A stretch of DNA of 64,000 bases from an uncultured Rhodospirillaceae bacterium (lineage in GTDB: Bacteria > Pseudomonadota > Alphaproteobacteria > UBA9219): assembly GCA_964517415.1 (NCBI GenBank), contig CAZFCA010000001.1, forward strand, positions 54,969 through 118,968, in the 5' to 3' direction. Made by a program: the position numbers and the translations under genes. The notes below the pieces were generated by a model. That model made no database searches, had not been told where the DNA came from, and saw only the letters and a list, made by a program, of their open reading frames with translations. How positions within the stretch are numbered: position 1 is the stretch's first letter; each line of letters begins with the position of its first letter. This document shows positions 1-64,000 of the stretch, piece by piece.

Positions 1-764
1 AAATCGGCCAAAGAGCGCGTCGCGTAAAGCAAAACACCAACGGCTCCCAAGGCTGCCAGAAACCCCGCCGCAGCCGCGCGGGAAGATATGTGCAAAGCCT
101 GCTTTTCGAAATGGTTGCCGATGTCTTTGTCGTCCGTGCCGATCAGATGCAAAAGCGAGATCGTGTCGCGCTCCGAGGCCATGACGGCGCGGCAAATCAG
201 GCTGACGGTGATGATCAGCGACAGCCCCGTCAGGAAGATGGTCAGCCCGCCCAAAATGGTCAGGCCGCTCACAAGGCGGCCGACATCCTGCTCCCAGACT
301 CCATGGTCGTCGACGCGCGCGTCGCTTAATACGTTTTTCAGGGCTTTTTGGATATCGGCGGCCGCCAGCGTGGCGCCGGGCTTGCGCTCGATATCGATCA
401 GGGAAGGCAAAGGCAGAACTTTCAACATATCGGACTTGTTAAACCACGGCTGCACAAGACGGCGCACTTCCGCATCGGACAGCGGCTTGACCCGCTCGAC
501 TTCCGGCAGCGTTCGAAGAATGGAGACGGCTTGGCGAACGCGGTCGATTTGCGGCATGGCCGCTTCGTCGCCCAAGGCAGGGATTTCGACGGTCAATGTA
601 TTTGCTGCCGACTGCTCCCACAAATGCCCTGCCGTGAGCAGGAGTGCCTCGGCGACCGTCGCAAAGCTCGCAATAAAAACGACGATGCCGACAATCGCGC
701 TAAACGATCGTCCCAAATGTTGATGCCTGAATGCAGGCGTGAATAAATGGCGGGGAAGGGACAT
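1..764 (-). CDS. ftsX: FtsX-like permease family protein (cell-division FtsX type), N-terminus at 764, C-terminal end runs past the window edge
   Basis: Manual minus-strand translation is an open frame from ATG 764..762 to position 1: MSLPRHLFTPAFRHQHLGRSFSAIVGIVVFIASFATVAEALLLTAGHLWEQ (TM1), about 115 aa periplasmic segment (..VRQAVSILRTLPEVERVKPLSDAEV..), then TM helices (LVSGLTILGGLTIFLTGLSLIITVSLI, FLAALGAVGVLLYATRSLAD). It is missing from the ORF track because there is no stop inside the window. The plus-strand ORFs 88..746 are its antisense. Confidence 0.6.
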   Translation of the reverse strand, partial: MSLPRHLFTPAFRHQHLGRSFSAIVGIVVFIASFATVAEALLLTAGHLWEQSAANTLTVEIPALGDEAAMPQIDRVRQAVSILRTLPEVERVKPLSDAEVRRLVQPWFNKSDMLKVLPLPSLIDIERKPGATLAAADIQKALKNVLSDARVDDHGVWEQDVGRLVSGLTILGGLTIFLTGLSLIITVSLICRAVMASERDTISLLHLIGTDDKDIGNHFEKQALHISSRAAAAGFLAALGAVGVLLYATRSLAD

Positions 765-869
765 TAAAGGATGCGGAAAGGGGGTTGGGATTTTAGATAG
801 AGGATAGGTGTCGGATGATATTAGTCAATCCGCCTTTTTATTAGGCTTTGTCTTGATTGTACAATATCG

Positions 870-1787
870 TTAAACAATAATCGTACCTTCTGCATAGACA
901 TCGAAAAACGTGGGCTGAGCAGATTTTATCTCTTGTTTCGAGGATGAAGTCTCAACAACAATTTTTCTGGATAGCCCTTCTGTCTCTTTTGCTACGCGCT
1001 CTATTGCTACGGTACAATAGGCTGCACTGTTGTCGATAAGTAAGGCGTTCCTGTTTGTCTGTAGGGCTGCAATTCCTGTTGTTCCTGATCCACCAAAAGG
1101 ATCGATGATCAATGAACCGGGACGGCTTAGCAGTTTGATAAAAAAGAGTGGTAATTCAAGAGGGAAAACAGCAGGATGTCCCTTGTTTTTTCCCACTAAT
1201 GCGGCTGTAATGACATTGGAGGGCAAAACATCTTTTTTTCCGACCCAACGGGATATGTCCCTTCCAAAACCACTTCGGTTTTCACTATTGTGCCGAGCCT
1301 TGTCATTGATGCCAAGATTTTGAAGCCGCGATTTGACCCATGAGCCGACGGGAATGCGAACACTATCTTGGTCCATATAGGGACGCTTATTCTTGGAAAG
1401 ATGAAAACAATACTCCCACCCATCTCGTAAACGATTTGGCCAGAAGCCGGGCATAGGGTTTGGTTTATGCCAAATATAATCTTCTATGCAGAACCATCCT
1501 GCATCACGAAGCCTCATAATGGTTTCCCAAACATATCGATGTCTTGTTCCATCGACGACCTTGTCCTTAATGTTAATCACGAGGGAGCCGTCGGGTTTTA
1601 GACATTCCCAAAAAGCATCATGAAATGTCATGAACCAATCTGCAAACGCATCTGGATGCATACTGTCATAATGGCTCTTTCGCGCATCGGCATAAGGGGG
1701 CGAAGTAACAATGAGATCTGCTTGCCCCTGATGTTTCCGTAAAACCTGACGGCAATCCCCCTCAGAAATTGTGCAAGTATTCATCAT
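870..1787 (-). CDS. Type II DNA methyltransferase, beta-class (motif IV SPPY precedes motif I FGGSGTT); N4-cytosine or N6-adenine specific
   Basis: ORF track 870..1802. The real ATG (MMNTC..) is preceded by a perfect AAGGAGG SD. Motifs LIVTSPPYA and IIDPFGGSGTTG are in the beta-class order. Local GC is clearly below the flanks. Confidence 0.8.
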   Translation of the reverse strand: MMNTCTISEGDCRQVLRKHQGQADLIVTSPPYADARKSHYDSMHPDAFADWFMTFHDAFWECLKPDGSLVINIKDKVVDGTRHRYVWETIMRLRDAGWFCIEDYIWHKPNPMPGFWPNRLRDGWEYCFHLSKNKRPYMDQDSVRIPVGSWVKSRLQNLGINDKARHNSENRSGFGRDISRWVGKKDVLPSNVITAALVGKNKGHPAVFPLELPLFFIKLLSRPGSLIIDPFGGSGTTGIAALQTNRNALLIDNSAAYCTVAIERVAKETEGLSRKIVVETSSSKQEIKSAQPTFFDVYAEGTIIV

Positions 1788-2710
1788 GCCTCCTTGCTGC
1801 AAAACGCAAGGAATTTGCGAGGGTCGATCAATCCTTTTTCATTCAACAACCCTAGTTCCAGCAATTTTTCTTTGAGCAAAAGTGCGCACTCTGATTTATA
1901 CTTGAGGGTCATAAAGGGCAGGTGCTTTGCCACATGTTTAAACGCTAGTGCATAAATTTCGTTTGCCTGTCTTCCAGTCAGATATGGAAAAAGAAAGCCA
2001 GGCCCCCAAGTCTCGCAATTCATTGAATACCAATTTTTGTTTTTATCCCGTTTAACTTTTCTGTCTTTATTATAAGGACGAATTTTCCCTCCCGAAGGAG
2101 TTGCCACAGCTATCACGCATAAATAGGGACGGGTAAGATTTTTTTCCTGTTTTGCGCGTGTTTCCAGACGCCGAATAACCCCACCCACATCTTGCCCCCC
2201 GACTGTATCGCCGGATTTTTTCACAGACATGTATATTCTTAAGCCTTGTTTATGAGCGCCGATATGCGGTGTATCTATATCGACAACAATATCGTCCTCG
2301 CTGCTTCCATCAAAGCTCTTCGAAAAACGCTGATGAACTAACTCGAGAAGGAGATACTGATAAAATAAGCCCATCGCGATTCGATGCTGCTGCATTTCAT
2401 GGCTAACAGCATCTAATTCGAAAACATTTTCCACTTCGCATTGTGCCAAAAATGATGGCGACAAGATGGGGTCGCTGCGTTCTCTCAGATGCTTAATGCA
2501 CTGATCGATCAACTGTTCGGGAGTGTCTCGCCTCATTTTTGTTTTGCCAGTTTTATCGAGGCCTGATCGTTGAAAAGCCCGGTCGATAATAAGGTCAATG
2601 CTCTTGGTGTCCATAGGGGGCGGGATTGCATAAAGATTGTCGTCAGACAGCACCTCGCCCTCGGTTCGCGCATACGTTTGCATGGGGTGTTGTGCTGTGC
2701 GTTTAGCCAT
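1784..2710 (-). CDS. Putative type II restriction endonuclease partner of the downstream methyltransferase (family not recognisable)
   Basis: 308-aa ORF immediately upstream and co-oriented with the MTase. Its stop overlaps the MTase start (ATGA). Low GC, no homolog recognised. Assignment is by context only. Confidence 0.5.
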   Translation of the reverse strand: MAKRTAQHPMQTYARTEGEVLSDDNLYAIPPPMDTKSIDLIIDRAFQRSGLDKTGKTKMRRDTPEQLIDQCIKHLRERSDPILSPSFLAQCEVENVFELDAVSHEMQQHRIAMGLFYQYLLLELVHQRFSKSFDGSSEDDIVVDIDTPHIGAHKQGLRIYMSVKKSGDTVGGQDVGGVIRRLETRAKQEKNLTRPYLCVIAVATPSGGKIRPYNKDRKVKRDKNKNWYSMNCETWGPGFLFPYLTGRQANEIYALAFKHVAKHLPFMTLKYKSECALLLKEKLLELGLLNEKGLIDPRKFLAFCSKEA

Positions 2711-2822
2711 TTTGGAGTAATTCTTTCAAAACGAGATGCAACTAAACCTAACACTGCAACGTTGATTCGACTAGAAGGACATTGCTGCGCTCCTTTGTTA
2801 ATATAGTGACGGTTTTAGTGAT

Positions 2823-3665
2823 TTATAATCCCCTAACGCTAACCCCTTTATATTCCGTGCGCAAAGCATCGTGAAGGGCGGGAAACAGGGCGGCGATTTC
2901 ATCGTCCAGTTTCCACGGCGGGTTGACGATCATCATGCCGCATCCGTTCAAGCGGTCGGCGCGAACGTCCTCGTGATAAACGAATTCCGCGCATAAAATT
3001 TTCGGAATGCCGGAACGCGCCAAGGCTTCGTGAAATTTCCAAATCGCGGGGCGATCCTTCACGGGATACCAGATCAAGTAAATCCCATTCGGCCAGCGGC
3101 GATGGGCGGCGACAAGATTTTTCACGACGGCGTCGAATTCGTCCGGCTGTTCATAGGGCGGATCGATCAACGCAAGCCCGCGCTTTTCCGGCGGCGGAAG
3201 AAAAGCGCGAAGCGCGGCAAAGCCGTCGCGCGCATGGACTTGAAAACGCGCATCCTTCGGCGCTTGAAGGCGAAGAATTTCAGCGTCTTCGGGATGCATC
3301 TCGCACGCGATCAGGCGATCCTGCGCCCGCAGCATATGATACGCGAAAAGCGGCGAGCCCGGATAAACTCGAAAGCCTTGCGCGCTTTTGCCGTCCCAAA
3401 GGGGGTTCATTTTCCGCAAAACCGCCATGGTGTCAGCAAGCGCGGGCAGGGCGGGGGCGTTCAAAAGGCTGAGTATTCCTTCCGTCGATTCCTCGGTTTT
3501 TTTCGCGCGGGGGTCTTCAAGATCGTAAAAGCCGATCCCTGCGTGCGTGTCGAGGACGGCAAAAGGGGTTTCCTTGTCGCGCAGACGGCGCAGAACAAGC
3601 GTCAAAATAGCGTGTTTGACGACATCGCAGCGGTTGCCCGCGTGAAAAATGTGGCGGTAGTTCAT
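2823..3665 (-). CDS. rlmJ: 23S rRNA (adenine2030-N6)-methyltransferase RlmJ
   Basis: N-terminus MNYRHIFHAGNRCDVVKH and the LIDPPYE motif are characteristic of the RlmJ/YhiR family. 280 aa. Confidence 0.8.
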   Translation of the reverse strand: MNYRHIFHAGNRCDVVKHAILTLVLRRLRDKETPFAVLDTHAGIGFYDLEDPRAKKTEESTEGILSLLNAPALPALADTMAVLRKMNPLWDGKSAQGFRVYPGSPLFAYHMLRAQDRLIACEMHPEDAEILRLQAPKDARFQVHARDGFAALRAFLPPPEKRGLALIDPPYEQPDEFDAVVKNLVAAHRRWPNGIYLIWYPVKDRPAIWKFHEALARSGIPKILCAEFVYHEDVRADRLNGCGMMIVNPPWKLDDEIAALFPALHDALRTEYKGVSVRGL

Positions 3666-3810
3666 GGAGGTTCTTTTATAATGTAAACAATTGGGGTATA
3701 TATAGTCCGAAATTCACGTGGGGCTAGGGGTTAGGAGTTTGGCTTGGAGATGTTTCCCCAACTCCCCACCCCCAACCCTCAATCCCTAATCCCCAACCCC
3801 CTATCTTCCC

Positions 3811-4641
3811 ATGACCTCTTTCCCCAAAAAATTAGCCTTTGTATTGAGCTTTGCCCTTATCGCCTTCGCGTTTACGGCGCCTCCCGCCGAAGCGCACAAA
3901 AAGAGCTATAAGCACACGCATCACGTAGCCAAGAAGAAGAAAGGCAAAGCCGACGCTGAAACGATCATGATCGTGAAACGGGCGCAGCAACATTTGGCGC
4001 ATTTGGGGTATTATGTCGGCAAGATCGACGGGATCATGGGGCCAGCCACAAAAACGGCTATTAAAAATTTCCAGCGCGATAAAAGCCTGAAAGCCAGCGG
4101 CGCTTTGGATAACAAGACAAGGCTTGCGCTGGAGGAAGCGGACAACATCATCCTGCCGCGCAAGGAATCCGGCGCGGCGCTTCCTGCGCCCAATCCGGCC
4201 GATATGCAGCCTGCGCAGGATTTCGAAGCCCCGCTTAAAGGCGGCTCTAAAGTCGTTTCCTCCCGCTATGCGAGTTTGGATGTGGCCGAAACGGGGCAGG
4301 GCGCCGATAAACGCTACGCCGTGAACCTGAACGGCCAGCCCATCCTTCTTGCGGAAGGTCAACCTTCGGTAGTCGGCATTTCGACGACCTACAATCTAGG
4401 CGAGGAGGATGCCGTTATATTCACAACATTCAGCCCTAACGAGGATGGCTGCACCTATAAGAATCGCGTTCTCGCCATGAAGGGCGGGGAACACAAACTG
4501 CTCGATATCGATAATTGCACGCGAAATTATCAAGCCTTTGTCGATAGGGGTTCCTTGTATATCGTTTTCCCCGAACGCGATGATAACCGCCCCGTCGGCG
4601 CCACATGGCGGCTTGAGGGTATCTCTTTGAACAGGCTTTAG
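3811..4641 (+). CDS. Secreted protein with peptidoglycan-binding (PG_binding_1-like) domain
   Basis: Signal peptide (LAFVLSFALIAFAFTAPPAEA). The segment LGYYVGKIDGIMGPATKTAIKNFQRDKSLKASGALDNKTRLAL matches the PG-binding repeat consensus. C-terminal domain unknown. Confidence 0.55.
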   Translation: MTSFPKKLAFVLSFALIAFAFTAPPAEAHKKSYKHTHHVAKKKKGKADAETIMIVKRAQQHLAHLGYYVGKIDGIMGPATKTAIKNFQRDKSLKASGALDNKTRLALEEADNIILPRKESGAALPAPNPADMQPAQDFEAPLKGGSKVVSSRYASLDVAETGQGADKRYAVNLNGQPILLAEGQPSVVGISTTYNLGEEDAVIFTTFSPNEDGCTYKNRVLAMKGGEHKLLDIDNCTRNYQAFVDRGSLYIVFPERDDNRPVGATWRLEGISLNRL

Positions 4642-5675
4642 AGGGGCAAGAGCGATTCGAGCTTGAGGTTGTTCGTATTAAAGGGAATTTGGCTTTTCGA
4701 ATTGAATGAAACATCGATTCGGTCTTTGCGGGAGTCCGATTCGGCGTAAATATCTATTTTCATTGTCCAATGTGGCGAATCGAGTAGGGAGCGACTCAGA
4801 TTCGGCCCCGATTCGACCAGAATATCTTTGTTTCCCTGTCTCTCAAGAGTTGAAAAGCACGAATCAAGGTCTTTGAAAACGGATACAGAAAATCCGCGTT
4901 CGGATGCCTCCTTTATATATGTATCAGTAACGTTGCCTTTGCGGTCGATAATGGCCAGGACGCGGCGTTTATCCTCGAAATCCTTCACATGCCTAACGGT
5001 AAAAAGCGGATTGTCGGCCAAGATCGTCCCGCTGCCCGTGACAATCGCGTCGGCTTTTTTTCTAAGCCGGTGCGCGAGGATAAGGGATTCTTTTGATGTG
5101 AAAGTTTTCTGGCCTTTTGGGGGAATCATGGAACCGCTCATATCAAAGGCGCGTTTGACGGTGACAAAAGGCTTTCCCGTTTGCGCATGAAAGAGAAAAG
5201 CATGGGCAAGGCGACGGCAGGCCTCGCTTTCGATATTTTCAATGACTTCGATTCCCGCAGCGCGGAGCTTCTCGCAGCCGCCGCCGGAAACGTTCCGATT
5301 CGGGTCGCGCAGGCCGATAACGACGCGGGAAATTTTGGCGGCGATAATCGCATTAACGCAGGGGGGCGTGCGGCCCTGATGGTTGCAGGGCTCTAAAGTG
5401 ACGCAAAGCGTCTCGATTTTATCCGTAAGGCCGCGCGCCGCGCAGTGCTTTAAAAGAGCCGCTTCCGCATGGTCTTCTCCCGCTTTTTGATGAGCGGCCA
5501 GAGCCAAAATGCGCCCCGACTTGTCAAGCGCGGCCGCCCCCACGGGAGGATTCGGAGAAGTCGCCCCCAGCCAATGCCGAGCCTCTTGGCAAGCGGCGAG
5601 CATGGCGGCTGAAAATGCTTGAAAATTCGTCTTTTCCATTGTGGATAAATATATATCTAAATTTCGCGTTTTCAT
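4638..5675 (-). CDS. ribD: Riboflavin biosynthesis protein RibD (pyrimidine deaminase / reductase); true start probably the internal Met near 5639
   Basis: Zinc deaminase motifs HAEAALL and [16 protein letters not shown], followed by a RibD reductase C-domain. Confidence 0.85.
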
Positions 5676-5722
5676 GCCGAATTTTTCTTGACCCTTGCCG
5701 GTTTATCCGCCAAAAAGCCGCT

Positions 5723-6604
5723 ATGCCAAGCCTTAAGGACCTCAAAAACCGCATCTCCAGCGTCAAGTCCACGCGCAAGATCACTTCGGCCATGAAAATG
5801 GTCGCGGGAAGCAAACTTCGCCGCGCGCAGGAACGAGCTGTGTCATCCCGCCCTTATGCCCAGCGCATGGCGCGGATGCTGTCTTCTTTGGCAGAAAATC
5901 TTTCCCCGGAAAATACGCCGCGCATTCTTTCGGGCACGGGGCAGGACAAAACCGTCCTTCTTCTGATTCTGACTTCCGACAGGGGGCTTTGCGGCGCGTT
6001 CAACAGCGCCGTGGTGCGCGAGACGCGGCGGCTTATCCATCAATACGAAACCGAAGGCAAGACGGTGAAACTGTTTTGCGTCGGCCGCAAGGGACGCGAT
6101 CTTCTCCGTCGCGATCATGCCTCGAAGATAGTCCATGCGTTGGAGGAAGTCGGCCGCCGAAGCCTTTCTTACGACGACGCCGTTTCGGTGAAGGAAAAAA
6201 TTTTGGCGATGTTCGAGGCGGGCGAATTCGACGTGTGCCATGTCGTTTTTAACCAATTCAAATCCGCCATTTCGCAGGTCGTGACCGTCAAGCAACTGGT
6301 GCCCTTCGCCATCGACAAGGAAGCCGAGCAGGACGACATGGCTCTGCATTCCTTGTGGGCGTTCGAGCCGAGCGAAAAAGAAATCCTTGAGGTTTTGCTG
6401 CCGCGCGCGCTGGCCGTGACCGTTTTCGGCGTGTTGCTGGAGAACGCGGCGGGCGAGCAGGGCGCGCGCATGACCGCGATGGACAACGCCACCCGCAACG
6501 CGGGCGAGATGATCAATAAGCTGACGCTCAACTACAACCGCAGCCGCCAGGCTTACATCACCAAGGAACTTATCGAAATTATTTCCGGCGCTGAAGCCTT
6601 ATAA
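5723..6604 (+). CDS. atpG: ATP synthase F1 gamma subunit
   Basis: [28 protein letters not shown] is a canonical gamma N-terminus. ORF-track start 5615 trimmed to this Met. Confidence 0.9.
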
Positions 6605-8040
<1,436 letters not shown>

Positions 8041-8041
<1 letters not shown>

Positions 8042-8445
8042 TGCCTGAAACGTTCACCTTTGAACTGGTGTCTCCTGAAAAGGTGCTGTTCAGCGGGCCT
8101 GCGCTGATGGTGACCGTGCCGGGCGAGCAGGGCGAATACGGCGTTTTGCCTGCCCATGCGCCGATGATCACGATGCTGAAGCCGGGCGTGATCGCCGTTT
8201 ATGCGAACGATTTAGCCGCGCCTTCGGCAAAGCTGTTCGTCGCGGGCGGCTTTGCGGAAGTCACGCAATCGCGCCTTACCATTTTGGCCGACGAAGCGAT
8301 GCCGGTCTGCGATTTGAACGCCGCCGAACTGTCCGATCATTGCAAGGATTTGGCCAAACAGCTTGCCGCTGTCGACGAAACCCAGCGCGCCGCGCTTCAG
8401 GCCAAGCATGATGTGGTTATGGCCAAAATAGCGGCGGTTGCGTAA
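8041..8445 (+). CDS. atpC: ATP synthase F1 epsilon subunit
   Basis: 134 aa, start overlaps the atpD stop (TAATG). Typical epsilon N-terminal beta-sandwich sequence. Confidence 0.9.
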
Positions 8446-8514
8446 TACTCTTTCAGGGCGGGATGACGACTGAATTCTTCTGAATCCTGAAATTCGAATC
8501 CTGAACCAATTTTT

Positions 8515-9276
8515 ATGCTCAACCCCGAAACCATCCTTATCACCGGCGCGTCGAGCGGCCTTGGGGCGGCGATGGCGGAATTGTATGCGGAACAAGGAAC
8601 GCATTTATTTCTGCATGGGAGAAACGCCGAAAGGCTTGCGGCCATAGCGGATAAAGTGCGCGGGCGAGGGGCGACTTGTGATGTTCATTGCGGCGACGTT
8701 TCGGACGCGCCCGCGATGGAGGCATGGATCAACGCTTGCGACGAGCAAAAGCCGCTTGATCTGGTTATCGTTAATGCGGGCATTTCAGCCGGAACGGGCG
8801 GCAGGGGCGAAACGGCCGCCCAAACGAAGGCGATCTTTTCCATAAACGTGTCGGGCGTTCTCAACACCGCGCATCCGGCCGCGCAAGTGATGAAAGCCCG
8901 GCGGCGCGGGCAGATCGCGATGATCAGCTCGCTAGCTGGCTTTCGCGGTTTCCCGGGCGCGCCCGCTTACTGCGCCAGCAAAGCCGCCGTGCGGATATAT
9001 GGCGAAGGCTTGCGCGGGGAGCTTGCGCGGCACGGTGTCGAGGTCTGCGTCGTTTGTCCGGGTTTCGTCAAAACGCCCATGACCGACGTAAACCGGTTTT
9101 CTATGCCGTTTTTGATGGATGCGCAGAAAGCGGCGCGGATTATCCAACAAGGGCTGTCCCGCAACCGTCCGCGCATCGCCTTTCCGTGGCCGATGTACTT
9201 GGGGATTCTGTTGCTTTCGCTTTTGCCGCAGAGATTGCTTGATAGAGCATTAAGGCTTACGCCGAGAAAGATTTAA
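8515..9276 (+). CDS. Short-chain dehydrogenase/reductase (SDR) family oxidoreductase
   Basis: TGASSGLGAAMA Rossmann motif and YCASKAA catalytic motif. Confidence 0.8.
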   Translation: MLNPETILITGASSGLGAAMAELYAEQGTHLFLHGRNAERLAAIADKVRGRGATCDVHCGDVSDAPAMEAWINACDEQKPLDLVIVNAGISAGTGGRGETAAQTKAIFSINVSGVLNTAHPAAQVMKARRRGQIAMISSLAGFRGFPGAPAYCASKAAVRIYGEGLRGELARHGVEVCVVCPGFVKTPMTDVNRFSMPFLMDAQKAARIIQQGLSRNRPRIAFPWPMYLGILLLSLLPQRLLDRALRLTPRKI

Positions 9277-9427
9277 GGGAACTAAATGTAAAAGGAATCG
9301 TCAATCCGGAACCTGTCACTCCTCCTGAATATTTACTCTATCGGGGATTTTGAGGGGGGACAGCGCGTTTAACATGGCCTTAAACGCAATTTTCTGCTAT
9401 AAAAGCCGACCTCGGAGACAAGGAATA

Positions 9428-9628
9428 ATGAGCGAACAGGAAAAGCTGAAAGAGCTTTTGGCGCAGCTTAAGGCCGAACATCGTGATTTGGACGATGCCA
9501 TCAGCATGCTTTCGGGGCGCGCTGTTCCCGATATGATTCAGATTCAAAGGCTGAAAAAGCGCAAGCTGATCATCCGCGACGAAATCACGAAGACGGAAAG
9601 CAATCTGCTGCCCGATATTATCGCGTGA
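9428..9628 (+). CDS. DUF465 (YdcH-like) small protein
   Basis: MSEQEKLKELLAQLKAEHRDLDDAI.. is the typical DUF465 coiled-coil. GGAGACAAGGAA RBS before this ATG. The upstream extension in the ORF track is probably spurious. Confidence 0.6.
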   Translation: MSEQEKLKELLAQLKAEHRDLDDAISMLSGRAVPDMIQIQRLKKRKLIIRDEITKTESNLLPDIIA

Positions 9629-9649
9629 CGGTTATCAATTATCGATCTT

Positions 9650-10249
9650 CTATTTCACCACCGACATCATGCTTTTGGCGGAGTGCTTGAGGCTAATCGA
9701 GATATCCTCGTCGTCTCGGAAGGTATAGGCGCCGTAGCTGACCTTGATATCAAGCGCGCAATTGCACAGCCGGTTCAGCGATTGTTGAAGCAGAGAAGCC
9801 AGAATTTCCGCTTTTCGCCAAGCGAAGGCGTTGTCGCAGCGCATCAGCAAGACGCCGAATTCGTCGCCCGCAAGGCGACCGACGATATCGGACGTGCGCA
9901 CATTGCCCGTCAAGATCGTGGCGATTTCTTTAAGCGCGTCCGCCGCCGCTTCGTTGCCGAACTGCGCCGCCGTTTCGGCCAGATTTCCGAAATCGAAATA
10001 CAGGATACTGGAAGTGCCGCCGTAACGCTTGTCAAACGCCAGCATGCGCGCGACTTCGCGGTTGAAATCGGGGCGGTTCAAAATGGGCGATTCCTGCGCC
10101 GCCTCAAGGGCATGAACTTTTTCCTGAAGCTCTCTGTTCTGCGACTTTGCCACCGAAAGCTCTTTTTGCAAGCCGCGCAAAATCTCCCGCTGCTGGTCGG
10201 TCAGCGGCGCATCATTAAGCAGATCAAGCGGAGAATTGGGATTTGTCAT
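9650..10249 (-). CDS. Coiled-coil protein with degenerate GGDEF domain (AGDEF in place of GG[DE]EF)
   Basis: YFDFGNLAETAAQFGNEAAADALKEIATIL...RLAGDEFGVLL...IKVSYGAYTF matches the GGDEF fold with a non-canonical active-site motif. Confidence 0.55.
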   Translation of the reverse strand: MTNPNSPLDLLNDAPLTDQQREILRGLQKELSVAKSQNRELQEKVHALEAAQESPILNRPDFNREVARMLAFDKRYGGTSSILYFDFGNLAETAAQFGNEAAADALKEIATILTGNVRTSDIVGRLAGDEFGVLLMRCDNAFAWRKAEILASLLQQSLNRLCNCALDIKVSYGAYTFRDDEDISISLKHSAKSMMSVVK

Positions 10250-10457
10250 TCGGCCGGGTAATTCGTGAAAGGATAGATACGTTAACAGCTATAGCCTTTT
10301 GGTGAAAAACAGGTTAATTTATATTAGATCGAATGTTAACGTGGGCATGAAGAAGATTCCTTTGGAACGGATAGAGCTCTAATTCTTCTCATTCTTTCCG
10401 CGCCTGTCTTGGCAGCAGCATGGAACGACAGTCATAGTCAAATTGAAGGTGCGCTTT

Positions 10458-10964
10458 ATGGCTAAGAAAACCAGAAAATCCTCCCAAAACCCCGTTGTCG
10501 GCATCGTGATGGGAAGTTCCTCGGACCGCAAGGTCATGCAAAACGCAGCCAAGGTTCTGGACGATTTCGGCGTTTCTTACGAGTCGCTGGTCATGTCGGC
10601 GCATCGTGCGCCGTCGCGCGTCATATCATATGGGGGTGGGGCGGCGTCGCGCGGCCTCAAGGTGCTTATCGCGGGGGCGGGCATGGCGGCGGCCTTGCCC
10701 GGGATGCTGGCGGCATTGACGCCTTTGCCCGTTTTGGGCGTGCCGATTCCCGGCAAGTTTTTGGACGGCTTAGACAGCCTTTTATCCATTGCGCAAATGC
10801 CTGCGGGCATTCCCGTGGGCACGCTGGCCGTCGGCACTGCGGGCGCAAAAAACGCGGCTTTCTTGGCCGTTGCGATACTCGCGTTGAACGACAAGTCTTT
10901 GGCGGCAAAATTGGCCAAATGGCGTAAGGAACAGGCTTCGGCAGTACCTGCGAATCCTAAATAA
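10458..10964 (+). CDS. purE: N5-carboxyaminoimidazole ribonucleotide mutase PurE
   Basis: VGIVMGSSSD and SAHRAP motifs. Start trimmed to the ATG behind an AAGGTG RBS. Confidence 0.85.
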   Translation: MAKKTRKSSQNPVVGIVMGSSSDRKVMQNAAKVLDDFGVSYESLVMSAHRAPSRVISYGGGAASRGLKVLIAGAGMAAALPGMLAALTPLPVLGVPIPGKFLDGLDSLLSIAQMPAGIPVGTLAVGTAGAKNAAFLAVAILALNDKSLAAKLAKWRKEQASAVPANPK

Positions 10965-11034
10965 GTACTTCCAAAGAGCTTTGGGAGCGCGTAGATTTCC
11001 CTTTCGCGATCTTTTTTCCTCCTAAGAGCCTTTC

Positions 11035-11796
11035 ATGCGACAAAAAATCCTCGTTCCTGCCCTTGTCCTGTCCCTTGCGGGTTGCGCGCAATTCGACGCG
11101 ATGTTTTCGCAGACGCCGACGCCTTCCGACTTTCCCGATGTCAAGGCCGCGCCGGTGGAGGCCGTGCAATCCGGCGAAAAGGGTTCCCGAGCAGGGGATA
11201 GCCTGCCCAATATCGATATTCCCGCAGCCAATTTGCACGGCGTTCCGGTAACGGCCGCATTGCAAGCCGTTCTTTACGGCACCGACGTTCCCCTTTCGTG
11301 GGACTCCAAGATGATGGCGCCCCACCCAGTCACGCTTATGAACCTGAAAGGCGATCTGCCGACCGTGGTGGATAAAATCTGCACTGCCGCCAACGTTTCA
11401 TGCGCCTATCGCAGCGGCGTTCTGGAAGTTGCCGAAAAGCAGGCTTTTGCCGAACCGCCCGTTTCGGCTCCGCCTCCGGCGCCGATTCTGACGCCTCCGC
11501 CTCCACCGTCACCCCCTCCTGCGCCTCCGCCTCCGCCCGTGATGCCTGAGCCTGTTGCCGAACCGAAGCCCCAGCCGCGGATGGAGGTTCCTATTCTCGC
11601 TCCGCATCCATCCCTTAAACCTATGAGCGACGAATTGCCGCCCCCCATCCTAATCGACAAGGATGGCGCGCGCCCCGTCGCGCCCCAAAGAAAGCCGGAC
11701 CGCGTATCTTCCCTCGACAGAAAAGTTATGAGTTTAGGCACGATTTCCAAGGACGATTTGACGACCGAAGCCTCAGGAAGGGGGGGGCGGCCATGA
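11035..11796 (+). CDS. Lipoprotein with STN/secretin-N-like domain and proline-rich linker (first gene of uncharacterised envelope operon)
   Basis: Lipobox LSLAGC. LHGVPVTAALQAVLYGTDVPLSW...VTLMNLKGDLPTVVDKICTAANVSCAYRSGVLEV resembles an STN domain. PPPAPILTPPPPPSPPPAPPPPP linker. Confidence 0.5.
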   Translation: MRQKILVPALVLSLAGCAQFDAMFSQTPTPSDFPDVKAAPVEAVQSGEKGSRAGDSLPNIDIPAANLHGVPVTAALQAVLYGTDVPLSWDSKMMAPHPVTLMNLKGDLPTVVDKICTAANVSCAYRSGVLEVAEKQAFAEPPVSAPPPAPILTPPPPPSPPPAPPPPPVMPEPVAEPKPQPRMEVPILAPHPSLKPMSDELPPPILIDKDGARPVAPQRKPDRVSSLDRKVMSLGTISKDDLTTEASGRGGRP

Positions 11797-12908
11797 TGCG
11801 CTTTTCAGCCTTTGTCGCTTTTATGGTTTTGGCTTTCCTCGGCGGGGAGGCTTTAGCGCGCGACGCAGCTTTTATGCCGCCCGAAATGCCGTCGGTAAAA
11901 AAAGAGGAGCCGAAGAAAGAGGAACCGAAGAAAGAGGCTATCGCCCAGGCCCTTCCGGCGAAGGAACAGCCCGCCAAAGCGCCGCCGAAGGAAATCAAGC
12001 CCATCAATTTCGGGACTGCCGTTATAGGGGAGAAGGTTATTCGCGCGACGATGCTGGTCAACGACAGCGCGGACCCCATCGCCATCCGCTCGATAGAAAT
12101 GATCTCGCCGGACAACGGCTTGCAGCGTTTAAGCCAAGGGTGCGTTATCGGAAAGCCCATTGCGCAAGGCACTTCATGCCCCGTTATTTTGCAATGGGAG
12201 CCGAAAAAAGCCGGAACGCTTTCCACCGATCTTGTGATTCACCATAGCGGGAAGGTCGGCTTTACCGTTATCGCCGTGCGCGGCGAAGCGAAAGAAAAAG
12301 CGGATCCGCCCGCAGTGGCACCCGCTCCGGCGCAAAAGGAAGCGGTGGTTTCAACGCCCGCTCCTGCGCCTGCGCAGCTTGAGATAACCGCCCCTGCAAC
12401 GCCCCCGACCGTCTCTCCGTCCGAGCCTTTAAAGGAAATCGCGGTTCCTGCGCAGCAGCCTGCCGCGCCAGCCGCTTCTCCTGCCCAACCGGAGGCCAAA
12501 ATTGAAGCCGCGCCCGCGCCTTCGCTGGAAACTAAAAAGGCGGCGGCTGCTCCCGCGCCTGTTTTGCCGCGCAAACTGGAATTTCATAAATTGGAAGAGC
12601 CCAAGGCGAAGAAGATCGTGGCAGCGGCGGGAATCGACGGCGTTCTGTTGATCGGCACTGTCGGCGATAGGGCTATCTTCCAACTGCCTGAAGGCTATAC
12701 GGCCGTCATTCCCGTCGGCGGGACGCTTCAAACGAAAGCGGGCGGGGCGAAGCTGGTCGCCGTTACGCCCTATGCGGCGGAATTCGTCGTCAAGGGGCAG
12801 GAACGAACCGTTCTTTTGAAAGGGGGCGAGGCCACAGCCGATCCAGCCAAGCCCACGAAGCAGAAGAACGCTTCGCGGCATCCTAAAAACAAGAAAAAAG
12901 GGAGATGA
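11793..12908 (+). CDS. Secreted protein: KKEEP repeats, Ig/ASH-like beta-domain, Ala/Pro-rich linker, C-terminal PilP/GspC-HR-like domain
   Basis: Signal peptide. Start overlaps the upstream stop (ATGA). C-terminal IDGVLLIGTVGDRAIFQLPEGYTAVIPVGGTLQTKAGGAKLVAVTPYAAEFVVKGQERTVLLKGG resembles the PilP/GspC HR beta-sandwich. Confidence 0.45.
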   Translation: MMRFSAFVAFMVLAFLGGEALARDAAFMPPEMPSVKKEEPKKEEPKKEAIAQALPAKEQPAKAPPKEIKPINFGTAVIGEKVIRATMLVNDSADPIAIRSIEMISPDNGLQRLSQGCVIGKPIAQGTSCPVILQWEPKKAGTLSTDLVIHHSGKVGFTVIAVRGEAKEKADPPAVAPAPAQKEAVVSTPAPAPAQLEITAPATPPTVSPSEPLKEIAVPAQQPAAPAASPAQPEAKIEAAPAPSLETKKAAAAPAPVLPRKLEFHKLEEPKAKKIVAAAGIDGVLLIGTVGDRAIFQLPEGYTAVIPVGGTLQTKAGGAKLVAVTPYAAEFVVKGQERTVLLKGGEATADPAKPTKQKNASRHPKNKKKGR

Positions 12909-13864
12909 TAAGGGGGGCGATGAAGAAGCTAGCCGAAAAATTACGCGCCTTGACGGGGCCCGTTGACGAGGCAGCGAACATCTATTTCCCGGGCGATCTT
13001 GTGGGCGGATTTTGCGCCCGCACAGAAGGCGACGAACCCCGCCTTGTTTGGAACGCCGCGACCGAAGCCTGCGGCAGCGAGCGCGTGGTGGTCGCGTGGC
13101 GAAGCGTCGGCAACGGCATTTGGTATTTGGCCGCCAAGTCCGAAGATCTGGCATCGCACGTCCATTCCTGGTGCCCTTTGGCGGCGTTGCTGCCCTCGGA
13201 AAAAAATAAGACGATACTGCCCGTTTGTTATACTCACTACGGAACCTATTTCGGCGAGGATATCGCTCTTTTGATGGTCGTGAAGCCGAACGATTTGCGC
13301 ATCTATCGCAGCACGCCCGTCATTATCCGCGCCAAGGCCGAACGTACGGCGCGGGAATTGGGCGAAGGCACGAAGATCATCGATATCGATCTTGCGCGCA
13401 TTGAGCGAATGACTCCGGCGCCCTGGCGCTCAATGTCGCTTTTTGAGGATCGCGCGCGGCGAATTCTCTCGGCGTTTTCGGTTTTCGCGTCTTTGGCAGT
13501 CGCCGGCGCGGCTTTTGCGGTTTGGCTTTATGCGCAAGTCGATATCCTGTCTTCGACGCGCGCCAATGACAGGGCTGAAGCCCGCTCGGCGGGTATCGTG
13601 GCAAGGGCTGAGGATCTGCGCGTAAGTCCTTTGCGGCGCGAACTTAAGAATCTTTTGGACGTGAACGAAGGCGTTTTATCCGTGGACGGCTATTTGTCTG
13701 TTTACGAACTTCAAGAAGGCGCCGTCCGGTGGCGCGCTTCAGCTCCCGCAGGAACGGATGCGGCGCGGCTTGCCGCGTTTAACGCGAAAATTATCGAAGC
13801 GGGCGATGCCGCCCTTTTGATCGGCAACGAGGCCGAGTTTCAAGCCAGCCGGAAGGAACCATGA
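12905..13864 (+). CDS. Bitopic inner-membrane protein: about 190-aa cytoplasmic domain, one TM, about 100-aa periplasmic domain (GspL-like architecture)
   Basis: TM ILSAFSVFASLAVAGAAFAVWLYA. Translationally coupled on both sides. No recognisable motif. Confidence 0.4.
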   Translation: MIRGAMKKLAEKLRALTGPVDEAANIYFPGDLVGGFCARTEGDEPRLVWNAATEACGSERVVVAWRSVGNGIWYLAAKSEDLASHVHSWCPLAALLPSEKNKTILPVCYTHYGTYFGEDIALLMVVKPNDLRIYRSTPVIIRAKAERTARELGEGTKIIDIDLARIERMTPAPWRSMSLFEDRARRILSAFSVFASLAVAGAAFAVWLYAQVDILSSTRANDRAEARSAGIVARAEDLRVSPLRRELKNLLDVNEGVLSVDGYLSVYELQEGAVRWRASAPAGTDAARLAAFNAKIIEAGDAALLIGNEAEFQASRKEP

Positions 13865-14349
13865 ACGCGCTGAAAAACAGCATGGCAGCCAGAGCCTTTT
13901 CGCCGAGCCTTATCGCGCGGGGATTGACCAGCTTTGACAGGGCGACGGGTTTTCTGGTCGCTTTGTGCTGGGTCGCCGCTTTTGCCATGCTGATTATGGC
14001 CGATATCGCCGTTCATCGCGCAGCGTCGCTGTCCAACGCGGGGGCAGGCGGGGTCGAGGTCGTTTCCTCAGCCATGAGCCCTGATGAGATCCAGCCTGTT
14101 TTCGAGCGTTTGAAGCAGCGTTTTCCCGAGCTTAAAGTATCGCTTGACGAGAGCCAAAAACTTCACATCGCAAGCCCCGAAGGCGCAACTTTCCAGCAAT
14201 GGGTGGCCGCTCTTCAGGCGGTGGAGACCATCGCGCCACTATTCTATTGGAGTATAGACGCCCTTTGCGTCGGGCAGTGCGGGGAGCGCGGGTTGATGAG
14301 CGCTGTTATTGCGGGGCAGAAGAAGGAATTTACGGCGCTGAGGGATTAA
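13861..14349 (+). CDS. Small bitopic membrane protein (GspM/PilO-like architecture)
   Basis: Single TM FLVALCWVAAFAMLIMADIAV followed by about 100-aa periplasmic domain. Start overlaps the upstream stop. Confidence 0.4.
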   Translation: MNALKNSMAARAFSPSLIARGLTSFDRATGFLVALCWVAAFAMLIMADIAVHRAASLSNAGAGGVEVVSSAMSPDEIQPVFERLKQRFPELKVSLDESQKLHIASPEGATFQQWVAALQAVETIAPLFYWSIDALCVGQCGERGLMSAVIAGQKKEFTALRD

Positions 14350-14508
14350 AACGCTTATTGTTTGAATGGGTCAGATTTTTTTTGCGAAGGGACGGTTTGG
14401 GTGATTGGGACAAAAAAATTATGTTTACTTGTTTCCTCATCAATCCCGTCCACCCCAACGCCATCAAGGGGGAGGGTTTCGCTCTATGATGTTGAGTGAG
14501 GTGCATAA

Positions 14509-15201
14509 GTGGCTAAGGAACATATAGAAGATCATGCTGATAAGGGAATCGAGAAAACCGCAAAATTAAATGAAAGCAAAAAACGCCATTCCATCGTCGG
14601 TCCAGTTCTTTTTATTATGGCGGTTTTAGCGATTTTGGCGGCTGCCGTTGCGGCGATGACAGGGACTCCCAAGGGTGCGGCGTTTGAAGGTGTAAACCGC
14701 GCGAAGGCGCTCGCCCTGCTCGGCGCGGGAGAGTCTCTTAAATTAGGCATAGATCGCGTGACGCTTGGCAACGGCCTTCGCGCCGCGGATGTCGATCTAA
14801 GCGTCGGGGCGGGGGAAAATCAGCTTTTTTCTCCAGTCGGGGGCGGTATCGCGCCGCCGTCCGTCGGCATGGCGAATAATCCTATGGCTGATAAATGGCT
14901 TTATCCGAAGGGTATCGTCGTTGGGCTTGGGCTGGGAACGAATAGGGCCATGCTTGCCGTTTTGCCTGTGTCGTCGGGCGTGTGCGCAGAGGTGAACGAG
15001 AAAAGTACAGGAACTCCGTTCGTTCCCGAAAAGTCGGATTTAGGGGATTTTGCTGCAGGCGTCGTTTCCGCCGCCTATGGCGCGTGGCCTGCGCCGATTG
15101 CGTCGAGCTTTGCGGGATGCGTGCAAAACGCAAGCGTATCCGTAGGAGAAGAGGGACCTACTTCGGCATACTTTTTTTATCAGGTGCTTGCGGTGCAGTG
15201 A
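14509..15201 (+). CDS. Membrane-anchored periplasmic protein, Gly/Ala-rich; possibly last gene of the same operon
   Basis: N-terminal cytoplasmic tail, TM IVGPVLFIMAVLAILAAAVAAM. 160 bp gap from the previous gene, so its operon membership is uncertain. Confidence 0.35.
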   Translation: MAKEHIEDHADKGIEKTAKLNESKKRHSIVGPVLFIMAVLAILAAAVAAMTGTPKGAAFEGVNRAKALALLGAGESLKLGIDRVTLGNGLRAADVDLSVGAGENQLFSPVGGGIAPPSVGMANNPMADKWLYPKGIVVGLGLGTNRAMLAVLPVSSGVCAEVNEKSTGTPFVPEKSDLGDFAAGVVSAAYGAWPAPIASSFAGCVQNASVSVGEEGPTSAYFFYQVLAVQ

Positions 15202-15379
15202 TGATCTGTGATCAGTGCGCCCTGCGAAATACAGACGGCCACGCTATAAGAAATGTCCGTTAGGATTGTTCCTGCTTCCCCGTCTCTGTTAACACTGATA
15301 ACCGCTTTCTGCTGCCCTTGCCTCCCAGCCTTTTTTCGCGTATTATCGGGCACAATGTTCAATTATTGTGCTTGTCAAC

Positions 15380-17323
15380 ATGGAAAATACAGTATCCAGC
15401 GTAGCCGCGCGCCTCGTTTCTCCCGATGGCGTCAAAGGCTCTACCCAGCGCAGCGTGGATGCCTTGCTGTCCCTCCAAAAGCCGGATGGCCACTGGGTGT
15501 TCGAGCTTGAAGCCGACGCCACGATTCCGGCCGAGTATATTTTGCTCGACCACTTTTTAGGCTCGATCAATCAGCCGTTGCACGAACGCATGGCCGCGTA
15601 TTTGCGCGATATTCAAGAGTCTCATGGCGGCTGGCCATTGTTCCATCGGGGGGATTTGGATGTCAGCGCGAGCGTCAAAGCCTATTTCGCGCTGAAATGC
15701 GTGGGCGACACACTCGATGCGCCGCACATGGTTCGCGCGCGCGAGGCCATTTTAAGCCATGGCGGCGCGGAAAAAACGAACGTCTTTACCCGCATTCAAA
15801 TGGCTTTGTTCGGCGCCGTGCCATGGCGCGCCGTGCCGGAAATGCCGGTCGAGATCATGCTTTTGCCCAAGTGGTTTCCCTTCCACATGAACAAAATCGC
15901 CTATTGGTCGCGCACGGTCATCGCGCCCTTGCTTGTGCTGATGGCCAAAAAGCCGCTGGCAAAAAATCCGCGCCATATCCGCATCGACGAGCTTTTTCTC
16001 ACGCATCCCGAAGCCGTTAAAAAATGGCCCGGGAATGCGCAGCCTTCCATATGGACTTTCGCCTTCGGCGTTATCGATAACATCCTGCGCGCGCTGGAAC
16101 CGCGCATGCCCAAAAAACTTCGCGCCAAAGCCATTGCGCGGGCGGTGGCGTGGGTGACGGAACGGTTAAATGGGGAGGATGGGCTAGGCGCGATTTACCC
16201 GGCCATGGCGAACAGCGTGATGATGTACGATTGCCTCGGCTTTGCGCCGGATCATCCCGATTACGCCATCGCCCGCAAATCGATTGATAAATTGGTTGTG
16301 GATACGCCTCAGCGTTCGTACTGCCAGCCGTGCCTTTCGCCCATTTGGGATACCGCTTTAGCGGCGCATGCGCTGTTGGAGGCGAACGCCCCGCGCGAGC
16401 GCATCGCGGCGGCCTGCGAATGGCTGAAGGCGCGGCAGGTTCTCGATCTGAAAGGCGACTGGGCTTTTTGGCGACCTCATGCCGTTCAGGGCGGCTGGCC
16501 GTTTCAATACAACAACGCGCATTACCCCGATTTGGACGATACGGCGGTCGTCGTTATGGCGTTGGATCGCTTCGACCGAGTGAAATATCGCGAGTCGATT
16601 GAAAGAGCCGTGGAGTGGGTTTTGGGCATGCAGTCGAAAAACGGCGGCTGGGCCGCTTTCGACGCCGATAACGAATATTATTATCTGAACTACATTCCCT
16701 TTGCCGATCACGGCGCGTTGCTCGACCCGCCAAGCGCGGACGTCACGGCGCGGTGCGTCAGCATGCTAAGCCAGCTTGGCTTCCAAAAGGACCATCCTCA
16801 AGTGGCGGAGGCTATCGCCTATCTGCGGCGCGATCAGGAAAAGGAAGGCTGCTGGTTCGGACGGTGGGGAACGAATTATATTTACGGCACTTGGTCTGTT
16901 TTGTGCGCGTTGAACGCCATTGGCATCGGGCCGGAAGACCCCATGGTTCGCCGCGCCGTGGAATGGCTGAAGGCAAAACAAAGGCCGGACGGCGGCTGGG
17001 GCGAAGACGGCGCAAGCTATTGGCGCGATAAGCCCAAAGGCGAATGCGCCGTCAGCACGCCCGCGCAAACGGCATGGGCTTTGATTGCGCTTATGGCGGC
17101 GGGCGAGGTTGACAGCGCGCCTGTCGAGCGCGGCGTCGCGTGGCTTTCGGAAACACAAAAGGCCGACGGCACATGGGACGAAGACTATTACACGGCCGTG
17201 GGCTTTCCGCGCGTGTTCTACCTTCGCTATCATGGATACAAAGCGTTTTTCCCGCAGTGGGCGCTGGCGCGGTACGCTAATTTGAAATTCGGCAATGGCG
17301 CGCCATCGCTTTATGGGATGTAG
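15380..17323 (+). CDS. shc: Squalene-hopene cyclase
   Basis: DxDD motif (DLDDTAVVVMAL), multiple QW repeats, about 650 aa. ORF-track alt start at 15368; first ATG at 15380. Confidence 0.95.
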   Translation: MENTVSSVAARLVSPDGVKGSTQRSVDALLSLQKPDGHWVFELEADATIPAEYILLDHFLGSINQPLHERMAAYLRDIQESHGGWPLFHRGDLDVSASVKAYFALKCVGDTLDAPHMVRAREAILSHGGAEKTNVFTRIQMALFGAVPWRAVPEMPVEIMLLPKWFPFHMNKIAYWSRTVIAPLLVLMAKKPLAKNPRHIRIDELFLTHPEAVKKWPGNAQPSIWTFAFGVIDNILRALEPRMPKKLRAKAIARAVAWVTERLNGEDGLGAIYPAMANSVMMYDCLGFAPDHPDYAIARKSIDKLVVDTPQRSYCQPCLSPIWDTALAAHALLEANAPRERIAAACEWLKARQVLDLKGDWAFWRPHAVQGGWPFQYNNAHYPDLDDTAVVVMALDRFDRVKYRESIERAVEWVLGMQSKNGGWAAFDADNEYYYLNYIPFADHGALLDPPSADVTARCVSMLSQLGFQKDHPQVAEAIAYLRRDQEKEGCWFGRWGTNYIYGTWSVLCALNAIGIGPEDPMVRRAVEWLKAKQRPDGGWGEDGASYWRDKPKGECAVSTPAQTAWALIALMAAGEVDSAPVERGVAWLSETQKADGTWDEDYYTAVGFPRVFYLRYHGYKAFFPQWALARYANLKFGNGAPSLYGM

Positions 17324-17325
17324 AC

Positions 17326-17967
17326 ATGCTAGGAATTCTCTGCGGCCTTGAATCCGAAAGAAAAATCGCCAGGAAAATCGACGGCGCGTTGGTGTCTTGC
17401 GCGGCGGCAAGGCCGCATATGGCGCGTGAATTGGCGCGGGAGCTTGTGGCGCTCGGCGCCACGCGCCTGATGAGCTTTGGCATCGCAGGCTCGCTGGAGC
17501 CTTCCGTGAGGCTGGGCGATGTTTTTATCGGCACGCGGGTTGAGAACGACAAAGGCCGCTGGGAATGCGACGAAGCATGGGGACGCGAGCTTGCGATGAA
17601 AATTCCGCATGCCAAGCGCGGCGGCATTTACGGCTCCGAAGTTTTGGTCGCGACGTGCGAGGCGAAAAGCGCGCTTTTTCGGGGTACGGGATGCGCTATC
17701 GTCGATATGGAAAGCCAATGCGCGGCCGAGGCTGCGGCGCAGGCAAAGCTGCCTTTCACCGTCATTCGCGCGGTGTGCGACGACGCCGGAATGAACGTGC
17801 CGCCCTTCGTCATGGCGGCGATTAATCCCGATGGCAGCACGAACGTCCTTCGCGCGATGGCGCATCTGGCGATGCATCCTTCCCATACGCGGGATCTGTG
17901 GCATGTCATCGGCGGCATGACCCGCGCTTTAAGGGAGCTGAAGGGCATCAGAAATAGTTTAGCATAG
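17326..17967 (+). CDS. hpnG: Hopanoid-associated phosphorylase/nucleosidase HpnG (PNP/UDP family)
   Basis: Immediately follows shc. PNP_UDP_1-like sequence (GIAGSL, VDMESQ). Confidence 0.8.
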   Translation: MLGILCGLESERKIARKIDGALVSCAAARPHMARELARELVALGATRLMSFGIAGSLEPSVRLGDVFIGTRVENDKGRWECDEAWGRELAMKIPHAKRGGIYGSEVLVATCEAKSALFRGTGCAIVDMESQCAAEAAAQAKLPFTVIRAVCDDAGMNVPPFVMAAINPDGSTNVLRAMAHLAMHPSHTRDLWHVIGGMTRALRELKGIRNSLA

Positions 17968-18113
17968 GCTTGCATTAATTATATTTATCACTTAATTGCA
18001 TTCAGCGTTTTTGCAAAAAATTGCTTTGCTGAACTGAAATTTAAGTTATTGCGCATTTTTTTGATCATTTGATCTTGCGCGTATATTGCACAATCTATGA
18101 GATACGAGGAATA

Positions 18114-18434
18114 ATGGTCACTTTAGTTGGTATTATTAGGGTTATTCCCGGATGCGCTTCGGGTGTTTTGGCGGCAACTTATCCCCAAGCTGCGGTCCCG
18201 ATCATCGGTACGGGATTATGCATGGGCGCAGTTTTGCATGCCTTTCAAGAAACGGGACAGTCAACATCCACAAAGATGATAGAAGGTGTTTTTTTTAACG
18301 GCCTTGGGTGTATGTTTGCTTATTTTCTCGAGGACCAATTTAGTTCTAACTTTTCTTCTGCCTCTCATTGCGTATGCTCGGGCAACACGACGCCTGTTGC
18401 CGCTAATTCTGCGGCGTTGCATCGTAGCCCTTAG
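18114..18434 (+). CDS. Hypothetical small hydrophobic protein in AT-rich region
   Basis: ATG preceded by a GAGGAA RBS. About 42% GC. No homolog recognised. Could be non-coding. Confidence 0.25.
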   Translation: MVTLVGIIRVIPGCASGVLAATYPQAAVPIIGTGLCMGAVLHAFQETGQSTSTKMIEGVFFNGLGCMFAYFLEDQFSSNFSSASHCVCSGNTTPVAANSAALHRSP

Positions 18435-18875
18435 AGCAGTATCAGTTCAGATAAAAGGGATTCAGACTGGCTATCGGAAGATATGACGGTTAGTTATTCG
18501 CAGCGATCAACGAATGAGTGACAGGCAAGTCCTCCATCCATTAACCATGCCCAAAAAATATTTTTACATACTCCCAAAATAAATCTTGCATTTATCCCAC
18601 ACGTGTGATACATCCCACCCTGCATCCTCACGAGGGATGCTGATTATGCGGCTCGTCACCCAGCCAAGCCCAGGGATTGCGGGAACAGGGGAACCGATAA
18701 TCAAAGGCACGTTTGCTCAGCGGCTTTCGCTTGCGCGAAGCTCACATGTGAAACCTGTCTTATTTTTAATAGAGCTTATAAGGAGCTTGTTTTGAAGAAA
18801 GAATATGAAGGATAAAAACAAAATGAAGTAAATCCGACAGAAACACCCAAAGATATTATAATAACCCGCTCTCTT

Positions 18876-18960
18876 GGTTGTCATTCCGCAACCTGTCACT
18901 CACTCGTATAAAGAATGTTTGAGTATTATGAACAGCGATTGGCGAGTGAGTGACAGGTGT
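18876..18960. repeat. Inverted repeat (arms ..TTCCGCAACCTGTCACTCACTCG / CGAGTGAGTGACAGGTGTGCGGAA..) with about 35-bp spacer; related copies at 9305-9330 and 18515-18535
   Basis: Read directly from the sequence. Member of a TGTCATTCCG.AACCTGTCAC-type short repeat family. Confidence 0.5.
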
Positions 18961-18974
18961 GCGGAATCCAGGCG

Positions 18975-19200
18975 TCATCGCCATAAAAAATGTCAGCGCG
19001 GATTATTCCCGCCGCCAACGCACGCCCAAATTTTTGCCGCCATATTCTACGGAAAGTCAGCCTGGATCCCCGCCTTCGCGGGGATGACGTCGTTATTATT
19101 GAGCGGGAAGTACTCTGCCCGATGATGACGTCGGTATTATTGCAGGACAGTTCTTTGCCCGATGATGACTCTGCTATTATGGACAAAGCGGTTCTTCTAT
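18975..19200. repeat. Intergenic repeat element sharing sequence (AATGTCAGCGCGGATTATTC; REP; GTTATTATTG; TTTGCCCGATGATGA) with the 44.43-44.86 kb intergenic region
   Basis: Direct comparison of the two regions. Both lie between convergent genes. Confidence 0.55.
19056..19089. repeat. REP/MITE-like palindromic unit GTCAGCCTGGATCCCCGCCTTCGCGGGGATGACG
   Basis: Core ATCCCCGC-N6-GCGGGGAT palindrome with a CAGCCTGGA flank. Family members at 35168, 35213, 44522, 44703, 46535, 47698 and 55233. Confidence 0.7.
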
Positions 19201-19260
19201 TCCCCGAATCCACAATCAAGAATGTTCGATCCCTAGCCCCTAACCCCTAATCCCCCGACC

Positions 19261-20643
19261 TCAGTCTCTTAGCCACTCCGCGAAATCCCTTTTTGCCCTT
19301 TGCGTATAAAGCAGCTTCCTGTCGCGTTTGCCTTTGCCTTCGGTTATGGGCGGGAAAAGGCCGAAGGCGACGTTCATGGGCTGGAAAGTCTGCGCGTTTG
19401 CATCGCCTGTAATATGCGCGACAAGCGCGCCCATGGCCGTTGTGCGCGGCGGGGCGGTTCGCGTTTCGCCTTTGCGCTCGGCGGCGGCGAACAAGCCCGC
19501 CAGCAATCCCATGGCGGCGGATTCCACATAGCCTTCGACTCCCGTCATTTGCCCCGCAAAGCGAAGATGCGGCCTGCTTTTCAGGCGCAGTTGTTCATCC
19601 AGCAAAAGGGGACTGTTGATGAACGTGTTACGATGCAGCCCGCCAAGGCGGGCGAATTCCGCGTTCTCTAACCCGGGGATCATGCGGAAAACGCGCGTTT
19701 GGTCGGCGTATTTCATTTTTGTCTGGAAGCCGACGAGATTATAAAGCGTGCCCAGCGCGTTATCCTGCCGCAGTTGCACGACCGCATAAGGCCGCTTGTC
19801 CGAATGCGGATTGGTAAGTCCCACAGGCTTCATGGGGCCGTAGCGCAGAGTATCGAGGCCGCGCTCCGCCATCACTTCGATAGGCAAACAACCATCGAAA
19901 TATTTAATTATGTTGCCGCGACTGCTCTGCGCTTCGCGCAACCGCGACTGCGGTATTTCCCAGTCTTTAAATTCCGTCTTTTCCGCGTTCAAAAGTTCGC
20001 GCACGAAGTGTTCGTACTGTTCCTGATCCATCGCGCAGTTGATGTAATCCGCGCCCGTGCCTTCGGGCCCGACTTTGTCGTAGCGCGATTGCATCCATGC
20101 TTTTGACATATCAATGCTCTCGCGCACGACAATGGGCGCAATGGCATCGAAGAAGGAAAGAGAGTCCATGCCCGCGGCCTCGCGGATGGATTCCGCCAGC
20201 GGTTCGGAAGTCAAAGGGCCGGAAGCGATAATGACGGAATCCATGTCGGCGGCAGAGGGCAGGGCGGTGATTTCCTCCCGCGCAATTTTAATAAGCGGAT
20301 GCTTTTCAAGCGCGGCGGTAATATCGGCGGCAAAGGCTTCGCGATCTACGGCCAATGCGCCTCCGGCGGGGACTTTATGCCGATCCGCCGCCGCCATGAC
20401 AAGAGAACCGCAGCGCCTCATTTCGTCATGCAAAAGGCCTACGGCGTTGTAGTCGCTGTCGTCGGAACGCAGGGAGTTGGAGCAAACCAATTCGGCAAGC
20501 GCATTTGATTTATGCGCCTCGGTATTCTTATGCGGGCGCATTTCATGCAAGACGACCGGAACGCCTGCTTGCGCGGCCTGCCATGCCGCCTCGCAGCCCG
20601 CAAGCCCGCCGCCGATGATGTGGATGGGAAGTATAGTGGTCAT
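19261..20643 (-). CDS. trmFO: Methylenetetrahydrofolate--tRNA-(uracil-5-)-methyltransferase TrmFO (Gid)
   Basis: N-terminal FAD motif [16 protein letters not shown], 460 aa, TrmFO-type rather than MnmG (too short). Confidence 0.9.
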
Positions 20644-20834
20644 TATTTCCTAAGCGAAAAAATGGGACCCCCGCCTGCGCGGGGTGACGGTTGTTCCTTT
20701 TAAATGGGCGCTGCTCCACAGTTAAGAAACCAAATCGGATTCCGCATCCCCGCCAATTGTGCCATCAACACCATTCAACCTTTCAAAGAACTTCTATAGG
20801 CACAATAGGCGGGGTGCGGAATGACGCTAAAATC

Positions 20835-21242
20835 TTACTCCAGCCCCTTATCGTGCAGTTTTGGTGTAAGGGAAACAATAACGGCCAAAATAACCGCATA
20901 AGCGAAAAAAGTAACAGGCCTAACGCCCAGCATGAAGGTGGCAAAGGCGCAGGAGAATGCGGTTATGAGTTCAATGGCAAAATAAGCCTTGCCGATTTCG
21001 GCGCGGCAATGGCGGCATCGGCCTTTCAGGTAAATCCACGAAAACAGGGGAACAAGGTCGATCACGCCGAGCTTCGCGCCGCATGAAGGGCAATGCGAGC
21101 GCGGCTTGATAAGCGATAGTTTGCGCGGCAGGCGATAGGCGAGCATCGTCCCGAAGCTGCCCAGAATGCCGCCGATCAAAAAACCGAAGAATAGGCGAAA
21201 CCATGTTTCGTCATAGAAGGGGTGCATTCCATAAATCATCAC
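20835..21242 (-). CDS. Truncated type IV prepilin peptidase: N-terminal zinc-binding (DiS-P-DiS) domain only, A24 aspartyl-protease domain absent
   Basis: CPSCGAKLGVIDLVPLFSWIYLKGRCRHCRA is the tetra-Cys PilD N-domain motif. The ORF stops about 135 aa in, with only 190 bp before trmFO. ATG overlaps the GT4 stop (ATGA). Confidence 0.6.
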   Translation of the reverse strand: MMIYGMHPFYDETWFRLFFGFLIGGILGSFGTMLAYRLPRKLSLIKPRSHCPSCGAKLGVIDLVPLFSWIYLKGRCRHCRAEIGKAYFAIELITAFSCAFATFMLGVRPVTFFAYAVILAVIVSLTPKLHDKGLE

Positions 21243-22906
21243 TGTGGCCTTTCCACCGAACAAATACCCATTTTCAACATCCACCCGAAGCAGCGCATTA
21301 AAAGATCGTGGCTGGAGATCGGGAAGGCGACAAGGATATCGGCAATGCGCACCCTTCCCGCGCGGCGGATGACCCCGCAAAGCTCGACCAGCTGATCTTT
21401 CGGCAGCAAAAGCTGCGGCACGAAAAGATTGATGTCGTGATTCAAAATGGTTTGAACGAACGCCTCGCTTTGCGTTGAATGCAAAATATCCATGGGCGCA
21501 AGATGCGCAGTGGGAAAGCTCTTAAACATCTCCCACGGGTTAGGGTACGCCGGATGCGCGGCCTGCCACGCGTTAGGCAATATCTGCCGTGGCGGCGCGG
21601 CAAGCCGCTTTTCCGAAAGGCTTTGCCAAAGCTCATCATAAGCATGGATGATATGCCGCCAATCGAAAACGCTTTGCGCGCGCGCGCGGCCGCTTTCGCC
21701 GAACGTGCGGCGCAAATCTGGATTGCCTATCAAAACCGCGAGCGATTTCGCGCACCATTCGACATCGACAGCCGTGCTTTGCGTAGACGCGGCCAGAGCG
21801 ACGCCGTAGTTATCCTCGTTATAATAAAACTTTGCCACATCCATGCCTGCGGATGGCGGCGGCGTGAACGTGGGGATAAGGAATCCGTCTTGCCCGTTGC
21901 GAACCCCCTCGCGATAGCCGTCCCAGTCAGAAATAACGGCCGGAAGGCCGCAGGCCATCGCCTCGATAGGCGTCAGGCCGAAACTTTCCTGCACATTATC
22001 GGATAGGGACGCGAATATATCCGCCGCCGCCCAAAGGCCGTCGGGAAAGCGCGGATCGTCGTTCATCACGAATTCGACCTTCGCCGTTTTGCATATATCC
22101 GCCGCCAGATTGCGGAAAAACGGCTCCATATCCTTCGGCAGGAAATAGCCGTAAAGGACAAGGCGCACTTTTTTCTGCGTCAGCCATGCCGCATGCTCGG
22201 CCGCCAAAAACAAGGGCAGGGGATGCGCCTTGGTGGCGAAACTCAGCCTGCCGACGAAAAGGATAACCGTTTCGTCCTCATCGACTCCCAAGGCTTCGCG
22301 CTGCGCCTTTCGTTTCGTGCCGCCGGTCGCTTTTGCGAATTTATCGGTGTCGATGCCCAGCGGAATGATCGGCGTTTGAATGGGGCAGGAAAATGAGCCG
22401 CCGAAACGGTGATTGATATACTCGCAGTTGATGTTCCAAAGATTTAAAACGGCGTCGCGGATAGAGGCCGAAGGGCAGATAAGCGCGTCGGTTTCGTCCG
22501 TCGGCGCGAAGCATAAATCCCCAACCGCGCGGGCGATGCGCTCGCCGCTCATCGTGTGCACAAGGCCGCAGGTGGCATAGCCGCGCCCCTGAACTTGCGG
22601 CCGGCGCCACGCCAGATCGACCGTCAACGGATCGGGACGGAAAAGGCACGATATGCTTTGCAGGTTTTTATCGGGATGGCGCGGATCAAGCCCGATGCAT
22701 CGGTTCTCGGCATCTATGCCCTCGGCCGCTGCGAGCTCCTTAAAATGGTCGAAACTGGGAATATCCGTCGGGCGGCAAAGGAATTGCGGCGACGCGCTGT
22801 GGCGGAAGTAGGCCTTGAGGAAATTGGTCACGGCGACGTCGAAGCCGAAAACCTGGCTGTCGTTTTGTCCCGATGCGGGGCGGCTATATTGGATGCAAAC
22901 GCTCAT
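21239..22906 (-). CDS. Glycosyltransferase family 4 (GT-B, group 1) protein with N-terminal extension
   Basis: C-terminal EX7E-like region GLTPIEAMACGLPAVISDWDGYREGV. 555 aa. Confidence 0.8.
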   Translation of the reverse strand: MSVCIQYSRPASGQNDSQVFGFDVAVTNFLKAYFRHSASPQFLCRPTDIPSFDHFKELAAAEGIDAENRCIGLDPRHPDKNLQSISCLFRPDPLTVDLAWRRPQVQGRGYATCGLVHTMSGERIARAVGDLCFAPTDETDALICPSASIRDAVLNLWNINCEYINHRFGGSFSCPIQTPIIPLGIDTDKFAKATGGTKRKAQREALGVDEDETVILFVGRLSFATKAHPLPLFLAAEHAAWLTQKKVRLVLYGYFLPKDMEPFFRNLAADICKTAKVEFVMNDDPRFPDGLWAAADIFASLSDNVQESFGLTPIEAMACGLPAVISDWDGYREGVRNGQDGFLIPTFTPPPSAGMDVAKFYYNEDNYGVALAASTQSTAVDVEWCAKSLAVLIGNPDLRRTFGESGRARAQSVFDWRHIIHAYDELWQSLSEKRLAAPPRQILPNAWQAAHPAYPNPWEMFKSFPTAHLAPMDILHSTQSEAFVQTILNHDINLFVPQLLLPKDQLVELCGVIRRAGRVRIADILVAFPISSHDLLMRCFGWMLKMGICSVERPQ

Positions 22907-23012
22907 GGAGGGAAAATTTATGGCACGAGGCCGCGATGTTCACAATATATTCTTGCGCGGTAGAGGCGTTTAGCCGATCCTTGTTTTCCGAAACGATTCG
23001 GAGATTTATCAA

Positions 23013-23753
23013 ATGAGCGCCCCTTTTGTTGATGCCGGATTGTCGCCCGAATTCGCGGCCAATCTGGACGTTTTTTTTAAAATCGTCATAGGCTTTTTCC
23101 TCGGCCTTTTGGTGGGGTACGAGCGTTCCTATCACGGCCGCGCCGCCGGCATGCGCACTTACGCGCTCGTTTGCATGGCCTCGTGCGCCATCGTCGCGAT
23201 ATGCGGCGATATGGGGATTTGGTTCGGCGGCCTGGGGCAGGATTTCGCGAAATACGCCGATCCGGGCCGTGCGATTCAGGGCATTACCACGGGCATAGGC
23301 TTTTTGGGCGCGGGCGTGATTATGCGCGACGGCCTTTCCATCAGCGGCCTAACGACGGCCGCCTCGATCTGGGCGGTTTCGGCCATCGGCGTTCTGGTGG
23401 GCGTTGGCTTTTATGGAGCGGCTACGTCGCTTTCCATTTTGCTGGCGATGATCATGATGTGGGGCGCCAAGATCGAAAATATTTTGCCGATACGGCATGC
23501 GGTTTCTGTCACATTGATTTTCCACAGGGATTCTTCACTAACTCAAGATGACGTGAAGCATCTGATGAATTCGCAAGGCTATGAAGTCGCCAATGGTTCG
23601 TTCTGCATCACGCATAGGGGCGGCCAGACGGAATGGCGCTTTGTCGCGGTTTCAAAAGGCAAGAGGAAAAGCACGCCTTTGGTGAAATTAAGCGAAAGCC
23701 TTCATAAAACGCGCGGCATTCAGGATTATACCATCGTCCATGCGCGGAATTAG
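23013..23753 (+). CDS. mgtC: MgtC/SapB family membrane protein
   Basis: GFFLGLLVGYERSYHGRAAGMRTYALV is the MgtC signature. C-terminal ACT-like soluble domain. Confidence 0.75.
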   Translation: MSAPFVDAGLSPEFAANLDVFFKIVIGFFLGLLVGYERSYHGRAAGMRTYALVCMASCAIVAICGDMGIWFGGLGQDFAKYADPGRAIQGITTGIGFLGAGVIMRDGLSISGLTTAASIWAVSAIGVLVGVGFYGAATSLSILLAMIMMWGAKIENILPIRHAVSVTLIFHRDSSLTQDDVKHLMNSQGYEVANGSFCITHRGGQTEWRFVAVSKGKRKSTPLVKLSESLHKTRGIQDYTIVHARN

Positions 23754-23785
23754 GCACGCGGTATATTAACGTCGACTGGATATCC

Positions 23786-25621
23786 TTACCCTGCTTGCAT
23801 GCCGTATAGACGCGCATATGCGCCGCCTTTGGAAAGAAGCGAAGCGTGCCCGCCCTGTTCCACGACGCGCCCCTGGTCGAGGACGACGATCCAATCCGCA
23901 TCGACGATGGTCGAAAGACGATGCGCGACGACGATGGTCGTGCGCCCTTTTTGCAGTTGTTTAAGGGCTTCCTGAACCGCCCGCTCGGATTCGTTGTCGA
24001 GCGCGGAGGTCGCCTCGTCCAAAAGCAAGATCGGCGCGTTTCGCAGCATGGCGCGCGCGATGGCGATGCGTTGCCGTTGCCCGCCCGATAGCTTGACGCC
24101 GAATTCGCCCACTTTCGTGTCGTAACCGTTCGGCAGCTGCCTGATAAAACCGTCGGCAGAAGCCCCAACGGCGGCGCGCTCGACTTCCGCGTTCGATGCC
24201 GTTGGGTTGCCGTAGGCGATGTTGGCGCGCACCGTGTCGTCGAAAAGCGCGGTTTCCTGACTCACAAGCGCGATTTTGGAGCGCAGGCTGCTGAGCGTCG
24301 TTTTGCGGATGTCCATGCCGCCGATGGCGATGCTGCCGGAGGCGATGTCGTAAAAGCGCGGAATCAGGTTGATAATGGTCGATTTTCCCGCGCCCGACGC
24401 GCCGACGATGGCGACCGTCTTGCCGTGGGGGATTTCAATCGTCAGGCAATCCAAGGCTTTCGTGCCGTCGTCGTAGGCGAAGGTGACGTCCGACAGGGTG
24501 ACGGCGTAAGTCGCGACATTCAGTTCCACGGCGTCCGGCGCGCTGACGATTTTGGGGCGCACGTCGAGCAGATCGAAAACGCGGTCCGCCGCCGCCAAGC
24601 CCGCCTGCAATTGCGCGCTGATGCGCCCCATGCGCTTCATCGGGTCGTAGGCGAGCAAAAAAGAGGCGATAAAGGCGACCAAATCGCCCGGCGAATTGCG
24701 GCCCGTATCGACCTGAATATACCCGTAGACCAGAAGGGCGGCGATGGCCACGCTGCTCAGAATCTCCATAACGGGGCCCGTCAGCGATGAAACGCGCACG
24801 CCCTTCAGCGAGAATTTATAAATGGCCTCGGTCAGCTCGCGGATGCGTTCGACTTCCACGCCTTCGTTGCCATAAGCCTTCACATGGCGAATGCCTTGGA
24901 AAGTCTGGTTCAACAGGGCTGACAGATTGCCCGTGGCGTTTTGCGTGCTTGCCGCGATTTTGCGGATTTTCTTGCCGATGCGCGACACATAAAACGCCGA
25001 AATCGGAAAAACGGTAAGCACGATGAACGAAAGTTGCCAATCCTGATAGAACATGACGCCCACAAGGAAAAGCAGTTCCAGCCCGCCGCGAAAGGAATTC
25101 AGGAGGCAATCGTTCACGGCTTGGCGCATGATCGTGACGTCGTTGATGACTCGCGAGACAAGCGTGCCCGAGGGGTTGGCATGGAAAAAGGAGAGATCGA
25201 CGTTCAATAGATGCGCGCACATTTCCTGCTGGACGGTGGCCACGATGCGCTGGCCGATGCGGTTCATGAAAATGGTGTGCAGATAGACCATGACGCTGCG
25301 CAGCCAAAAGCTGCCTATGATCAGCGCGCAGACGCCGCCCATATAGGCGATGCCCCTTTTTTGCACCATGCCGTCAACGACAAGCTGCAAGGTGTGCGTG
25401 AAAAAGCCGCGCATCGAAGCCGCGACAGCCATAAAGACCATAGCGGCGATAAAGGGATTCTTGTGCGGGCGCAGGTAGGATGTGACGAGCCGCTTCAGCA
25501 AATCGACAGTGCTGCGCGTCTTGCAGTTCTGCTGAGAAGAAAGATTGGCGGAGGAGGGGATATGGGTCATGGGAAAAATAGGTCTGTAGCGAGGTTCTCG
25601 ACAGTTTGACAATAATACCAA
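23786..25621 (-). CDS. ABC transporter, fused permease/ATPase exporter (MsbA-like type I exporter)
   Basis: 6-TM N-domain, Walker A GASGAGKST, signature LSGGQRQRIAIARA, Walker B ILLLDEATSALD. Start may be the internal Met near 25570. Confidence 0.85.
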   Translation of the reverse strand: MVLLSNCREPRYRPIFPMTHIPSSANLSSQQNCKTRSTVDLLKRLVTSYLRPHKNPFIAAMVFMAVAASMRGFFTHTLQLVVDGMVQKRGIAYMGGVCALIIGSFWLRSVMVYLHTIFMNRIGQRIVATVQQEMCAHLLNVDLSFFHANPSGTLVSRVINDVTIMRQAVNDCLLNSFRGGLELLFLVGVMFYQDWQLSFIVLTVFPISAFYVSRIGKKIRKIAASTQNATGNLSALLNQTFQGIRHVKAYGNEGVEVERIRELTEAIYKFSLKGVRVSSLTGPVMEILSSVAIAALLVYGYIQVDTGRNSPGDLVAFIASFLLAYDPMKRMGRISAQLQAGLAAADRVFDLLDVRPKIVSAPDAVELNVATYAVTLSDVTFAYDDGTKALDCLTIEIPHGKTVAIVGASGAGKSTIINLIPRFYDIASGSIAIGGMDIRKTTLSSLRSKIALVSQETALFDDTVRANIAYGNPTASNAEVERAAVGASADGFIRQLPNGYDTKVGEFGVKLSGGQRQRIAIARAMLRNAPILLLDEATSALDNESERAVQEALKQLQKGRTTIVVAHRLSTIVDADWIVVLDQGRVVEQGGHASLLSKGGAYARLYGMQAG

Positions 25622-25634
25622 ATAAAAGAAAGAA

Positions 25635-26876
25635 TTATTGACACTGCTTTTCTTTAAATTGCTTGGCCAATTTCAGGCTTTGCCCTTGGTAGTTTGAATT
25701 TCCGCTTTGGCCATAGAGGCAATCGGGCCGCGTGGCCATGCGTTCATATTTGAGCCAGCCGACAAGCTGCCCGTGCTCGAGAAGAAAGGGCACGTCGTGC
25801 GAACGGACTTCCAAAACGCCGCGGCTTCCGCCCGCTTTGCCGGTGGCAGAATTCCATCCGAAACCTGGGTCGAAAAAGCCCGCGTAATGCACGCGGAATT
25901 CGCCAGCCCGCGTGTCGTAGGGAAGCATTTCCGCCGCGTAATCCGGCGGGACGCCGATGGCCTCCTGCGTCATTAAAATATAAAAGCGGTTCGGGTCGAG
26001 AACCAGCGAGCCTTCCTTCTGGTTCGTCACCGGCTCCCAGAAATCCATTGGATCGTAATCGCGGCGCGAAAGATCGATGCGCCCCGCGTTTTCTTTCGAG
26101 CGCCAGCCGATAATCTCATCCGCCTTGCCGTGGCCTTTCAGGTCGATATGAAAGGGCAGGCGGCCTTGACTAATCGGCTCGCCGTTGCCGGGAATATTAT
26201 GAGAGTCGGGCACGATCTGCCCGCCGTGCACAAGCGCGTCCCATTCCTTTTCTGGAATAGGGGCGGCGCGGCCGCCGATAAAGCGAAGCTGGTTCAGGCG
26301 CGCGCCCGCATGCACGACGATGCTGAAACTGCGAGGCGCGATCTCCACATAGAGCTGTCCCGAATAGCCTTCCGGCACTTCGTCGAATTTCGTTGCGCCG
26401 TCGATAATCAGGCGCGTCAAGATATCGAGCCGTCCGGTGGAGCTTTTCGGATTCGCAAAAGCTGAATGCCCCTCGCGTAGCTTGATGGATTCCATCAAAG
26501 GAACGACGTAAACTCTGTTTTTCTCAAGCAAAGCGCCTTTGGCGGCGTTGAGCGGGATTTTGTAATCCTCGCACGCGCCATCAAGCTGGCGCATTTTTTC
26601 CAAAACGCTTTTGCCTCGCCCAGGGAGGAAACTCGTCGCAACCGGATAGGCATAATCGCCGAGCCGCAGATCGAGGCTCGCGGGCTGGATCTGATCGTCT
26701 TCGATTTCCTTTGTCGCCGTGATCTCACCCGCCCGAGCCATACCGTGGATCGCTTGGCAGGGGAAGATGCCTGTGCCAACGGAGGAATCGTTCGTGAGGT
26801 AGATTGGCGGCTTAATCATCTTTTCCAGTTTATTTAGATCCGCTAATGGCTTAACGGGTAATGCGAAGAAGGGCAA
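25635..26876 (-). CDS. dcd: 2'-deoxycytidine 5'-triphosphate deaminase family protein (long alphaproteobacterial form); start uncertain
   Basis: QPASLDLRLGDYAY matches the dCTP deaminase/dUTPase-fold motif. Length about 370-410 aa. Confidence 0.55.
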   Translation of the reverse strand: MPFFALPVKPLADLNKLEKMIKPPIYLTNDSSVGTGIFPCQAIHGMARAGEITATKEIEDDQIQPASLDLRLGDYAYPVATSFLPGRGKSVLEKMRQLDGACEDYKIPLNAAKGALLEKNRVYVVPLMESIKLREGHSAFANPKSSTGRLDILTRLIIDGATKFDEVPEGYSGQLYVEIAPRSFSIVVHAGARLNQLRFIGGRAAPIPEKEWDALVHGGQIVPDSHNIPGNGEPISQGRLPFHIDLKGHGKADEIIGWRSKENAGRIDLSRRDYDPMDFWEPVTNQKEGSLVLDPNRFYILMTQEAIGVPPDYAAEMLPYDTRAGEFRVHYAGFFDPGFGWNSATGKAGGSRGVLEVRSHDVPFLLEHGQLVGWLKYERMATRPDCLYGQSGNSNYQGQSLKLAKQFKEKQCQ

Positions 26877-26946
26877 GAGCGCAAAAACCGCTTTCCACAG
26901 GAAAGACTAAGACTTATTTCACCCGAAAGACGCAAAAATCTTCATC

Positions 26947-27600
26947 CTACATCAAACACCCATCCTGCAAATGCAGATTGCGTTTGCGGAATTTGCCGAC
27001 AAGGTTGTTTTGGTGCGTCGCCAGAATGACGGCGGTTCCCAATTTATTGAGTTCGTCGAATAGATGGAAAAGTTTGAAGGCGGTTTCCTCATCGACATTG
27101 CCTGTCGGCTCGTCGGCGAGCAGAAGCCGCGGCTTTGTGATGACGGCGCGGGCAATGGCCACGCGCTGTTGCTCGCCGCCCGAAAGCTCCGCCGGATACG
27201 AGTCCATTCTCTCGCCCATGCCGACCCATTCCAAAAGCTCTTGCGCATGGCGTTTGATGTTCGTCTCGTTCATGTTCGTCAGGCGCAGCGGCAGGGCGGC
27301 GTTCTCCCACGCCGACAAATGGGGGATAAGCCGGAAATCCTGAAAGACGATGCCCAATTTGCGGCGCACTTCGGCGCGCTTTTCGCGCGTAAGGCTGGCG
27401 AGGGATTCGCCAAAAAGCGTGACTTGACCTGCGCTTGGCGTTTCCTCTTGATAGATAAGGCGCATAAGAGAGGATTTTCCCGCGCCGCTTGTGCCTGTAA
27501 GGAAACAAAACTCCCCATCGTCCATCATGAACGTTATATGGTTCAAAATGTTACGTTTTGGCGCGTAAGAAAGGCTTACGTTCTCGAAAGAAAGGAGCAT
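26947..27600 (-). CDS. ftsE: Cell division ATP-binding protein FtsE
   Basis: 217 aa. GEFCFLTGTSGAGKSSLMRLI, LSGGEQQRVAIARA and LLLADEPTGNVD. Near-colinear with E. coli FtsE. Confidence 0.85.
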   Translation of the reverse strand: MLLSFENVSLSYAPKRNILNHITFMMDDGEFCFLTGTSGAGKSSLMRLIYQEETPSAGQVTLFGESLASLTREKRAEVRRKLGIVFQDFRLIPHLSAWENAALPLRLTNMNETNIKRHAQELLEWVGMGERMDSYPAELSGGEQQRVAIARAVITKPRLLLADEPTGNVDEETAFKLFHLFDELNKLGTAVILATHQNNLVGKFRKRNLHLQDGCLM

Positions 27601-27662
27601 ATCGTTCCGTTAATCATATGATTCCGTTGCCCCCATTCTAAAGGCTTTCTATATATCTTTCC

Positions 27663-28397
27663 ATGATCCTTGAGTGCCCATCATGCAATGCCCGATATCT
27701 TGTCCAGATCGGCCTTTTTGCCCAAGGCGGTCGGCAGGTGCGTTGCGCCCGTTGCAAACATGAATGGTTTGTTAAACTTCCGACTTCCATAGATGTCGTC
27801 ATGCCTCCAGATCCGCCAAAAGAGCCACCGCGGCCTTTTGCGACGGATTGGCCGTCAGCCTCGCCTGCGGAGGACGTTTCCCCGCCGCCCTTGCCGCCGA
27901 TGGAAGCGACGCCGAATTTGCCCGCCGTTTTCGATAAATGGCGCATGCCCAAGAAAATAGCGCGCATTGTTATATACGTCGCGCTTGCGGGAATGGTTTT
28001 ATTGCCCTTCGTCATGCGGCATGAAATGGTCAAAGCCTATCCGGCCATGCGCATGATTTATGATTCGCTCGGTTTTAAAATCGTGCCCCTTTGGGACGGG
28101 CTTGTTTTTAGCGATGTGAAGTCCGAGCTTAGATACGATAGCGGAACGATGAGATTGTTCGTAGCCGGAAAGATAACGAATTCAACCAGCGACGTGCGGA
28201 TACTGCCAAGCATAAAAGCCCGTGCGCGGGGAGCCGATGGCACTGTTATTCAAAGCTGGTCTCTTGAGCCCCCAGCGGCTACTATCGGTCCCGATGCTTC
28301 TGTTCCGTTCCATACGGAGGTTGCAACGCCGATGGAACATACGATAGAAGACGTTAACCTTGAATTCTATCATCGGGACGAGAATGACGGAAAATAG
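27663..28397 (+). CDS. MJ0042-type zinc-ribbon protein with DUF3426-like C-terminal domain
   Basis: CPSCNARY...CARCKHEW zinc ribbon, Pro-rich linker, one TM, beta-rich C-domain. Confidence 0.6.
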   Translation: MILECPSCNARYLVQIGLFAQGGRQVRCARCKHEWFVKLPTSIDVVMPPDPPKEPPRPFATDWPSASPAEDVSPPPLPPMEATPNLPAVFDKWRMPKKIARIVIYVALAGMVLLPFVMRHEMVKAYPAMRMIYDSLGFKIVPLWDGLVFSDVKSELRYDSGTMRLFVAGKITNSTSDVRILPSIKARARGADGTVIQSWSLEPPAATIGPDASVPFHTEVATPMEHTIEDVNLEFYHRDENDGK

Positions 28398-28797
28398 CGA
28401 CCCGCAGGCCCCTGCCTTGCAGCGCGTCCTTGTGGCGGAAGACAACCCCGCCGTAAGGGAGTTCATCGTGCGCTCGCTGGCGTCAGTCGGCTATGCGGTT
28501 ACGGCGGCCATCGACGGCCAGCAAGCGCTGGATATGCTGGCAGGCGACAAATTCGACGTTTTAGTCAGCGATATCGTCATGCCGAATGTCGATGGAATCG
28601 CTTTGGCCATGAAGGCCACGCGCCTTTTTCCCGAACTTAAAGTTGTGATGATTTCCGGCTATGCCCAAGAGCGCATGCGCGCCCACAACCTCGACACGCT
28701 GGTGCACAAGATTTTGGCGAAGCCGTTTTCTCTGGAAGAAATTTGCGATGCCGTGAAAAACGCGCTCGCCATGCCCTCTATCGTTCCTGTTGTATGA
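28384..28797 (+). CDS. cpdR: Single-domain response regulator, CpdR-like
   Basis: VLVAEDNPAVREF...DVLVSDIVMPNVDGIALAMKA...KVVMISGYA is close to the receiver domain of Caulobacter CpdR. Overlaps the upstream gene end. Confidence 0.7.
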   Translation: MTENSDPQAPALQRVLVAEDNPAVREFIVRSLASVGYAVTAAIDGQQALDMLAGDKFDVLVSDIVMPNVDGIALAMKATRLFPELKVVMISGYAQERMRAHNLDTLVHKILAKPFSLEEICDAVKNALAMPSIVPVV

Positions 28798-29677
28798 GAA
28801 TATGATGAAGCAGAAAATCCGCAAAGCCGTTTTTCCCGTCGCCGGTTTGGGCACGCGCTTTTTGCCCGCGACGAAAGCCATGCCGAAGGAGATGCTGACG
28901 CTTGTCGACCGGCCTTTGATTCAGCACGCTGTGGACGAGGCGCGCGCCGCCGGCATCGAGCAGCTTATTTTCATCACGAGCCGCGGGAAAGGCGCGCTTG
29001 AGGACCATTTTGATCTGAATAACGAGCTGAAACGGGTTTTGGAGTCGCGCAACAAAACGCAGGCTTTGGCCATTCTGAAGTCCACGAATTTGGAAGCGGG
29101 GCAGCTTTTATTCACGCGGCAAAGCGAGCCCTTGGGGCTTGGCCATGCCGTATGGTGCGCGAGAAACCTGGTTGGCAACGAACCTTTTGCGGTTTTGCTG
29201 GCGGACGACGTCGTGCTTTCGCCTAAGCCTTGCCTAAAGCAGATGATCGAAGCGTACGATGAAACGGGCGGCAATATGGTTGCCGTCGTCGAAGTGCCGC
29301 GTGAGCACACGAACCGCTACGGCATTTTGGACGTTGAATCCGAAAGCGGGCGTTTGGCCAAAATTTGCGGCCTTGTGGAAAAGCCGGAGCCCGCGAAGGC
29401 GCCGTCCACGCTGTCTATTATCGGAAGGTATATATTGCAGCCCCAGATTTTTGACGAGCTTTCGGCCAAGCGCATCGGGGCAGGGGGCGAGATCCAGTTG
29501 ACCGACGCCATGGCAAAATTGATCGGCAAGCAACCCTTCCACGGCTTCCGCTACGAGGGCACGCGTTACGATTGCGGCGACAGGCTTGGCTTTATCGAGG
29601 CGAATGTCGCATTCGCTATTGCAAATCCCGATTCAGGCGACGCCGTTAAGGCGGCAATTAAGAAACTTGTCGGATAA
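28790..29677 (+). CDS. galU: UTP--glucose-1-phosphate uridylyltransferase GalU
   Basis: KAVFPVAGLGTRFLPATKAMPKEML is the GalU signature. Confidence 0.9.
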   Translation: MYENMMKQKIRKAVFPVAGLGTRFLPATKAMPKEMLTLVDRPLIQHAVDEARAAGIEQLIFITSRGKGALEDHFDLNNELKRVLESRNKTQALAILKSTNLEAGQLLFTRQSEPLGLGHAVWCARNLVGNEPFAVLLADDVVLSPKPCLKQMIEAYDETGGNMVAVVEVPREHTNRYGILDVESESGRLAKICGLVEKPEPAKAPSTLSIIGRYILQPQIFDELSAKRIGAGGEIQLTDAMAKLIGKQPFHGFRYEGTRYDCGDRLGFIEANVAFAIANPDSGDAVKAAIKKLVG

Positions 29678-29682
29678 AAGCC

Positions 29683-30141
29683 TTACGGATTGAGGAAGAG
29701 GTATCCGGCCTTCATGCCATGACCGCTGCGCATAGAGGCATGCCATATTTTTCCGGCGCATAGTTTCAACTCTTTTTCGCTCAACGTGGCATAGGCAAAC
29801 GGTTTGCAAAGCTCATGCGCGTTCATCTGCCACCTAAACTTGTCAATTGCTCTAATCACGACAGGATTTCGAACGGTTCGCGACAGTTTTATCAGCCGGC
29901 ACGCATTAACGCTTGTGGATAGCAGTTTTGAATTGATGCTTATGCTTTTCAGGATAATGTTGGCGAAAGGCAGGGAAAAAGGCGCTAAGACAGCCGCATC
30001 AATCAAGCCCCAAAAAGCGGCTCCTGCATAGTCGCGCTTCTTGAAAAGATTATACGAATGAACAAAGGGAAGGCATCCAACTACCGCATTGAGGAGGTGG
30101 GCGTTATCTTTAATAAATCCTTTATAACTAAATGCGCTCAT
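29683..30141 (-). CDS. Hypothetical membrane protein in AT-rich islet
   Basis: 152 aa, one hydrophobic helix, about 45% GC, no homolog recognised. Confidence 0.3.
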   Translation of the reverse strand: MSAFSYKGFIKDNAHLLNAVVGCLPFVHSYNLFKKRDYAGAAFWGLIDAAVLAPFSLPFANIILKSISINSKLLSTSVNACRLIKLSRTVRNPVVIRAIDKFRWQMNAHELCKPFAYATLSEKELKLCAGKIWHASMRSGHGMKAGYLFLNP

Positions 30142-30295
30142 TGTGCGCTTCCTGATAATTGCTCATAAAAATCAATTTTATTATACGATAAAAAAGGATA
30201 GTTCGAATTCAATAAAATTTGTTTTACTGCACTTTAAGCCGTTAAAAAAACTCTTAAATCAATGAGTTGCCAATTACTTCGGTGGTCTTGGTGAA

Positions 30296-30335
30296 AGTAA
30301 AAAGCGCGACCTTTGAGAGATCGCGCTTTCACCAT
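30296..30335 (-). terminator. Rho-independent terminator of lon
   Basis: Minus-strand hairpin GAAAGCGCGATC-TCTCAAAG-GTCGCGCTTT followed by a T-run, directly after the lon stop. Confidence 0.7.
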
Positions 30336-30344
30336 ATTTACCGG

Positions 30345-32750
30345 TCAGTGTTTTATGAGTTCGCCTTGGCCGTTATTGTCCTTTAGGGGAACAGCTTCGG
30401 CTTCGGCGTTTTCATCCCATTCAATCGGAACGACGGGGCGGACAAGGGCGTGTTTCAGCACTTCGTCGACCGTGTTCATCAAAAGGATGTTCATGCCTTT
30501 TTTGACGTTATCGGGAATTTCCGTCAGATCCTTCTCGTTTTCCTTCGGGATTAAAACCGTTCGGATTCCGCCGCGCAATGCCGCCAGAAGTTTTTCCTTT
30601 AGGCCGCCTATAGGCAGAACGCGCCCGCGCAGCGTGATTTCGCCCGTCATAGCCACATCTTTGCGCACCGGAATTTTCGTAAGGACGGAAACGATGGAGG
30701 TGACCATCGCTACGCCTGCGCTAGGGCCATCTTTCGGCGTCGCCCCTTCGGGCACGTGCACATGGATATCGCGTTTTTCAAGCGATGGAGGCTTCAGCCC
30801 CAGCGCGATGGCGCGTGCCTTCACATAGCTTTCGGCCGCCTGCACGGATTCCTTCATCACTTCGCCCAGCTTGCCGGTCGTCGTGACCTTGCCTTTGCCG
30901 GGCATGCTTACCGCTTCGATGGTCAGCAATTCGCCGCCGACTTCCGTCCAGGCAAGACCCGTCGTGACGCCGATCAGGTCTTCCGGCTCAACCTCGCCGA
31001 AACGGAACTGCTTAACGCCGAGATACTTTTCAAGATTCCGGCGGGTTATGTGGATGCCTTTCGTCTTGCCGGAAACGATTTCCCGCAGCGACTTCCGCGC
31101 GAGGCTTGAGATTTCCCTTTCCAGATTTCGGACGCCGGCTTCCCGCGTGTAGTAGCGCAAGATGTCTCGCAACGCGTCCTCGGAAATCGAAAATTCGCCC
31201 TTCTTGAATCCGTGCTCCTTATGGATTTTCGGAAGAAGATGGCGCTTGGCGATTTCCAGCTTTTCATCCTCGGTATAGCCCGAAAGGCGGATGATCTCCA
31301 TGCGATCCAGCAGCGGCTGGGGCATGCGCATCGTATTGGCCGTGCACACGAACATCACGTCCGAAAGATCGTAATCGACCTCAAGGTAATGATCGTTGAA
31401 CGTGCCGTTCTGCTCGGGGTCAAGCACTTCAAGAAGCGCCGAGGTCGGATCGCCGCGCCAATCGGTGCCCAGCTTGTCGATTTCGTCCAAAAGGAATAGG
31501 GGATTCGACGATTTTGCCTTCTTCATGCCCTGCACGATCTTGCCCGGCATGGAGCCGATGTACGTGCGCCGATGCCCGCGAATTTCGGACTCGTCCCGCA
31601 CGCCACCCAGCGACATGCGCACGAAATTGCGCCCCGTCGCGCGGGCTATGGATTTACCCAGCGAGGTTTTGCCGACGCCTGGAGGGCCGACAAGGCACAA
31701 AATGGGGCCTTTGATTTTGTTCTGGCGCTGCTGAACGGCCAGATATTCAAGAATGCGCTCCTTGACCTTGTCGAGGCCGAAGTGGTCCTCGTTCAAGGTC
31801 TTTTCCGCCGCTTTCAGGTTGCGGCGAACGCGCGTGCGCTCCTGCCATGGGATGCCCAAAACCCAATCGAGGTAGTTGCGAACGACCGTGGATTCCGCAG
31901 ACATCGGGCTCATGCTTTTCAGCTTTTTTAGCTCGGATTCCGCCTTTTCGCGGGCTTCCTTGCTTAGGCTCTTTTCGGCGATGCGCTTGGCGTAATCGTC
32001 GGTTTCGTTGCGGCCGTCTTCGGTTTCGCCCAGCTCTTTCTGAATGGCCTTCATTTGCTCGTTCAGATAGTAGTCGCGCTGAGTCTTCTCCATCTGCTTT
32101 TTGACGCGGGTGCGGATTTTTTTCTCCACTTGCAGAACGTCGATTTCGCCTTCCATGTGGCTAAAAATTTTCTCAAGCCTCTGGTTGACGGAAGCGATTT
32201 CAAGCAACGCCTGCTTTTCGGGAATCTTTAAGGCCAGATGCGCTGCGACAGTGTCGGCCAGCTTTGCCGGATCGTCGATTTGATTGACGGTGACCAAAAC
32301 CTCCGGCGTGATTTTCTTGTTAAGGCGGATGTATTGGTCGAATTGGCCGACGATGGCGCGCGCCATGGCGTCAAGCTCGCCGCGGTCTTCGGTGAATTCA
32401 TCCAATGGCTCGGCGAAAGCCTGAAAGAAATCGACGTTTTGCGTGAACTGGGTCACCTTCGCGCGATGATTGCCTTCGACCAGAACCTTGACCGTTCCGT
32501 CCGGCAGCTTCAAAAGCTGCAAAACGGTGCCGATGGTGCCGATTGTGTAAAGATCTTTGGCGGTGGGGTCTTCTTGCGTCGACGTTTTTTGCGTCAGCAT
32601 CAAAATCTGCTTGTCGTTCTGCATCACGTCTTCAAGCGCGCGCACGGACTTTTCGCGCCCCACGAAAAGGGGAACGACCATGTGCGGGAACACGACTATG
32701 TCGCGCAAGGGAAGTATCGGATAGAGAGCGCCTTCGGTTTGCGTTTCCAT
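30345..32750 (-). CDS. lon: ATP-dependent Lon protease
   Basis: [32 protein letters not shown], Walker [10 protein letters not shown], catalytic PKDGPSAG. The ORF-track TTG start at 32786 overlaps the promoter -10; real ATG is at 32750 behind an AGGAAG RBS. Confidence 0.95.
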
Positions 32751-32786
32751 ATTCTTCCTTTCAATTTTTGCTTTGCTCAAAGTCAA

Positions 32787-32815
32787 ATATGGGGGTGAAA
32801 TGGCAATGCATCAAG
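32787..32815 (-). promoter_or_regulatory. Sigma32 (RpoH) heat-shock promoter of lon: CTTGATG-N13-CCCCCATAT
   Basis: The minus-strand sequence matches the consensus CTTGAAA-N13-15-CCCCATNT. It sits about 35 nt upstream of the lon ATG. Confidence 0.7.
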
Positions 32816-33100
32816 AGTTCCACGCTTATTTCATACGCCTGAAGGTGACCATACAGGGGCAAGAAAAACAAGGATTCGCAGGTATTTGTGAATATATCGC
32901 TAATGGAAAGAAATTGCTCGTACCGCCAGTGCTTCGCGATAATTGCGTAAGCGATACTAAATTAACATGAATATGCCCTGAGCGTTTGGTTGCGATAGGG
33001 TGCGAAAGGCATACTAAATCATGTGCGGAAAAGCCCCCGAATCCCGAATCCTAAATCCACCTATTCTTTCTGCCATCTGATTCCTGTTCTCTTCTTCTGC

Positions 33101-35086
33101 CTATATGTCCACGTCCCTCGCGAATTTGGCGTTTTCCTGAATGAATTTGAAGCGCAGCTCCGCTTTGCGCCCCATCAGACTTTCGACCAAAGTTTCCGTT
33201 TCCTTGATCTCTATTTGGCTATCCTCTTTGTCTTTGGCGATGACGACGCGAAGAAGGGAGCGCGTGGCCGGATTCATCGTCGTTTCGCGCAGTTGCGCGG
33301 GCATCATTTCGCCGAGGCCTTTGAAGCGGCTGATTTCGATCTTGCCGCGTCCGGTAAATTCCTTTTTCAGCAATTCTTCCTTGTGTTCGTCGTCGCGGGC
33401 GTAGCGCGTGGTATTGCCCTGCGAGATGCGGTAAAGCGGCGGCTGGGCCAGATAGACCTTCCCTCCGGAAATCAAGCCGGGCATCTCGCGGTAGAAAAAC
33501 GTCATAAGCAGCGAAGCGATATGCGCGCCGTCAACGTCGGCGTCGGTCATGATGATGATGCGCTCGTAACGCAGCTTGTCGAGCCTGAATTCCGATCCCA
33601 TGCCGCAGCCGATAGCCTGCGCCAGATCCTGCAATTCCTGATTAGCGCGCAGTTTATCGGCCGTCGCGCTGGCGACGTTTAGAATCTTTCCGCGCAGAGG
33701 AAGAATGGCCTGCGTTTCGCGCTTTCGCGCCTGCTTGGCCGAGCCTCCGGCGGAATCGCCTTCGACAAGAAAAATCTCGCTGCCCTCCGCCGAATTTTGC
33801 GAGCAGTCCGCAAGTTTGCCCGGCAGGCGCAGCTTCCGCGTAGCTGACTTTCTGGCCAAATCCTTGGCTTGCGACGCGCGCGTGCGTTCCTCCGCCCTGA
33901 AAATCAATTGATCGAGCAAGCCTTTGCTGGCGGCGGCATCGGCCACCAGCCAATGATCGAGGTGATCCTTGACCGTTTGGTCGACAAGCCGGATGGCTTC
34001 GGGCGTGGCCAGCTTTTCCTTCGTTTGCCCTTGAAACTGCGGATTTTTGATAAACAGAGACAAAAGCACCACGGCATTTCCGAACGCTTCGTCCCCTGAA
34101 ATTGCGGTCGCGCGCTTGTTTCCGATCAATTCGCCGTAGGCGCGAAGGCCGCGCAAAAGCGCGGACCGCATGCCGCTTTCGTGCGTGCCGCCTTGGGGCG
34201 TGGGAACGGTGTTGCAATAGGAATGGCAGCTTCCTTCGCCGTCCAAAGGCCATGCGACAGCCCATTCCACGCGGCCTTGGTTGTCGGGCAAGTCGGCTTC
34301 GCCGTAGAACATTTCCTTCGTCAGCGTTTCGCGTTCTTCCAATGTCGAGGCCAGAAATTCCGCCAAGCCGCCCGGAAAATGCAGGACGGCGCTCAGCGGC
34401 GTTTTATCTTCGCCCTTGATCAGCGAAGGATCGCAGCTCCAGCGAATTTCGACTCCGCGAAAAAGATAGGCTTTCGACCTCGCCATCCGATAAAGCGCCG
34501 AAGGTCTGAAATGCGCTTTGGTGCCGAAAATATCGGCGTCGGGTTTAAAGGTGATCGTCGTGCCGCGCCTGTTGACCACGCCTGCTTTCTTCAGCTTTCC
34601 CTGCGCCGCGCCGCGGCTGTAGTTTTGCGCATAAAGCTGCTTGTCGCGGGCGACTTCGACGGTCATATCCTCAGACAGAGCATTCACTACAGAGATGCCG
34701 ACGCCGTGCAATCCGCCAGACGTTTCGTAGACTTTATTCGAAAACTTTCCGCCGGAGTGCAGAGTCGTCAAAATGACTTCAAGCGCGGATTTGCCCGGAA
34801 ACTTCGGATGGTTATCGATGGGTATGCCGCGCCCGTTATCATGTACCCTGACGACATTATCGGGCTTCAATTCGACTTCGATGAACGAGGCATGACCGGC
34901 GACGGCTTCGTCCATCGCGTTATCCAGAACTTCCGCGACCAGATGATGCATCGCGCCCTCGTCCGTGCCGCCGATATACATTCCTGGGCGGCGGCGAACG
35001 GGCTCTAGGCCTTCTAGAACCTCGATATCATGCGCGCTATAGGCGCTTTCTTTTCTTTTTGCGTTGGAACGGAACAAATCAGCCAT
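33101..35086 (-). CDS. parE: DNA topoisomerase IV subunit B
   Basis: GHKL ATPase (VLDNAMDE), TOPRIM (LVEGDSAGGSAKQ), 661 aa, no GyrB insertion. Confidence 0.8.
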   Translation of the reverse strand: MADLFRSNAKRKESAYSAHDIEVLEGLEPVRRRPGMYIGGTDEGAMHHLVAEVLDNAMDEAVAGHASFIEVELKPDNVVRVHDNGRGIPIDNHPKFPGKSALEVILTTLHSGGKFSNKVYETSGGLHGVGISVVNALSEDMTVEVARDKQLYAQNYSRGAAQGKLKKAGVVNRRGTTITFKPDADIFGTKAHFRPSALYRMARSKAYLFRGVEIRWSCDPSLIKGEDKTPLSAVLHFPGGLAEFLASTLEERETLTKEMFYGEADLPDNQGRVEWAVAWPLDGEGSCHSYCNTVPTPQGGTHESGMRSALLRGLRAYGELIGNKRATAISGDEAFGNAVVLLSLFIKNPQFQGQTKEKLATPEAIRLVDQTVKDHLDHWLVADAAASKGLLDQLIFRAEERTRASQAKDLARKSATRKLRLPGKLADCSQNSAEGSEIFLVEGDSAGGSAKQARKRETQAILPLRGKILNVASATADKLRANQELQDLAQAIGCGMGSEFRLDKLRYERIIIMTDADVDGAHIASLLMTFFYREMPGLISGGKVYLAQPPLYRISQGNTTRYARDDEHKEELLKKEFTGRGKIEISRFKGLGEMMPAQLRETTMNPATRSLLRVVIAKDKEDSQIEIKETETLVESLMGRKAELRFKFIQENAKFARDVDI

Positions 35087-35167
35087 AGTGTTTCTAGTCT
35101 TTTCAGAGTGTTAGGGTAAAACCAAGCCTTATGTAGCCTATCGTTTTGTTTGTACATTCGAAATAAT

Positions 35168-35238
35168 TCACATGCCTAGTCATTCCCGCGAATGCGGGAA
35201 TCCATATTTCTTTCAATAAGATGGATGCCCGCTTTCGC
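35168..35238. repeat. Inverted pair of REP units (GTCATTCCCGCGAATGCGGGAATCC ... GGATGCCCGCTTTCGCGGGAATGACG)
   Basis: Read directly from the sequence. Same family as the 19056 unit. Confidence 0.7.
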
Positions 35239-35309
35239 GGGAATGACGCGTGTCATTATTTGGCACGACCATAGCACGATTCGCCTCCTATAAAGGGTTG
35301 CTCTCCTGC

Positions 35310-35481
35310 GAATCAAAAAGTTGTGGATAAACTTCCAAATATGCCTGTTTTTTATGCATGCACGTGCGGCTTGACATTTTTAAATGTTAATAAATCGTAA
35401 ATACATCAGCATCTTATTAACCCAGATTTAGATGCTATCCACAATTCATCCACAATATATGGTGTTTGCTAGAATCGATTC
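35310..35481. promoter_or_regulatory. gcrA upstream region with DnaA boxes (rc TTATCCACA at 35322-35330; CTATCCACA 35435-35443; TCATCCACA 35447-35455) and GANTC sites (35310-35314; tandem GAATCGATTC 35472-35481)
   Basis: Exact or near matches to the 9-mer DnaA box. GANTC is the CcrM methylation motif. Caulobacter gcrA is known to be DnaA-activated. Confidence 0.5.
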
Positions 35482-35616
35482 GCTGTCCGTGGTATGAGAA
35501 TTGCCGTTAGGCCACAATATCTAGTGGCGAGCACTCAAGTATCAGGGATTTGTTTCGAGATCGCACCGATTTTGAGCATTTCTCCCCGCCAACAAACCGC
35601 CAGGGAGTTAAGAAAC

Positions 35617-36183
35617 ATGACATGGACCGAGCAAAAAATCCAGATGCTCAAGGATATGTGGGGGCACCACAGCGCCAGCGAAATTGCCGATCACATTGGC
35701 GGGTTAACGCGAAATGCCGTTATCGGAAAGGCCCATCGCTTGAAACTTTCAGTTCAGAAGGCGTCGCAGTCGCCCGGCGTCGGTCTGCAATGCGCCGCAG
35801 GAAACATGGTTTTAAAAACCACGCGCAAACGCATGGTGATGAGGCATTTACCTATCACGCCATCGCCACAGAACGCGCCCGCGCAAAGGCCTTTGCCGAC
35901 GGCAAAAGACATTTTCCGCTCGCTTGAAGGCATCGGCGGCTCTATTCGCAGCGAGGGCATCGCGATGACGAAGGCGGGCGAACGCCATTGCCGCTGGCCC
36001 ATCGGCGATCCCCGTTCTCCCGATTTCCGCTTCTGCGGATGCACGGCGCACGAAGGCTTGCCGTATTGCGTCGATCACGCTCGCGTCGCGTATCAGAACG
36101 TCAGCCGCCGCACGCGCGGTTCGTCCGTCAACGAGGAAATCCCGCATATCGAGGAAAAAACCCCGCCAAAGGGAAGAGAGTAA
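35617..36183 (+). CDS. gcrA: Cell-cycle regulator GcrA
   Basis: MTWTEQKIQMLKDMWG...LTRNAVIGKAHRLKL matches the GcrA N-terminal DNA-binding domain. GGGAG RBS. The upstream extension in the ORF track is spurious. Confidence 0.85.
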   Translation: MTWTEQKIQMLKDMWGHHSASEIADHIGGLTRNAVIGKAHRLKLSVQKASQSPGVGLQCAAGNMVLKTTRKRMVMRHLPITPSPQNAPAQRPLPTAKDIFRSLEGIGGSIRSEGIAMTKAGERHCRWPIGDPRSPDFRFCGCTAHEGLPYCVDHARVAYQNVSRRTRGSSVNEEIPHIEEKTPPKGRE

Positions 36184-36358
36184 GCGAGCATTCAGGATTC
36201 GGGGGGAGGAATAGGATTGCCTATTCCTTCCTTTTTTCTGTTGAGCCGTTCCGCCCGTCCCCGCGAAGGTGGGGGTGACGTGTAATCCAACAATTACATA
36301 ACTGGCGATAGTCAAAGAAAGGAACGGGCTATATTCCCTGAATCCCGAATCCCGAATC

Positions 36359-37618
36359 CTATTTCCATCTCATCACGACTTGCGCCGCTTTCATGCCCGA
36401 GCGCAAGGCGCCTTCGATAGTTGTGGGCAGGCCTGTCGCGGTCCATTCGCCCGCGATGGCGACGTTTTTCCATCCCGTATAAGCCGGAGGGCGTATTCTA
36501 TTCTGGTCGGGCGTCGACGCGATGGTGGCGAATTTCTCAAGGAAAATCCTGTGCTGCGGCACAAGATCGGGGTCAAGTTGGAACAGCGCCGCCACTTCCT
36601 CCCAGATCAGCGCGGCCATTTCGCGGACGGGAACGGATTTATACCTATCGGCGCAGCTGATGGTCGTCGATATCACGCCGTTGCGGACGAAAATCCATTC
36701 CGAATAGCCGCCGATAACGCCCGTGAAGCAGTCGTCGACAACCGCGTTTTCGATGCGGAAGTGCGCGCTGATGATGGAGCGGAATTTCACGGGCGTCATG
36801 ACTTCGGGCAAAATCTCGCGCAATATCCAAGCGGGCAGGGCGATCACCACCCAATCCTGCGATCCCAGTTCGACGGAGGCGCCGTTGAAAACCAATTCGC
36901 GCACGACATCGCCTTCCCACAAGATCGCGCGAAGGCGCTGGTAGTATTTGATCTCTGCTCCGCGGTCGCGCAGCGCGTTAAGGCAGGGAATAACGAACGT
37001 TTCCGACAGGCCGATCTTGGGAATGATGGGCACGCTCGCGCGCCCGCCCACGCCGAAACTCTGCGCCAAAACGTTGCGCAACAATCGCGCCGAGGCGATT
37101 TCCGGCTCCGTGTTCAAAGAGCCGATGATCAATGGCTCCCAAAAGCGTTTGTATAAGGCGTTGTTCGGATTGACGAGATTGGCAAGCGTATCGTTTTCCC
37201 GCGCCGACAAAATCTTCGCTGCCGAAAGATAATCAAGCGGCTTCGTTCCCGGAATGCGGCGTTTCTTGTCGAAAATCCACCAAGGGATGGCGCCCTTGCT
37301 CAATTTGATCGTCCATCTTTCGCCTGTAGTAAAATCGACGAACGGAAAAATCGGCTCGCCCGGGCCCGTCACCGTATCCAGCGCGTTCGTGAGGAAAAGG
37401 TAATCCTGAACGGCTGTATTGCCGGAAAGCACCAGATGGTTGCCGTTATCGATGCGGCAGCCAAGATCGCGATCTAAAAAAGAGCGGCATCGCCCTCCCG
37501 CAAAAGGCGCGGCTTCGTAGATCGTGACTTTTTCGCCCGCAAGCGCAAGCTGAAGCGCGGCGGATAATCCCGCTAGCCCTGCGCCGATCACATGCACATG
37601 CCGCTGCGTCATGAGCAT
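36359..37618 (-). CDS. hpnE: Hopanoid-associated FAD-dependent amine-oxidase-like desaturase HpnE
   Basis: VHVIGAGLAGLSAALQLALAG, 419 aa, directly downstream of the two squalene-synthase-like genes. Confidence 0.85.
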   Translation of the reverse strand: MLMTQRHVHVIGAGLAGLSAALQLALAGEKVTIYEAAPFAGGRCRSFLDRDLGCRIDNGNHLVLSGNTAVQDYLFLTNALDTVTGPGEPIFPFVDFTTGERWTIKLSKGAIPWWIFDKKRRIPGTKPLDYLSAAKILSARENDTLANLVNPNNALYKRFWEPLIIGSLNTEPEIASARLLRNVLAQSFGVGGRASVPIIPKIGLSETFVIPCLNALRDRGAEIKYYQRLRAILWEGDVVRELVFNGASVELGSQDWVVIALPAWILREILPEVMTPVKFRSIISAHFRIENAVVDDCFTGVIGGYSEWIFVRNGVISTTISCADRYKSVPVREMAALIWEEVAALFQLDPDLVPQHRIFLEKFATIASTPDQNRIRPPAYTGWKNVAIAGEWTATGLPTTIEGALRSGMKAAQVVMRWK

Positions 37619-38457
37619 AATCCCTTAACAAGCAGCCAAAGTTTCTCGATACGCGAAAGACCGACGCGGTTTTTAGGCTCGCGCCAATCGGCCGCCAGCA
37701 GTTTCTCGAAAATCGCGCCATAATAAAGGCGCATAATGCGCGCAGGGAGCATGGCGGCACGGGGGCAGCTCTTCATAAACGCATCGGCCTGCATATAATG
37801 CTCAAGCGCCAGCGCGGCCAAATCGCGGCAAACAGGAGCAAGGCTGGAATTCTTTAATATATCGGTGGGGTTTCCTGCGATTATCCCATTCTTTTCAAGC
37901 AATTCCCGTGGCAGATAAAGCCGCCCTCGCGCAGCGTCTTCGGCTAAATCGCGCAAGATATTCGTCAACTGGAAGGCGCGCCCCAGATGATGCGCGACAT
38001 TCGTGGCGATTTCGCTCGCGTCGCCGAAAATACGCACCGAGACGCGGCCTACCGCGCTGGCCACGCGGTCGCAATAGGTGTCGAGCGTTTCCAGATCAGG
38101 CGCGACGATGGCGATAGCGTCCATTTCCATGCCGTCGATGATTTCAAGAAAATCCTTTTCCTTCAGATCGAACGCCTGAATCGCGGGCAAAAGCGCGGCG
38201 GTAATTTCATCTGTGGGCTTGCCCTGAAAAACATCCGCGATGCGATGGCGCCACATCTGCAACTCGCGCCCCGCAATTTCCGGCGACGGGCTGTCGTCCG
38301 CCACGTCGTCCACCGCGCGGCAAAAAGCGTAAACGGCGTACATGGCGTCGCGCCGCGCTTTCGGCAAAACGGTCATGCCCGCGCCGAACGATGTGCGCGA
38401 CGCTTTGACTTTGGCTTTCACGGCTTCAAGCGCTTCGGGATAGGAAAGGGAGGTCAT
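37609..38457 (-). CDS. hpnD: Presqualene diphosphate synthase HpnD
   Basis: RRDAMYAVYAFCRAVDDVAD squalene/phytoene-synthase motif. Start set at Met MTSLSYPEAL, which overlaps the hpnC stop (ATGA). Confidence 0.8.
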   Translation of the reverse strand: MTSLSYPEALEAVKAKVKASRTSFGAGMTVLPKARRDAMYAVYAFCRAVDDVADDSPSPEIAGRELQMWRHRIADVFQGKPTDEITAALLPAIQAFDLKEKDFLEIIDGMEMDAIAIVAPDLETLDTYCDRVASAVGRVSVRIFGDASEIATNVAHHLGRAFQLTNILRDLAEDAARGRLYLPRELLEKNGIIAGNPTDILKNSSLAPVCRDLAALALEHYMQADAFMKSCPRAAMLPARIMRLYYGAIFEKLLAADWREPKNRVGLSRIEKLWLLVKGLCS

Positions 38458-39308
38458 GCCCACGCTCTTAGCACACCCGTTACCGTCCCGCAAAGAACGG
38501 ACGCCTTGCCAAGTTTCACATCGTCGCACAAGGGATCGCGTTTTCTCAGCAAGGCCACAAGCCGTTCGGCAAGGACGCAAATGACGGAAACCTCGGCCTT
38601 CAGGCGCAGATCAGGTATCTGCGAAGGAAAACGCCGCGCTTCAGCAAGCAGGGGATCGACCTTGTCCAGCATCGCCTGGAACGTATGGCGCAAGCCTTCC
38701 GGCGCGGCTTCGCGCGCAAGATCCGACGGGCCGGCATGGTTCGCCGCCAGCAAATCCATGGGCAGGTAGACGCGATCAAGTTCGCGATAATCGTTGGCGC
38801 AGTCCTGAATGTGGTTGATGACTTGCAACGCGTTGCATAAAGCGTCGTTGGCTTTCCACACCGCCTCGCCGATGCCGTGCAAGGCCAAAACATGCCTGCC
38901 GACAGGCGCGGCCGAGTAAGTGCAATAATCGATCAGGTCGTCCCAATCGCGATAGCGGAGCTGGGCGGCGTCGCGCTTGAAGGCCTTGAGGAGGTCGAGG
39001 CTATGCTGCGGCGAGACGCCCGTTTCGCGCAGGCTTTCGCGCAAAACAACCGCCGAAGGCACGTCGATGTCGTTTTCGTCCAAAAGGCAGGCGGCGAATT
39101 TGTTCAGGCGAAAAATTTTTTCATCCGGCTCCAAAAGCGGATGGTCGCTGATGTCGTCGGCGTCGCGGGCGAAATTATAAAAAGCGTGTACGTGTGGACG
39201 CAGATCGCGCCGGATCAAAAACGAGCCGACCGGAAAATTCTCGTTATGGCGGTTCTTGCCGCTAGCCTCATCCGGCGGCTCGATCATGCCTGCGCCCGTC
39301 CCTTCCAT
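38454..39308 (-). CDS. hpnC: Squalene synthase HpnC
   Basis: ENFPVGSFLIRRDLRPHVHAFYNFARDADDISD is the HpnC-type signature. Confidence 0.8.
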   Translation of the reverse strand: MEGTGAGMIEPPDEASGKNRHNENFPVGSFLIRRDLRPHVHAFYNFARDADDISDHPLLEPDEKIFRLNKFAACLLDENDIDVPSAVVLRESLRETGVSPQHSLDLLKAFKRDAAQLRYRDWDDLIDYCTYSAAPVGRHVLALHGIGEAVWKANDALCNALQVINHIQDCANDYRELDRVYLPMDLLAANHAGPSDLAREAAPEGLRHTFQAMLDKVDPLLAEARRFPSQIPDLRLKAEVSVICVLAERLVALLRKRDPLCDDVKLGKASVLCGTVTGVLRAWA

Positions 39309-40414
39309 TGGCCGCCCTTTCCCTTATGATAAAGCCGCGCCGAATCCACGGTCGCCGCGACATAAACCAGCGCCGCAGCGGGCAAAGTCAATGCCCACGC
39401 CCACGGCAAATCATAGAACCTGATCGTGGGAAAATATACAAGCGTCATGATTAGATACGCCGCAAAACCGGCAATCAGGCTCCAAAGCGAGGGCGCGTAA
39501 AGGAAAAGCAGGGGCGGCATGAAAAACAAAAGAGTCATGCCTAGAACCGTTCCCGCGAGAAGAAGCGGGGAATAGCCAAGCTGGGTATAGGCAGTGCGGG
39601 CGATCATGCGCCAGACATCATTGATGCGCGAATAAGAGCGAAGGCTGTCGATATCATGCGTCAGGGTAAGCTCGACGTTTCCGGCTTCGCTTTTGATAAA
39701 TTTGGCGAGGCTGCAATCGTCGATCAGGGCGGATTTGATACGCTCTAAACCGCCGATTTTATCCAGCGTCTTCCGGCGCACGAGCATGACGCCCCCGGCC
39801 GCCGCGGCCGTCTGATCGTACATGTTATTCGCTCTGCGGAAAGGATAGATCATCGCAAAAAAGAAAACGAAGGCGGGGATCAGCAGCTTTTCGGCGAAAG
39901 CCGTGCAATTCAACTTCACCATGCGCGAGGCCAGATCGAGCTTCCCTGCCTCCGCCGCCGCCACAAGCTCGCTCAGGCTTTGCGGCCTATGGCGAATGTC
40001 GGCGTCGGTGAAAAGAACCATATTGGCCTTGCTTTGGCCAAGCCCCACGTTCATGGCGGCGACTTTACCTGCCCACCCTGTCGGAAGATCGGGCGCGGAT
40101 ACGACCGTCAGCTTGTCGGCCCTGTCCTGTCTTTCGGCGATTTTGTGCGCGACGGCGGCAGTGCCATCCTTGCTGTGGTCGTCCACCAGAATAACGCGCC
40201 ATTCGCCTTGATAATTTTGTTTCAAAAGCCACGGGAGAGTGAGCGGCAGCATATCGGCCTCGTCCCGCGCTGGAACTATGATATCCACGGACGGCCATGC
40301 GGCAGGCGGTTCGGCCTTGGCGGGCAAAAGGGGAAGCCAAAACTGGCCATGCCAAGCCGCGAGGTATATCCACGCAAGAAGGGCTATAAAACCAAAAAGG
40401 GAAAATAGGAACAT
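39284..40414 (-). CDS. hpnB: Hopanoid-associated GT2 glycosyltransferase HpnB-like
   Basis: VDIIVPARDEA and VDDHSKDGT GT2 motifs with N- and C-terminal TM segments, at the head of the hpnCDE block. Confidence 0.7.
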   Translation of the reverse strand: MFLFSLFGFIALLAWIYLAAWHGQFWLPLLPAKAEPPAAWPSVDIIVPARDEADMLPLTLPWLLKQNYQGEWRVILVDDHSKDGTAAVAHKIAERQDRADKLTVVSAPDLPTGWAGKVAAMNVGLGQSKANMVLFTDADIRHRPQSLSELVAAAEAGKLDLASRMVKLNCTAFAEKLLIPAFVFFFAMIYPFRRANNMYDQTAAAAGGVMLVRRKTLDKIGGLERIKSALIDDCSLAKFIKSEAGNVELTLTHDIDSLRSYSRINDVWRMIARTAYTQLGYSPLLLAGTVLGMTLLFFMPPLLFLYAPSLWSLIAGFAAYLIMTLVYFPTIRFYDLPWAWALTLPAAALVYVAATVDSARLYHKGKGGQWKGRAQA

Positions 40415-40516
40415 CGGGCGAAACCCCTTTAACCTTAGGAGAAGGCGAGAAATAGACGTAAAGAATAAACTACCCCCGCAGTTTCAAAACCTCAACAATT
40501 AACCATAAAGTTCTGT

Positions 40517-41200
40517 TTGAAGAAAGTTCTCCATTTGATAGCCTCCAAAGGCACTATTCATTCAAAGGAGGCAAACGTGCATTTTTGCAGCAAGGACGAT
40601 TTAAGAAAGATCAACTCTCATAACGTGGGCGAAAAGCTTGCGGATTATTTCGACGTTCTCGACAGGACGATGCAGGACAAGCATCATTTCCTTTTTATCG
40701 AAGGCACTGAAGAGGCGAGCGCGTGCACGATCATTTTGCCGCGCCGCGATTCGCCTAGTCTTTTCATGCATGTTTTAAATGGCGTTATTCAACTTGACGG
40801 GCGAAAAACTCTCGTCGCGGCGTTGGAATCAGAGAACACAAAGGAACACATTGTCGTTTCAAATATATGCGGCACTTTCGACTCCGAAATCCGAGCCGCT
40901 TATCTTGCCAATGACAAGAATGTGGTAGGGGACTCTTGCGCCCTAACTTCGCATGGCAAGAATTTGCTCAGAAAATTGGTCGTGAACAAAAAGCTGGTCG
41001 GTCTGTCCCAAATGATGCGCCCGGTCGAGAATCTGCCCGAAGTCATGGATCGTTACTTTGCCGCCGCTTTCGGAAACGAGGCGGTGCCCGAGGTTTCAGT
41101 CGCGCCGCAGCGGCAGGTGATAGCCCCAAAAACGAGCATTCGCCCTGCAGATCGCAGAGAGCCGCCGATGAGGCTTCGGGAAGGATTGCAGTGCGAATAG
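40517..41200 (+). CDS. Hypothetical protein (no recognisable domain)
   Basis: 227 aa, lower GC than its neighbours, divergent from hpnB. Confidence 0.35.
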   Translation: MKKVLHLIASKGTIHSKEANVHFCSKDDLRKINSHNVGEKLADYFDVLDRTMQDKHHFLFIEGTEEASACTIILPRRDSPSLFMHVLNGVIQLDGRKTLVAALESENTKEHIVVSNICGTFDSEIRAAYLANDKNVVGDSCALTSHGKNLLRKLVVNKKLVGLSQMMRPVENLPEVMDRYFAAAFGNEAVPEVSVAPQRQVIAPKTSIRPADRREPPMRLREGLQCE

Positions 41201-41219
41201 AGGGGCTGTACCATTCCCT

Positions 41220-41972
41220 ATGCCTGAAATCCTTTCTGCGCGGAATCTGAAAGAGCTGCCTTTTGTCCGTCACGCCTTTTTCACGCGCGCGTGGGGAGAT
41301 GTGTGCTTTGCGGGAGGCGGCATGCCGCCCCATGCCTTGGAAACCCGCGCGCGCATGGCGGCGCATTTGGATATCGAAGCTCAACATTTTTTGTTCTGCC
41401 GACAAGTCCACTCGCCCGACGTCGTGACGGTCGCAAAGGCTTGGGAGCCGGAAAACGCCCCCATGGCCGACGCGATGGTGACGGATAAGCCCTTTCTCGC
41501 GCTTGGCGTTCTGACGGCGGATTGTGTGCCGGTTTTGCTTTCGGCGCAAGACGGTGCGGTTATCGGCGCAGCGCATGCGGGTTGGCGCGGCGCGCTTTCG
41601 GGCATTTTGGAAAATACGCTTGCGGCGATGGAAAAGCTGGGCGCAAAACGTGGGGATATTCGCGCGGCGCTTGGCCCCAGCATCGCGCAGGAATCTTACG
41701 AAGTCAGGCCCGAATTCCCCGCGCCGTTCATCGCGGAAAACGCGGATAATCAAAAATTTTTTATTCCCGCCAATAGGGCAGGGTATTACCAATTCGATTT
41801 AAAAGGATATGTGGCGGCGAAATTGCGCGGATTGGGCGCAGGCTCAGCAGAAATCATATCCGCCGATACCTGCGCCGATCCGAAACGTTTTTACAGCCAC
41901 CGCCATGCTATCCTTGGCGGCAAAAAGAAAAACGAAGGGAGATTGGTGTCAGCCCTTGCAAAGATCGTGTAA
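41220..41972 (+). CDS. pgeF: Peptidoglycan editing factor PgeF (YfiH / DUF152 laccase-domain protein)
   Basis: QVHSPDVV, ADAMVTDKP, LTADCVPVLL and AHAGWRG conserved motifs. Confidence 0.85.
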   Translation: MPEILSARNLKELPFVRHAFFTRAWGDVCFAGGGMPPHALETRARMAAHLDIEAQHFLFCRQVHSPDVVTVAKAWEPENAPMADAMVTDKPFLALGVLTADCVPVLLSAQDGAVIGAAHAGWRGALSGILENTLAAMEKLGAKRGDIRAALGPSIAQESYEVRPEFPAPFIAENADNQKFFIPANRAGYYQFDLKGYVAAKLRGLGAGSAEIISADTCADPKRFYSHRHAILGGKKKNEGRLVSALAKIV

Positions 41973-42368
41973 AGAACGTGGGTATCCCTTCTTATATAAA
42001 GGATCAAGGGGTCCTCTAAGGGCAGCAGTTGCAGCCAGAGGATCGTATGGAAGTCCATCTTCTTTCCATTCTATACATTTCGTAGCCATATTGGCTTTTT
42101 CCTTCAGGTATTGGTCGTCAAGCACTTCCGCTGTACGCTTAAGAATTTCATATATATGTTCTCCATATGTGGTTTTGGTTGGTAAAAGCGTAACCTGATT
42201 TTGTTTAGGGAAGGAACTGTCTGTATTGGTTTTCGGGTAATCCGTTCTGTGGGCATCGAATTCCAATACCACTAATTCTCTTGCCATTTTGGCAAAGCTA
42301 TTATTTCTATTTACACGATTGCTTTTTATTGTGGCTCTTTTTTCCACATGGTGTAGATTCAGTACCAT
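41949..42368 (-). CDS. Hypothetical protein in AT-rich islet, overlaps pgeF 3' end
   Basis: 139 aa, about 40% GC, no homolog recognised. Confidence 0.3.
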   Translation of the reverse strand: MVLNLHHVEKRATIKSNRVNRNNSFAKMARELVVLEFDAHRTDYPKTNTDSSFPKQNQVTLLPTKTTYGEHIYEILKRTAEVLDDQYLKEKANMATKCIEWKEDGLPYDPLAATAALRGPLDPLYKKGYPRSLHDLCKG

Positions 42369-42628
42369 TTTATTCTCCGTTAGTGTTTTTCTCGAAAAAG
42401 GCTATCTCCCACAGTCATCCGGGCCTTCGCCTACAATGAGGTGAATATTGTTCATCTCACCATGATTTGTCTATAACCGGATGCGCATTAAACAATATTT
42501 TATTGCCGAAAATGCGCCTTTTCAAAAAAAAGCAGTTTTATTTCGGTTAATTCGGGTCAGATTAATACCTTGAATAAAAGAGGCGGGTATGCTCAAAAAC
42601 AGCCCACAAAACGCGCTTTGGACAATCA

Positions 42629-44431
42629 ATGACGGCTCAATCCCATATTCGCAACTTTTCGATCATTGCCCATATCGACCATGGCAAGTCCACGCTCGCG
42701 GATAGGTTGATTCAGACTTGCGGCGCTGTCGAAGCGCGCGAAATGCGCGAGCAAATGCTCGATAACATGGATATCGAGCGCGAGCGCGGCATTACGATCA
42801 AAGCTCAAACTGTGCGCCTGACTTACAAGGCGAAAGACGGGGAAACGTATCAGCTTAATTTGATGGATACGCCCGGGCATGTGGACTTCGCCTACGAAGT
42901 CAGCCGTTCGCTGGCGGCTTGCGAGGGGTCTATTTTGGTGGTGGACGCCTCGCAGGGCGTCGAAGCGCAAACGCTCGCCAATGTTTATCAGGCGCTCGAC
43001 AACAACCACGAAATTATTCCCGTTTTAAACAAAATCGACTTGCCGGCCGCCGAGCCGGAGCGCGTGAAACAGCAGATCGAAGACGTTATTGGCCTCGACG
43101 CTTCGGACGCCATTCCCATTTCCGCAAAGACCGGCCTTGGCGTATCGGACGTTCTGGAAGCCATCGTTACGCGCTTGCCGCCGCCCAAGGGGAATGTTGA
43201 CGCGCCGCTTAAGGCCTTGCTTGTCGATAGCTGGTACGACGCTTATCTGGGCGTCGTGGTTCTTGTGCGCGTTGTGGACGGCGCGATCAGGAAGGGACAA
43301 AAAATCCGCTTCATGGTTACGGGCGCGGTGCGCGATATCGACCGCGTCGGCATTTTTACGCCCAAGAAAATCGAAACCGGCGAATTGAAGGCTGGCGAAA
43401 TCGGCTTTATCACGGCTGGCATCAAGCAAATCAGCGACACGAAAGTAGGCGATACGATCACGGACGATAAAAATCCGGCCGCTTGTCTTTTGCCCGGATT
43501 CAAGCCTTCCGTTCCGGTGGTGTTTTGCGGCCTCTTTCCCGTAGACGCCAACGATTTCGAGCATCTACGCGAATCCTTGGGCAAGCTCGCGCTTAACGAC
43601 GCCAGCTTTATGTTCGAGCCGGAAAGCTCGGTCGCTTTGGGCTTCGGTTTTCGCTGCGGCTTTTTAGGGCTGCTGCATTTGGAGATTATTCAAGAACGGC
43701 TTGAGCGCGAATTTAATCTGAATCTCATCACCACTGCGCCGTCGGTTATCTACAAGGTGCATTTAACCGACCAAACGGTTAAGGAGCTGCACAATCCCGC
43801 CGACATGCCCGACCCCGTGCGCATCGAGCGCATCGAAGAGCCGTGGATCAAGGCCACCATTTTAACGCCGGACGATTATCTGGGCGGCATTTTGGCTTTG
43901 TGCAACGACAGGCGCGGCGAGCAGGTGGAGCTGACTTACGTCGGCGCGCGCGCGATGCTGGTTTATAAACTGCCGTTGAACGAAGTGGTGTTCGATTTCT
44001 ACGACCGATTGAAATCCATCAGCCGCGGGTACGCCAGTTTTGATTACGCGCTGGACGCCTATCGCGAAGGCGATTTGGTGAAAATGTCCATTCTTGTGAA
44101 TGCCGAGCCTGTGGACGCTCTTTCGATTATCGTCCACCGCGCCAACGCCGAAAAGCGCGGGCACATGCTGTGCGAGCGTTTGAAGGATTTGATCCCGAGG
44201 CATTTGTTTAAAATCGCGATTCAAGCGTCGATTGGCAGCCGTGTCATCGCGCGGGAAACCATCTCGGCCATGCGTAAGGACGTGACCGCGAAATGCTATG
44301 GCGGCGATATTTCCCGAAAGCGCAAACTGCTTGAAAAGCAGAAAGAAGGCAAAAAGCGCATGCGCCAGTTCGGGCAGGTCGAAATTCCCCAAACGGCCTT
44401 CATCGCAGCCTTAAAGATGGACGATAAGTAA
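42629..44431 (+). CDS. lepA: Elongation factor 4 (LepA)
   Basis: [21 protein letters not shown], 600 aa, colinear with LepA. Confidence 0.95.
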
Positions 44432-44521
44432 GACAGATGCCAGAAGACAGATGTCAGATAACAAGGCATAGGAAAGCAGTTTTTCAGTATCAAAAAAATC
44501 CTTCTGAAGCGCATCAGCCAT

Positions 44522-44736
44522 TAATACTGGCGTCATCCCCGCGAAAGCGGGGATCCAGGCTGACTTTCCACAAGAACAATCCGTCCAGAATTCATCCCTC
44601 ACTTCCCCCCATCATTCTGGACAATTTGCGCGTCAATACCACAAGAAATGTCAGCGCGGATTATTCGCGTCGTAATTGTTATTCCCGAATTCTATCCGCC
44701 ATTTCTTTTGATAGTCAGCCTGGATTCCCGCTTGCG
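44522..44736. repeat. MITE-like composite: two REP units in inverted orientation (44522-44555 and 44703-44736) flanking about 147 bp that also occurs near 18985
   Basis: CGTCATCCCCGCGAAAGCGGGGATCCAGGCTGAC ... GTCAGCCTGGATTCCCGCTTGCGCGGGAATGACG. Internal AATGTCAGCGCGGATTATTC shared with 18981-19004. Confidence 0.65.
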
Positions 44737-44858
44737 CGGGAATGACGCCGGTTATTATTGCGGCGATAGTTTGCCCGAGGATGATGCCCAATTTATGGCT
44801 GATGCGCTTCAGAAGGATTTGTGTCCCTTATAACTGATCACTGATCACTGATTGCTGC

Positions 44859-45851
44859 CTAACAATACCCTTCCGCCTTAAACCACGCGATGGCGTCGGC
44901 AAGGGCGTCGCGGGCGGGGCGGAATGTGTATCCCAATTCACGCTGTGCCTTCGATGACGAGAAGTACATTTTCTTTTCCGACATGCGCAGGGCGTCCAAC
45001 GTCAGCATCGGCTGCCATCCAGTCGCCCGGGCGATCATTTCCATGACAAATGCGACCGGATAAAGCGGCGCGCGCGGAATCCTGATTTTCGGCGCGCGCC
45101 TTCCTTGAAGATCGGCGACGGTCGCCATGATTTCGCCAAGCGGCATATTCGCGCCGCCGAGGATGTACTTGTCGCCGATTTTGCCTTTTTCAAGCGCGAG
45201 CCAGTGGCCGTGCGCCACATCGTCCACATGGACAACGTTTAATCCCGTATCTACATAAGCGGGCATTTTCCCGCCCGCCGCGTCGAGGATAACGCGGCCT
45301 GTGGGAGTCGGCTTGATGTCGCGCGGCCCAATGGGCGTCGACGGATTGACGATGACGGCCGGCAGTTTGTGATGCGTAATCAGGCGATAAATTTCCTTTT
45401 CGGCAAGGTATTTCGACTGCTTATACGCGCCGACCATATCTTCATAATGGACGGGGGAATCTTCGTTCGAAGGCGTGCCGTCCTTGTTCAGCCCGAGCGT
45501 GGCGACGGAGCTTGTGTAGACCACGCGCTCCACCCCCGCCGCCACGGCGGAAAGCATCAACGCGCAGGTGCCTTCGATGTTCACGCGGTTCATGTGCGCT
45601 GCGTTTGGAACCCAGATTCGGTAATCCGCTGCGACATGGAAAAGATTCCTGCATCCTTTGAGTGCCCCGCGATAGCTTTCAGGTTTTTCCAAATCGCCTT
45701 CGATAATTTCGACATCAAGTCCTTTCAGATTGCGACGGTCGTTCCCCGGGCGCGAAAGGACTCGCAGGGCATGGCCTTTAGACAAAAGCACTCGGGCTAC
45801 TGCGGCGCCGACAAAACCGGTCGCACCGGTGAGGAATGTGGTTTCGGTCAT
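44859..45851 (-). CDS. hpnA: NAD-dependent epimerase/dehydratase, HpnA-like (hopanoid-associated sugar epimerase)
   Basis: FLTGATGFVGAAVARVLLSKGHALRVL and YxxxK (YKQSK) extended-SDR motifs. 330 aa. Confidence 0.6.
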   Translation of the reverse strand: MTETTFLTGATGFVGAAVARVLLSKGHALRVLSRPGNDRRNLKGLDVEIIEGDLEKPESYRGALKGCRNLFHVAADYRIWVPNAAHMNRVNIEGTCALMLSAVAAGVERVVYTSSVATLGLNKDGTPSNEDSPVHYEDMVGAYKQSKYLAEKEIYRLITHHKLPAVIVNPSTPIGPRDIKPTPTGRVILDAAGGKMPAYVDTGLNVVHVDDVAHGHWLALEKGKIGDKYILGGANMPLGEIMATVADLQGRRAPKIRIPRAPLYPVAFVMEMIARATGWQPMLTLDALRMSEKKMYFSSSKAQRELGYTFRPARDALADAIAWFKAEGYC

Positions 45852-45853
45852 TA

Positions 45854-46357
45854 TTATCCTCGGCCTTTTCTAGGTTGCGCGACTTTGGCGCCGACGCGGA
45901 CGGGGCGTTCGGCGAAGCCGCCAAGGCTTATCATGCGGTCGTAGATGACGATGGCTCCGGCGATGCCGACGTTGACGCAGAATTTTGTCGGGATTTTCAC
46001 AATATGGTCGCAGCGCTTGACCATTTCGGGGGAAAGGCTGCCTTTTTCAGGCCCCAGCACATACGCGGCGCGCAACGGGTGGCGGAAGCTGGGCATATCG
46101 ATGGAGTCGTCGATCAGTTCCACGCCTACAAGAGAGCAGTCTTTCGGCAACGTGAATTCTTCGATGCTTTTATATGCATAGAAGGGCAGGTGAATGTCGG
46201 CGTGGGAGGTGTCGGTCGATTTGATTTCGGCATAGTTCACCGATGCGCCGACCGTAAAGAAAAAACTCGCGCCGAAAGCGTGCGAGGTGCGCACAAGGTT
46301 GCCGAGGTTGAAGCCTTTGTTGATGCCTTCCGCGCCGATGGCGAAATAACCGCGCAT
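45854..46357 (-). CDS. SpoU/TrmH-family RNA 2'-O-methyltransferase (TrmL-like)
   Basis: MRGYFAIGAEGINKGFNLGNLVRTSHAFGA SPOUT N-terminus and C-terminal knot motifs. Confidence 0.7.
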   Translation of the reverse strand: MRGYFAIGAEGINKGFNLGNLVRTSHAFGASFFFTVGASVNYAEIKSTDTSHADIHLPFYAYKSIEEFTLPKDCSLVGVELIDDSIDMPSFRHPLRAAYVLGPEKGSLSPEMVKRCDHIVKIPTKFCVNVGIAGAIVIYDRMISLGGFAERPVRVGAKVAQPRKGRG

Positions 46358-46534
46358 TATTCTATGTCTCCTTTTTGACCCCTCACATGCAAGGGAAGAG
46401 GAAAGATGATATTTATCTGGAAAATCGCATGTTTCACGGGAATAGCCAAGAATAAAGCGGCTTTATAAATACGGAAAATATTTTCTGGATTAACGGGATG
46501 CCATGCATTAGAAAGCGCTTCCTGAAGGAAGGAT

Positions 46535-46560
46535 GGATCTCCGCTTTCACGGGGATGACG
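46535..46560. repeat. Degenerate REP unit GGATCTCCGCTTTCACGGGGATGACG
   Basis: Direct read. Confidence 0.5.
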
Positions 46561-46603
46561 CTCTTTTGGATGCAGTTACATAAATAGGTTAAGGAGCATA
46601 AGC

Positions 46604-46870
46604 ATGCCACAGGCAGCAAAGGCAAAAGAGGAAGTAGGCGGTATTTCAGGAGAAAGATTGCGCACGATCATTCAGCGCATCGAACGGCTGGAAGAGGACA
46701 AGGCAGCCGTTGGCGAGGATTTGAAGGAAGTCTACGCTGAAGCCAAAGGCGTCGGTTATGATACCAAAATTATTCGTAAAATCGTGAGTTTGCGCAAAAT
46801 CGAGATCGACAAGCGCCGCGAGACCGAGGAGCTTCTGGATCTCTATATGTCCGCCATCGGCATGGAGTAA
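46604..46870 (+). CDS. gapR: Nucleoid-associated protein GapR (DUF2312)
   Basis: LRTIIQRIERLEEDKAAVGEDLKEVYAEAKGVGYDTKIIRKIVSLRK matches GapR. Confidence 0.8.
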   Translation: MPQAAKAKEEVGGISGERLRTIIQRIERLEEDKAAVGEDLKEVYAEAKGVGYDTKIIRKIVSLRKIEIDKRRETEELLDLYMSAIGME

Positions 46871-46872
46871 AT

Positions 46873-47661
46873 TTGTCCTTCGCGCTTTCCAAAATTCTTT
46901 GGGCGGTCGTCGCGCCAGGAACGATGCTTACCCTTTTGCTGGGCGTCGGCTTGCTTTCCATGGCGTTTCGCCCGCTTGCGAAATTCGGAAAACGCCTATG
47001 CTTTTTGGTCTTCCTTTGCTTCGCTTCGATTGCGGTGTTGCCCGTGGGTAACTGGGCTTTAGCGCCGCTTGAAAATCGCTTTGCTTTCGATCCGCCCGAG
47101 CATATCGACGGCGTTATCGTCTTGGGTGGCGATGAAAGAACGGACATCACCGCCGCGCGGAGCTATCCGGTTGCGCTGGATTCCATGAGAAGGTTCGCGA
47201 CATTCGGCGATATGGCCAAGCGCTATCCCGACGCGAAGCTGGTTTATGCCGGAGGTTCAGGTCTTTTAAATCCCGACAAGACGCTGCTGGAGGCCGATGT
47301 AGCCAGCCTGATCATGGCTCAGATGGGCATTCCGGTCGAGCGGGTTATTTTTGAAAAAGAGTCCCGCAATACTTTTGAAAACGCCGTTTTCTCTGCCGCT
47401 CTCGTCAAGCCCGAAACGAACGAAAACTGGCTTCTGGTCACCAGCGCGTGGCACATGCCTCGCGCGATGGGCTGTTTCCGTCAAGCGGGCTGGAACATTT
47501 ATCCTGTTCCTACGGGTTATTTTACGACAGGAGATTACCGCTTTTCCTTTCTTTTCCGCTTTGACGAGCAAATACGCGCTTTAAGCTATGCAAAGCGTGA
47601 GTATATTGGCCTTATCGCTTACTGGCTGATGGGCAGAACAGACGCCTTGTGGCCCCAGTAA
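46873..47661 (+). CDS. YdcF/ElyC (DUF218) family membrane protein
   Basis: DGVIVLGGDE ... VTSAWHMPRA DUF218 motifs with N-terminal TM helices. Confidence 0.75.
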   Translation: MSFALSKILWAVVAPGTMLTLLLGVGLLSMAFRPLAKFGKRLCFLVFLCFASIAVLPVGNWALAPLENRFAFDPPEHIDGVIVLGGDERTDITAARSYPVALDSMRRFATFGDMAKRYPDAKLVYAGGSGLLNPDKTLLEADVASLIMAQMGIPVERVIFEKESRNTFENAVFSAALVKPETNENWLLVTSAWHMPRAMGCFRQAGWNIYPVPTGYFTTGDYRFSFLFRFDEQIRALSYAKREYIGLIAYWLMGRTDALWPQ

Positions 47662-47697
47662 GAATTCCTTTAGGTTTTCGATCTAGAACAAACGAAT

Positions 47698-47723
47698 GGG
47701 ATGCCCGCTGATCCGGGCATGAC
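47698..47723. repeat. REP variant GGATGCCCGCTGATCCGGGCATGACG
   Basis: Direct read. Overlaps the 5' end of the ORF-track extension of mltB. Confidence 0.5.
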
Positions 47724-47766
47724 GGGGGAAATCGGGATGCCCTTCATTTGGGAAAACAGAAAAACA

Positions 47767-48771
47767 ATGAGCAGACGGCAAGGCGCTTGCAAGTTAATTT
47801 CTTTGTCCGCCGCTATTATGGTTTTTGTCACTGCGTGTGCTTCGGCGACGCCTTTAAGGACGGCGCCGAATGCGTCATGGCTGCAGCAGCTTCAGCAGCA
47901 GGCGATCAGCGAGGGCGTATCGCCGGCGGTCGTTCACGAAGCGCTTGATAACTTCAGGCCTAATCCGCGCGTGATCGAGCTTGACCAAAGGCAACCGGAA
48001 AGCACCATTACTTATGACACCTACAAGCAAAGAACCGTCACAGCCAGCCGCATTCGCAAGGGCGCGGAATTGGCGCGTCTTTATGCCCTCCCTCTGGCCG
48101 AAATTGAAGCGCGCACGGGCGTGCCGCCGCAAGTCGTCGTCGCGCTGTGGGGAATCGAAAGCAGCTACGGCGAAAACCCTGGCAATTTCGAGGTCATCAA
48201 TTCGCTGGCGACGCTGGCTTATGAAGGGCGCCGGTCGTCGCTCTTCCGCAAAGAGCTGATCAATGCTTTGAAGATTCTGGAGCGCGAGAACATGACCGCC
48301 GATCAATTGCGCGGCTCGTGGGCGGGGGCGATGGGGCAATGCCAGTTCATGCCCTCGACGTATTTGAGATACGCCTACGACTCTCGGGGCGACGGCAAAA
48401 GCGACATTTGGAACGACCCGATGGATGTTCTGGGCTCTATCGCGAATTACCTCGCTGCAGAGGGGTGGAAACGCGGCCAGCCTTGGGGCTATGAAGTGAG
48501 AGGGCAGGTGCCTTTGTCAGAAGTGGGCATGGAGCAGAAACGTCCCGTTCACCAGTGGGCTTCGATGAATTTGGTTTCCAAGGTCGGCATGGCGTTGCCG
48601 CATAGCGATCATCAGGCTTCGCTTGTCCAGCCCGGCGGGCAGGAGGGCCCCAGCTTCCTTGTTTACGACAACACGCGCGCGCTGATGCGCTGGAATCGCT
48701 CCACCTATTTTGCCGTTTCCGTTGGCCTTTTGGCGGACGGCATTAAGGACGGGGCACAAATGGGGCGGTAG
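47767..48771 (+). CDS. mltB: Lytic murein transglycosylase (MltB family), probable lipoprotein
   Basis: VVVALWGIESSYGENPG and CQFMPSTY motifs. Lipobox VTAC. Confidence 0.8.
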   Translation: MSRRQGACKLISLSAAIMVFVTACASATPLRTAPNASWLQQLQQQAISEGVSPAVVHEALDNFRPNPRVIELDQRQPESTITYDTYKQRTVTASRIRKGAELARLYALPLAEIEARTGVPPQVVVALWGIESSYGENPGNFEVINSLATLAYEGRRSSLFRKELINALKILERENMTADQLRGSWAGAMGQCQFMPSTYLRYAYDSRGDGKSDIWNDPMDVLGSIANYLAAEGWKRGQPWGYEVRGQVPLSEVGMEQKRPVHQWASMNLVSKVGMALPHSDHQASLVQPGGQEGPSFLVYDNTRALMRWNRSTYFAVSVGLLADGIKDGAQMGR

Positions 48772-48899
48772 AGCGCGGATTCTATCAAATCCAGACTTAT
48801 TACGCTTTTGCTGAGTCTGCCCTAACCCCAGCCCCCAGCCCCTTAATTTTTGTTAATAAATATGGTGTAGCCTGATCGCCCATCATGGAGGCATGAGTA

Positions 48900-49553
48900 A
48901 TGTCATATCGCGCCGTTCGATCTTCTTGCCGCCGCCTTGGCTTTACGCTGGTCGAGGTCGCGATTGTGCTTGGCATCTGCGGGTTGCTTATATTCGGGGT
49001 TTATTCCGCTATGAGCTCGTCGCGCAGTTCGCACATAGCGGAGGAAGTGACAACCAATCTTGGCCAAGTCGTCGACAACGTGCGCAATTATTACGCGCGC
49101 GGCGGCTCAAGCGACAGCGTCACCGGCAGTAACTGTACCGCCGCTGGTGCGAATACCAGCTTTGAGGAGCTTAATTTTGCCACCGGAATTTTTCCTCAGC
49201 ATATGAAAAAATTGTTTGAGGATAATATAGTAGACGTCGGTGTTTGCGACCTTCCGGCCGGAACGCCGCGTGTCTTTGTGCATTATGCGCGAATTCCTTC
49301 GTACGCCTGCCATAATGTCGTTGTGGCGGCTTCTTTCGCGGGCGTGGATATGGAGCTTTCCAAGGTCGTCGTCTTCGGGGATGCGACAAGCACGTTTTTT
49401 ATCGACGAGGCGGTGGGCACATCACTTCCGGCAAATGTCGATGCGGATTCCAGGCATATCAAGATCAATTCGCCGTTGCTCTTTGAATCGTGCCCAAATG
49501 ATCCCGCGAACGCCTTTCTGACGATAGATTTCTATTACAAATTGAGGCCATGA
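48900..49553 (+). CDS. Type IV pilin-like / pseudopilin protein with prepilin N-terminal motif G|FTLVEVAIVLGI
   Basis: Class III signal: Gly-1, Glu+5 and a hydrophobic alpha1 helix. 217 aa. Confidence 0.6.
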   Translation: MSYRAVRSSCRRLGFTLVEVAIVLGICGLLIFGVYSAMSSSRSSHIAEEVTTNLGQVVDNVRNYYARGGSSDSVTGSNCTAAGANTSFEELNFATGIFPQHMKKLFEDNIVDVGVCDLPAGTPRVFVHYARIPSYACHNVVVAASFAGVDMELSKVVVFGDATSTFFIDEAVGTSLPANVDADSRHIKINSPLLFESCPNDPANAFLTIDFYYKLRP

Positions 49554-49554
49554 C

Positions 49555-50205
49555 ATGAGAGCCGAAAAATTCAAAAAAGGCTACACGCTTGCGGAAATGG
49601 CAATTGTGCTTGCCGTGGCAGGGTTTCTTACGGCGAGTATCTGGGCGGCGGCTTCGTCGGCGCGGGCAAGCAAAAGAATCGCGCAAACCTCTCAGCAGAT
49701 CATGACCGTGGTGCAGCGGACGCGGGATTATTATTTAGGAGCGCAAACAATCGAAGGGGCTGCATTTCAAGATCTCATTGTTCCCCTTTTCCAGAGAGAC
49801 GTTTTCCCTGCCGAAATGAAAGCCAGATGCGGGGGGGCTTTGTGTCTCAATTCCGCCGTTTCGGCCGATCCGACCGGCGCTTTCAGGATGAGAACGGGGC
49901 AAACAAATAGCCACTTCAGAATAATTTTGATTTCTTTGTCGCGGGAGGAGTGTGTCAATCTATTGTCTAATGCAGTGAATTTCCGCGACCAAACCCTTGG
50001 CGTCGATGGCATATGCGTCGGCACGTCCGTTAACCGTTGTATTGCTGATACAAATTTGGGCACTAATCCTTGGCGCTTGATCGACTCGACCACAACGCCC
50101 GGTGTTCGTTCCATCGCGGGCGGAGAGACGGTGATGGGCATGTGCGGCGCGCTGCCGGATAATAATTTAAATCAAGTCGGCTGGGACTTCAATTTGCGGA
50201 AATAG
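49555..50205 (+). CDS. Type IV pilin-like / pseudopilin protein with prepilin N-terminal motif G|YTLAEMAIVLAVAG
   Basis: Class III signal as above. 216 aa. Starts 2 bp after the previous pilin-like gene. Confidence 0.6.
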   Translation: MRAEKFKKGYTLAEMAIVLAVAGFLTASIWAAASSARASKRIAQTSQQIMTVVQRTRDYYLGAQTIEGAAFQDLIVPLFQRDVFPAEMKARCGGALCLNSAVSADPTGAFRMRTGQTNSHFRIILISLSREECVNLLSNAVNFRDQTLGVDGICVGTSVNRCIADTNLGTNPWRLIDSTTTPGVRSIAGGETVMGMCGALPDNNLNQVGWDFNLRK

Positions 50206-50227
50206 CGCCGCCCGCTGCGCTAAAAAT

Positions 50228-52048
50228 TCACTCCACCGTTACGCTTTTCGCCAGATTGCGCGGTTGGTCGACATCTGTTCCTTTGGCGACGGCGATATAA
50301 TAGGCGAGAAGCTGCACGGGCAGGGCATAGAGAATAGGCGCGACGGCCGAGTCGACCAAAGGCATCTCGATGCTGCGGAAAACCTTGGCGCCGACGCTTT
50401 CAATGCCCTTTTTGTCCGAGAATAATACCACTTTGCCCCCGCGTGCGGCCACTTCTTGGATATTGGAGGCGGTTTTCTCATAAAGCGCGTCGCTGGGCGC
50501 GAGGAAGACGACCGGCATGGCCTCGTCGATCAAAGCGATGGGGCCATGCTTCATTTCACCCGCCGGATAGCCTTCGGCATGGATGTACGAGATTTCCTTC
50601 AGTTTCAGCGCGCCTTCCATCGCCAGCGGATAAAGCAATCCGCGGCCGAGATAGAGAACGTCGCGCGCGTCGCTCATATTCTGCGCGAGTTCCTGAAAAC
50701 GGTTTTCGGCGCGCAGGACGAAATCGATTGCAGCAGGAAGGTCGCGCAAAGATTGCAAGATTTCAGCGATGCGCGAAGGGGGCAGGGCGCCGCGCTCTTG
50801 CGCCGCCGATAAAACAAGGCAAAGCAAGACCGCAAGCTGCGTCGTAAAGGCTTTCGTCGAGGCGACGCCTATTTCCGGACCCGCAAGCGTCGGTATCACG
50901 ACATGCGAAGCGCGGGCAATGGAGCTTTGCGGGACGTTGACGATTGATAGTATATTCTGCCCCATCGATTTCGCGTAATGCAGCGCCGCCAGCGTGTCCG
51001 CCGTCTCTCCCGATTGGGAAACGACAATCGTCAAGCCGCCATCGGGCATGGGCGCTTCGCGATAGCGGAATTCCGACGCGATATCGACTTCCACGGAAAG
51101 CCGCGCAAGCTGTTCGAACCAATACTTGGCAACAAGGCCGGTATATGAAGCCGTGCCGCACGCGATGATGGTGACGCGCGAAATTTCTTTCCATTTAAAG
51201 GGCATTTTAGGCAAATTCATCCTCCCGTCCGGCGCGACAAGAGACGCGAACGTATCGGCAATGACGGCGGGCTGCTGGAAAATCTCTTTCAGCATATAAT
51301 GGCGATAGCCGCCTTTGCCGATGGTATCGGCCGAAAGACCGGTTTGATGGATTTTGCGCTCGACGATTTTGTCCGAAGCGTCGTGAATGATAATTTTATC
51401 GGGATAGATTTCCGCCCAATCGCCTTCTTCCAAATATGCAATGCGGTTCGTCAGCGGCGCAAGCGCCATGGCATCGGATCCAAGGTACATTTCCCCTTCG
51501 CCGTATCCAAGCGCGAGCGGACTGCCGCGCCTTGCGCCGATGATCAAATCACCGTGCCCTTGAAACAAAATCCCCAAGGCGAAGGCGCCCTCAAGGCGTT
51601 TAAGAGCCTTGGCCGTCGCCTGTTGGGGCGTCAGGCCTTCGCGCAAATTGACGCTGATAAGATGAGAAATCGTTTCCGTATCGGTTTCCGAAGCGAACGC
51701 GCAGCCTCGGGCTTCAAGCTCGGCGCGAAGCTCGCGGTGATTTTCGATAATGCCGTTGTGCACGACGGCGACGCAATCCGTCGCATGCGGATGGGCGTTC
51801 GTTTCGTTAGGCTTGCCGTGCGTCGCCCAGCGGGTATGCCCGATGCCGATAGTGCCGGAAAGCGGCGTTCCGTTCAGGCGAGAAGCGAGGCGGTCCAATT
51901 TGCCCTCGGCGCGGCAAAGGCTGATGTCGCCATTCACAAGCGTCGCAATACCGGCGCTGTCGTAGCCCCTGTATTCCAGCCGCGTTAAACCGTCCAAAAG
52001 AATTGGCGCGACGGCCCGCGCCCCCACCATACCGACAATGCCACACAT
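50228..52048 (-). CDS. glmS: Glutamine--fructose-6-phosphate aminotransferase GlmS
   Basis: MCGIVG N-terminal nucleophile and two SIS domains. 606 aa. Confidence 0.95.
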   Translation of the reverse strand: MCGIVGMVGARAVAPILLDGLTRLEYRGYDSAGIATLVNGDISLCRAEGKLDRLASRLNGTPLSGTIGIGHTRWATHGKPNETNAHPHATDCVAVVHNGIIENHRELRAELEARGCAFASETDTETISHLISVNLREGLTPQQATAKALKRLEGAFALGILFQGHGDLIIGARRGSPLALGYGEGEMYLGSDAMALAPLTNRIAYLEEGDWAEIYPDKIIIHDASDKIVERKIHQTGLSADTIGKGGYRHYMLKEIFQQPAVIADTFASLVAPDGRMNLPKMPFKWKEISRVTIIACGTASYTGLVAKYWFEQLARLSVEVDIASEFRYREAPMPDGGLTIVVSQSGETADTLAALHYAKSMGQNILSIVNVPQSSIARASHVVIPTLAGPEIGVASTKAFTTQLAVLLCLVLSAAQERGALPPSRIAEILQSLRDLPAAIDFVLRAENRFQELAQNMSDARDVLYLGRGLLYPLAMEGALKLKEISYIHAEGYPAGEMKHGPIALIDEAMPVVFLAPSDALYEKTASNIQEVAARGGKVVLFSDKKGIESVGAKVFRSIEMPLVDSAVAPILYALPVQLLAYYIAVAKGTDVDQPRNLAKSVTVE

Positions 52049-52201
52049 TAGAATGCTGCTCCTTTAAGCCATGCCTTTGCCTTGGACTGTAGCGGGACTT
52101 TAGATCATGAATTTGATAATGGACAATATAGGGTTGAGGCGGCTTTGGCGAAGATTCAATTTTAGCGACTGGATGTTACCAGATCGCTACCCTCTTGAAT
52201 C

Positions 52202-52276
52202 TGGTGCCGTTGGAGGGATTTGAACCCCCGACCTTGGCTTTACGAAAGCCCTGCTCTACCTCTGAGCTACAACGGC
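52202..52276 (-). tRNA. tRNA-Thr (anticodon CGT)
   Basis: Manual fold: acceptor GCCGTTG/CAACGGC, D-arm GCTC..GAGC, anticodon loop TTCGTAA, T-arm GGGGG-TTCAAAT-CCCTC, discriminator A, encoded CCA. Confidence 0.8.
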
Positions 52277-52320
52277 GATAATACAAATCAAGCGTCGAAA
52301 CGCTCATGCATAGCAAATTA

Positions 52321-52555
52321 AGTTCAGCAAGCGACAGGCTCCTCGCAACCGCTCGTGACCCAAGGAGTCATTTCATTGGGTCGTTGGTATTATACCTAAC
52401 AACCAATGAATGTATCCACGCCGCGTGACTTCACTCCTGTCACTTGCTAAGCTGAGCCTTTGATATCCATAGCATATTCAGCTCAGCAAGTGACAGGCTC
52501 GTGACCTAAGCAGGTCATTTCATCGGCCGATTGGTATTAAAGGCTTAGGGCGTTA
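52321..52555. repeat. Two about 70-bp direct repeats (52321-52398 and 52478-52555) plus an inverted copy (52437-52462) between tRNA-Thr and the GT2 gene
   Basis: TCAGCAAG(C/T)GACAGGCTC...GTCATTTCAT(T/C)GG..GATTGGTATTA in both copies. The inverted copy is CTCCTGTCACTTGCTAAGCTGAGC. Confidence 0.6.
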
Positions 52556-52593
52556 ACGTCAACTTCATTATGGAAACAAGCGTCCAAACTTGA

Positions 52594-53556
52594 TCATTCC
52601 CCCGAATTATTAAGCGGCGCGGGAATGTTAAGATAACGCATGCGCTTCATTTCCTGCCGCCCGCGTGTAACCGTATCTAAAATCAACCCGCAGGTGAGGC
52701 ACAGAAAGGCGACGATCATGAGCCCCATCGACAAAACGGCCGTCGGCAAGCGGGGGACAAGGCCGGTATTCAGGAATTCGATAAGAATGGGGATGATCAG
52801 GACAGAGGAAAAGAAGGCGAACAAAGCGGCGCAAGCCGAAAAAAACTGCATCGGTCTTTCTTCCTTCACGAGGACGACGATAGTCCACAAAATCCTGAAG
52901 CCGTCCTTAAAAGTGTTGAGCTTGCTGATGGAGCCTTCAGGACGATCTTTGTAGGGCGTCGGGACCTCGCTGATGGGCATGCGCAGTTCAAGGGCGTGAA
53001 CCGTCAGTTCCGTTTCCGTCTCGAAACCCGCCGAAAGCGCGGGAAAACTTTTGACATAGCGGCGCGACAGAACACGATAGCCCGAAAGCATGTCGGATAG
53101 ACGGCTTCCGAAAATCCACGAAACCATGCTGGTAAGCAGCCAATTGCCGAAGCGGTGCCCCAAGCGGTAGGCTTCCTTGATGTTGGTGACGCGCGCGCCG
53201 TTCACCATATCGAGCGACTCGCGCCGCAGGAGGTTGATCATTTTCTGAGCCGAGGGCGCGTCGTAGGTCGCGTCCCCGTCTACGAGAACATAAACGTCGG
53301 CTTCGATGTCGGCGAACATGCGGCGCACGACGTTGCCTTTGCCTTGCAAAGGCTCCTGACGCACGATTGCGCCCGCTTGCCGAGCCACGGCGACAGTGCG
53401 GTCTTTGGAGTTGTTGTCGTAAACATAGATTTTCGCGCCCGGCAAAGCGGCTCGAAAATCGGCGATAACGGATGCGATGGCGGCTTCTTCGTTATAGCAG
53501 GGGATAAGAACGGCCGTTCTGGGCATGGGCTGACCTATAGCTTGGATGCTGGGCAC
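52594..53556 (-). CDS. GT2 polyprenyl-phosphate glycosyltransferase (GtrB/ArnC-like) with two C-terminal TM helices
   Basis: VLIPCYNEE, YDNNSKD and VDGDATY motifs. 320 aa with C-terminal TM pair. Confidence 0.75.
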   Translation of the reverse strand: MPSIQAIGQPMPRTAVLIPCYNEEAAIASVIADFRAALPGAKIYVYDNNSKDRTVAVARQAGAIVRQEPLQGKGNVVRRMFADIEADVYVLVDGDATYDAPSAQKMINLLRRESLDMVNGARVTNIKEAYRLGHRFGNWLLTSMVSWIFGSRLSDMLSGYRVLSRRYVKSFPALSAGFETETELTVHALELRMPISEVPTPYKDRPEGSISKLNTFKDGFRILWTIVVLVKEERPMQFFSACAALFAFFSSVLIIPILIEFLNTGLVPRLPTAVLSMGLMIVAFLCLTCGLILDTVTRGRQEMKRMRYLNIPAPLNNSGE

Positions 53557-55178
53557 AGGCTTAAGGATTTATCATCAAAAAGCCTGTCCGTCACGCTTTG
53601 GCAGCCTTTGGTGTCCAATTTAAGGCCGAAATGGGACAAAGCCTCGTCACCGACGCCCAGTTGCCACGAGGGGATAAGCATCATAAAGCGGCCTTGCGCG
53701 GCTTTTTGCGCCTCCACGCGCTCGCGCAAAAGCCTATTGATTCCCTTGTTTTGTTCAGGGCTGGAGAAGTTGCTTTGTATGCGCACAAAGCGGATTTCAG
53801 GCGGAAACAGGGGGACAAGGTGGGAATAAGGCTCGAAACCGGCCATAAGGATCATAAGATTGGATGTATCGCCCAGCGGCGGAATTTGCGCCTGCACGAA
53901 GGGCCCGTCGAGCCATGCATAGCGCCGATACCAATTGCCGGGCTTAACGGAGCCCGCGATAAGAATAAGGATGAAGCAGATGATCAGGCGGCGTTCGACA
54001 TTTTTGATGGGCGCAAGGCCAATGGCAAGGACGATGAGCAAAGGCGCGATCATTTCCAGCGTCACGGCATAGCGATAGATGGAAAACATGGCGAGCCAAA
54101 CGATATAGGCGAGCGCAAACGCAAAAAGGAGATAGCGCGCGCCGTAGGGAACCGCCAGCGCGTCTTCGGCTTTCTTATTCCGGCCATAGGCAATGCGTAA
54201 AAGGGCGCAGAGGGGAAGCAAAACGTATAGTATTGTAAGCCGCCAGTCGCGCCATTCGATCTCGCCGACGCGATAGGGGCTATCGGCGAAAAGGAAGGGC
54301 ATAAGGACATAATCGCTTAGGCTATGCGGCGCGTATTGGATGTCGCGCGCGCTAGCATGCGGCGCAAGATCGGATTTAAAGATATTATTAAAGTAGGGGA
54401 ATAGCGGGCTTCCGAAGTTGGCTTGAAGGAAAGCCGCCCAATAACCCAAGGTCGTCGCGCACCCGATAAGGACTCCAAGGCCGAAGGCGAAGCTCAGCAA
54501 AAAGCCGCGCTTCCATCCGCCGCCGCAGAAAAGCAGCGCGCCGCAAAGCCCGACGGCAAAGACAACAGCGGGAAGTTTCAGGCCGAACATGATGCCCGAA
54601 GGCAAACCGAAAAGAAGGGCGAGGATGAAAGCGGTTTTCGCTTTATCCTTTTGAAGTTTGCCAAGATACCGCACGATAAGCGCGGCGGACAAAAACGTCC
54701 CGAGGCTTGTCATATTATCCCCGAAAGTCGTGCCGATTTGCGCGATGCCGCCTCCGCCCAGCATGCCTAAAGCGGCCAAAGCGGCGCAAACAAAGACTTT
54801 CTGCCGCTTGTTCGGGATAATCAGAACGGCATGCGCAATCATGAAAAGCAGGATGAAATTGAACCCCTGAACGAAACCCAGCGCGAAGCCCGCCGCTCTT
54901 GCCGGAACATGCATCGCCAGAAGATAGAAAGGCACGTCCATCAGGGGATTGTAGAAGTATGGCGTTTGCGACGGCAAAAGGTCGATGCCGTAGCGGTTCG
55001 TCAAAAACGCATAGGCGTTATAAAAATGGTAATTGCGCAAATCCCAGTTCGCGTCCTGCCCCAGATAGAGGGCGAGCAAGCCGAAGGCCACGGGCGCGAG
55101 GCATAAAAGGGCAATCGCCAAGCCACGCGAACGGTGGTTTTTGGGGGGGAGGAAAGGCAGGGAGAGCGTGTGGTTCAT
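53535..55178 (-). CDS. Polytopic GT-C-fold membrane glycosyltransferase (ArnT/Gtr-type/DUF2029-like)
   Basis: 547 aa, at least 11 predicted TM helices, overlaps the downstream GT2 gene by 22 bp. Confidence 0.5.
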   Translation of the reverse strand: MNHTLSLPFLPPKNHRSRGLAIALLCLAPVAFGLLALYLGQDANWDLRNYHFYNAYAFLTNRYGIDLLPSQTPYFYNPLMDVPFYLLAMHVPARAAGFALGFVQGFNFILLFMIAHAVLIIPNKRQKVFVCAALAALGMLGGGGIAQIGTTFGDNMTSLGTFLSAALIVRYLGKLQKDKAKTAFILALLFGLPSGIMFGLKLPAVVFAVGLCGALLFCGGGWKRGFLLSFAFGLGVLIGCATTLGYWAAFLQANFGSPLFPYFNNIFKSDLAPHASARDIQYAPHSLSDYVLMPFLFADSPYRVGEIEWRDWRLTILYVLLPLCALLRIAYGRNKKAEDALAVPYGARYLLFAFALAYIVWLAMFSIYRYAVTLEMIAPLLIVLAIGLAPIKNVERRLIICFILILIAGSVKPGNWYRRYAWLDGPFVQAQIPPLGDTSNLMILMAGFEPYSHLVPLFPPEIRFVRIQSNFSSPEQNKGINRLLRERVEAQKAAQGRFMMLIPSWQLGVGDEALSHFGLKLDTKGCQSVTDRLFDDKSLSLCPASKL

Positions 55179-55232
55179 GGGCAGAAAGTCTTATCGCATT
55201 CAGGCGCGGGAGTCATTAATAGAAAAAAGATG

Positions 55233-55257
55233 GATCCCCGCATTCGCGGGGATGACG
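55233..55257. repeat. REP unit GGATCCCCGCATTCGCGGGGATGACG
   Basis: Direct read. Confidence 0.7.
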
Positions 55258-55309
55258 CAAATATTGTTCCTAAATCTTGAATCCAAAATCCAGAATGCCG
55301 AATCCAGCT

Positions 55310-56023
55310 TTACTTTACATTCGTGCCGGAAAGCAAAGGCGGGGCGGAAAGGGAGGAGCCTGCCCCTTGGCCGGACATTTCAATCGCCGGACTGGAAGAG
55401 GAAACGGACGGCGACACAGGCGCGACCGGCGCGGCGTTGACGGATGCGTCCACGATCATGCTGCTCATGTGCTGTTTGATGCCCGAGTCCAAATGTTCGC
55501 CCAAATCTTTCATCAGGCCGTTCAGCATCGCGTAATAGGCTTCCTGCTTTTCGAGGCTCGTGGGATTTTCGGGCAGGGTCAAGACGCGCGTCGCATCCGC
55601 GCTCGCCATGGCATAGCCTTCGCGCCCGCTGGCCTCGATAGAAACCTCGGCGTGGCCGATGTACTTCACGCCTTGATGGCGCGTCAAAAGGTCGTCAAAA
55701 AAACCGTCCTTTTTGACGGATATGGGCTGCGCGACGAGCGAAGCGTCTTTGATAAGGACAATGGCGTTGCCCGTTTGTCCGGCGGCTTGCAAGCGGTCGA
55801 CCGCCCACTGCTTGATGGCCTCGGCAATCGTCGGGCTGAAGCTGTTTGCCTTAAAGACAGAACTCGTTTGCGCGCCGCTGCGGTCGGCCAGCGAGACGGT
55901 TTTCACATCAAGCGCGATTTTCGGCAGCCTCGGCTTTTCCGTGGAGGCGATAGGGGGCGGCGCGTCGCCCGCGCAGGCAGCAAGCAAAAGCGCAAAACTA
56001 AAAGCGGCGACGGCGTTCTTAAT
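55310..56023 (-). CDS. Lipoprotein (start at MIKNAVAAFSFALLLAAC), Ser/Ala/Pro-rich C-terminus
   Basis: Lipobox LAAC. The ORF track extends to 56179, but the signal peptide starts at the internal Met. Confidence 0.45.
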   Translation of the reverse strand: MKNAVAAFSFALLLAACAGDAPPPIASTEKPRLPKIALDVKTVSLADRSGAQTSSVFKANSFSPTIAEAIKQWAVDRLQAAGQTGNAIVLIKDASLVAQPISVKKDGFFDDLLTRHQGVKYIGHAEVSIEASGREGYAMASADATRVLTLPENPTSLEKQEAYYAMLNGLMKDLGEHLDSGIKQHMSSMIVDASVNAAPVAPVSPSVSSSSPAIEMSGQGAGSSLSAPPLLSGTNVK

Positions 56024-56620
56024 CATCAAAAAGGCTCCTAAATTCATGAAAGGGGCGGCATGTGTATGGTTAATCCGGATACTAAAGGCGACTTTTGAAA
56101 AGGAAAGAAGAAATGTGCCCATAAGAATAATTTTAATCTTGTTGGTGCGAAAGGAGTGAAATATTTTGTCGGGATGCATTTATGGAGTTTTTTTATGCGA
56201 TTTTCAGACCTAAAGGATAGCGTTTCGACGCTTTCTTTATGCGCAAAGACAATGCCGGAAAAGACCTTGCTGTCAGGATTATGGGTTGCTACGGCTCTCT
56301 TTTTGGCCGGAAGGGCGGGCGTTGCCATGGCTTCTGGGGATTATGCGCCTATGGCACTTTCTCTGTTGGGGACTGTTGTTGTTGTTCCGATAGCCGAAAG
56401 GCAGATCCAGACGATCCGAAGGACGCCCCTTTATATGACTGAACCTGCCTGATACGAGGCAATCTCCCGCTAAAAAGCATTGCATTAACTATATTAGGGT
56501 GAAAAACCGTGAAAAAGCTCAGAAAAAGGGCTTTTAGCAATATTTTTTTAATTATGCAGGAACCGTTTTTTAAGGTATTTCCGTTAGATAGATTAGATTG
56601 CTTATTCATTGGTTGATGGA

Positions 56621-59149
56621 ATGTATATCGGCATTGATCTTGGCACATCGAACAGCGCGATAGCTGGCATCGTCGGCGGCAAGGCGCGTGTTTTTCACCC
56701 CGCCGAAGGCGGCGAGGTTTTGCCTTCCCTCATCTATTTCGACAAGCGGGGGCATCGCCTTTATGGGCGGCGCGCGCACGATCAAGCCCTTGTCTCGCCC
56801 GAAAACGTCGCGGCGGGATTCAAGCGATTGATGGGCACGTCGACTCCGATTGAAGTGAAAGGGGTCGAGCAAACGTTGACGCCGGAAGAATGCTCGGCGG
56901 AGATTATCCGCCAGCTTGTGGGACAGGCGACCACCGAAATAGGCGGCGAGAAGATCGAAGGCGCCGTCATCACCATTCCCGCGTCGTTCAATCAGATGCA
57001 GTCCGAGGCCACGCTGCGCGCCGCGAAACTGGCAGGGCTGGAACGCGTCGATCTTTTGCAGGAGCCCATCGCGGCCGCGTTGGCCGCTATGGAGGGATCG
57101 AAACGCTCCGGCTATTTCATCATTTACGATTTCGGCGGCGGCACGTTCGACGCGGCTATTGCTCAAGCAACGAATGGGGATGTGAAGATTATCGCGCATC
57201 AGGGCATCAATATGCTGGGCGGCCGAGATTTCGACCGCATGATCGTGAACGAGATCGTGCGCCCATGGCTGGCCGAAACTTTCGATTTGCCGGAAAATTT
57301 CCACCGCGATCCCAATTATCGCCGCTTGATACGCCTTGCGCAATTGGCGGCCGAAAAGGCCAAGATTGAATTATCCTCGAAGGAGGACGCCTCGATTTTC
57401 GCGTCCGACGAGGAACTGCGCATCGTTGACCAGAACGAGATGGAGATGTATCTGGACGTTTCTTTGACGCGCGCGCGCTTCGAGGAATTGATCCGCGACC
57501 CGATCATGCAGACGATCAGTCTTGTGCGCGATCTTTTGACGGAGAACAACATTGGCCTCGAAGAGGTAGACCGCATCGTTTTCGTCGGCGGGCCGAGCCG
57601 CACGCCATTGATCAGGCAAATGGTGTCGCAGGAACTCGGCATCGCGGCCGATATGAAAACGGATTCTTTGACCGCCGTCGCCGTCGGAGCGGCTTATTAT
57701 TGCGAAGGCCGCGAGTGGGACGGCGAAAATATCAGCAAGCCGAAGCCCAAGGAGGCCGAAGCGACAGTGCCGCAGGAGTCCCGTGTTTCCTACGCCTATA
57801 CCGCCCGCACACCCGCCGAAAAAACGGTGGTGACTTTACGTGTCGAGGGCGAAGCGCCAAAGGATCGGCATGTCAAAATTACAGGCAATAATTGGGATTC
57901 CGGCGTTTTGCCCTTAACCGACAGCCTGACGATACTCGTGCCGCTTCCCGAAGCCGGAGATCATCGTTTTGTCGCCCATGTGCTGGACGCCAAGGGGGAG
58001 GTTTTGGCCCAGCATGATCAGGCTTTGACGATCACGCGGCTTGTGGCCACGGCAGGGAGCATCCCCGCCGCTCAGACCGTCGCCGTCAAGGCTCTGGCCC
58101 ATGCCCAGGCGCAGGAAAATGTCTTAACACCGCTCGTAAAAAAAGGCGATACGCTACCCGCGAAAGGTTCTGTTAAATTCGCCAGCGCGCGCACCCTTAA
58201 GGCGGGGCAGGCCGGGCATGTGAGCTTCGAGTTGTTTCAGGTCGAATATCCGGAACGCATAGACTTGAATCTTTGCGTCGGCGTTTTCCGCGTCGGCGGC
58301 GAGGACTTGCCGGAAGAATTCGCGCTTGTTGAAGGCGCTGAGCTTGTTTTCGATTGGCAGATGAGCGACGGCGGCATTCTTCAAGCCACCGTATCAATCA
58401 GCATGGACGGCAAGACCCTTGAGCTTAAGGCGCCGCGTTTTTACGCGCCGCAAGCCGGGCAACTTTCATTCGCAGGCGAGGAGGGCGCGCAATTCGCCAC
58501 GGCGATCTTGCGGCAGGGGGACGAGGAATGGGGCGATCTGGCCGCGGCCGTCGGCCCCGATGGCGGACCCGAATTGCAACTTCTTAAGATGCGCCTTCAG
58601 GAACAAAACGAATTGATGCAGGAATCTTCGGGCGATGCGGAAGTTTTGCGCCGCGTTTCCGAGGAAGCCCGTTTCGTGCGCCAGGATATCGCGAGGCTCG
58701 GCAAAAAACATCGGGCGGCCTTGTTGCAGAGGCGACTTGGCAAAATGGCGGCCGTTTATAACCGCATCGTGCGCAAATCCGCCGGCAAAAGCGAAAACGA
58801 GCGTTTCGATAACCACGCGCGTAAAGTTCAAGAGATTATCGACGCCGGAAAGCCCGCGGCATTGGACGATGCCGATTTGCATTTATCCGAGATGCGCGAT
58901 GTTTTCTTCGCCGTGGCCTGGCGCGATCGCGATTATGTTTCGACTTGGTTCAAGCGTCTGGCGGGCGAGCCTTTCCTTTTTCCCGATCAGGACGAATTCA
59001 AGCGGATGGTGAAGGAAGGCATGGCGCTTGATCCTGCGCGCGATGCCGACGCGCTTCGCGAACTTGTTCGGCGCATGCTGTCCGCGCGCATCGCCCTAGG
59101 CGCCAGCGACACCGCCAATGAATTGGCGACCATCGTGAAGGCGAAGTAA
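56621..59149 (+). CDS. Non-canonical Hsp70-family protein (about 842 aa): actin-like NBD, about 90-aa insertion, SBD-beta-like segment, long helical C-terminus
   Basis: IGIDLGTSNSAIA, IYDFGGGTFDAAI and VGGPSRTPLIRQMV Hsp70 motifs. VFDWQMSDGGILQATVSISMDGKT resembles SBD-beta. No dnaJ or grpE nearby. Confidence 0.65.
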   Translation: MYIGIDLGTSNSAIAGIVGGKARVFHPAEGGEVLPSLIYFDKRGHRLYGRRAHDQALVSPENVAAGFKRLMGTSTPIEVKGVEQTLTPEECSAEIIRQLVGQATTEIGGEKIEGAVITIPASFNQMQSEATLRAAKLAGLERVDLLQEPIAAALAAMEGSKRSGYFIIYDFGGGTFDAAIAQATNGDVKIIAHQGINMLGGRDFDRMIVNEIVRPWLAETFDLPENFHRDPNYRRLIRLAQLAAEKAKIELSSKEDASIFASDEELRIVDQNEMEMYLDVSLTRARFEELIRDPIMQTISLVRDLLTENNIGLEEVDRIVFVGGPSRTPLIRQMVSQELGIAADMKTDSLTAVAVGAAYYCEGREWDGENISKPKPKEAEATVPQESRVSYAYTARTPAEKTVVTLRVEGEAPKDRHVKITGNNWDSGVLPLTDSLTILVPLPEAGDHRFVAHVLDAKGEVLAQHDQALTITRLVATAGSIPAAQTVAVKALAHAQAQENVLTPLVKKGDTLPAKGSVKFASARTLKAGQAGHVSFELFQVEYPERIDLNLCVGVFRVGGEDLPEEFALVEGAELVFDWQMSDGGILQATVSISMDGKTLELKAPRFYAPQAGQLSFAGEEGAQFATAILRQGDEEWGDLAAAVGPDGGPELQLLKMRLQEQNELMQESSGDAEVLRRVSEEARFVRQDIARLGKKHRAALLQRRLGKMAAVYNRIVRKSAGKSENERFDNHARKVQEIIDAGKPAALDDADLHLSEMRDVFFAVAWRDRDYVSTWFKRLAGEPFLFPDQDEFKRMVKEGMALDPARDADALRELVRRMLSARIALGASDTANELATIVKAK

Positions 59150-59243
59150 TAACGACGTTCGGGATTCGGGGAAGGAATAATCCGCGCTGGCATTTTTTGT
59201 TTTCAACGCAGCCTAGATTCCGGACAAATTTGCTTCGCAAATT

Positions 59244-59316
59244 TTCCGGAATGACAGCTTTTATATATATATCTATCTACTGGCACAATCGGCGGGGTTC
59301 CGGAATGACAGCTTTT
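59244..59316. repeat. Direct repeat TTCCGGAATGACAGCTTTT x2 (59244-59262, 59298-59316)
   Basis: Direct read, downstream of the glnA stop. Confidence 0.6.
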
Positions 59317-59350
59317 CCTCTTCTGAATCCCCAGCCCCTAACCACAGCCC

Positions 59351-60769
59351 CTACGACGAATAATACATATCGAATTCAATCGGGTGGGGCGCTATGCGGT
59401 AGCGGTCCCACTCCTCGCGCTTGAGGTCGAGATAGCTGTCGATCAGATCTTGCGTAAAGACGCCGCCTTTCAGCAAGAAGTCGTGGTCTTTTTCCAAAGC
59501 CTTGATCGCTTCGTCTAACGAGCCGCAAACCGTCGGGATTTTCGCCAGCTCTTTCGGCGGCAGATGATACAAATCCTGCTCGGCGTGTTTGCCCGGATCG
59601 ATTTTGTTCTTGATGCCGTCCAGCCCCGCCATCAACATCGCCGAGAACGCGAGATAGGGGTTGGCCATCGGGTCGGGAAAGCGCACTTCGACGCGCTTGG
59701 CCTTCGCGTGGCTGGCTACCGGAATGCGGCACGAGGCCGAGCGGTTGCCGACCGAATAAGCCAGAAGCACGGGCGCTTCGTAGCCCGGAACAAGCCTTTT
59801 ATAGCTATTTGTCGTGGGGTTGGTTATGGCGTTCAGAGCCTTGGCGTGCTTGATGATGCCGCCGATGTAATACAAGGCAGTTTTCGACAAGCCAGCATAT
59901 TCCTTGCCCGCGAATAGCGGCGTGGTGTTTTTCCATATCGACTGGTGCACATGCATGCCAGAGCCGTTATCGTCGATGATGGGCTTTGGCAGGAAGGTGG
60001 CCGTTTTGCCGTAAAGCGCGGCAACGTTATGAATAACGTATTTATAAATCTGCATGTTATCAGCGCATTTCAAAAGCGGCGCGAATTTGAGCCCCAGTTC
60101 ATGCTGGGAGGAGGCCACTTCATGATGATGCTTTTCCGTCGCTACGCCCAATTGCTTGATGACGGAAAGCATCTCGGTGCGCAGATCCTGCGCGCTGTCC
60201 ACCGGATTGACGGGGAAATAGCCGCCTTTTGTGCGCGGGCGGTGGCCCGTGTTGCCTTCGGGATAATCGCGCCCGCTGTTCGATGGGCTTTCCATCGACT
60301 CGACCTTGAAGAAGGTGTCCATCGGCTGGTTCGAAAAGCGCACGTCGTCGAAAACAAAAAATTCGCATTCAGGGCCAAAGAACGCCTGCGTGCCGACGCC
60401 TGAAGTTACAAGATATTTCTCCGCCTTCTTTGCAACCGAGCGCGGGCATCGCGCGTAAGGCTTGCCCGTTTCGGGATCGTGGACATCGCAATAGACGGCG
60501 ATGGTCGGCTCGGCATAAAAGGGATCGAGAACGGCGGTTGCCGTGTCCAGCATCAGGGTCATGTCGGATTCATTGATCGCTTTCCAGCCTGCGATCGACG
60601 AACCGTCGAACATAAGGCCTTCCTTGACCGCTTCGTCGTCGATGGTGTCAATGTGATGGGTGACATGCTGCAATTTTCCGCGCGGATCGGTGAAGCGCAG
60701 ATCCACATAACTAGCGTTATGCTTATGGATTAAATCGAAGAGAGGATTGGATTTAGCCATTTTGTTCAT
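59351..60769 (-). CDS. glnA: Glutamine synthetase type I
   Basis: FDGSSIAGW, adenylylation-loop region and about 470 aa length. Confidence 0.9.
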   Translation of the reverse strand: MNKMAKSNPLFDLIHKHNASYVDLRFTDPRGKLQHVTHHIDTIDDEAVKEGLMFDGSSIAGWKAINESDMTLMLDTATAVLDPFYAEPTIAVYCDVHDPETGKPYARCPRSVAKKAEKYLVTSGVGTQAFFGPECEFFVFDDVRFSNQPMDTFFKVESMESPSNSGRDYPEGNTGHRPRTKGGYFPVNPVDSAQDLRTEMLSVIKQLGVATEKHHHEVASSQHELGLKFAPLLKCADNMQIYKYVIHNVAALYGKTATFLPKPIIDDNGSGMHVHQSIWKNTTPLFAGKEYAGLSKTALYYIGGIIKHAKALNAITNPTTNSYKRLVPGYEAPVLLAYSVGNRSASCRIPVASHAKAKRVEVRFPDPMANPYLAFSAMLMAGLDGIKNKIDPGKHAEQDLYHLPPKELAKIPTVCGSLDEAIKALEKDHDFLLKGGVFTQDLIDSYLDLKREEWDRYRIAPHPIEFDMYYSS

Positions 60770-61141
60770 TGTCCTTATGGGTCAGAGGGCGCGCCGAAAC
60801 GATAGTCGCCTGTCGCAAAAAAAACGATAAGAATCAGCGCACAAATTTTCAGTACGCTACGGCGCGGCGCGGGAGACGTTGAATCAAGAATTGTGACAGT
60901 TATGCTTTTGCGCGTTAGGGATGGGCGGGGGCACTTCGCCGCGCGGCGAGCGCGAAAGATCATATGTTAATGAAACAAAAAGGCGTAACTGCTTGACAAA
61001 CTTGCTCTCTTTAGGTTATCGGTTTTGCTATGGCGATCTGATTGCAAACCGCACGCTCGTGTTTAATTCCTATCGCAAATCATAAGTTGGGGTGATAAAG
61101 AATTGCCCTCTCCCGCAAGAGGAGAGGTAAGTGACTTTTAT

Positions 61142-61218
61142 GGCGGTTGTAGCTCAGTTGGTAGAGCCCTCGGTTGTGGTCCGAGTGGTCGCGGGTTCGA
61201 GTCCCGTCAACCGCCCCA
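61142..61218 (+). tRNA. tRNA-His (anticodon GTG) with encoded G-1 and CCA
   Basis: Manual fold: G-1 + GGCGGTT/AACCGCC acceptor, anticodon stem CTCGG/CCGAG with loop TTGTGGT, discriminator C, CCA. Confidence 0.8.
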
Positions 61219-61295
61219 GTTTTTCTACACATTTTTTAAGTGACTTGCTCCGCGTGAATTTCATATTATTTTTGAGAATTATTTCGGGAGGATTT

Positions 61296-61760
61296 ATGCA
61301 AATTTTCGACAAAGCTAATAATTATGGAATAGAGCCGAATACGCCTGCTTATTCTCTTTGGACAAGCAACGGCTCGGCAAAAATTTTGTGCGGCTTTGTT
61401 TTTACGCATTTTCCAGGATTTGCCAACCTCTGCGCGCCGTCTCTTTTTAAACTTCCACCGGATGCCCGCGTTGCGAATTCGGATAGGATTTATCGAGTGG
61501 AGAAATATGAACCCGGCGCTCATTCTTTGACGCTGAAGTCCGGCATCAACACGGCTATTGTGCTTCCTTATCGTTCTGATGCCGTCAAGCGTCCCTATCA
61601 TGAGCAAGCCGATGTGTCGCAAAGACAGAACAGTTACGTTTACGTTCTTAAAGGAGGCTTGACGCCGGAACTGGCCATTCACATAACCAGTCCTGTTCGT
61701 TCAGACGAGCCGTTTCTGACGCAAAAGCAGTTGAAGGATCTTGTGAAGCTAAGATTTTAA
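61296..61760 (+). CDS. Hypothetical protein downstream of tRNA-His (lower GC)
   Basis: 154 aa from Met MQIFDK. The ORF-track extension over the tRNA is spurious. No homolog recognised. Confidence 0.35.
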   Translation: MQIFDKANNYGIEPNTPAYSLWTSNGSAKILCGFVFTHFPGFANLCAPSLFKLPPDARVANSDRIYRVEKYEPGAHSLTLKSGINTAIVLPYRSDAVKRPYHEQADVSQRQNSYVYVLKGGLTPELAIHITSPVRSDEPFLTQKQLKDLVKLRF

Positions 61761-61773
61761 TAGAGAGAGACTA

Positions 61774-62214
61774 TCAGGCGCTTTTGGGGGCCTGCGCAGG
61801 GGACTGCTTGGCGACAGTGGCGGCGATCATTTTCTTCACCTGATCGACCGTGAGCGGCGCTTCCATCGGGCCGAGGTCGTGATCCATATCCAGATCAATC
61901 GTGATCATTGCCTTGTTGTCCACTACAGTAAACGCTTTCTTTCCGTCACGCGGCAAAACGATGTTGTTTTCGATAAGGAACAAAATGAGCGGCTGCAAAA
62001 CATCGCCGCCTTTGAACGACAGCTCGATATTGTTGACCGAATCCCCGTAAGTCGCTTCCACTTTGACCTTAATCTTGCTTTCGTCGCCCGCTATCGGCGT
62101 GCAGGAAACCAATTTGCCCGAAGGCAGAAACTGAGGCGTTTTGCGCGCGAAAGACTGAAAGGCCGTTATAAGCTCTTCGGTCGTAAAAATAATTTGGCGG
62201 ATTTCATAAACCAT
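61774..62214 (-). CDS. Hypothetical protein
   Basis: 146 aa, no recognisable domain. Confidence 0.35.
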   Translation of the reverse strand: MVYEIRQIIFTTEELITAFQSFARKTPQFLPSGKLVSCTPIAGDESKIKVKVEATYGDSVNNIELSFKGGDVLQPLILFLIENNIVLPRDGKKAFTVVDNKAMITIDLDMDHDLGPMEAPLTVDQVKKMIAATVAKQSPAQAPKSA

Positions 62215-62426
62215 ATGAGACTCTCCGACTTAACCAAAAGCCTGCATGGACTTTGACGGCTAAAACATACGTATAGAGTATATAGGCAAAACGATAACTT
62301 TTGATTAAATCCCATAGTTTCTAAGGGGTTAATATTTGGCTTTATTTAACAAGTTAAAGAGAGTTTTGTCGTTTTTTCTGCTATTCTCATTAATTATGAA
62401 CAACATCTTAATTCGGGATTTGAAAC

Positions 62427-63815
62427 ATGGCCGAGCGTTCTGTTCGCACTGAAAAGGACAGCATAGGTTCTATCGAAGTGCCCTATAGCCGCTATTGGGG
62501 AGCTCAAACTCAACGCAGTCTGCAAAACTTCCGCATCGGCACGGAAAAAATGCCTTTGCCGCTCATGCATGCTCTAGGGGTTGTGAAAATGGCGGCCGCT
62601 ATGGCGAATGTGCAGCTTGGCCTTTTAGATGAACAGGTGGGCAAAGCCATCGCCGAAGCCGCGAAAGAAGTCGCCATGGGGCGGCGCGACGATGAATTTC
62701 CGCTTTCCGTTTGGCAAACTGGCTCGGGCACACAAACGAACATGAACGTGAACGAGGTTGTCGCCAACCGCGCCATCGAACTTATGGGCGGCATTATGGG
62801 AAGCAAAATTCCCGCACATCCCAACGATCATGTGAACAAGGGGCAAAGCTCGAACGATTGCTTTCCGACAGCTATGCACATCGCGACAGTGATGGAGATC
62901 GAAAATTTCCTTATCCCCGCTTTGGAGCATTTGCATGAGACGCTGCGCGTGAAGAAAGAGGAATTTCGCGAGATCGTCAAAATCGGCCGCACCCATCTGC
63001 AAGACGCCGTGCCCATGACTTTAGGGCAGGAGTTTTCCGGCTATGCCGCGCAAGCGCGTCTGGGGATCGAGCGGGCGCGTCATGTTTTGCCGCATTTGTA
63101 TCCTTTGGCGCAAGGCGGAACGGCCGTGGGAACGGGGTTGAACGCCGATCCACGTTTCGACGATGCTTTTATCGCCCACGTTATCGATATCACGAAAAAG
63201 CCTTTCGTTATCGCCGAAAACAAATTCGAGGCCTTGGCAAGCAACGACGCGATGGTCGAAGTTTCGGGAATGCTCAATACGCTGGCCGCTAGCTTCATGA
63301 AAATCGCGAACGACATGCGGCTTCTGGCTTCGGGGCCGCGCTGCGGTATCGGCGAAATCACGCTGCCTGCGAATGAGCCTGGATCGTCGATCATGCCAGG
63401 GAAGGTTAATCCGACGCAGGCCGAAGCCATGACGATGGTCGCGGCGCAGGTCATGGGCAACCATGTGGCCGTAACGATAGGCGGCGCAGGCGGGCAATTG
63501 GAACTGAACGTTTTCAAACCGATGATTATCCATAACGTTTTGCAGTCTATTCGTTTGCTTGGCGATGCGGCGCGCAGCTTTGCGGATAAATGCGTGCGCG
63601 ACATCATGCCGAACAGAGAGCGCATTCAGGAACTGGTGGAAAAGTCTTTGATGCTTGTAACCGCATTGACGCCCATTATCGGCTATGACAAAGCGGCGAT
63701 GGTCGCCAAAAAGGCTTTTGACGAAAACAAGACGCTTAAAGAAGCCGTTTTGGACATGGGGCTGATGTCGGCCGAGGAATTCACGAATCTTGTAAGGCCG
63801 GAGAGTATGGTGTGA
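62427..63815 (+). CDS. fumC: Fumarate hydratase class II
   Basis: [13 protein letters not shown] and [13 protein letters not shown] signature motifs. 462 aa. Confidence 0.95.
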
Positions 63816-63861
63816 CGAGGTTTAGAGCATTTTCCGTTCAGGTGTGGACGTCACCCCCCGC

Positions 63862-63887
63862 GCAGGCGGGTATCCCGCCTGCGAATC
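63862..63887 (+). terminator. GC-rich hairpin CGCAGGCGGG-TATC-CCCGCCTGCG downstream of fumC (terminator/REP-like)
   Basis: Perfect 10-bp arms. No strong T-run, so it may be a REP rather than an intrinsic terminator. Confidence 0.4.
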
Positions 63888-63926
63888 CTTCTTCCATTCC
63901 CCATATTTCCCGTTAATCTGGGCGCA

Positions 63927-64000
63927 TGAAACGCTCGATCCGCATCGCAGGTCATAATACAAGCCTGTCGCTCGAACCTGAATTTTGGAATGAACTGAAA
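63927..64000 (+). CDS. 5' end of a ribbon-helix-helix (RHH_4-like) small protein, truncated by the window edge
   Basis: MKRSIRIAGHNTSLSLEPEFWNELK matches the N-terminus of the small alphaproteobacterial RHH-domain protein family. Confidence 0.4.

Follow-up and report, generated by a model that had tools for sequence, protein, structure and literature searches.

A tandem pair of predicted type IVb-class pilin genes unlinked from assembly genes in uncultured alphaproteobacteria

By motif, profile and structure-model evidence, two adjacent genes in a 64-kb stretch of bacterial DNA (the window), here called P1 and P2, are genuine type IV pilin genes with a predicted type IVb head-domain fold. Conserved upstream sequence indicates that the pair is its own transcription unit, with a putative promoter element and RBS that travel with it. 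The family appears to be rare and confined to a small group of alphaproteobacteria, and the tandem paralog pair recurs in every locus where the genes stand apart from assembly genes (orphan-pair loci). The comparisons reported here trace the pair to tandem pilin genes of the sort found at the end of a complete type IVb operon in a Bdellovibrionales metagenome-assembled genome (MAG). They indicate that, in the alphaproteobacterial clade, it became unlinked from the machinery and settled beside the gene of a secreted peptidoglycan-binding protein and that, in the lineage of the window, it then moved, promoter element included, to a site behind mltB. Feature coordinates are collected in Table 1.

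Table 1 Coordinates of the features discussed, numbered from the first letter of the window.
Feature	Coordinates	Strand	Description
rsmJ	2823-3665	-	Divergent from the PG_binding_1 gene
Secreted PG_binding_1 protein, 276 aa	3811..4641	+	Ortholog (49-85% identity) of the gene directly before the pair in five lineages
Stand-alone A24_N_bact protein, 134 aa	20835..21239	-	PF06750, E 1.7e-28
mltB, MltB_2/SLT_2 lytic murein transglycosylase	47701..48771	+	E 2e-105; present upstream neighbor of P1
CCCCCAG-type heptamer tract	48826..48842	+	Abuts the conserved upstream element
Conserved upstream element TTAATTTTTGTTAAtaAATaTGgtGTAGCCT	48843..48873	+	Contains TTAA-N6-TTAA (TTAA-N6-TTAA...TAGCCT); putative promoter/operator of the pilin pair
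P1 RBS GGAGG	48887..48891	+	8 nt before the ATG; kept in five of six aligned lineages
P1	48900..49553	+	Predicted type IVb-class prepilin, 217 aa
P2	49555..50205	+	Predicted type IVb-class prepilin, 216 aa, paralog of P1

An earlier note on this DNA had described two prepilin-type ORFs with class III signal sequences, directly downstream of mltB and on the same strand. That description is borne out by our analysis, which recovered both ORFs, their motifs and their position and added HMM support and pilin folds. The two genes appear to be translationally coupled tandem paralogs; they follow each other on the + strand with a gap of 1 nt, and their products are related by profile alignment (hhalign 99.7%, E = 8e-26). 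With a slash marking the predicted cleavage site, the class III motif of P1 reads MSYRAVRSSCRRLG/FTLVEVAIVLGI (RRLG/FTLVE), with residues 1–14 as the leader, cleavage predicted after Gly14 (codon 48939–48941) and Glu19 as Glu+5. That of P2 reads MRAEKFKKG/YTLAEMAIVLAV (KKG/YTLAE), with residues 1–9 as the leader, cleavage predicted after Gly9 (codon 49579–49581) and Glu14 as Glu+5. A regular-expression search for the motif in six frames of the whole window returned these two sites and no others. The single exception to conservation of the P1 RBS is the sister lineage L003, where the aligned stretch stops in a repeat insertion before the start codon; the P2 RBS is GAGG at 49544–49547. The possibility that the true starts lie internally and leave the motifs unprocessed, which the earlier note had raised against its own reading, found no support, as no other in-frame start separates the P1 ATG from an in-frame TGA 6 nt upstream, and the leader and N-terminal helix of both proteins are kept in all homologs. 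P1 has conserved Cys residues at positions 79, 116, 137 and 198 and ends in the motif DFYYKLRP. In P2, which ends in GWDFNLRK, all six Cys residues (92, 97, 133, 154, 162 and 197) are invariant among close orthologs; across all 16 P2-like sequences, Cys133 alone is invariant and Cys162 and Cys197 are nearly so. Both sets of conserved Cys residues would fit periplasmic disulfides.

The N_methyl check suggested in the earlier note came out in favor of a pilin identity. P1 passed the Pfam model (PF07963; 22.0 bits, cut-off 21.2) and reached TIGR02532 (16.3 bits, cut-off 16.3), and P2 passed TIGR02532 (17.1 bits) while scoring 18.4 bits with the Pfam model, below its cut-off. The Pfam PilS model (PF08805) matched P2 at 17.2 bits (E = 0.005), below its cut-off of 22, and did not match P1; neither head domain had a family match above threshold. 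AF2 models of P1 (pLDDT 76) and P2 (pLDDT 84) place an N-terminal helix of ~50 residues at positions 17–66 and 12–59, respectively, followed by beta strands. In structure searches, both folds matched CofA, TcpA and PilS best, and CofA and TcpA accounted for every one of the top 12 Foldseek matches of the P2 model in the PDB (E = 3e-6 to 2e-3). Searched against PDB sequences, the P2 family profile aligned with residues 2–126 of TcpA (E = 8.5e-7). The profile matches to TcpA and CofA run well past the N-terminal helix, and the Cys of the family motif FRIVLTxLxxxxC aligns with the Cys of the TcpA motif FAISVDGLTQAQC.

Size and sequence habits were compared with those of the known pilin classes. 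The earlier note had regarded both proteins as larger than typical major pilins; their predicted mature lengths of ~203 aa (P1) and ~207 aa (P2) are instead usual among type IVb major pilins and were counted as agreeing with the type IVb range of ~180–200 aa (PMC11264516). Its suggested comparison with the minor pseudopilins GspH/I/J/K led us to reject such an assignment. The gspH model TIGR01708 scored 15.9 and 22.5 bits, short of its cut-off of 80, and covered residues 8–58, the helix, alone, and GspH/I/J/K structures were absent among the PDB matches listed for P1 and P2 (best 50–60 per search). Tad/Flp (type IVc) pilins, at 50–80 aa, are far from the ~205 aa of mature P1 and P2, and six frames of the window contained no Flp-like motif (G/xxxxEY). 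Classical type IVb pilins have a long leader (~15–30 aa) and a residue other than Phe at +1, whereas +1 is Phe in P1, Tyr in P2 and Phe in most homologs, with leaders of 14 aa in P1 and 9 aa in P2; in these respects, the pair seems closer to type IVa than to classical type IVb habits. Unlinked pilins are also atypical for the type IVb class because a type IVb system is normally encoded in one compact operon, and the P1/P2 loci are not of this kind.

Relatives of the two proteins are few: a set of 1.84 billion proteins contained 50 cluster representatives, and no source names exist for these proteins. A scan of genome collections returned solely the MAG with locus L001 (‘uncultured Rhodospirillaceae bacterium’), a metagenome scan added one new locus (L023), and tblastn of P2 against 72,556 plasmids gave no match. 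Glu+5 is invariant in ~30 homologs, in which −1 is Gly or, in a few, Ala. The pair is kept across at least six lineages down to ~28–31% identity, together with its motifs, core Cys residues and C-terminal motif. Both genes appear to be under purifying selection, with dN/dS values of 0.21 (P1) and 0.16 (P2) and intact frames at dS 0.4–0.9; neighboring genes gave dN/dS values of 0.04–0.14. Two more distant pilin-like genes (P0012 and P0014) stand alone in housekeeping contexts. A further candidate, P0019, matched through the helix only, lies in a sortase context and was set aside as irrelevant.

Gene order places the mltB neighborhood late in the history of the pair. In five other related lineages, the upstream gene is not mltB but encodes a secreted PG_binding_1 protein. 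The order rsmJ, PG_binding_1, P1, P2 was found in L001, L019/L020 and L023, and two short contigs or contig groups, L017 and L021/L022, show PG_binding_1, P1, P2. In the window, rsmJ and the PG_binding_1 gene are still present at 2.8–4.6 kb, with the pilin pair 45 kb away behind mltB. Because the PG_binding_1 ortholog directly precedes the pair in five lineages, the rsmJ/PG_binding_1 site is its probable ancestral home. The window’s PG_binding_1 protein is 59–85% identical to its counterparts in L001, L017, L019 and L021 and 49% identical to that in L023, compared with 29–50% for the pilins in the same loci; its C-terminal domain (~170 aa) had no family match. The adjacency to mltB, by this comparison, is derived and lineage-specific and probably not operonic. 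An operon with mltB was judged unlikely from the mltB–P1 spacer, which measures 128 nt in the window and 407 nt with inserted repeat elements in the sister lineage, and from the pair’s own conserved element. The earlier note’s view of a peptidoglycan enzyme as the companion of a filament therefore stands in part. The link to mltB is positional, but the idea of a peptidoglycan link survives in changed form because the ancestral neighbor is a peptidoglycan-binding protein, and a wall-passage role for peptidoglycan-binding and peptidoglycan-cutting proteins is plausible.

The putative promoter element can be aligned in six lineages, with either mltB or the PG_binding_1 gene upstream, and has no second copy in the window at up to three mismatches (0 expected by chance). 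Its TTAA-N6-TTAA core also occurs just once in the 64 kb, yet 0.61 copies are expected by chance, so the weight of this evidence rests on conservation. CtrA boxes have the consensus TTAA-N7-TTAA, with examples at N6 spacing (PMC11264516), and we infer that the element may be a box of this type. The adjoining heptamer tract comprises approximately two copies in the window and four in the sister lineage L003, is identical in L005–L007 and is absent from the loci with the PG_binding_1 context. A scan for consensus promoters and terminators was uninformative, with counts at shuffle level.

The earlier note had found no ATPase, platform or secretin adjacent to the pair, and wider searches agreed. 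A Pfam scan of ~55 long ORFs (one non-overlapping ORF per locus, nearly all at least 150 aa) gave no match to T2SSE, T2SSF or secretin in the 64-kb window, which also contains no Tad or T2SS genes. An ATPase, platform or secretin was likewise absent among the called genes of orphan-pair loci L001–L007, L017 and L019–L022 (flanks 0.1–10 kb). At L023, the ~4 kb nearest the pair on each side contained no assembly gene, and tblastn gave no T2SSE/T2SSF homolog. Elsewhere in the window, positions 11035–15201 hold five consecutive unannotated envelope-type ORFs. Considered as hidden assembly genes, these were rejected: they gave no Pfam, NCBIfam or PDB-sequence match, single-sequence hhalign against the assembly proteins of the Bdellovibrionales type IVb operon gave probabilities below 1% throughout, and the fifth ORF is not pilin-like.

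The window’s sole prepilin-peptidase-like gene was rightly described in the earlier note as lacking its catalytic domain. In the encoded A24_N_bact protein, TM1 is followed by a zinc domain (CxxC...CxxC, both pairs present) and two further TM segments. It ends after the third TM segment, without an Asp-protease domain or a match to Peptidase_A24 (PF01478), and no A24 catalytic domain was found anywhere in the 64 kb. A repeat-rich spacer of ~190 nt separates the ORF from trmFO. The same protein occurs on eight contigs. Its gene is coupled to a glycosyltransferase gene and not to pilins. Its sister-lineage ortholog is 93% identical and shares the stop codon (dS 0.52, dN/dS 0.07); the low dN/dS and the conserved stop codon rule out a pseudogene, and by these measures the ORF is a conserved stand-alone gene under strong purifying selection. 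Any link to the pilins is hypothetical.

Among the homologs, a type IVb operon with machinery was seen in distant Bdellovibrionales relatives alone (L008/L009). Locus L008, in the Bdellovibrionales MAG GCA_040275305.1, encodes TcpQ, PAP_PilO, T2SSE and T2SSF, followed by two pilins. The first (P0013) is named ‘type 4 pilus major pilin’, and the second (217 aa) is 26–32% identical to P2-like proteins over 170–240 residues and has a similar C-terminal motif. We lean, at somewhat better than even confidence, towards the explanation that P1 and P2 are bicistronic type IVb-class pilins with a putative promoter of their own, processed and filament-forming, with machinery encoded elsewhere. The processing and assembly steps are modeled on type IV pilin biology. 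The hydrophobic N-terminal helix would insert each prepilin into the inner membrane, and an A24 prepilin peptidase encoded outside the window would cleave after Gly14 of P1 and Gly9 of P2. A type IVb-like machine (ATPase, platform and secretin, assumed to be encoded elsewhere) would extract the subunits and polymerize them through their Glu5-bearing helices. The product would be a filament of a major and a partner subunit, or a heteropolymer.

Other explanations account for parts of the same evidence. A non-cognate Tad/Cpa or T2SS system, of a kind common in alphaproteobacteria, might process and assemble the pair as accessory or alternative subunits, with the A24_N protein possibly supplying the domain that CpaA/TadV-type peptidases lack. 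This would accommodate the orphan status kept in six lineages, with no machinery among the called genes of the flanks, as well as the strong purifying selection on the A24_N-only protein. Gly−1, Phe+1 and Glu+5 are generic substrate features, and the upstream element resembles the CtrA-type boxes that control Tad pilin promoters of Caulobacter and Agrobacterium. We nevertheless regard the idea as rather unlikely. The window has neither a Tad or T2SS gene nor a Flp-like pilin, the A24_N gene lies 28 kb off with its glycosyltransferase partner, the sole homologs seen with machinery belong to a type IVb operon, and we know of no precedent for Tad machines assembling ~200-aa pilins across systems. 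A distinctly improbable, further-reaching reading is that the clade runs a dispersed, non-canonical filament system, in which the pilins, the PG_binding_1 protein and the stand-alone A24_N protein (zinc/methyltransferase-type) would operate together. A machine of another class (for example, Tad/Cpa, whose CpaA-type peptidase has no A24_N domain by nature) or an undescribed one would then carry out cleavage and assembly. If true, it would entail a split prepilin-processing enzyme, cross-class pilin assembly and possibly CtrA-type cell-cycle control.

The proteins might also form no filament. As exapted pilin-fold proteins, anchored in the inner membrane or released into the periplasm, they could work with the PG_binding_1 protein, and now MltB, in envelope or peptidoglycan biology. 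A peptidoglycan-binding neighbor in five lineages, a peptidoglycan lytic enzyme beside the pair after relocation and the lack of machinery at any orphan-pair locus seen are in keeping with such a role, and the PG_binding_1 protein, much more conserved than the pilins, could be a fixed partner. We consider it unlikely in view of the invariant Glu+5 and retained Gly/Ala−1 in divergent homologs, which are hallmarks of processing and helix–helix packing, and of the pilins’ evolving faster than their neighbors, as is usual for surface-exposed subunits. Moreover, rsmJ is an equally conserved neighbor of clearly unrelated function, and neighborhood need not mean co-function because the pair has its own putative promoter element. 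That P1 and P2 are functionless remnants of a lost type IVb system is very improbable and largely refuted by the selection analysis. The missing machinery and a sole peptidase-like gene without a catalytic domain could suggest decay, but the dN/dS values, the intact frames, the retention of motifs and core Cys residues at low identity in at least six lineages and the conserved upstream element and RBS argue against it.

Under the preferred explanation, in which these type IVb-class pilins are served by machinery elsewhere, the pair would exemplify a type IVb system with dispersed genes and provide a defined two-pilin filament for study. If there is no cognate machinery, it would bear on pilin swapping between type IV filament classes and on the role of the widespread, unstudied stand-alone A24_N proteins. 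In addition, the P1-like and P2-like alignments could seed a new pilin family model.

Set against known systems, P1 and P2 share with TcpA of the Vibrio cholerae TCP and CofA of ETEC CFA/III the fold class, a mature size of ~200 aa, an extended N-terminal helix carrying Glu5 and two conserved Cys residues that bracket the C-terminal region, at a sequence identity of only 9–16%. They differ in having Phe or Tyr at +1, where TcpA and CofA have Met, in their shorter leaders and in the lack of adjacent assembly genes; in the TcpA and CofA operons, the complete set of assembly genes is accompanied by genes for a large minor pilin (TcpB or CofB) and a secreted cargo protein. Compared with the PilS systems of R64/IncI, PAPI-1 and Salmonella Typhi, to whose family P2 shows a below-threshold match, P2 is a paralog of the same size as P1 and not a PilV adhesin with a shufflon, and the two genes lie on the chromosome, apart from pilL-V-type genes. 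The Bdellovibrionales pair, the closest relatives with machinery, belongs to a different phylum and, unlike P1 and P2, lies inside an assembly operon and has no PG_binding_1 neighbor. Genes away from the ATPase, platform and secretin and served in trans are familiar from type IVa pilA, minor pilins and ‘orphan pilins’, all of them type IVa or competence-type pilins; P1 and P2 are likewise unlinked but of the type IVb class. Peptidoglycan-interacting accessories of type IV filament systems, such as ExeA/GspA (PF01471), FimV/TsaP (LysM) and two lytic transglycosylases, BfpH and PilT of R64, are a precedent for proteins that bind or cut peptidoglycan being encoded with trans-envelope filaments and needed by them. 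The PG_binding_1 protein found here has an unrelated C-terminal domain of ~170 aa, and MltB, a housekeeping-type SLT_2 enzyme, became the neighbor of the pair only recently. Knowledge of type IVb pili comes mainly from enteric pathogens and conjugative plasmids, in which one operon contains all components. To these, P1 and P2 would add a rare chromosomal subfamily with the type IVb fold from uncultured Rhodospirillaceae-like alphaproteobacteria, one that kept its own putative regulatory element when it was relocated and whose genomic links are to peptidoglycan-interacting genes and not to assembly genes.

The two tandem prepilin-type genes, P1 and P2, lie at the coordinates where the earlier note had placed a pair of ORFs with class III signal sequences (table). 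The P1 start is the first ATG past an in-frame TGA located 6 nt upstream and is preceded at 8 nt by GGAGG. P2 starts 1 nt past the P1 stop, behind a GAGG, which indicates that the two genes are translationally coupled. Around the predicted cleavage site, P1 reads MSYRAVRSSCRRLG before and FTLVEVAIVLGI after, and P2 reads MRAEKFKKG before and YTLAEMAIVLAV after. The proposed pilin HMM check placed P1 above and P2 under the Pfam N_methyl cut-off (22.0 and 18.4 bits; cut-off 21.2), while both reached that of TIGR02532 (16.3 and 17.1 bits; cut-off 16.3). A class III motif regular expression run on all six frames of the window returned the P1 and P2 sites alone; the motif is no chance occurrence.

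Feature coordinates in the window
Feature	Position	Strand	Details
rsmJ	2823-3665	-	
PG_binding_1 ortholog	3811-4641	+	49-85% identity to the copies of five other lineages
Five consecutive ORFs	11035-15201	+	first four with overlapping stops/starts; just upstream of shc
A24_N gene	20835-21239	-	134 aa; A24_N_bact domain (E 1.7e-28)
GT1 glycosyltransferase gene	21239-22906		
mltB	47701-48771	+	MltB_2/SLT_2 lytic transglycosylase; upstream of P1
CCCCCAG heptamer tract	48826-48842		directly upstream of the pilin promoter element; in L003, ~9747-9778
Conserved upstream block	48843-48873		~31 nt; TTAATTTTTGTTAAyrAATrTGgtGTAGCCT
P1	48900-49553	+	217 aa
P2	49555-50205	+	216 aa
GT2 glycosyltransferase gene	52594-53556	-	overlaps next gene
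Polytopic membrane protein	53535-55178	-	547 aa; no Pfam or NCBIfam match
Atypical Hsp70-like protein	56609-59149	+	846 aa
Short palindromic interspersed repeats	~19045-19101, 35179-35260, 44517-44569, 44703-44761, 46516-46572, 55213-55269, also 20650-20830		intergenic

BLASTP aligned P1 with P2 at 29% identity over the first 100 residues, and hhalign of the family alignments (99.7% probability, E 8e-26, 207 columns) indicates that they are paralogs across their full length. Common to both are a helix of ~50 residues, an FP..M motif, a conserved Cys inside a (F/V)x(I/V)xxxxLxxxxC helix motif, a C-terminal Cys and a terminal aromatic motif (DFYYKLRP in P1, GWDFNLRK in P2). Four Cys are invariant throughout the P1 family and six among close P2 orthologs; of these six, Cys133 stays invariant, and Cys162/Cys197 nearly so, when the wider P2 family is considered. 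These residues are compatible with periplasmic disulfides. AlphaFold2 models built from the family alignments had a mean pLDDT of 76 (P1) and 84 (P2). In Foldseek searches against the PDB, the best twelve matches of the P2 model were type IVb major pilins only (E 3e-6 to 1.7e-3), comprising CofA (9iuf, 3s0t, 3vor) and TcpA (8uhf, 3hrv, 1oqv) with noise below, and the P1 model weakly matched CofA and S. Typhi PilS (E ~0.015). The P2 family profile matched TcpA residues 2-126 (E 8.5e-7), pairing the conserved Cys motif with TcpA FAISVDGLTQAQC, and the P1 profile matched CofA across nearly its full length (E 1.4e-3). A suggested comparison with the minor pseudopilins GspH/I/J/K yielded, among the matches listed, no structure or model match beyond the helix, and this identity was rejected. 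Nor are the proteins oversized, as had been supposed from typical major pilins; their length is ordinary for the type IVb class.

The family is rare. P1 and P2 each had three close homologs in word-indexed searches of 5.8 billion proteins, and an exhaustive HMMER search of 1.84 billion cluster representatives with the head domains only gave 50 matches at E <= 1e-3, of which 10 reached E <= 1e-10. Homologs fall into P1-like proteins ending in WYYKLxx and P2-like proteins ending in WEFKLRN; Glu+5 is invariant in all, and position -1 is Gly, at times Ala. P1-like and P2-like genes are adjacent in every retrievable context of close and mid-distance members.

Gene content of the window is of the alphaproteobacterial housekeeping kind (GcrA, GapR, a CcrM-like methylase, LepA, GlmS, ATP synthase and, for hopanoids, shc and hpnCDE). 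Loci L003-L007, from the window's lineage and its sister, share the series DUF218, mltB, P1, P2 and convergent glmS. In five other lineages (L001, an 'uncultured Rhodospirillaceae bacterium' MAG; L017; L019/L020; L021/L022; L023), the pair instead directly follows, after ~40-90 nt, a gene for a secreted PG_binding_1 protein of ~275-310 aa, which is divergent from rsmJ where the contig extends (L001, L019/L020, L023). The window retains rsmJ and the PG_binding_1 ortholog, followed by ribD and no pilins. We conclude that the ancestral order was rsmJ, PG_binding_1, P1, P2 and that, in the window's lineage, the pair relocated 45 kb to behind mltB. Companionship with this lytic transglycosylase had been noted; the gene does lie upstream on the same strand, but the adjacency is lineage specific, positional and probably without an operon, since the mltB-P1 gap in L003 is 407 nt and contains inserted repeat elements. 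The PG_binding_1 protein (window, L001, L017, L019, L021, L023) is far more conserved than the following pilins. Its highly conserved C-terminal domain of ~170 aa, with two conserved Cys and the ending ...NCTRNYQA...GATWRLEG.xLNRL, had no family or PDB-sequence match.

The upstream block is kept in six of six lineages regardless of the upstream gene; the regulatory region moved along with the pair. The GGAGG 3' of it is kept in five; in L003 a repeat insertion breaks up the stretch ahead of the start codon. The block occurs once in the window and holds its sole TTAA-N6-TTAA; given 0.61 copies expected by chance, the weight of this motif rests on conservation. It resembles the alphaproteobacterial CtrA box and may be one; the CtrA consensus is TTAA-N7-TTAA, and N6 variants are reported for the Agrobacterium ctp pilin promoter and for ctrA P2 (PMC11264516). 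The adjacent CCCCCAG tract varies between the sister lineages (~2 copies in the window, 4 in L003) and could serve contingency/phase variation or be a scar left where the relocated segment joined.

As the earlier note had stated, assembly genes are lacking nearby: Pfam scans of ~55 long window ORFs (one non-overlapping ORF per locus, nearly all at least 150 aa) detected no T2SSE ATPase, T2SSF platform, secretin or PilM/N/O-type protein. None was seen at the orphan-pair loci either (flanks of 0.1-10 kb; for L023, ~4 kb per side plus T2SSE/T2SSF tblastn). The profile search extended as far as PilS-type pilins (PF08805), among them P0013 of a Bdellovibrionales MAG (GCA_040275305.1), which lies at the end of a type IVb operon that is complete (TcpQ-like, PAP_PilO, T2SSC-like, T2SSE, T2SSF). 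Next after P0013 comes a second pilin (217 aa), 26-32% identical to P2-like proteins and with a similar end motif. The tandem pair is thus an ancient component of type IVb systems, separated from the rest in the alphaproteobacterial clade. More distant lone pilin-like genes (P0014 and P0012; L010/L011 10001-10639 and L012 5973-6581) likewise have nothing but housekeeping genes around them in other MAGs, and one of them overlaps a Hepar_II_III_C gene at its end. Orphan PilS-like pilins may thus be more widespread.

The earlier note had also described a prepilin peptidase at 20.8 kb without its catalytic domain, and we indeed found A24_N_bact and no Peptidase_A24 domain by Pfam. Its true start, the ATG at 21239, overlaps the GT1 stop codon, and the two genes are translationally coupled. 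The protein comprises TM1, a CxxC...CxxC domain and two further TM segments. It is identical on eight contigs, and the sister-lineage ortholog (L024 113-505; 130 aa, 93% identical) shares its stop codon. With dS 0.52 and dN/dS 0.07, a recent wreck was rejected; it is a maintained stand-alone A24_N protein. In PilD, the A24_N domain is a zinc-binding region linked to N-methyltransferase activity, and action with a separate protease in pilin maturation is conceivable. Four independent assemblies (L013-L016) end ~38 nt past the gene at repeat-like palindromes, which fits repeat-caused breaks.

The short palindromic repeats of the window form a family with the core TGGATyCCCGCnTTCGCGGGrATGACG, translated by spurious ORFs as 'IPAFAGMT' or 'DSRLRGND'. 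The five ORFs before shc encode, in order, a 253-aa lipoprotein (LAGC lipobox, Pro-rich region), a secreted Pro/Ala-rich protein of 371 aa with a weak Ig/ASH-like match, a bitopic protein of 319 aa, a protein of 162 aa with a single TM segment and one of 230 aa whose TM segment is N-terminal. Pfam, NCBIfam and PDB-sequence searches gave no match for any of them, nor was similarity to type IVb assembly proteins detectable. The GT2 gene and its polytopic neighbor may form an uncharacterised glycosyl- or lipid-carrier-dependent transferase pair. The Hsp70-like protein is termed atypical because only residues 1 to ~365 form an Hsp70/actin-like ATPase domain, the other 480 having no family match.

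On balance, we lean toward P1 and P2 being processed, filament-forming pilins of the type IVb class with their own promoter and machinery encoded elsewhere. Their fold, conserved motifs, paralogy, purifying selection and synteny history, and the lack of machinery genes nearby, are established by the data; cleavage, assembly, regulation and the site of the machinery are inferred. After cleavage, they would form a filament of a major subunit and a partner, would be expressed from their own promoter and would be assembled by machinery from elsewhere in the genome. Loci bare of machinery would suit assembly by a non-cognate system, for example Tad/Cpa or T2SS, which we regard as unlikely; the Bdellovibrionales pair closes a type IVb operon. 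The ancestral PG_binding_1 neighbor would suit an envelope role with that protein and no filament, a somewhat less probable reading. That the genes are relics of a lost system is very improbable. Their dN/dS against L003 is 0.21 (P1) and 0.16 (P2), at dS 0.44-0.86, versus 0.04-0.14 for neighboring genes, and their GC3 is somewhat lower (0.58-0.59 versus 0.67-0.69). Since this purifying signal is combined with motifs, core Cys and C-terminus kept down to ~28-31% identity, we excluded a pseudogene.

The pilin call itself is ordinary; unusual are the dispersed context, a regulatory element that travelled with the genes and the conservation of an A24_N-only gene. Together, the data describe a twin-paralog type IVb pilin module that is rare and restricted to one clade, unlinked from machinery genes and with a historical link to a peptidoglycan-binding protein. 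P1 and P2 would act like TcpA, CofA and PilS. Phe or Tyr at +1 and the rather short leaders differ from the textbook type IVb form but are ambiguous as class markers. The proteins depart from type IVb pilins in lacking a compact assembly operon and in falling below the Pfam PilS threshold, whereas their fold and size are those of the class.

Follow-up and report, generated by a model that had tools for sequence, protein, structure and literature searches.

The lipoprotein, membrane-protein and glycosyltransferase genes described here form, with a probability that we put at roughly 0.75, the core of a three-component system for periplasmic glycosylation that is chromosomal and vertically conserved. 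This reading follows from the conserved order of a GT-C enzyme, a GT2 glycosyltransferase and a GtrA-like flippase in related loci, and from the fusion of GtrA to GT-C proteins in two family members. The genes lie in a stretch of 64,000 nucleotides that was analysed as a whole (hereafter the window). A preliminary description had taken them for an islet integrated at a tRNA gene, and our results do not support a mobile, tRNA-inserted element.

Genes of the cassette

The three cassette genes are real and are all located on the minus strand; they are listed in Table 1 together with the neighbouring elements. The tRNA-Thr(CGT) gene was found where it had been described. The match to PF00535 bore out the GT2 assignment, and the start of this gene is ATG 53526 in an independent gene call (310 aa), with which the arrangement in the closest relative, L001, agrees. 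An 8-nt gap then separates GT2 from the GT-C gene, and the overlap claimed earlier for the two exists only if GTG 53556 is taken as the GT2 start. The intergenic gaps are of 131 nt between the lipoprotein and GT-C genes, and of 317 nt between the GT2 stop and the tRNA gene.

Table 1. Position of the cassette genes and of the intergenic elements around them in the window
Feature	Position	Strand	Remarks
tRNA-Thr(CGT)	52202-52276	minus	ARAGORN; Rfam tRNA 68.7 bits; cassette neighbour, not member
Small hairpin AGCGTTTCGACGCT with A/T-rich tail, just upstream of tRNA	52289-52306	minus	terminator-like site
Repeat copy A, full form with 13-nt CTCCTCGCAACCG segment	52306-52392		repeat families D2, D15, D5; alignments A2, A6
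54-nt segment matching DNA just upstream of the Hsp70-like gene in L001	52382-52436		local alignment, nhmmer
Partial inverted copy of repeat core	52436-52455		inverted pair I1
Repeat copy B, lacking the 13-nt segment	52465-52539		nhmmer E 1.4e-15
GT2 gene	52594-53526	minus	PF00535 E 1e-14
GT-C-fold membrane protein gene (547 aa)	53535-55178	minus	
REP-like palindrome CCCCGCATTCGCGGGGATGAC	55236-55256		lipoprotein/GT-C gap
Lipoprotein gene (238 aa)	55310-56026	minus	
Inverted twin of hairpin 52291-52304, lipoprotein/Hsp70-like intergenic region	56219-56232	plus	

The GT2 translation carries a VDGD (DXD-type) motif and ends in a hairpin of two predicted transmembrane helices (residues ~236-300 of the ORF translation). 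The NCBIfam AglJ model (TIGR04182) matched GT2 over its full length with 205 bits, which is under the cut-off of 325, and the closest solved structure was the Dol-P-Man synthase of P. furiosus (5mlz, E 9e-7). Among the NCBIfam equivalogs no match to ArnC, GtrB, RgtE or LgmA was obtained. Identity of the GT2 proteins was 60-90% over 80 loci. From its sequence, GT2 appears to be a polyprenyl-phosphate hexosyltransferase of the AglJ/DPMS type.

The co-oriented polytopic protein of the preliminary description was confirmed, with 11 predicted transmembrane helices, the N-terminus in and the C-terminus out. Its identification by sequence failed throughout: no Pfam match was observed even at E values up to 10, no NCBIfam match was found, phmmer and two profile searches gave no match among PDB sequences, and the gathering thresholds of the curated GT-C families (PMT_2/ArnT, GT87, YfhO, PMT, STT3 and TMEM260-like) were not reached. 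Only fold comparison succeeded. The AF2 model is confident (pLDDT 85.5, pTM 0.88), and with it Foldseek returned GT-C-fold matches at probability 1.0, whereas transporters reached only 0.03-0.13. Since the window protein has no match to the GT-C families at the sequence level, its assignment to the superfamily rests on predicted structure. Among divergent relatives, sub-threshold GT87 matches were obtained with 5 of 84 proteins (best E 6e-6) and PMT_2 matches likewise with 5 of 84, together with weak TMEM260-like and YfhO matches; all of these weak links are to GT-C clan families.

The first loop of the protein, predicted to be periplasmic, carries the motif GQDANWDLRNYH directly after TM1 (residues 16-39), with an invariant D46 and with D42 conserved to at least 90%, so that a polytopic domain with a GT-C fold and conserved acidic residues in the first extracytoplasmic loop, both marks of the superfamily, are present. 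Over sequences that are 27-49% identical, H51, K201, R369 and Y370 are also invariant, and D66, D154 and E375 are also at least 90% conserved. The C-terminus is predicted to form a periplasmic alpha/beta domain with two conserved cysteines. As each predicted cytoplasmic loop is rich in Lys/Arg, the positive-inside rule would place these conserved residues and the Cys526/Cys542 pair on the periplasmic side. It is very likely, given the modelled fold, the conserved Asp residues and the linkage and fusion to GtrA, that the 547-aa protein is a GT-C glycosyltransferase of an unannotated family. At 50% identity this family falls into ~3,900 clusters; 565 species-level genomes carry it, among them those of the cultivable Azospirillum, Skermanella, Nitrospirillum and Telmatospirillum. 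Pfam, NCBIfam and the solved structures offer no representative of it, and all of the homologues seen are annotated as 'hypothetical protein'.

The lipoprotein gene was also substantiated. A GGAG ribosome-binding site lies 8 nt 5′ of ATG 56026, and the signal peptide ends, as in bacterial lipoproteins, in a lipobox (MIKNAVAAFSFALLLAAC, with LAAC) whose Cys18 is invariant in 33 homologues. The folded core (residues 35-190) is predicted to adopt an LptE/PqiC-like fold, and residues 191-238 form a predicted disordered, Pro/Ala/Ser-rich tail. In the homologues the tail is of 14-208 aa and is rich in Pro/Ala/Ser/Thr, with a modest enrichment in Ser/Thr, and in many of them it ends in a recurrent (V/I)(I/P)L(S/T)G motif.

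Gene order in relatives and the junction at the tRNA gene

A set of 80 related loci was compared, of which 72 had room to score the GT-C/GT2 order and 62 were scored for GtrA. GT-C followed by GT2 was kept in 64 of the 72 (63 counted by script, and L010, in which the two genes overlap), and a gene for a GtrA-like flippase came directly after GT2 in 51 of the 62. In two members of the GT-C family, GtrA and GT-C are fused. The loci span Azospirillum, Skermanella, Nitrospirillum, Desulfobulbales and Marinimicrobia, and the same cassette order was observed on Polaromonas and Bartonella plasmids, where RefSeq annotates the flippase gene as a GtrA family protein. Beyond the cassette the neighbours are unrelated housekeeping genes. 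The lipoprotein gene is directly upstream and co-oriented in 33 of the 72 loci, and the closest relatives keep the order Hsp70-like, lipoprotein, GT-C, GT2. The more distant half of the family has no lipoprotein gene at the locus, although the periplasmic domain of the GT-C protein is conserved there.

The pairing of a polyprenyl-phosphate type GT2 with a GT-C enzyme on a lipid-linked sugar, as proposed in the preliminary description, is thus supported by the fold, the conserved periplasmic Asp and the linkage and fusion to GtrA. The same linkage and fusions, together with the adjacent DPMS/AglJ-like GT2, point indirectly to a polyprenyl-phosphate-linked sugar as the probable donor of the GT-C enzyme. 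The lack of a sequence family match would also suit a non-catalytic membrane protein or transporter with a GT-C-like fold, next to GT2 by accident. We consider this very improbable, because Asp, His, Lys and Arg residues in the periplasmic loops are invariant across this family of ~3,900 clusters, different phyla keep the same order with GT2 and GtrA, GtrA fusions exist, and the Foldseek probabilities for transporters are low.

In this genome no GtrA-like sequence was detected anywhere in the window, repeat region included (best tblastn E 0.5), so that the cluster is without the flippase gene that Gtr-type clusters contain. In relatives holB, tmk, dacC and rlpA come after GtrA; here these four genes are found past the end of the window, after fumC. 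A 133-aa ORF that follows holB in this genome, at the position of GtrA in L001, is not GtrA-like. Another GtrA, 81% identical to that of L001, is encoded on a JGI contig of 1.2 kb with no GT2 next to it and is not assignable to this organism. The position of GtrA is occupied here by a cluster of palindromic intergenic repeats, tRNA-Thr, glmS and two pilin-like genes, and synteny breaks exactly at the repeats. Judging from this comparison of gene orders, a rearrangement severed the cassette right after GT2. With the flippase gene missing, the glycosylation system may be impaired in this organism. A link with type IV pili was considered from the pilin-like genes and from a PilV cluster beside the cassette on the Polaromonas plasmid; it was judged coincidental because the close relatives L001, L004 and L006 have no pilin genes next to the module.

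The two direct repeats reported at the junction are real. They consist of three colinear blocks with 81-88% identity and a 13-nt indel. The inverted copy was found as a 20-nt core that is 95% complementary to positions 52478-52497, with which it forms a 20-bp stem, and RNA folding of the GT2/tRNA intergenic region gave a z score of -4.95. No further copies of the ~80-nt repeat were detected in the window, and the element recurs in intergenic regions of L029 (nhmmer E 6e-22 and 2e-20). The 54-nt segment is identical to the L001 sequence at 43 of 54 positions (z = 16 against shuffles; nhmmer E 2e-5). The REP element was likewise confirmed, with six copies of CCCCGCATTCGCGGGGATGAC in the window vs 0.01 expected. 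Rfam models gave nothing above threshold at 51.9-56.8 kb except the tRNA, and the mir-24 and mir-214-like matches merely reflect the hairpin at 52436-52499. A metagenome-wide scan with a 17-nt repeat core returned at least 120 matches, which were attributed to chance because none reached past ~30 nt against the full 317-nt region.

The 14-mer of the small hairpin upstream of the tRNA gene occurs only twice in the window (0.03 expected), the second time as its inverted twin (pair I2, 20 nt at 90%). Both twins resemble small terminator-type hairpins. The pair (52285-52304 and 56219-56238) was rejected as terminal inverted repeats or as an inversion site, since the motif is absent from relatives and the orientation of the module relative to the Hsp70-like gene is the same in them. 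With the proteobacterial REP, RIME and MITE-like repeats, the ~80-nt repeats share an intergenic location, a partly palindromic and strongly structured sequence, direct and inverted copies, and recurrence in the intergenic regions of another genome. They differ in their low copy number, with two and a half copies here and two to four in L029, and we know of no transposase linked to them.

Could the module be an islet integrated at tRNA-Thr, carrying Gtr-like serotype-converting or surface-modifying genes between att-like direct repeats? Classical gtr clusters reside on prophages, the module is next to a tRNA gene with real repeats in between, and the tRNA-side junction is not conserved in relatives. 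Independent assemblies also break at the repeats, where the Logan contigs that reach copy A from the two sides stop at 52341 and 52359. The details of the junction argue against it. The placement of the repeats and module downstream of the tRNA gene holds in plus-strand coordinates only; as the tRNA gene is on the minus strand, both are located 5′ of it. The module is not framed by the repeats: both copies and the inverted piece are found at one of its ends, between the tRNA gene and the stop codon of GT2. In L029 this element is present in unrelated intergenic DNA. An att-like duplication of the tRNA 3′ end was sought in the window with a 25-nt probe (up to 3 mismatches), and only the tRNA itself was found; a 20-nt, 80% match inside the GT-C ORF (family D9) is at chance level as an att copy. 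Thus, neither insertion at the tRNA 3′ end nor a direct repeat at the far boundary was observed.

Other marks of tRNA islands, namely genes for mobility, an atypical composition and a presence that varies between relatives, were not found either. There was no integrase among the genes scanned, or with a Pfam match, at ~42.6-64 kb; the GC content (0.55-0.58) equals that of the flanks; and 50,697 phage records contained no homologue. The genes around the cassette are housekeeping genes, not those of a prophage or island. None of 21 relatives scanned has a tRNA gene beside the module. The locus is conserved on the side of the Hsp70-like, lipoprotein, GT-C and GT2 genes in the closest relatives, and as GT-C/GT2/GtrA across phyla, without a tRNA gene in the vicinity; the differences are confined to the junction on the tRNA side. 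An islet is therefore extremely improbable, and for annotation the lesson is that local repeats and a tRNA neighbour are insufficient for an island call.

Proposed pathway, acceptor and known counterparts

Three-component glycosylation systems serve as a precedent for the mechanism (PMC11127046). In the vertically conserved system that we propose, GT2, anchored by its C-terminal hairpin, would use a nucleotide sugar to load undecaprenyl phosphate with a hexose at the cytoplasmic face. The lipid-linked sugar would then be flipped to the periplasmic face, in relatives by the GtrA-like protein, and the GT-C enzyme would pass the sugar to a periplasmic acceptor, with D42 and D46 of the first periplasmic loop and K201, R369 and Y370 taking part in catalysis. 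As both enzymes are highly conserved and the cassette is located among housekeeping genes, the sugar probably goes to an envelope component that is itself conserved, and not to an O antigen that varies between strains. O antigens are known as acceptors of such pairs (PMC11127046).

The Gtr system of Shigella and Salmonella phages (GtrA flippase, GtrB GT2 and type-specific GtrC of the GT-C type) follows the same logic and has the same parts list: a membrane-anchored GT2 for a polyprenyl-phosphate hexose, a GtrA-family 4-TM protein (in the relatives) and a polytopic GT-C enzyme, encoded by co-oriented, tightly packed genes. However, the order is GT-C, GT2, GtrA here and GtrA, GtrB, GtrC there; the cassette lies on the chromosome among housekeeping genes and has no homologues in phages; its GT-C enzyme is highly conserved and not serotype-specific; and its GT2 is nearer in sequence to AglJ/DPMS than to the solved GtrB. 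The window also lacks a GtrA gene and has an extra lipoprotein gene.

Most Gram-negative pairs of a polyprenyl-phosphate-sugar GT2 and a GT-C enzyme act on LPS, and ArnC/ArnT transfer L-Ara4N from undecaprenyl phosphate to lipid A. Lipid A or the inner core is therefore a possible acceptor, with a pair of the ArnC/ArnT, RgtE/RgtD or LgmA/LgmB type and an LptE-fold lipoprotein that would bind or present LPS. This precedent and the high conservation of both enzymes, which suggests a conserved acceptor, speak for this proposal, which we regard as possible but less likely than not. ArnC/ArnT, RgtE/RgtA-D and LgmA/LgmB resemble the cassette as GT2 and GT-C pairs that act on the periplasmic side, and here too the acceptor may be a conserved one. 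Against the proposal, the window GT-C protein does not belong to ArnT/PMT_2 by Pfam match and is only 8-12% identical to ArnT, GT2 has no ArnC, RgtE or LgmA equivalog match, and LPS, lipid A or sugar-nucleotide modification genes were beside the cassette in no locus examined. In particular, no ArnA, ArnB, ArnD, ArnE or ArnF-type genes are near the cassette, and the flippase of the relatives is of the GtrA type and not ArnE/F. The LptE-like fold is also common to PqiC, PelC and other lipoproteins unrelated to LPS.

The GT-C enzymes that depend on polyprenyl-phosphate-mannose, PimE/GT87, ALG9/GT22, ALG3/GT58 and PMT/GT39, are brought to mind by the sub-threshold GT87 matches of five divergent members and by the Dol-P-Man synthase to which the cassette GT2 is nearest. 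The window protein, in contrast, has no GT87 match, is 8-12% identical to these enzymes, and differs from them in its periplasmic domain at the C-terminus, which contains a conserved pair of cysteines.

The co-transcribed upstream lipoprotein is, in this clade, the leading candidate for a partner or substrate of the GT-C enzyme. In streptococci, GtrB and the GT-C enzyme PgtC2 glucosylate Ser/Thr-rich disordered regions, including the C-terminal one of PrsA, a membrane-associated chaperone (PMC12041528). The resemblance of GtrB/PgtC2 and Pgf, which O-glycosylate Ser/Thr-rich disordered regions, is in the GT2 and GT-C pair (PMC12041528) and in the disordered tail of a protein that is a target there, while a disordered-tail lipoprotein adjoins the GT-C gene here; those systems are Gram-positive, the likeness is one of parts, and lipoprotein glycosylation in this organism is purely hypothetical. 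We could thus suppose that the new GT-C family is a Gram-negative protein O-glycosyltransferase which, with an undecaprenyl-phosphate hexose donor, modifies the lipoprotein encoded with it, at Ser/Thr of the disordered C-terminal tail, and perhaps other envelope proteins. The direct upstream, co-oriented position of the lipoprotein gene and the predicted Pro/Ala/Ser/Thr-rich tail with its recurrent end motif are in line with this, but half of the family, the more distant one, lacks the lipoprotein at the locus, the lipoprotein tail is only modestly enriched in Ser/Thr, many disordered tails rich in Pro/Ala serve simply as linkers, and structural similarity gives PMT no edge over ALG9 or ArnT. 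We regard this supposition, both for the tail as acceptor and for the family as a whole, as rather unlikely. Actinobacterial Ppm1/Pmt would be its analogue and, if it were true, the family would be to proteobacteria what Pmt is to actinobacteria and PgtC2 to streptococci.

The strategy of three-component periplasmic glycosylation is well known, and the class of mechanism proposed here is not new; the large GT-C family is unannotated. A functional hypothesis and a genetic handle in cultured bacteria come from the strict linkage of this family to GtrA and to a highly conserved GT2. The acceptor (lipid A/core, the lipoprotein tail or another envelope polymer), once found, would add a conserved envelope modification to the catalogue, and a new CAZy GT-C family would probably be added too.

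Organization of the locus and its conservation in relatives

The gene calls of the preliminary description proved right. Read on the minus strand from high coordinates, the order is lipoprotein, a 131-nt gap, a 547-aa polytopic membrane protein (the GT-C protein), GT2, a 317-nt intergenic region, tRNA-Thr and glmS. The same description had the GT2 and GT-C genes overlapping, which holds only if GT2 starts at the GTG at 53556; with the ATG at 53526, which was chosen by an independent gene call and agrees with how these genes are arranged in L001, the closest relative, the two genes are separated by an 8-nt gap.

Coordinates of the features in and around the cassette
Feature	Coordinates	Strand	Remarks
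REP-like palindrome, dispersed copies	19068, 35179, 35227, 44532, 46539, 55236		consensus CCCCGC(N4)GCGGGGATGAC
Two adjacent type IV pilin-like genes	48900-50205	plus	N-terminal methylation motifs
tRNA-Thr(CGT)	52202-52276	minus	ARAGORN and Rfam
Inverted hairpin pair	52285-52304 / 56219-56238		20 nt, 90% identity; core is hairpin AGCGTTTCGACGCT
Direct repeat copies A and B	52306-52392 and 52465-52539		three colinear blocks, 81-88% identity, 13-nt indel between them
Inverted core	52436-52455 / 52478-52497		20 nt; the two segments pair
GT2 gene	52594-53526	minus
GT-C gene	53535-55178	minus	directly before GT2 in minus-strand order
REP-like palindrome	55236-55256		in the lipoprotein/GT-C gap
Lipoprotein gene	55310-56026	minus	GGAG ribosome-binding site 8 nt before ATG; signal peptide MIKNAVAAFSFALLLAAC; Cys18
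Hsp70-like gene	56609-59149	plus	846 aa
Low-GC stretch	61000-62750		GC 0.43-0.46
tRNA-His(GTG)	61143-61218	plus

The REP-like palindrome before the GT-C gene is one of 6 copies in the window (0.01 expected), and similar sequences occur in L001 and in a short metagenome contig (L218). The inverted hairpin pair flanks exactly the repeat region and the GT2, GT-C and lipoprotein genes; its 14-mer has just 2 sites in the 64 kb (0.03 expected), and the motif is absent from relatives.

In a scan of one genome per species, relatives turned up in 565 species, from which 80 loci were retrieved. GT2 followed GT-C on the same strand in 64 of the 72 loci with room (63 by script, plus L010, a related locus where the two genes overlap), a GtrA-like gene (PF04138) followed GT2 in 51/62 loci, and the lipoprotein gene preceded GT-C in 33/72, all of the closer clade. 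The loci came from uncultured alphaproteobacteria, Azospirillum, Skermanella, Nitrospirillum, Telmatospirillum, Desulfobulbales and Marinimicrobia, and median identity across them was higher for GT2 (75%) than for GT-C (46%). Beyond the cassette lay unrelated housekeeping genes (holB, tmk, dacC, clpB, cysK, ftsY and miaB). The Hsp70-like gene is conserved next to the lipoprotein gene, and divergent from it, in no more than about nine relatives, of which eight belong to the closest ones. The N-terminal part of its product is an Hsp70/actin-like ATPase domain (residues 7-365; PF00012, E 1e-69), and its C-terminal ∼480 aa matched no family.

No phage homologue was found, and the only plasmid matches were two, in Polaromonas and Bartonella, where a gene for a hypothetical protein is likewise followed by GT2 and GtrA. 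In Polaromonas sp. JS666 (plasmid 2; L096, 1-4522), a cluster for a type IV pilus and a PilV shufflon immediately precedes the GT-C/GT2/GtrA trio. Pilin-like genes also lie near the module in the window. GT-C enzymes that glycosylate pilins are known (TfpW); the proximity of pilin genes to the cassette is probably a coincidence.

The GT2, GT-C and lipoprotein families

GT2 matched PF00535 (E 1e-14) and aligned over its full length to the AglJ model with 205 bits, where an equivalog needs 325 bits. Among solved structures the Pyrococcus Dol-P-Man synthase was the nearest relative. The GT2 translation contains a VDGD motif and, at the C-terminus, two hydrophobic helices. These matches, the motif and the helices point to a polyprenyl-phosphate hexosyltransferase of the AglJ/DPMS type. 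GT2 shares the architecture of GtrB but is no GtrB equivalog, and it is an equivalog of neither ArnC nor AglJ.

Neither Pfam, searched to E 10, nor NCBIfam gave a match for the GT-C protein, and there was none among PDB sequences, either with the single sequence or with two profiles; every homologue found carries the name 'hypothetical protein'. The family is large: a profile search of 1.84 billion representatives recovered 3,940 clusters with a limit of E 1e-3, and 1,935 when the limit was tightened to E 1e-30. In members that share no more than 27-49% identity, D46, H51, P78, K201, W247, P258, W361, R369 and Y370 were invariant, and D42, D66, N77, D154, E375, C526 and C542 were at least 90% conserved. 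An alignment of 40 sequences gave a confident AlphaFold2 model (pLDDT 85.5, pTM 0.88). With the N-terminus inside, all predicted cytoplasmic loops are Lys/Arg-rich, and, judging from the helices of the model and the sequence, the conserved residues and a C-terminal alpha/beta domain with a Cys pair would be periplasmic. The topology proposed here agrees with the GT-C signature, in which the first external loop carries a catalytic acidic residue. Among 84 divergent members, the weak Pfam matches that recurred were to GT-C clan families only (GT87 in 5, PMT_2 in 5, plus TMEM260-like and YfhO). The representative search also yielded members with fused domains (P0191, P0288, P0255 and P0304): GtrA at the N-terminus of the GT-C domain in 2, and DUF4214 at the C-terminus in 2. 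The idea of a GT2 paired with a GT-C enzyme was right, and the GT-C call is supported by both structure and context.

The lipoprotein matched no family, and its Cys18 is invariant in 33 homologues. Disorder is predicted for its tail (residues 191-238). In the homologues this tail measures 14-208 aa and is Pro/Ala/Ser/Thr-rich, with a Ser/Thr share of 19% (14% in the core) and a Pro share of 16% (6% in the core); in many of them it ends in (V/I)(I/P)L(S/T)G.

Repeats and gene order beside tRNA-Thr

The preliminary description placed the module downstream of tRNA-Thr and bounded by direct repeats, and hinted at a tRNA-integrated islet. All repeat copies, however, sit at one single end of the module and hence do not bound it, and since the tRNA is on the minus strand, the repeats and the module are located on its 5′ side. 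A 25-nt probe for an att-like duplication of the tRNA 3′ end found no second copy, no integrase was present in the surrounding 20 kb, the module showed no GC anomaly, and no tRNA flanked it in 21 relatives scanned. The reading as a tRNA-integrated islet between direct repeats is thus not supported.

Treated as RNA, the 317-nt intergenic region gave a much better fold than its shuffled counterparts (z = -4.95). With a profile of the window copies, the same element was found twice in intergenic DNA of L029 (E 6e-22 and 2e-20), a relative in which the GT-C protein shares only 57% identity with the window protein; weak inverted partners adjoin these copies. In addition, a 54-nt piece (52382-52436) shares 80% identity with DNA just upstream of the Hsp70-like gene of L001 (z = 16). 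From their placement at one end, the L029 copies and the L001 match, we interpret the repeats as belonging to a small family of palindromic elements repeated between genes, and not as att sites. Independent Logan short-read contigs from at least 6 samples stop at the repeats, at 52341 (3, GT2 side) and 52359 (5, glmS side). The interval 52341-52359 is the site of the 13-nt indel that separates copies A and B, a coincidence that hints at heterogeneity within the population or at graph branching caused by the repeats.

No GtrA-like sequence was detected within the 64-kb window (best tblastn E 0.5). In L001 and two close relatives (L004 and L006), GT2 is followed by GtrA, holB, tmk, dacC and rlpA, and in L004 and L006 mltB and a DUF218 gene come after rlpA. 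In the window, the repeats, tRNA-Thr, glmS and the two pilin-like genes come after GT2, with mltB and DUF218 next. The rlpA, dacC, tmk and holB genes of this genome lie past the window end, after fumC and glk, and what follows them is a pilus-assembly operon (T2SS-E and T2SS-F genes), not GtrA. Relative to L001, L004, L006 and L085, a further related genome, synteny is broken over 46873-52593. As the gene order after GT2 is altered with respect to these relatives, the breakpoint is placed at the repeat cluster, where the flippase gene has been detached or removed. Contig L218 (JGI Ga0247854_1137182), not assignable to this organism, carries at 675-1097 a GtrA gene that shares 81% identity with the L001 copy and lies between REP-like elements, without an adjacent GT2; linkage of GtrA to the cassette is thus not obligatory in this lineage.

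The low-GC stretch (GC is ∼0.55 elsewhere) starts right at the 3′ side of tRNA-His, and before fumC it holds two small ORFs (154 and 146 aa) without a Pfam match. As a candidate insertion linked to a tRNA it is better than the module.

A candidate periplasmic glycosylation system

These data support a cassette of the three-component periplasmic glycosylation type, a class already described (PMC11127046). GT2 would make undecaprenyl-phosphate hexose, GtrA, in relatives, would help the lipid-linked sugar across the membrane, and the GT-C enzyme would pass the sugar on to an acceptor in the periplasm. Both the strong conservation and the housekeeping context argue for a conserved molecule as the acceptor rather than variable O antigen. 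This acceptor could be lipid A or core, a hypothesis with a precedent in ArnT-like systems; the lipoprotein has a predicted LptE-like fold. Alternatively, the sugar may be transferred to the disordered tail of the co-encoded lipoprotein; actinobacterial Pmt provides a precedent. In a second precedent, streptococcal GtrB/PgtC2 act on PrsA, at its disordered C-terminal region (PMC12041528).

The kind of system is already known; the GT-C family is new and unannotated. The value of the cassette is mainly that of a well-defined lead to a widespread, uncharacterised GT-C family.

Follow-up and report, generated by a model that had tools for sequence, protein, structure and literature searches.

The window, i.e. 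the whole 64,000-nt stretch of DNA that was analysed, contains an uninterrupted ORF on the + strand at 56609-59149. Reading from the ATG at 56621 gives a protein of 842 aa followed by a stop codon, in exact agreement with the ORF of about 840 aa placed at 56621-59149 by a first-pass annotation. The product is a non-canonical Hsp70-family protein, referred to here as Hsp70L. The ATG at 56621 is likely to be the start codon, as homologues open with M-Y-[IL]-G-I-D-L-G and M1 is invariant among 40 homologues. Hsp70L is a genuine and strongly conserved gene. The dN/dS ratios were 0.05-0.22 in all three regions examined and, by these sequence comparisons, purifying selection acts on every domain. 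Mean column identity in the family is 70%, with the C-terminus conserved to the same degree as the ATPase domain. Two short ORFs that precede Hsp70L on the + strand (56156-56452 and 56239-56442) were rejected as genes because they are conserved in no relative. The features of the locus are as follows.

56559..56591, + strand: conserved upstream motif (GGAACCGTTTTTTAAGGTATTTCCGTTAGATAG), 30-62 nt before the start codon
56621..59149, + strand: Hsp70L coding sequence (842-aa non-canonical Hsp70-family protein), stop codon included
56621..57706, + strand: nucleotide-binding (actin-fold ATPase) domain, residues 1-362
57707..57775, + strand: low-complexity, poorly conserved connector in place of the VLLLD interdomain linker, residues 363-385
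57776..58045, + strand: inserted Ig-like beta-sandwich domain of ~90 residues, about residues 386-475 (boundaries approximate)
58046..58456, + strand: SBD-beta-like (Hsp70 substrate-binding beta) domain, about residues 476-612
58457..59086, + strand: enlarged alpha-helical domain of ~210 residues, residues 613-822
59176..59199, + strand: core of a dispersed short repeat, 27 nt past the stop codon
59217..59252, no strand assigned: 16-bp stem-loop in the RNA fold of 59205-59325, in the gap where Hsp70L and glnA converge

The core of the upstream motif is 81-94% identical and identically positioned in five related loci (L008, L010, L012, L029 and L034), and in a sixth (L013) it lies inside a longer match of 71% identity. 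The motif is a candidate promoter or regulatory site on the basis of this conservation; a search for a sigma-70-type promoter at this position on the + strand gave no match. EcfG general-stress promoters have the consensus GGAAC-N16-17-CGTT. An EcfG promoter was rejected, the spacing in the window being N18 and the relatives having neither half-site. Downstream, the dispersed repeat occurs in three copies in the window at ≤2 mismatches (18984-19007 on the - strand, 44642-44665 on the - strand and 59176-59199 on the + strand), with 0 expected by chance, and each copy is located past the 3' end of a long ORF whose strand it shares. The stem-loop is a candidate bidirectional terminator in the predicted fold; the 3' arm extends into the first of the two copies of a 19-nt direct repeat (59244-59262, 59298-59316). 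The claim that REP elements flank the gene stands in part: one dispersed-repeat copy, the direct repeat and the hairpin lie downstream, none of which is a typical palindromic REP array, and no repeats were found upstream of Hsp70L.

Domain assignment rested on Pfam and on structural matches. The Pfam HSP70 model (PF00012) matched residues 3-361 with 235.5 bits, far above its gathering cut-off of 20.6 for the superfamily (E 1.2e-69), and the ATPase domain was 34% identical to one canonical DnaK (E 4e-56). The motifs DLGTSNS, DFGGGTFD and GGPSRTP listed in the first-pass annotation are all present in the translation. Equivalents of DnaK D8, K70, E171, D194, T199 and D201 are retained in all of the 82 family members having a residue at the position, the D8 column being an alignment gap in two solitary-clade rows of the 82-member alignment; the DnaK reference sequence carries a one-residue error outside the catalytic sites. 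The catalytic Lys of Hsp70L is K68. The ATPase domain also carries deletions: the D211 loop is missing, as is a portion of lobe I corresponding to about DnaK 76-101. The VLLLD linker, expected in the superfamily directly after this domain, was not found there in the family alignment. Its place is taken by the connector, which varies in length among family members and is predicted with low pLDDT (residues 16-23 in the model of the C-terminal part). TRLVA at residues 472-476, beyond the Ig-like insertion, is a possible displaced equivalent by sequence.

The top structural matches of the predicted domain at residues ~476-612 were Hsp70 substrate-binding domains, with AlphaFold2 models of moderate confidence (pLDDT 77-81, pTM 0.63). 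No sequence match for this domain was found in Pfam or the PDB, and hhalign gave E 0.034 with a probability of 1.5%. From the models, a beta-sandwich SBD is predicted after the ATPase domain, as in other Hsp70s, with a pocket, including F520, that remains hydrophobic. The helical domain comprises one helix of ~50 residues and then seven others, with a basic patch at residues 671-745; the DnaK lid is roughly half the size of this domain. The anatomy first proposed from the sequence, in which an ATPase domain of Hsp70 type is followed by an insertion, an SBD-beta-like stretch and a long helical C-terminus, is borne out.

Hsp70L had been called an orphan, an apt description as regards linked partner genes but not as regards relatives. 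More than 120 protein clusters matched it over the full length at 58-100% identity, and a genome scan recovered at least 542 relatives. The family has a fixed architecture of 830-860 aa in hundreds of genomes, and both length and architecture are constant even in relatives with 19-35% C-terminal identity. A phylogeny against DnaK, HscA, HscC and YegD, as suggested in the first-pass annotation, was constructed from ATPase domains, with no Hsp110 sequence included. The Hsp70L family formed its own clade in 196/200 bootstraps; grouping with HscC occurred in 39/200 and with HscA in 14/200.

Model scores likewise set Hsp70L apart from the named subfamilies. The DnaK models TIGR02350 (262.4 bits vs a cut-off of 822.55) and NF001413 (248.6 vs 648) both failed, with alignments limited to the ATPase domain, and so did the HscA model (TIGR01991/NF003520; 215.3 bits vs 708.55) and the YegD model (NF008673; 69.7 bits vs 331, with 25% identity). 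Hsp70L resembles DnaK in domain order, the full catalytic set, the SBD-beta fold, the hydrophobic pocket and an ATPase domain of 33-36% identity, but differs in its length (842 aa vs about 640), the inserted Ig-like domain, the missing VLLLD linker and the shortened lobe I. YegD is likewise a non-canonical bacterial Hsp70-family protein without linked co-chaperones but consists of an ATPase domain only (450 aa). HscC is a protein of 550-580 aa with a shortened lid, a lobe-I deletion, a lost D211 loop and neither of the cleft salt bridges (Mayer 2021, PMC8215388). Hsp70L has the same gap in lobe I (about DnaK 76-101), has likewise lost the D211 loop and contains neither cleft salt bridge. These ATPase-domain deletions are resemblances only: the ATPase domains are just 32% identical, and the 842-aa length, the enlarged helical domain and the separate clade all place Hsp70L outside HscC. 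Standard accounts recognise three prokaryotic Hsp70 types, i.e. DnaK, HscA and HscC (Mayer 2021, PMC8215388), and no published description of the Hsp70L subfamily was found. By sequence and phylogeny, Hsp70L belongs to an undescribed fourth branch of bacterial Hsp70s, and no previously described subfamily of the same length and architecture was found to contain it. The locus provides a concrete example, read from sequence, of a fixed 840-residue architecture in which catalytic residues are intact and regulatory surfaces appear rewired.

The proposed rewiring concerns the contacts of Hsp70s with their co-chaperones. Among the DnaK residues contacted by J-domains, R167 is replaced by D, Q378 by Y and D477 by Q, and the D211 loop is deleted. 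Of the residues forming the cleft salt bridges (K55-E267 and R56-E264), K55 is replaced by H, R56 by D and E264 by Q. Such traits (replaced J-contact and salt-bridge residues and deleted loops) have been linked to independence from nucleotide-exchange factors in HscA and HscC (Mayer 2021, PMC8215388). The reported lack of dnaJ, grpE or hsc partners nearby was upheld: tblastn with E. coli proteins found no dnaJ, grpE or hscB in the 64-kb window, and a custom J-domain HMM run on its six-frame ORFs gave a best E of 1.3. Partners could be encoded in the genome outside these 64 kb.

The reading that we favour, by a modest degree, is that Hsp70L is a specialised ATP-driven clamp of the Hsp70 type that works without canonical co-chaperones. 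Its domain order is the Hsp70 order of ATPase domain, beta-sandwich SBD and helical domain. ATP binding and hydrolysis at the N-terminus would open and close the SBD-beta/helical-lid unit on a client segment, as in DnaK. Regulation would be rewired through exchange of the J-domain switch residues (R167, Q378, the D211 loop and D477), loss of the salt bridges of K55, R56 and E264, which retard nucleotide release and create the need for GrpE, and substitution of the VLLLD linker by a flexible connector and the Ig-like domain. Given these replacements, the protein would most likely exchange nucleotide rapidly on its own during the cycle, a behaviour also proposed for HscA and HscC, and would probably be triggered by its client or by some non-canonical partner in place of DnaJ and GrpE. 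Specificity for client or partner would come from the Ig-like domain and from the helical domain, which is enlarged and carries the basic patch. As the gene appears to have been inherited vertically and to stand alone on the chromosome, its expected role in the Micavibrio-like lineage is service to one dedicated client in housekeeping or stress, and not general folding. Alternatively, with the linker and the J-contact residues missing, allosteric cycling may itself have been lost. These findings amount to an annotation and a hypothesis and do not establish a function; they make testable whether an Hsp70 can cycle without a canonical linker, J-domain and exchange factor, and what the inserted Ig-like domain and enlarged lid recognise.

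The family splits into two sister clades that differ in genomic setting: in one, Hsp70L is part of a mobile operon that also encodes an AAA+ ATPase, and in the other it stands alone on the chromosome. The operon clade has a patchy taxonomic distribution (Gammaproteobacteria, Paracoccaceae, Acidobacteriota, a cyanobacterium and Dialister), and its Hsp70L shares a conserved operon with genes for a membrane protein (C1), a small protein (C2) and, in many cases, an AAA+ ATPase, with restriction and mobile-element genes adjoining. No member of C1 has an HPD motif, and C1 was rejected as a J-protein; hhalign against a small alignment of J-domains gave a weak match (P ~1e-3, probability 22%), so that a J-like N-terminus is suggestive only. 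This membrane protein recalls DjlB and DjlC, the membrane-anchored J-proteins of HscC, and in that respect the operon clade is like HscC (E. coli YbeW), but C1 is without HPD and no such partner is present in the window. C2 is possibly GrpE-like by sequence: one of its 18 members matched Pfam GrpE (E 1e-4). GrpE was not found among the PDB matches of the C2 profile, and assignment as GrpE was rejected after hhalign against E. coli GrpE left the C-terminal halves unaligned. The operon-clade Hsp70L is without the same cleft salt bridges and yet adjoins this possibly GrpE-like gene, weakening the argument that loss of the bridges removes the need for an exchange factor.

The stand-alone clade, which includes the window gene, is a syntenic chromosomal gene of Micavibrio-like alphaproteobacteria, with an orthologue in Micavibrio aeruginosavorus. 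Relatives lie amid housekeeping genes (rplJL, rsmB, addAB, cobST and glnA), with synteny fading with distance, and many loci pair Hsp70L with an extremely conserved 224-aa protein (C4). None of the operon-clade partners was found within 10 kb of stand-alone-clade genes. A plasmid origin was rejected as megablast against plasmids gave no match, and inheritance in the window's clade looks vertical.

In a broader but distinctly more speculative scheme, Hsp70L would define a fourth kind of prokaryotic Hsp70 machine. The ancestral form would be a self-contained four-part module in defence islands, made up of a membrane-anchored, HPD-less J-like partner, a miniature GrpE-like exchange factor, Hsp70L and an AAA+ ATPase, the last on the analogy of DnaK working with ClpB. 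Moving among defence islands, such a module may represent a conflict system that has not been described. The window gene would be its domesticated stand-alone descendant in Micavibrio-like (predatory) alphaproteobacteria, often coupled to the extremely conserved 224-aa protein in place of the module partners. Use of an Hsp70-AAA+ module in bacterial conflict systems becomes testable with this family.

A related but improbable explanation is that Hsp70L descends from the sensor or switch of a mobile system of conflict with phages or plasmids and may still serve defence or predatory attack, not proteostasis. The patchy taxonomy of the sister clade points in this direction, as does its conserved operon, flanked by genes for HsdR, HsdM, a ParB-like protein, DUF932, SNase and RHS and often containing an AAA+ ATPase whose best PADLOC match is IetA (E 1e-28). 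That match covers the generic AAA+ module only. PADLOC-DB 2.0 gave no defence-system match for the window Hsp70L, nothing significant for C1 and C2, and only 12 bits (E 0.012) for a Halomonas homologue of Hsp70L; the window's clade has housekeeping synteny, apparently vertical inheritance and no such partners within 10 kb. CnuD of the CoCoNuT type III restriction systems provides a point of comparison. It has degenerate Walker A-like motifs, is predicted to hydrolyse ATP very inefficiently at best, and is linked to McrBC-like CnuB and CnuC genes (PMC11090510). Hsp70L resembles CnuD/CnuCD in that a helical domain (HEAT-like in CnuD) comes after a unit of Hsp70-like ATPase and SBD, and in the defence contexts of its sister clade. 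In contrast to CnuD as described, its catalytic residues are invariant, and no McrB or McrC gene adjoins Hsp70L in the window or in related loci.

Equally improbable is an Hsp110-like helper of the housekeeping DnaK, which would pair through its ATPase domain and act as a nucleotide-exchange factor or holdase with no folding cycle of its own. Hsp110 proteins carry their extra residues inside SBD-beta, as an acidic insertion, and have a C-terminal extension, whereas Hsp70L is enlarged ahead of the SBD, after the ATPase domain, and again in its helical part. Hsp110/Sse1/Grp170 are eukaryotic and the Hsp70L family is bacterial; in structure, Sse1 matched no better than ATP-state BiP did, with identities of 17% and 27%, respectively. 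The SBD pocket is still hydrophobic, and the sister clade has its own possible exchange factor, which would be needless for a protein that is itself one. An actin-like or MreB-like filament or scaffold ATPase that merely keeps an Hsp70-like sequence is highly improbable. The co-chaperone-independent clamp remains the preferred reading of the window gene.

Two functional ties to other genes were considered and set aside. A tie to cobS, cobT and a nearby J-protein, present in L003, was rejected as these are absent from the window. A tie to the divergently oriented glycosyltransferase genes (GT2, together with a 547-aa protein and an ORF of about 260-290 aa) was rejected, and the arrangement was treated as inherited gene order; it occurs at nine related loci, mostly those of the closest relatives (71-86% identity) but including one with 59% identity (L031), and the other members of the clade do not have it.

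An unbroken open reading frame on the forward strand (56609-59149) encodes Hsp70L, a non-canonical Hsp70-family protein. The earliest possible start codon is a TTG at 56609. The gene was assigned to 56621-59149 (842 aa) because the invariant methionine of 40 full-length homologues (pattern M-Y-[IL]-G-I-D-L-G) falls on the ATG at 56621. These coordinates match exactly those of the first-pass annotation, and the three Hsp70 motifs quoted there were all found in the translation. G+C content was approximately 0.55-0.58 over the gene and the coding sequence on either side, with dips in intergenic stretches only, and no plasmid match was obtained for the region.

The Pfam HSP70 model matched residues 3-361 (E 1.2e-69), leaving the rest of the protein without a Pfam match, and a PDB sequence search retrieved Hsp70 ATPase domains only (residues 3-359). 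AlphaFold2 models were generated for the full-length protein (40 homologues; pLDDT 81, pTM 0.63) and for residues 363-842 (16 homologues; pLDDT 77), and agreed on the layout.

Layout of Hsp70L in the AlphaFold2 models
Residues 1-362: ATPase domain
Residues 363-385: connector, low confidence and poorly conserved
Residues 364-608: about twenty beta-strands
Residues 619-822: eight helices, the first of about 50 residues

In a profile comparison, residues 499-594 aligned to DnaK 405-491 with 29% identity and an E value of only 0.034. On this alignment and the models, the beta region is predicted to be an inserted Ig-like sandwich (~386-475) followed by SBD-beta (~476-612), as the annotation had proposed in describing an SBD-beta-like stretch after an insertion of about 90 aa. 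A strongly basic stretch lies in the helical domain (residues 671-745; pI 10.9 vs 5.3 for the whole protein).

Hsp70L failed every curated cut-off of the DnaK, HscA and YegD-type models (262, 215 and 70 bits vs cut-offs of 822, 708 and 331, respectively). A neighbour-joining tree of ATPase domains was built with database sequences of E. coli DnaK, HscA, HscC and YegD, to which the Hsp70L family exhibited identities of 32-36% (DnaK, HscA, HscC) and 25% (YegD). The family was monophyletic in 196 of 200 bootstraps and had no supported attachment to any of these four types (39/200 with HscC, 14/200 with HscA), indicating a separate branch of bacterial Hsp70s. The prokaryotic types in the review of Mayer 2021 (PMC8215388) are DnaK, HscA and HscC only; a 2026 review mentions many uncharacterised "DnaK derivates" and does not describe the Hsp70L type. 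Hsp70L belongs to a well-conserved but so far undescribed subfamily of Hsp70s whose domain arrangement is new. The earlier report of an unusually large Hsp70 was real and largely accurate in its description.

The protein is not an orphan in the ORFan sense, as a word-indexed search recovered >120 clusters with 58-100% identity across the full length, most of 840-845 aa, with no label more specific than "Hsp70 family protein" or "molecular chaperone DnaK" and mostly from alphaproteobacterial MAGs. Searching the last 474 residues against 1.84 billion representatives produced 287 matches at E <=1e-3, with named sources including Halomonas and an uncultured Dialister. Nearly all matches longer than ~800 aa aligned at approximately residues 370-850, and in the five distant members that were sampled the ATPase domain was all that Pfam recognised, which points to a single fixed architecture that holds even where C-terminal identity falls to 19-35%. 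Scanning one genome per species identified at least 542 relatives. Among the matches listed, the closest (49-86% identity) were from Micavibrio, which NCBI places under Bdellovibrionales, and from MAGs labelled Rhodospirillaceae, Alphaproteobacteria or Bdellovibrionales, with a 39-44% tier, also among the matches listed, from Paracoccaceae, Microvirga, Dongia, Acidobacteriota, a cyanobacterium and Pseudomonadales. Mean column identity of the alignment was 70%, with the C-terminal domains conserved equally to the ATPase domain. Pairwise dN/dS with four relatives was 0.05-0.22 whichever region was compared (ATPase, beta or helical), values that are rough because dS is near saturation. All domains are under purifying selection. 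One 4.8-Mb contig (L088) carries tandem paralogues at 7001-9595 (864 aa) and 9720-12200 (826 aa); a fused LpxC/FabZ gene upstream of the pair suggests a Bacteroidota source.

Clustering of open reading frames from 87 loci, the window included, together with a full-length tree, resolved two sister clades within the family. The first, found in 28 taxonomically patchy loci, has an operon order of C1 (~650 aa), C2 (~125 aa) and Hsp70L, followed in 9 of the 28 loci by C5 (~450 aa).

Examples of operon-clade loci
L005: 5990-11925
L080: 7656-9997
L072: 12529-13884
L087: 6630-10920

C5 is a classical AAA+ ATPase (Pfam AAA, ~1e-30; best PADLOC model IetA, 1e-28), and the Dialister locus retains the order small protein, Hsp70L, AAA+. 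C2 is possibly GrpE-like on the basis of a Pfam GrpE match in one of 18 members (E 1e-4); two further tests of this assignment failed. The conserved C1 N-terminus (NPFxxLGxSxR...AxQxLxxPxxRLxAELxWLP) aligns weakly with J-domains (P ~1e-3) and lacks the HPD loop. C1 sequences look like membrane proteins, with an apparent membrane segment, and some seem to end in a peptidoglycan-binding motif. The flanks have a defence-island or mobile-element flavour, including the type I restriction genes HsdR and HsdM, a ParB-like protein, DUF932, SNase nucleases, an RHS toxin and a UvrD-like helicase. PADLOC 2.0 does not include the C1-C2-Hsp70L-C5 operon, which may represent a conflict system not described so far. 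It is unlikely that Hsp70L in general originated as, or still is, part of such a system.

The second clade consists of 54 loci, all Micavibrio-like and including the window, in which Hsp70L stands alone among housekeeping genes, with synteny falling off with distance and no C1, C2 or C5 within 10 kb. In 18 of these loci Hsp70L is followed on the same strand by C4 (224 aa), at a gap of 13-118 nt in 17 and 259 nt in L038.

Examples of C4 (15 more loci carry it)
L006: 10598-11272
L003: 10609-11283
L044: 8862-9566

C4 had no match in Pfam or PADLOC and is absent from the window and the loci of its nearest relatives. It is more conserved than Hsp70L, since 120 listed of 414 homologous clusters have 79-100% identity to the query. 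In one subclade, Hsp70L lies a few genes from cobT, cobS and a 195-aa J-domain protein (L003, 12008-15690), and cobT is within 8 kb in L001; no other J-protein was seen close to an Hsp70L gene of this clade. None of the three occurs in the window, and their proximity is probably inherited gene order.

Within the 64-kb window, no J-domain, GrpE or HscB gene was detectable. Downstream of Hsp70L is the convergent glnA; upstream is a divergent cluster of an unnamed 289-aa open reading frame, a 547-aa protein and a GT2 glycosyltransferase, and then tRNA-Thr and glmS.

Other features of the window neighbourhood
52202-52276: tRNA-Thr(CGU), between glmS and the GT2 gene
52594-56179, reverse strand: GT2, 547-aa protein without a Pfam match and unnamed frame (~260-290 aa), syntenic in nine related loci
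61131-61760: 209-aa open reading frame
61143-61218: tRNA-His gene

A GtrA-family gene adjoins the GT2 cluster in L001, suggesting a GtrABC-like polyprenol-linked glycosylation module. As the start of the 209-aa frame overlies the tRNA-His gene, the 5' part of this frame, if not more of it, is spurious.

Alignment of 82 family members to DnaK showed that the catalytic residues D8, K70, E171, D194, T199 and D201 (DnaK numbering) are kept wherever a member has a residue. The hydrophobic SBD pocket is retained, with F426, A429, V436 and I438 aligned to F, A/G, L/I/V and F. DnaK contacts the J-domain through R167, Q378, D477 and the D211 loop (Mayer 2021, PMC8215388). In the family, R167 is replaced by D in the window's clade and by G, S or A in its sister, Q378 by Y or F, and D477 by Q, R or K, and the D211 loop is missing. 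The changes extend to the allosteric residues R151 (to S) and K155 (to L or I) and to the salt-bridge residues of the cleft, K55 (to H or Y), R56 (to D) and E264 (to Q). Lobe I is shortened by ~22 residues (DnaK ~76-101), and the VLLLD linker after the ATPase domain is absent from the alignment. The lobe-I and D211 deletions and missing salt bridges are shared with HscC, where they are linked to GrpE independence (Mayer 2021, PMC8215388).

The observed Hsp70 domain order, intact catalytic residues, retained pocket and purifying selection, together with replaced co-chaperone contacts and the lack of linked co-chaperone genes, form the base of a mechanistic proposal. From sequence, predicted structure and context we infer, at slightly better than even odds, that Hsp70L would use ATP to clamp a specific client, would exchange nucleotide fast on its own and would be triggered non-canonically, and that its specificity would come from the Ig-like and helical domains. 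An Hsp110-like role as a helper of DnaK is improbable, and an actin-like scaffold is very improbable indeed. The remaining weight lies with something else.

The gene had been described as flanked by REP elements, which is only partly right: repeats were found downstream and none upstream. Six close relatives share with the window a 33-nt upstream motif (56559-56591), equally spaced from the start codon in each, that probably serves as a promoter or operator. The window version is GGAAC-N18-CGTT. An EcfG assignment was rejected: the N18 spacer exceeds that of the alphaproteobacterial EcfG consensus by one base, and both half-sites are missing in the relatives. Downstream, one copy of a short dispersed repeat lies 27 nt past the stop codon.

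Copies of the dispersed repeat in the window
18984-19007, reverse strand
44642-44665, reverse strand
59176-59199, forward strand

All three are found 3' of a long open reading frame, on the strand of that frame, with the core AATAATCCGCGCTG[AG]CATTT[TC]TT[GA] and ~50 nt common to two copies. Stable folding is not consistent among the copies, so the repeat is not a classical REP hairpin. A hairpin (59217-59252) with a 16-bp perfect stem (AUUCCGGACAAAUUUGC...GCAAAUUUUCCGGAAU) lies in the gap between Hsp70L and the convergent glnA. It overlaps the first copy of a 19-nt direct repeat, TTCCGGAATGACAGCTTTT, whose two copies (59244-59262 and 59298-59316) are spaced 54 nt apart and separated by AT-rich (TA)n.
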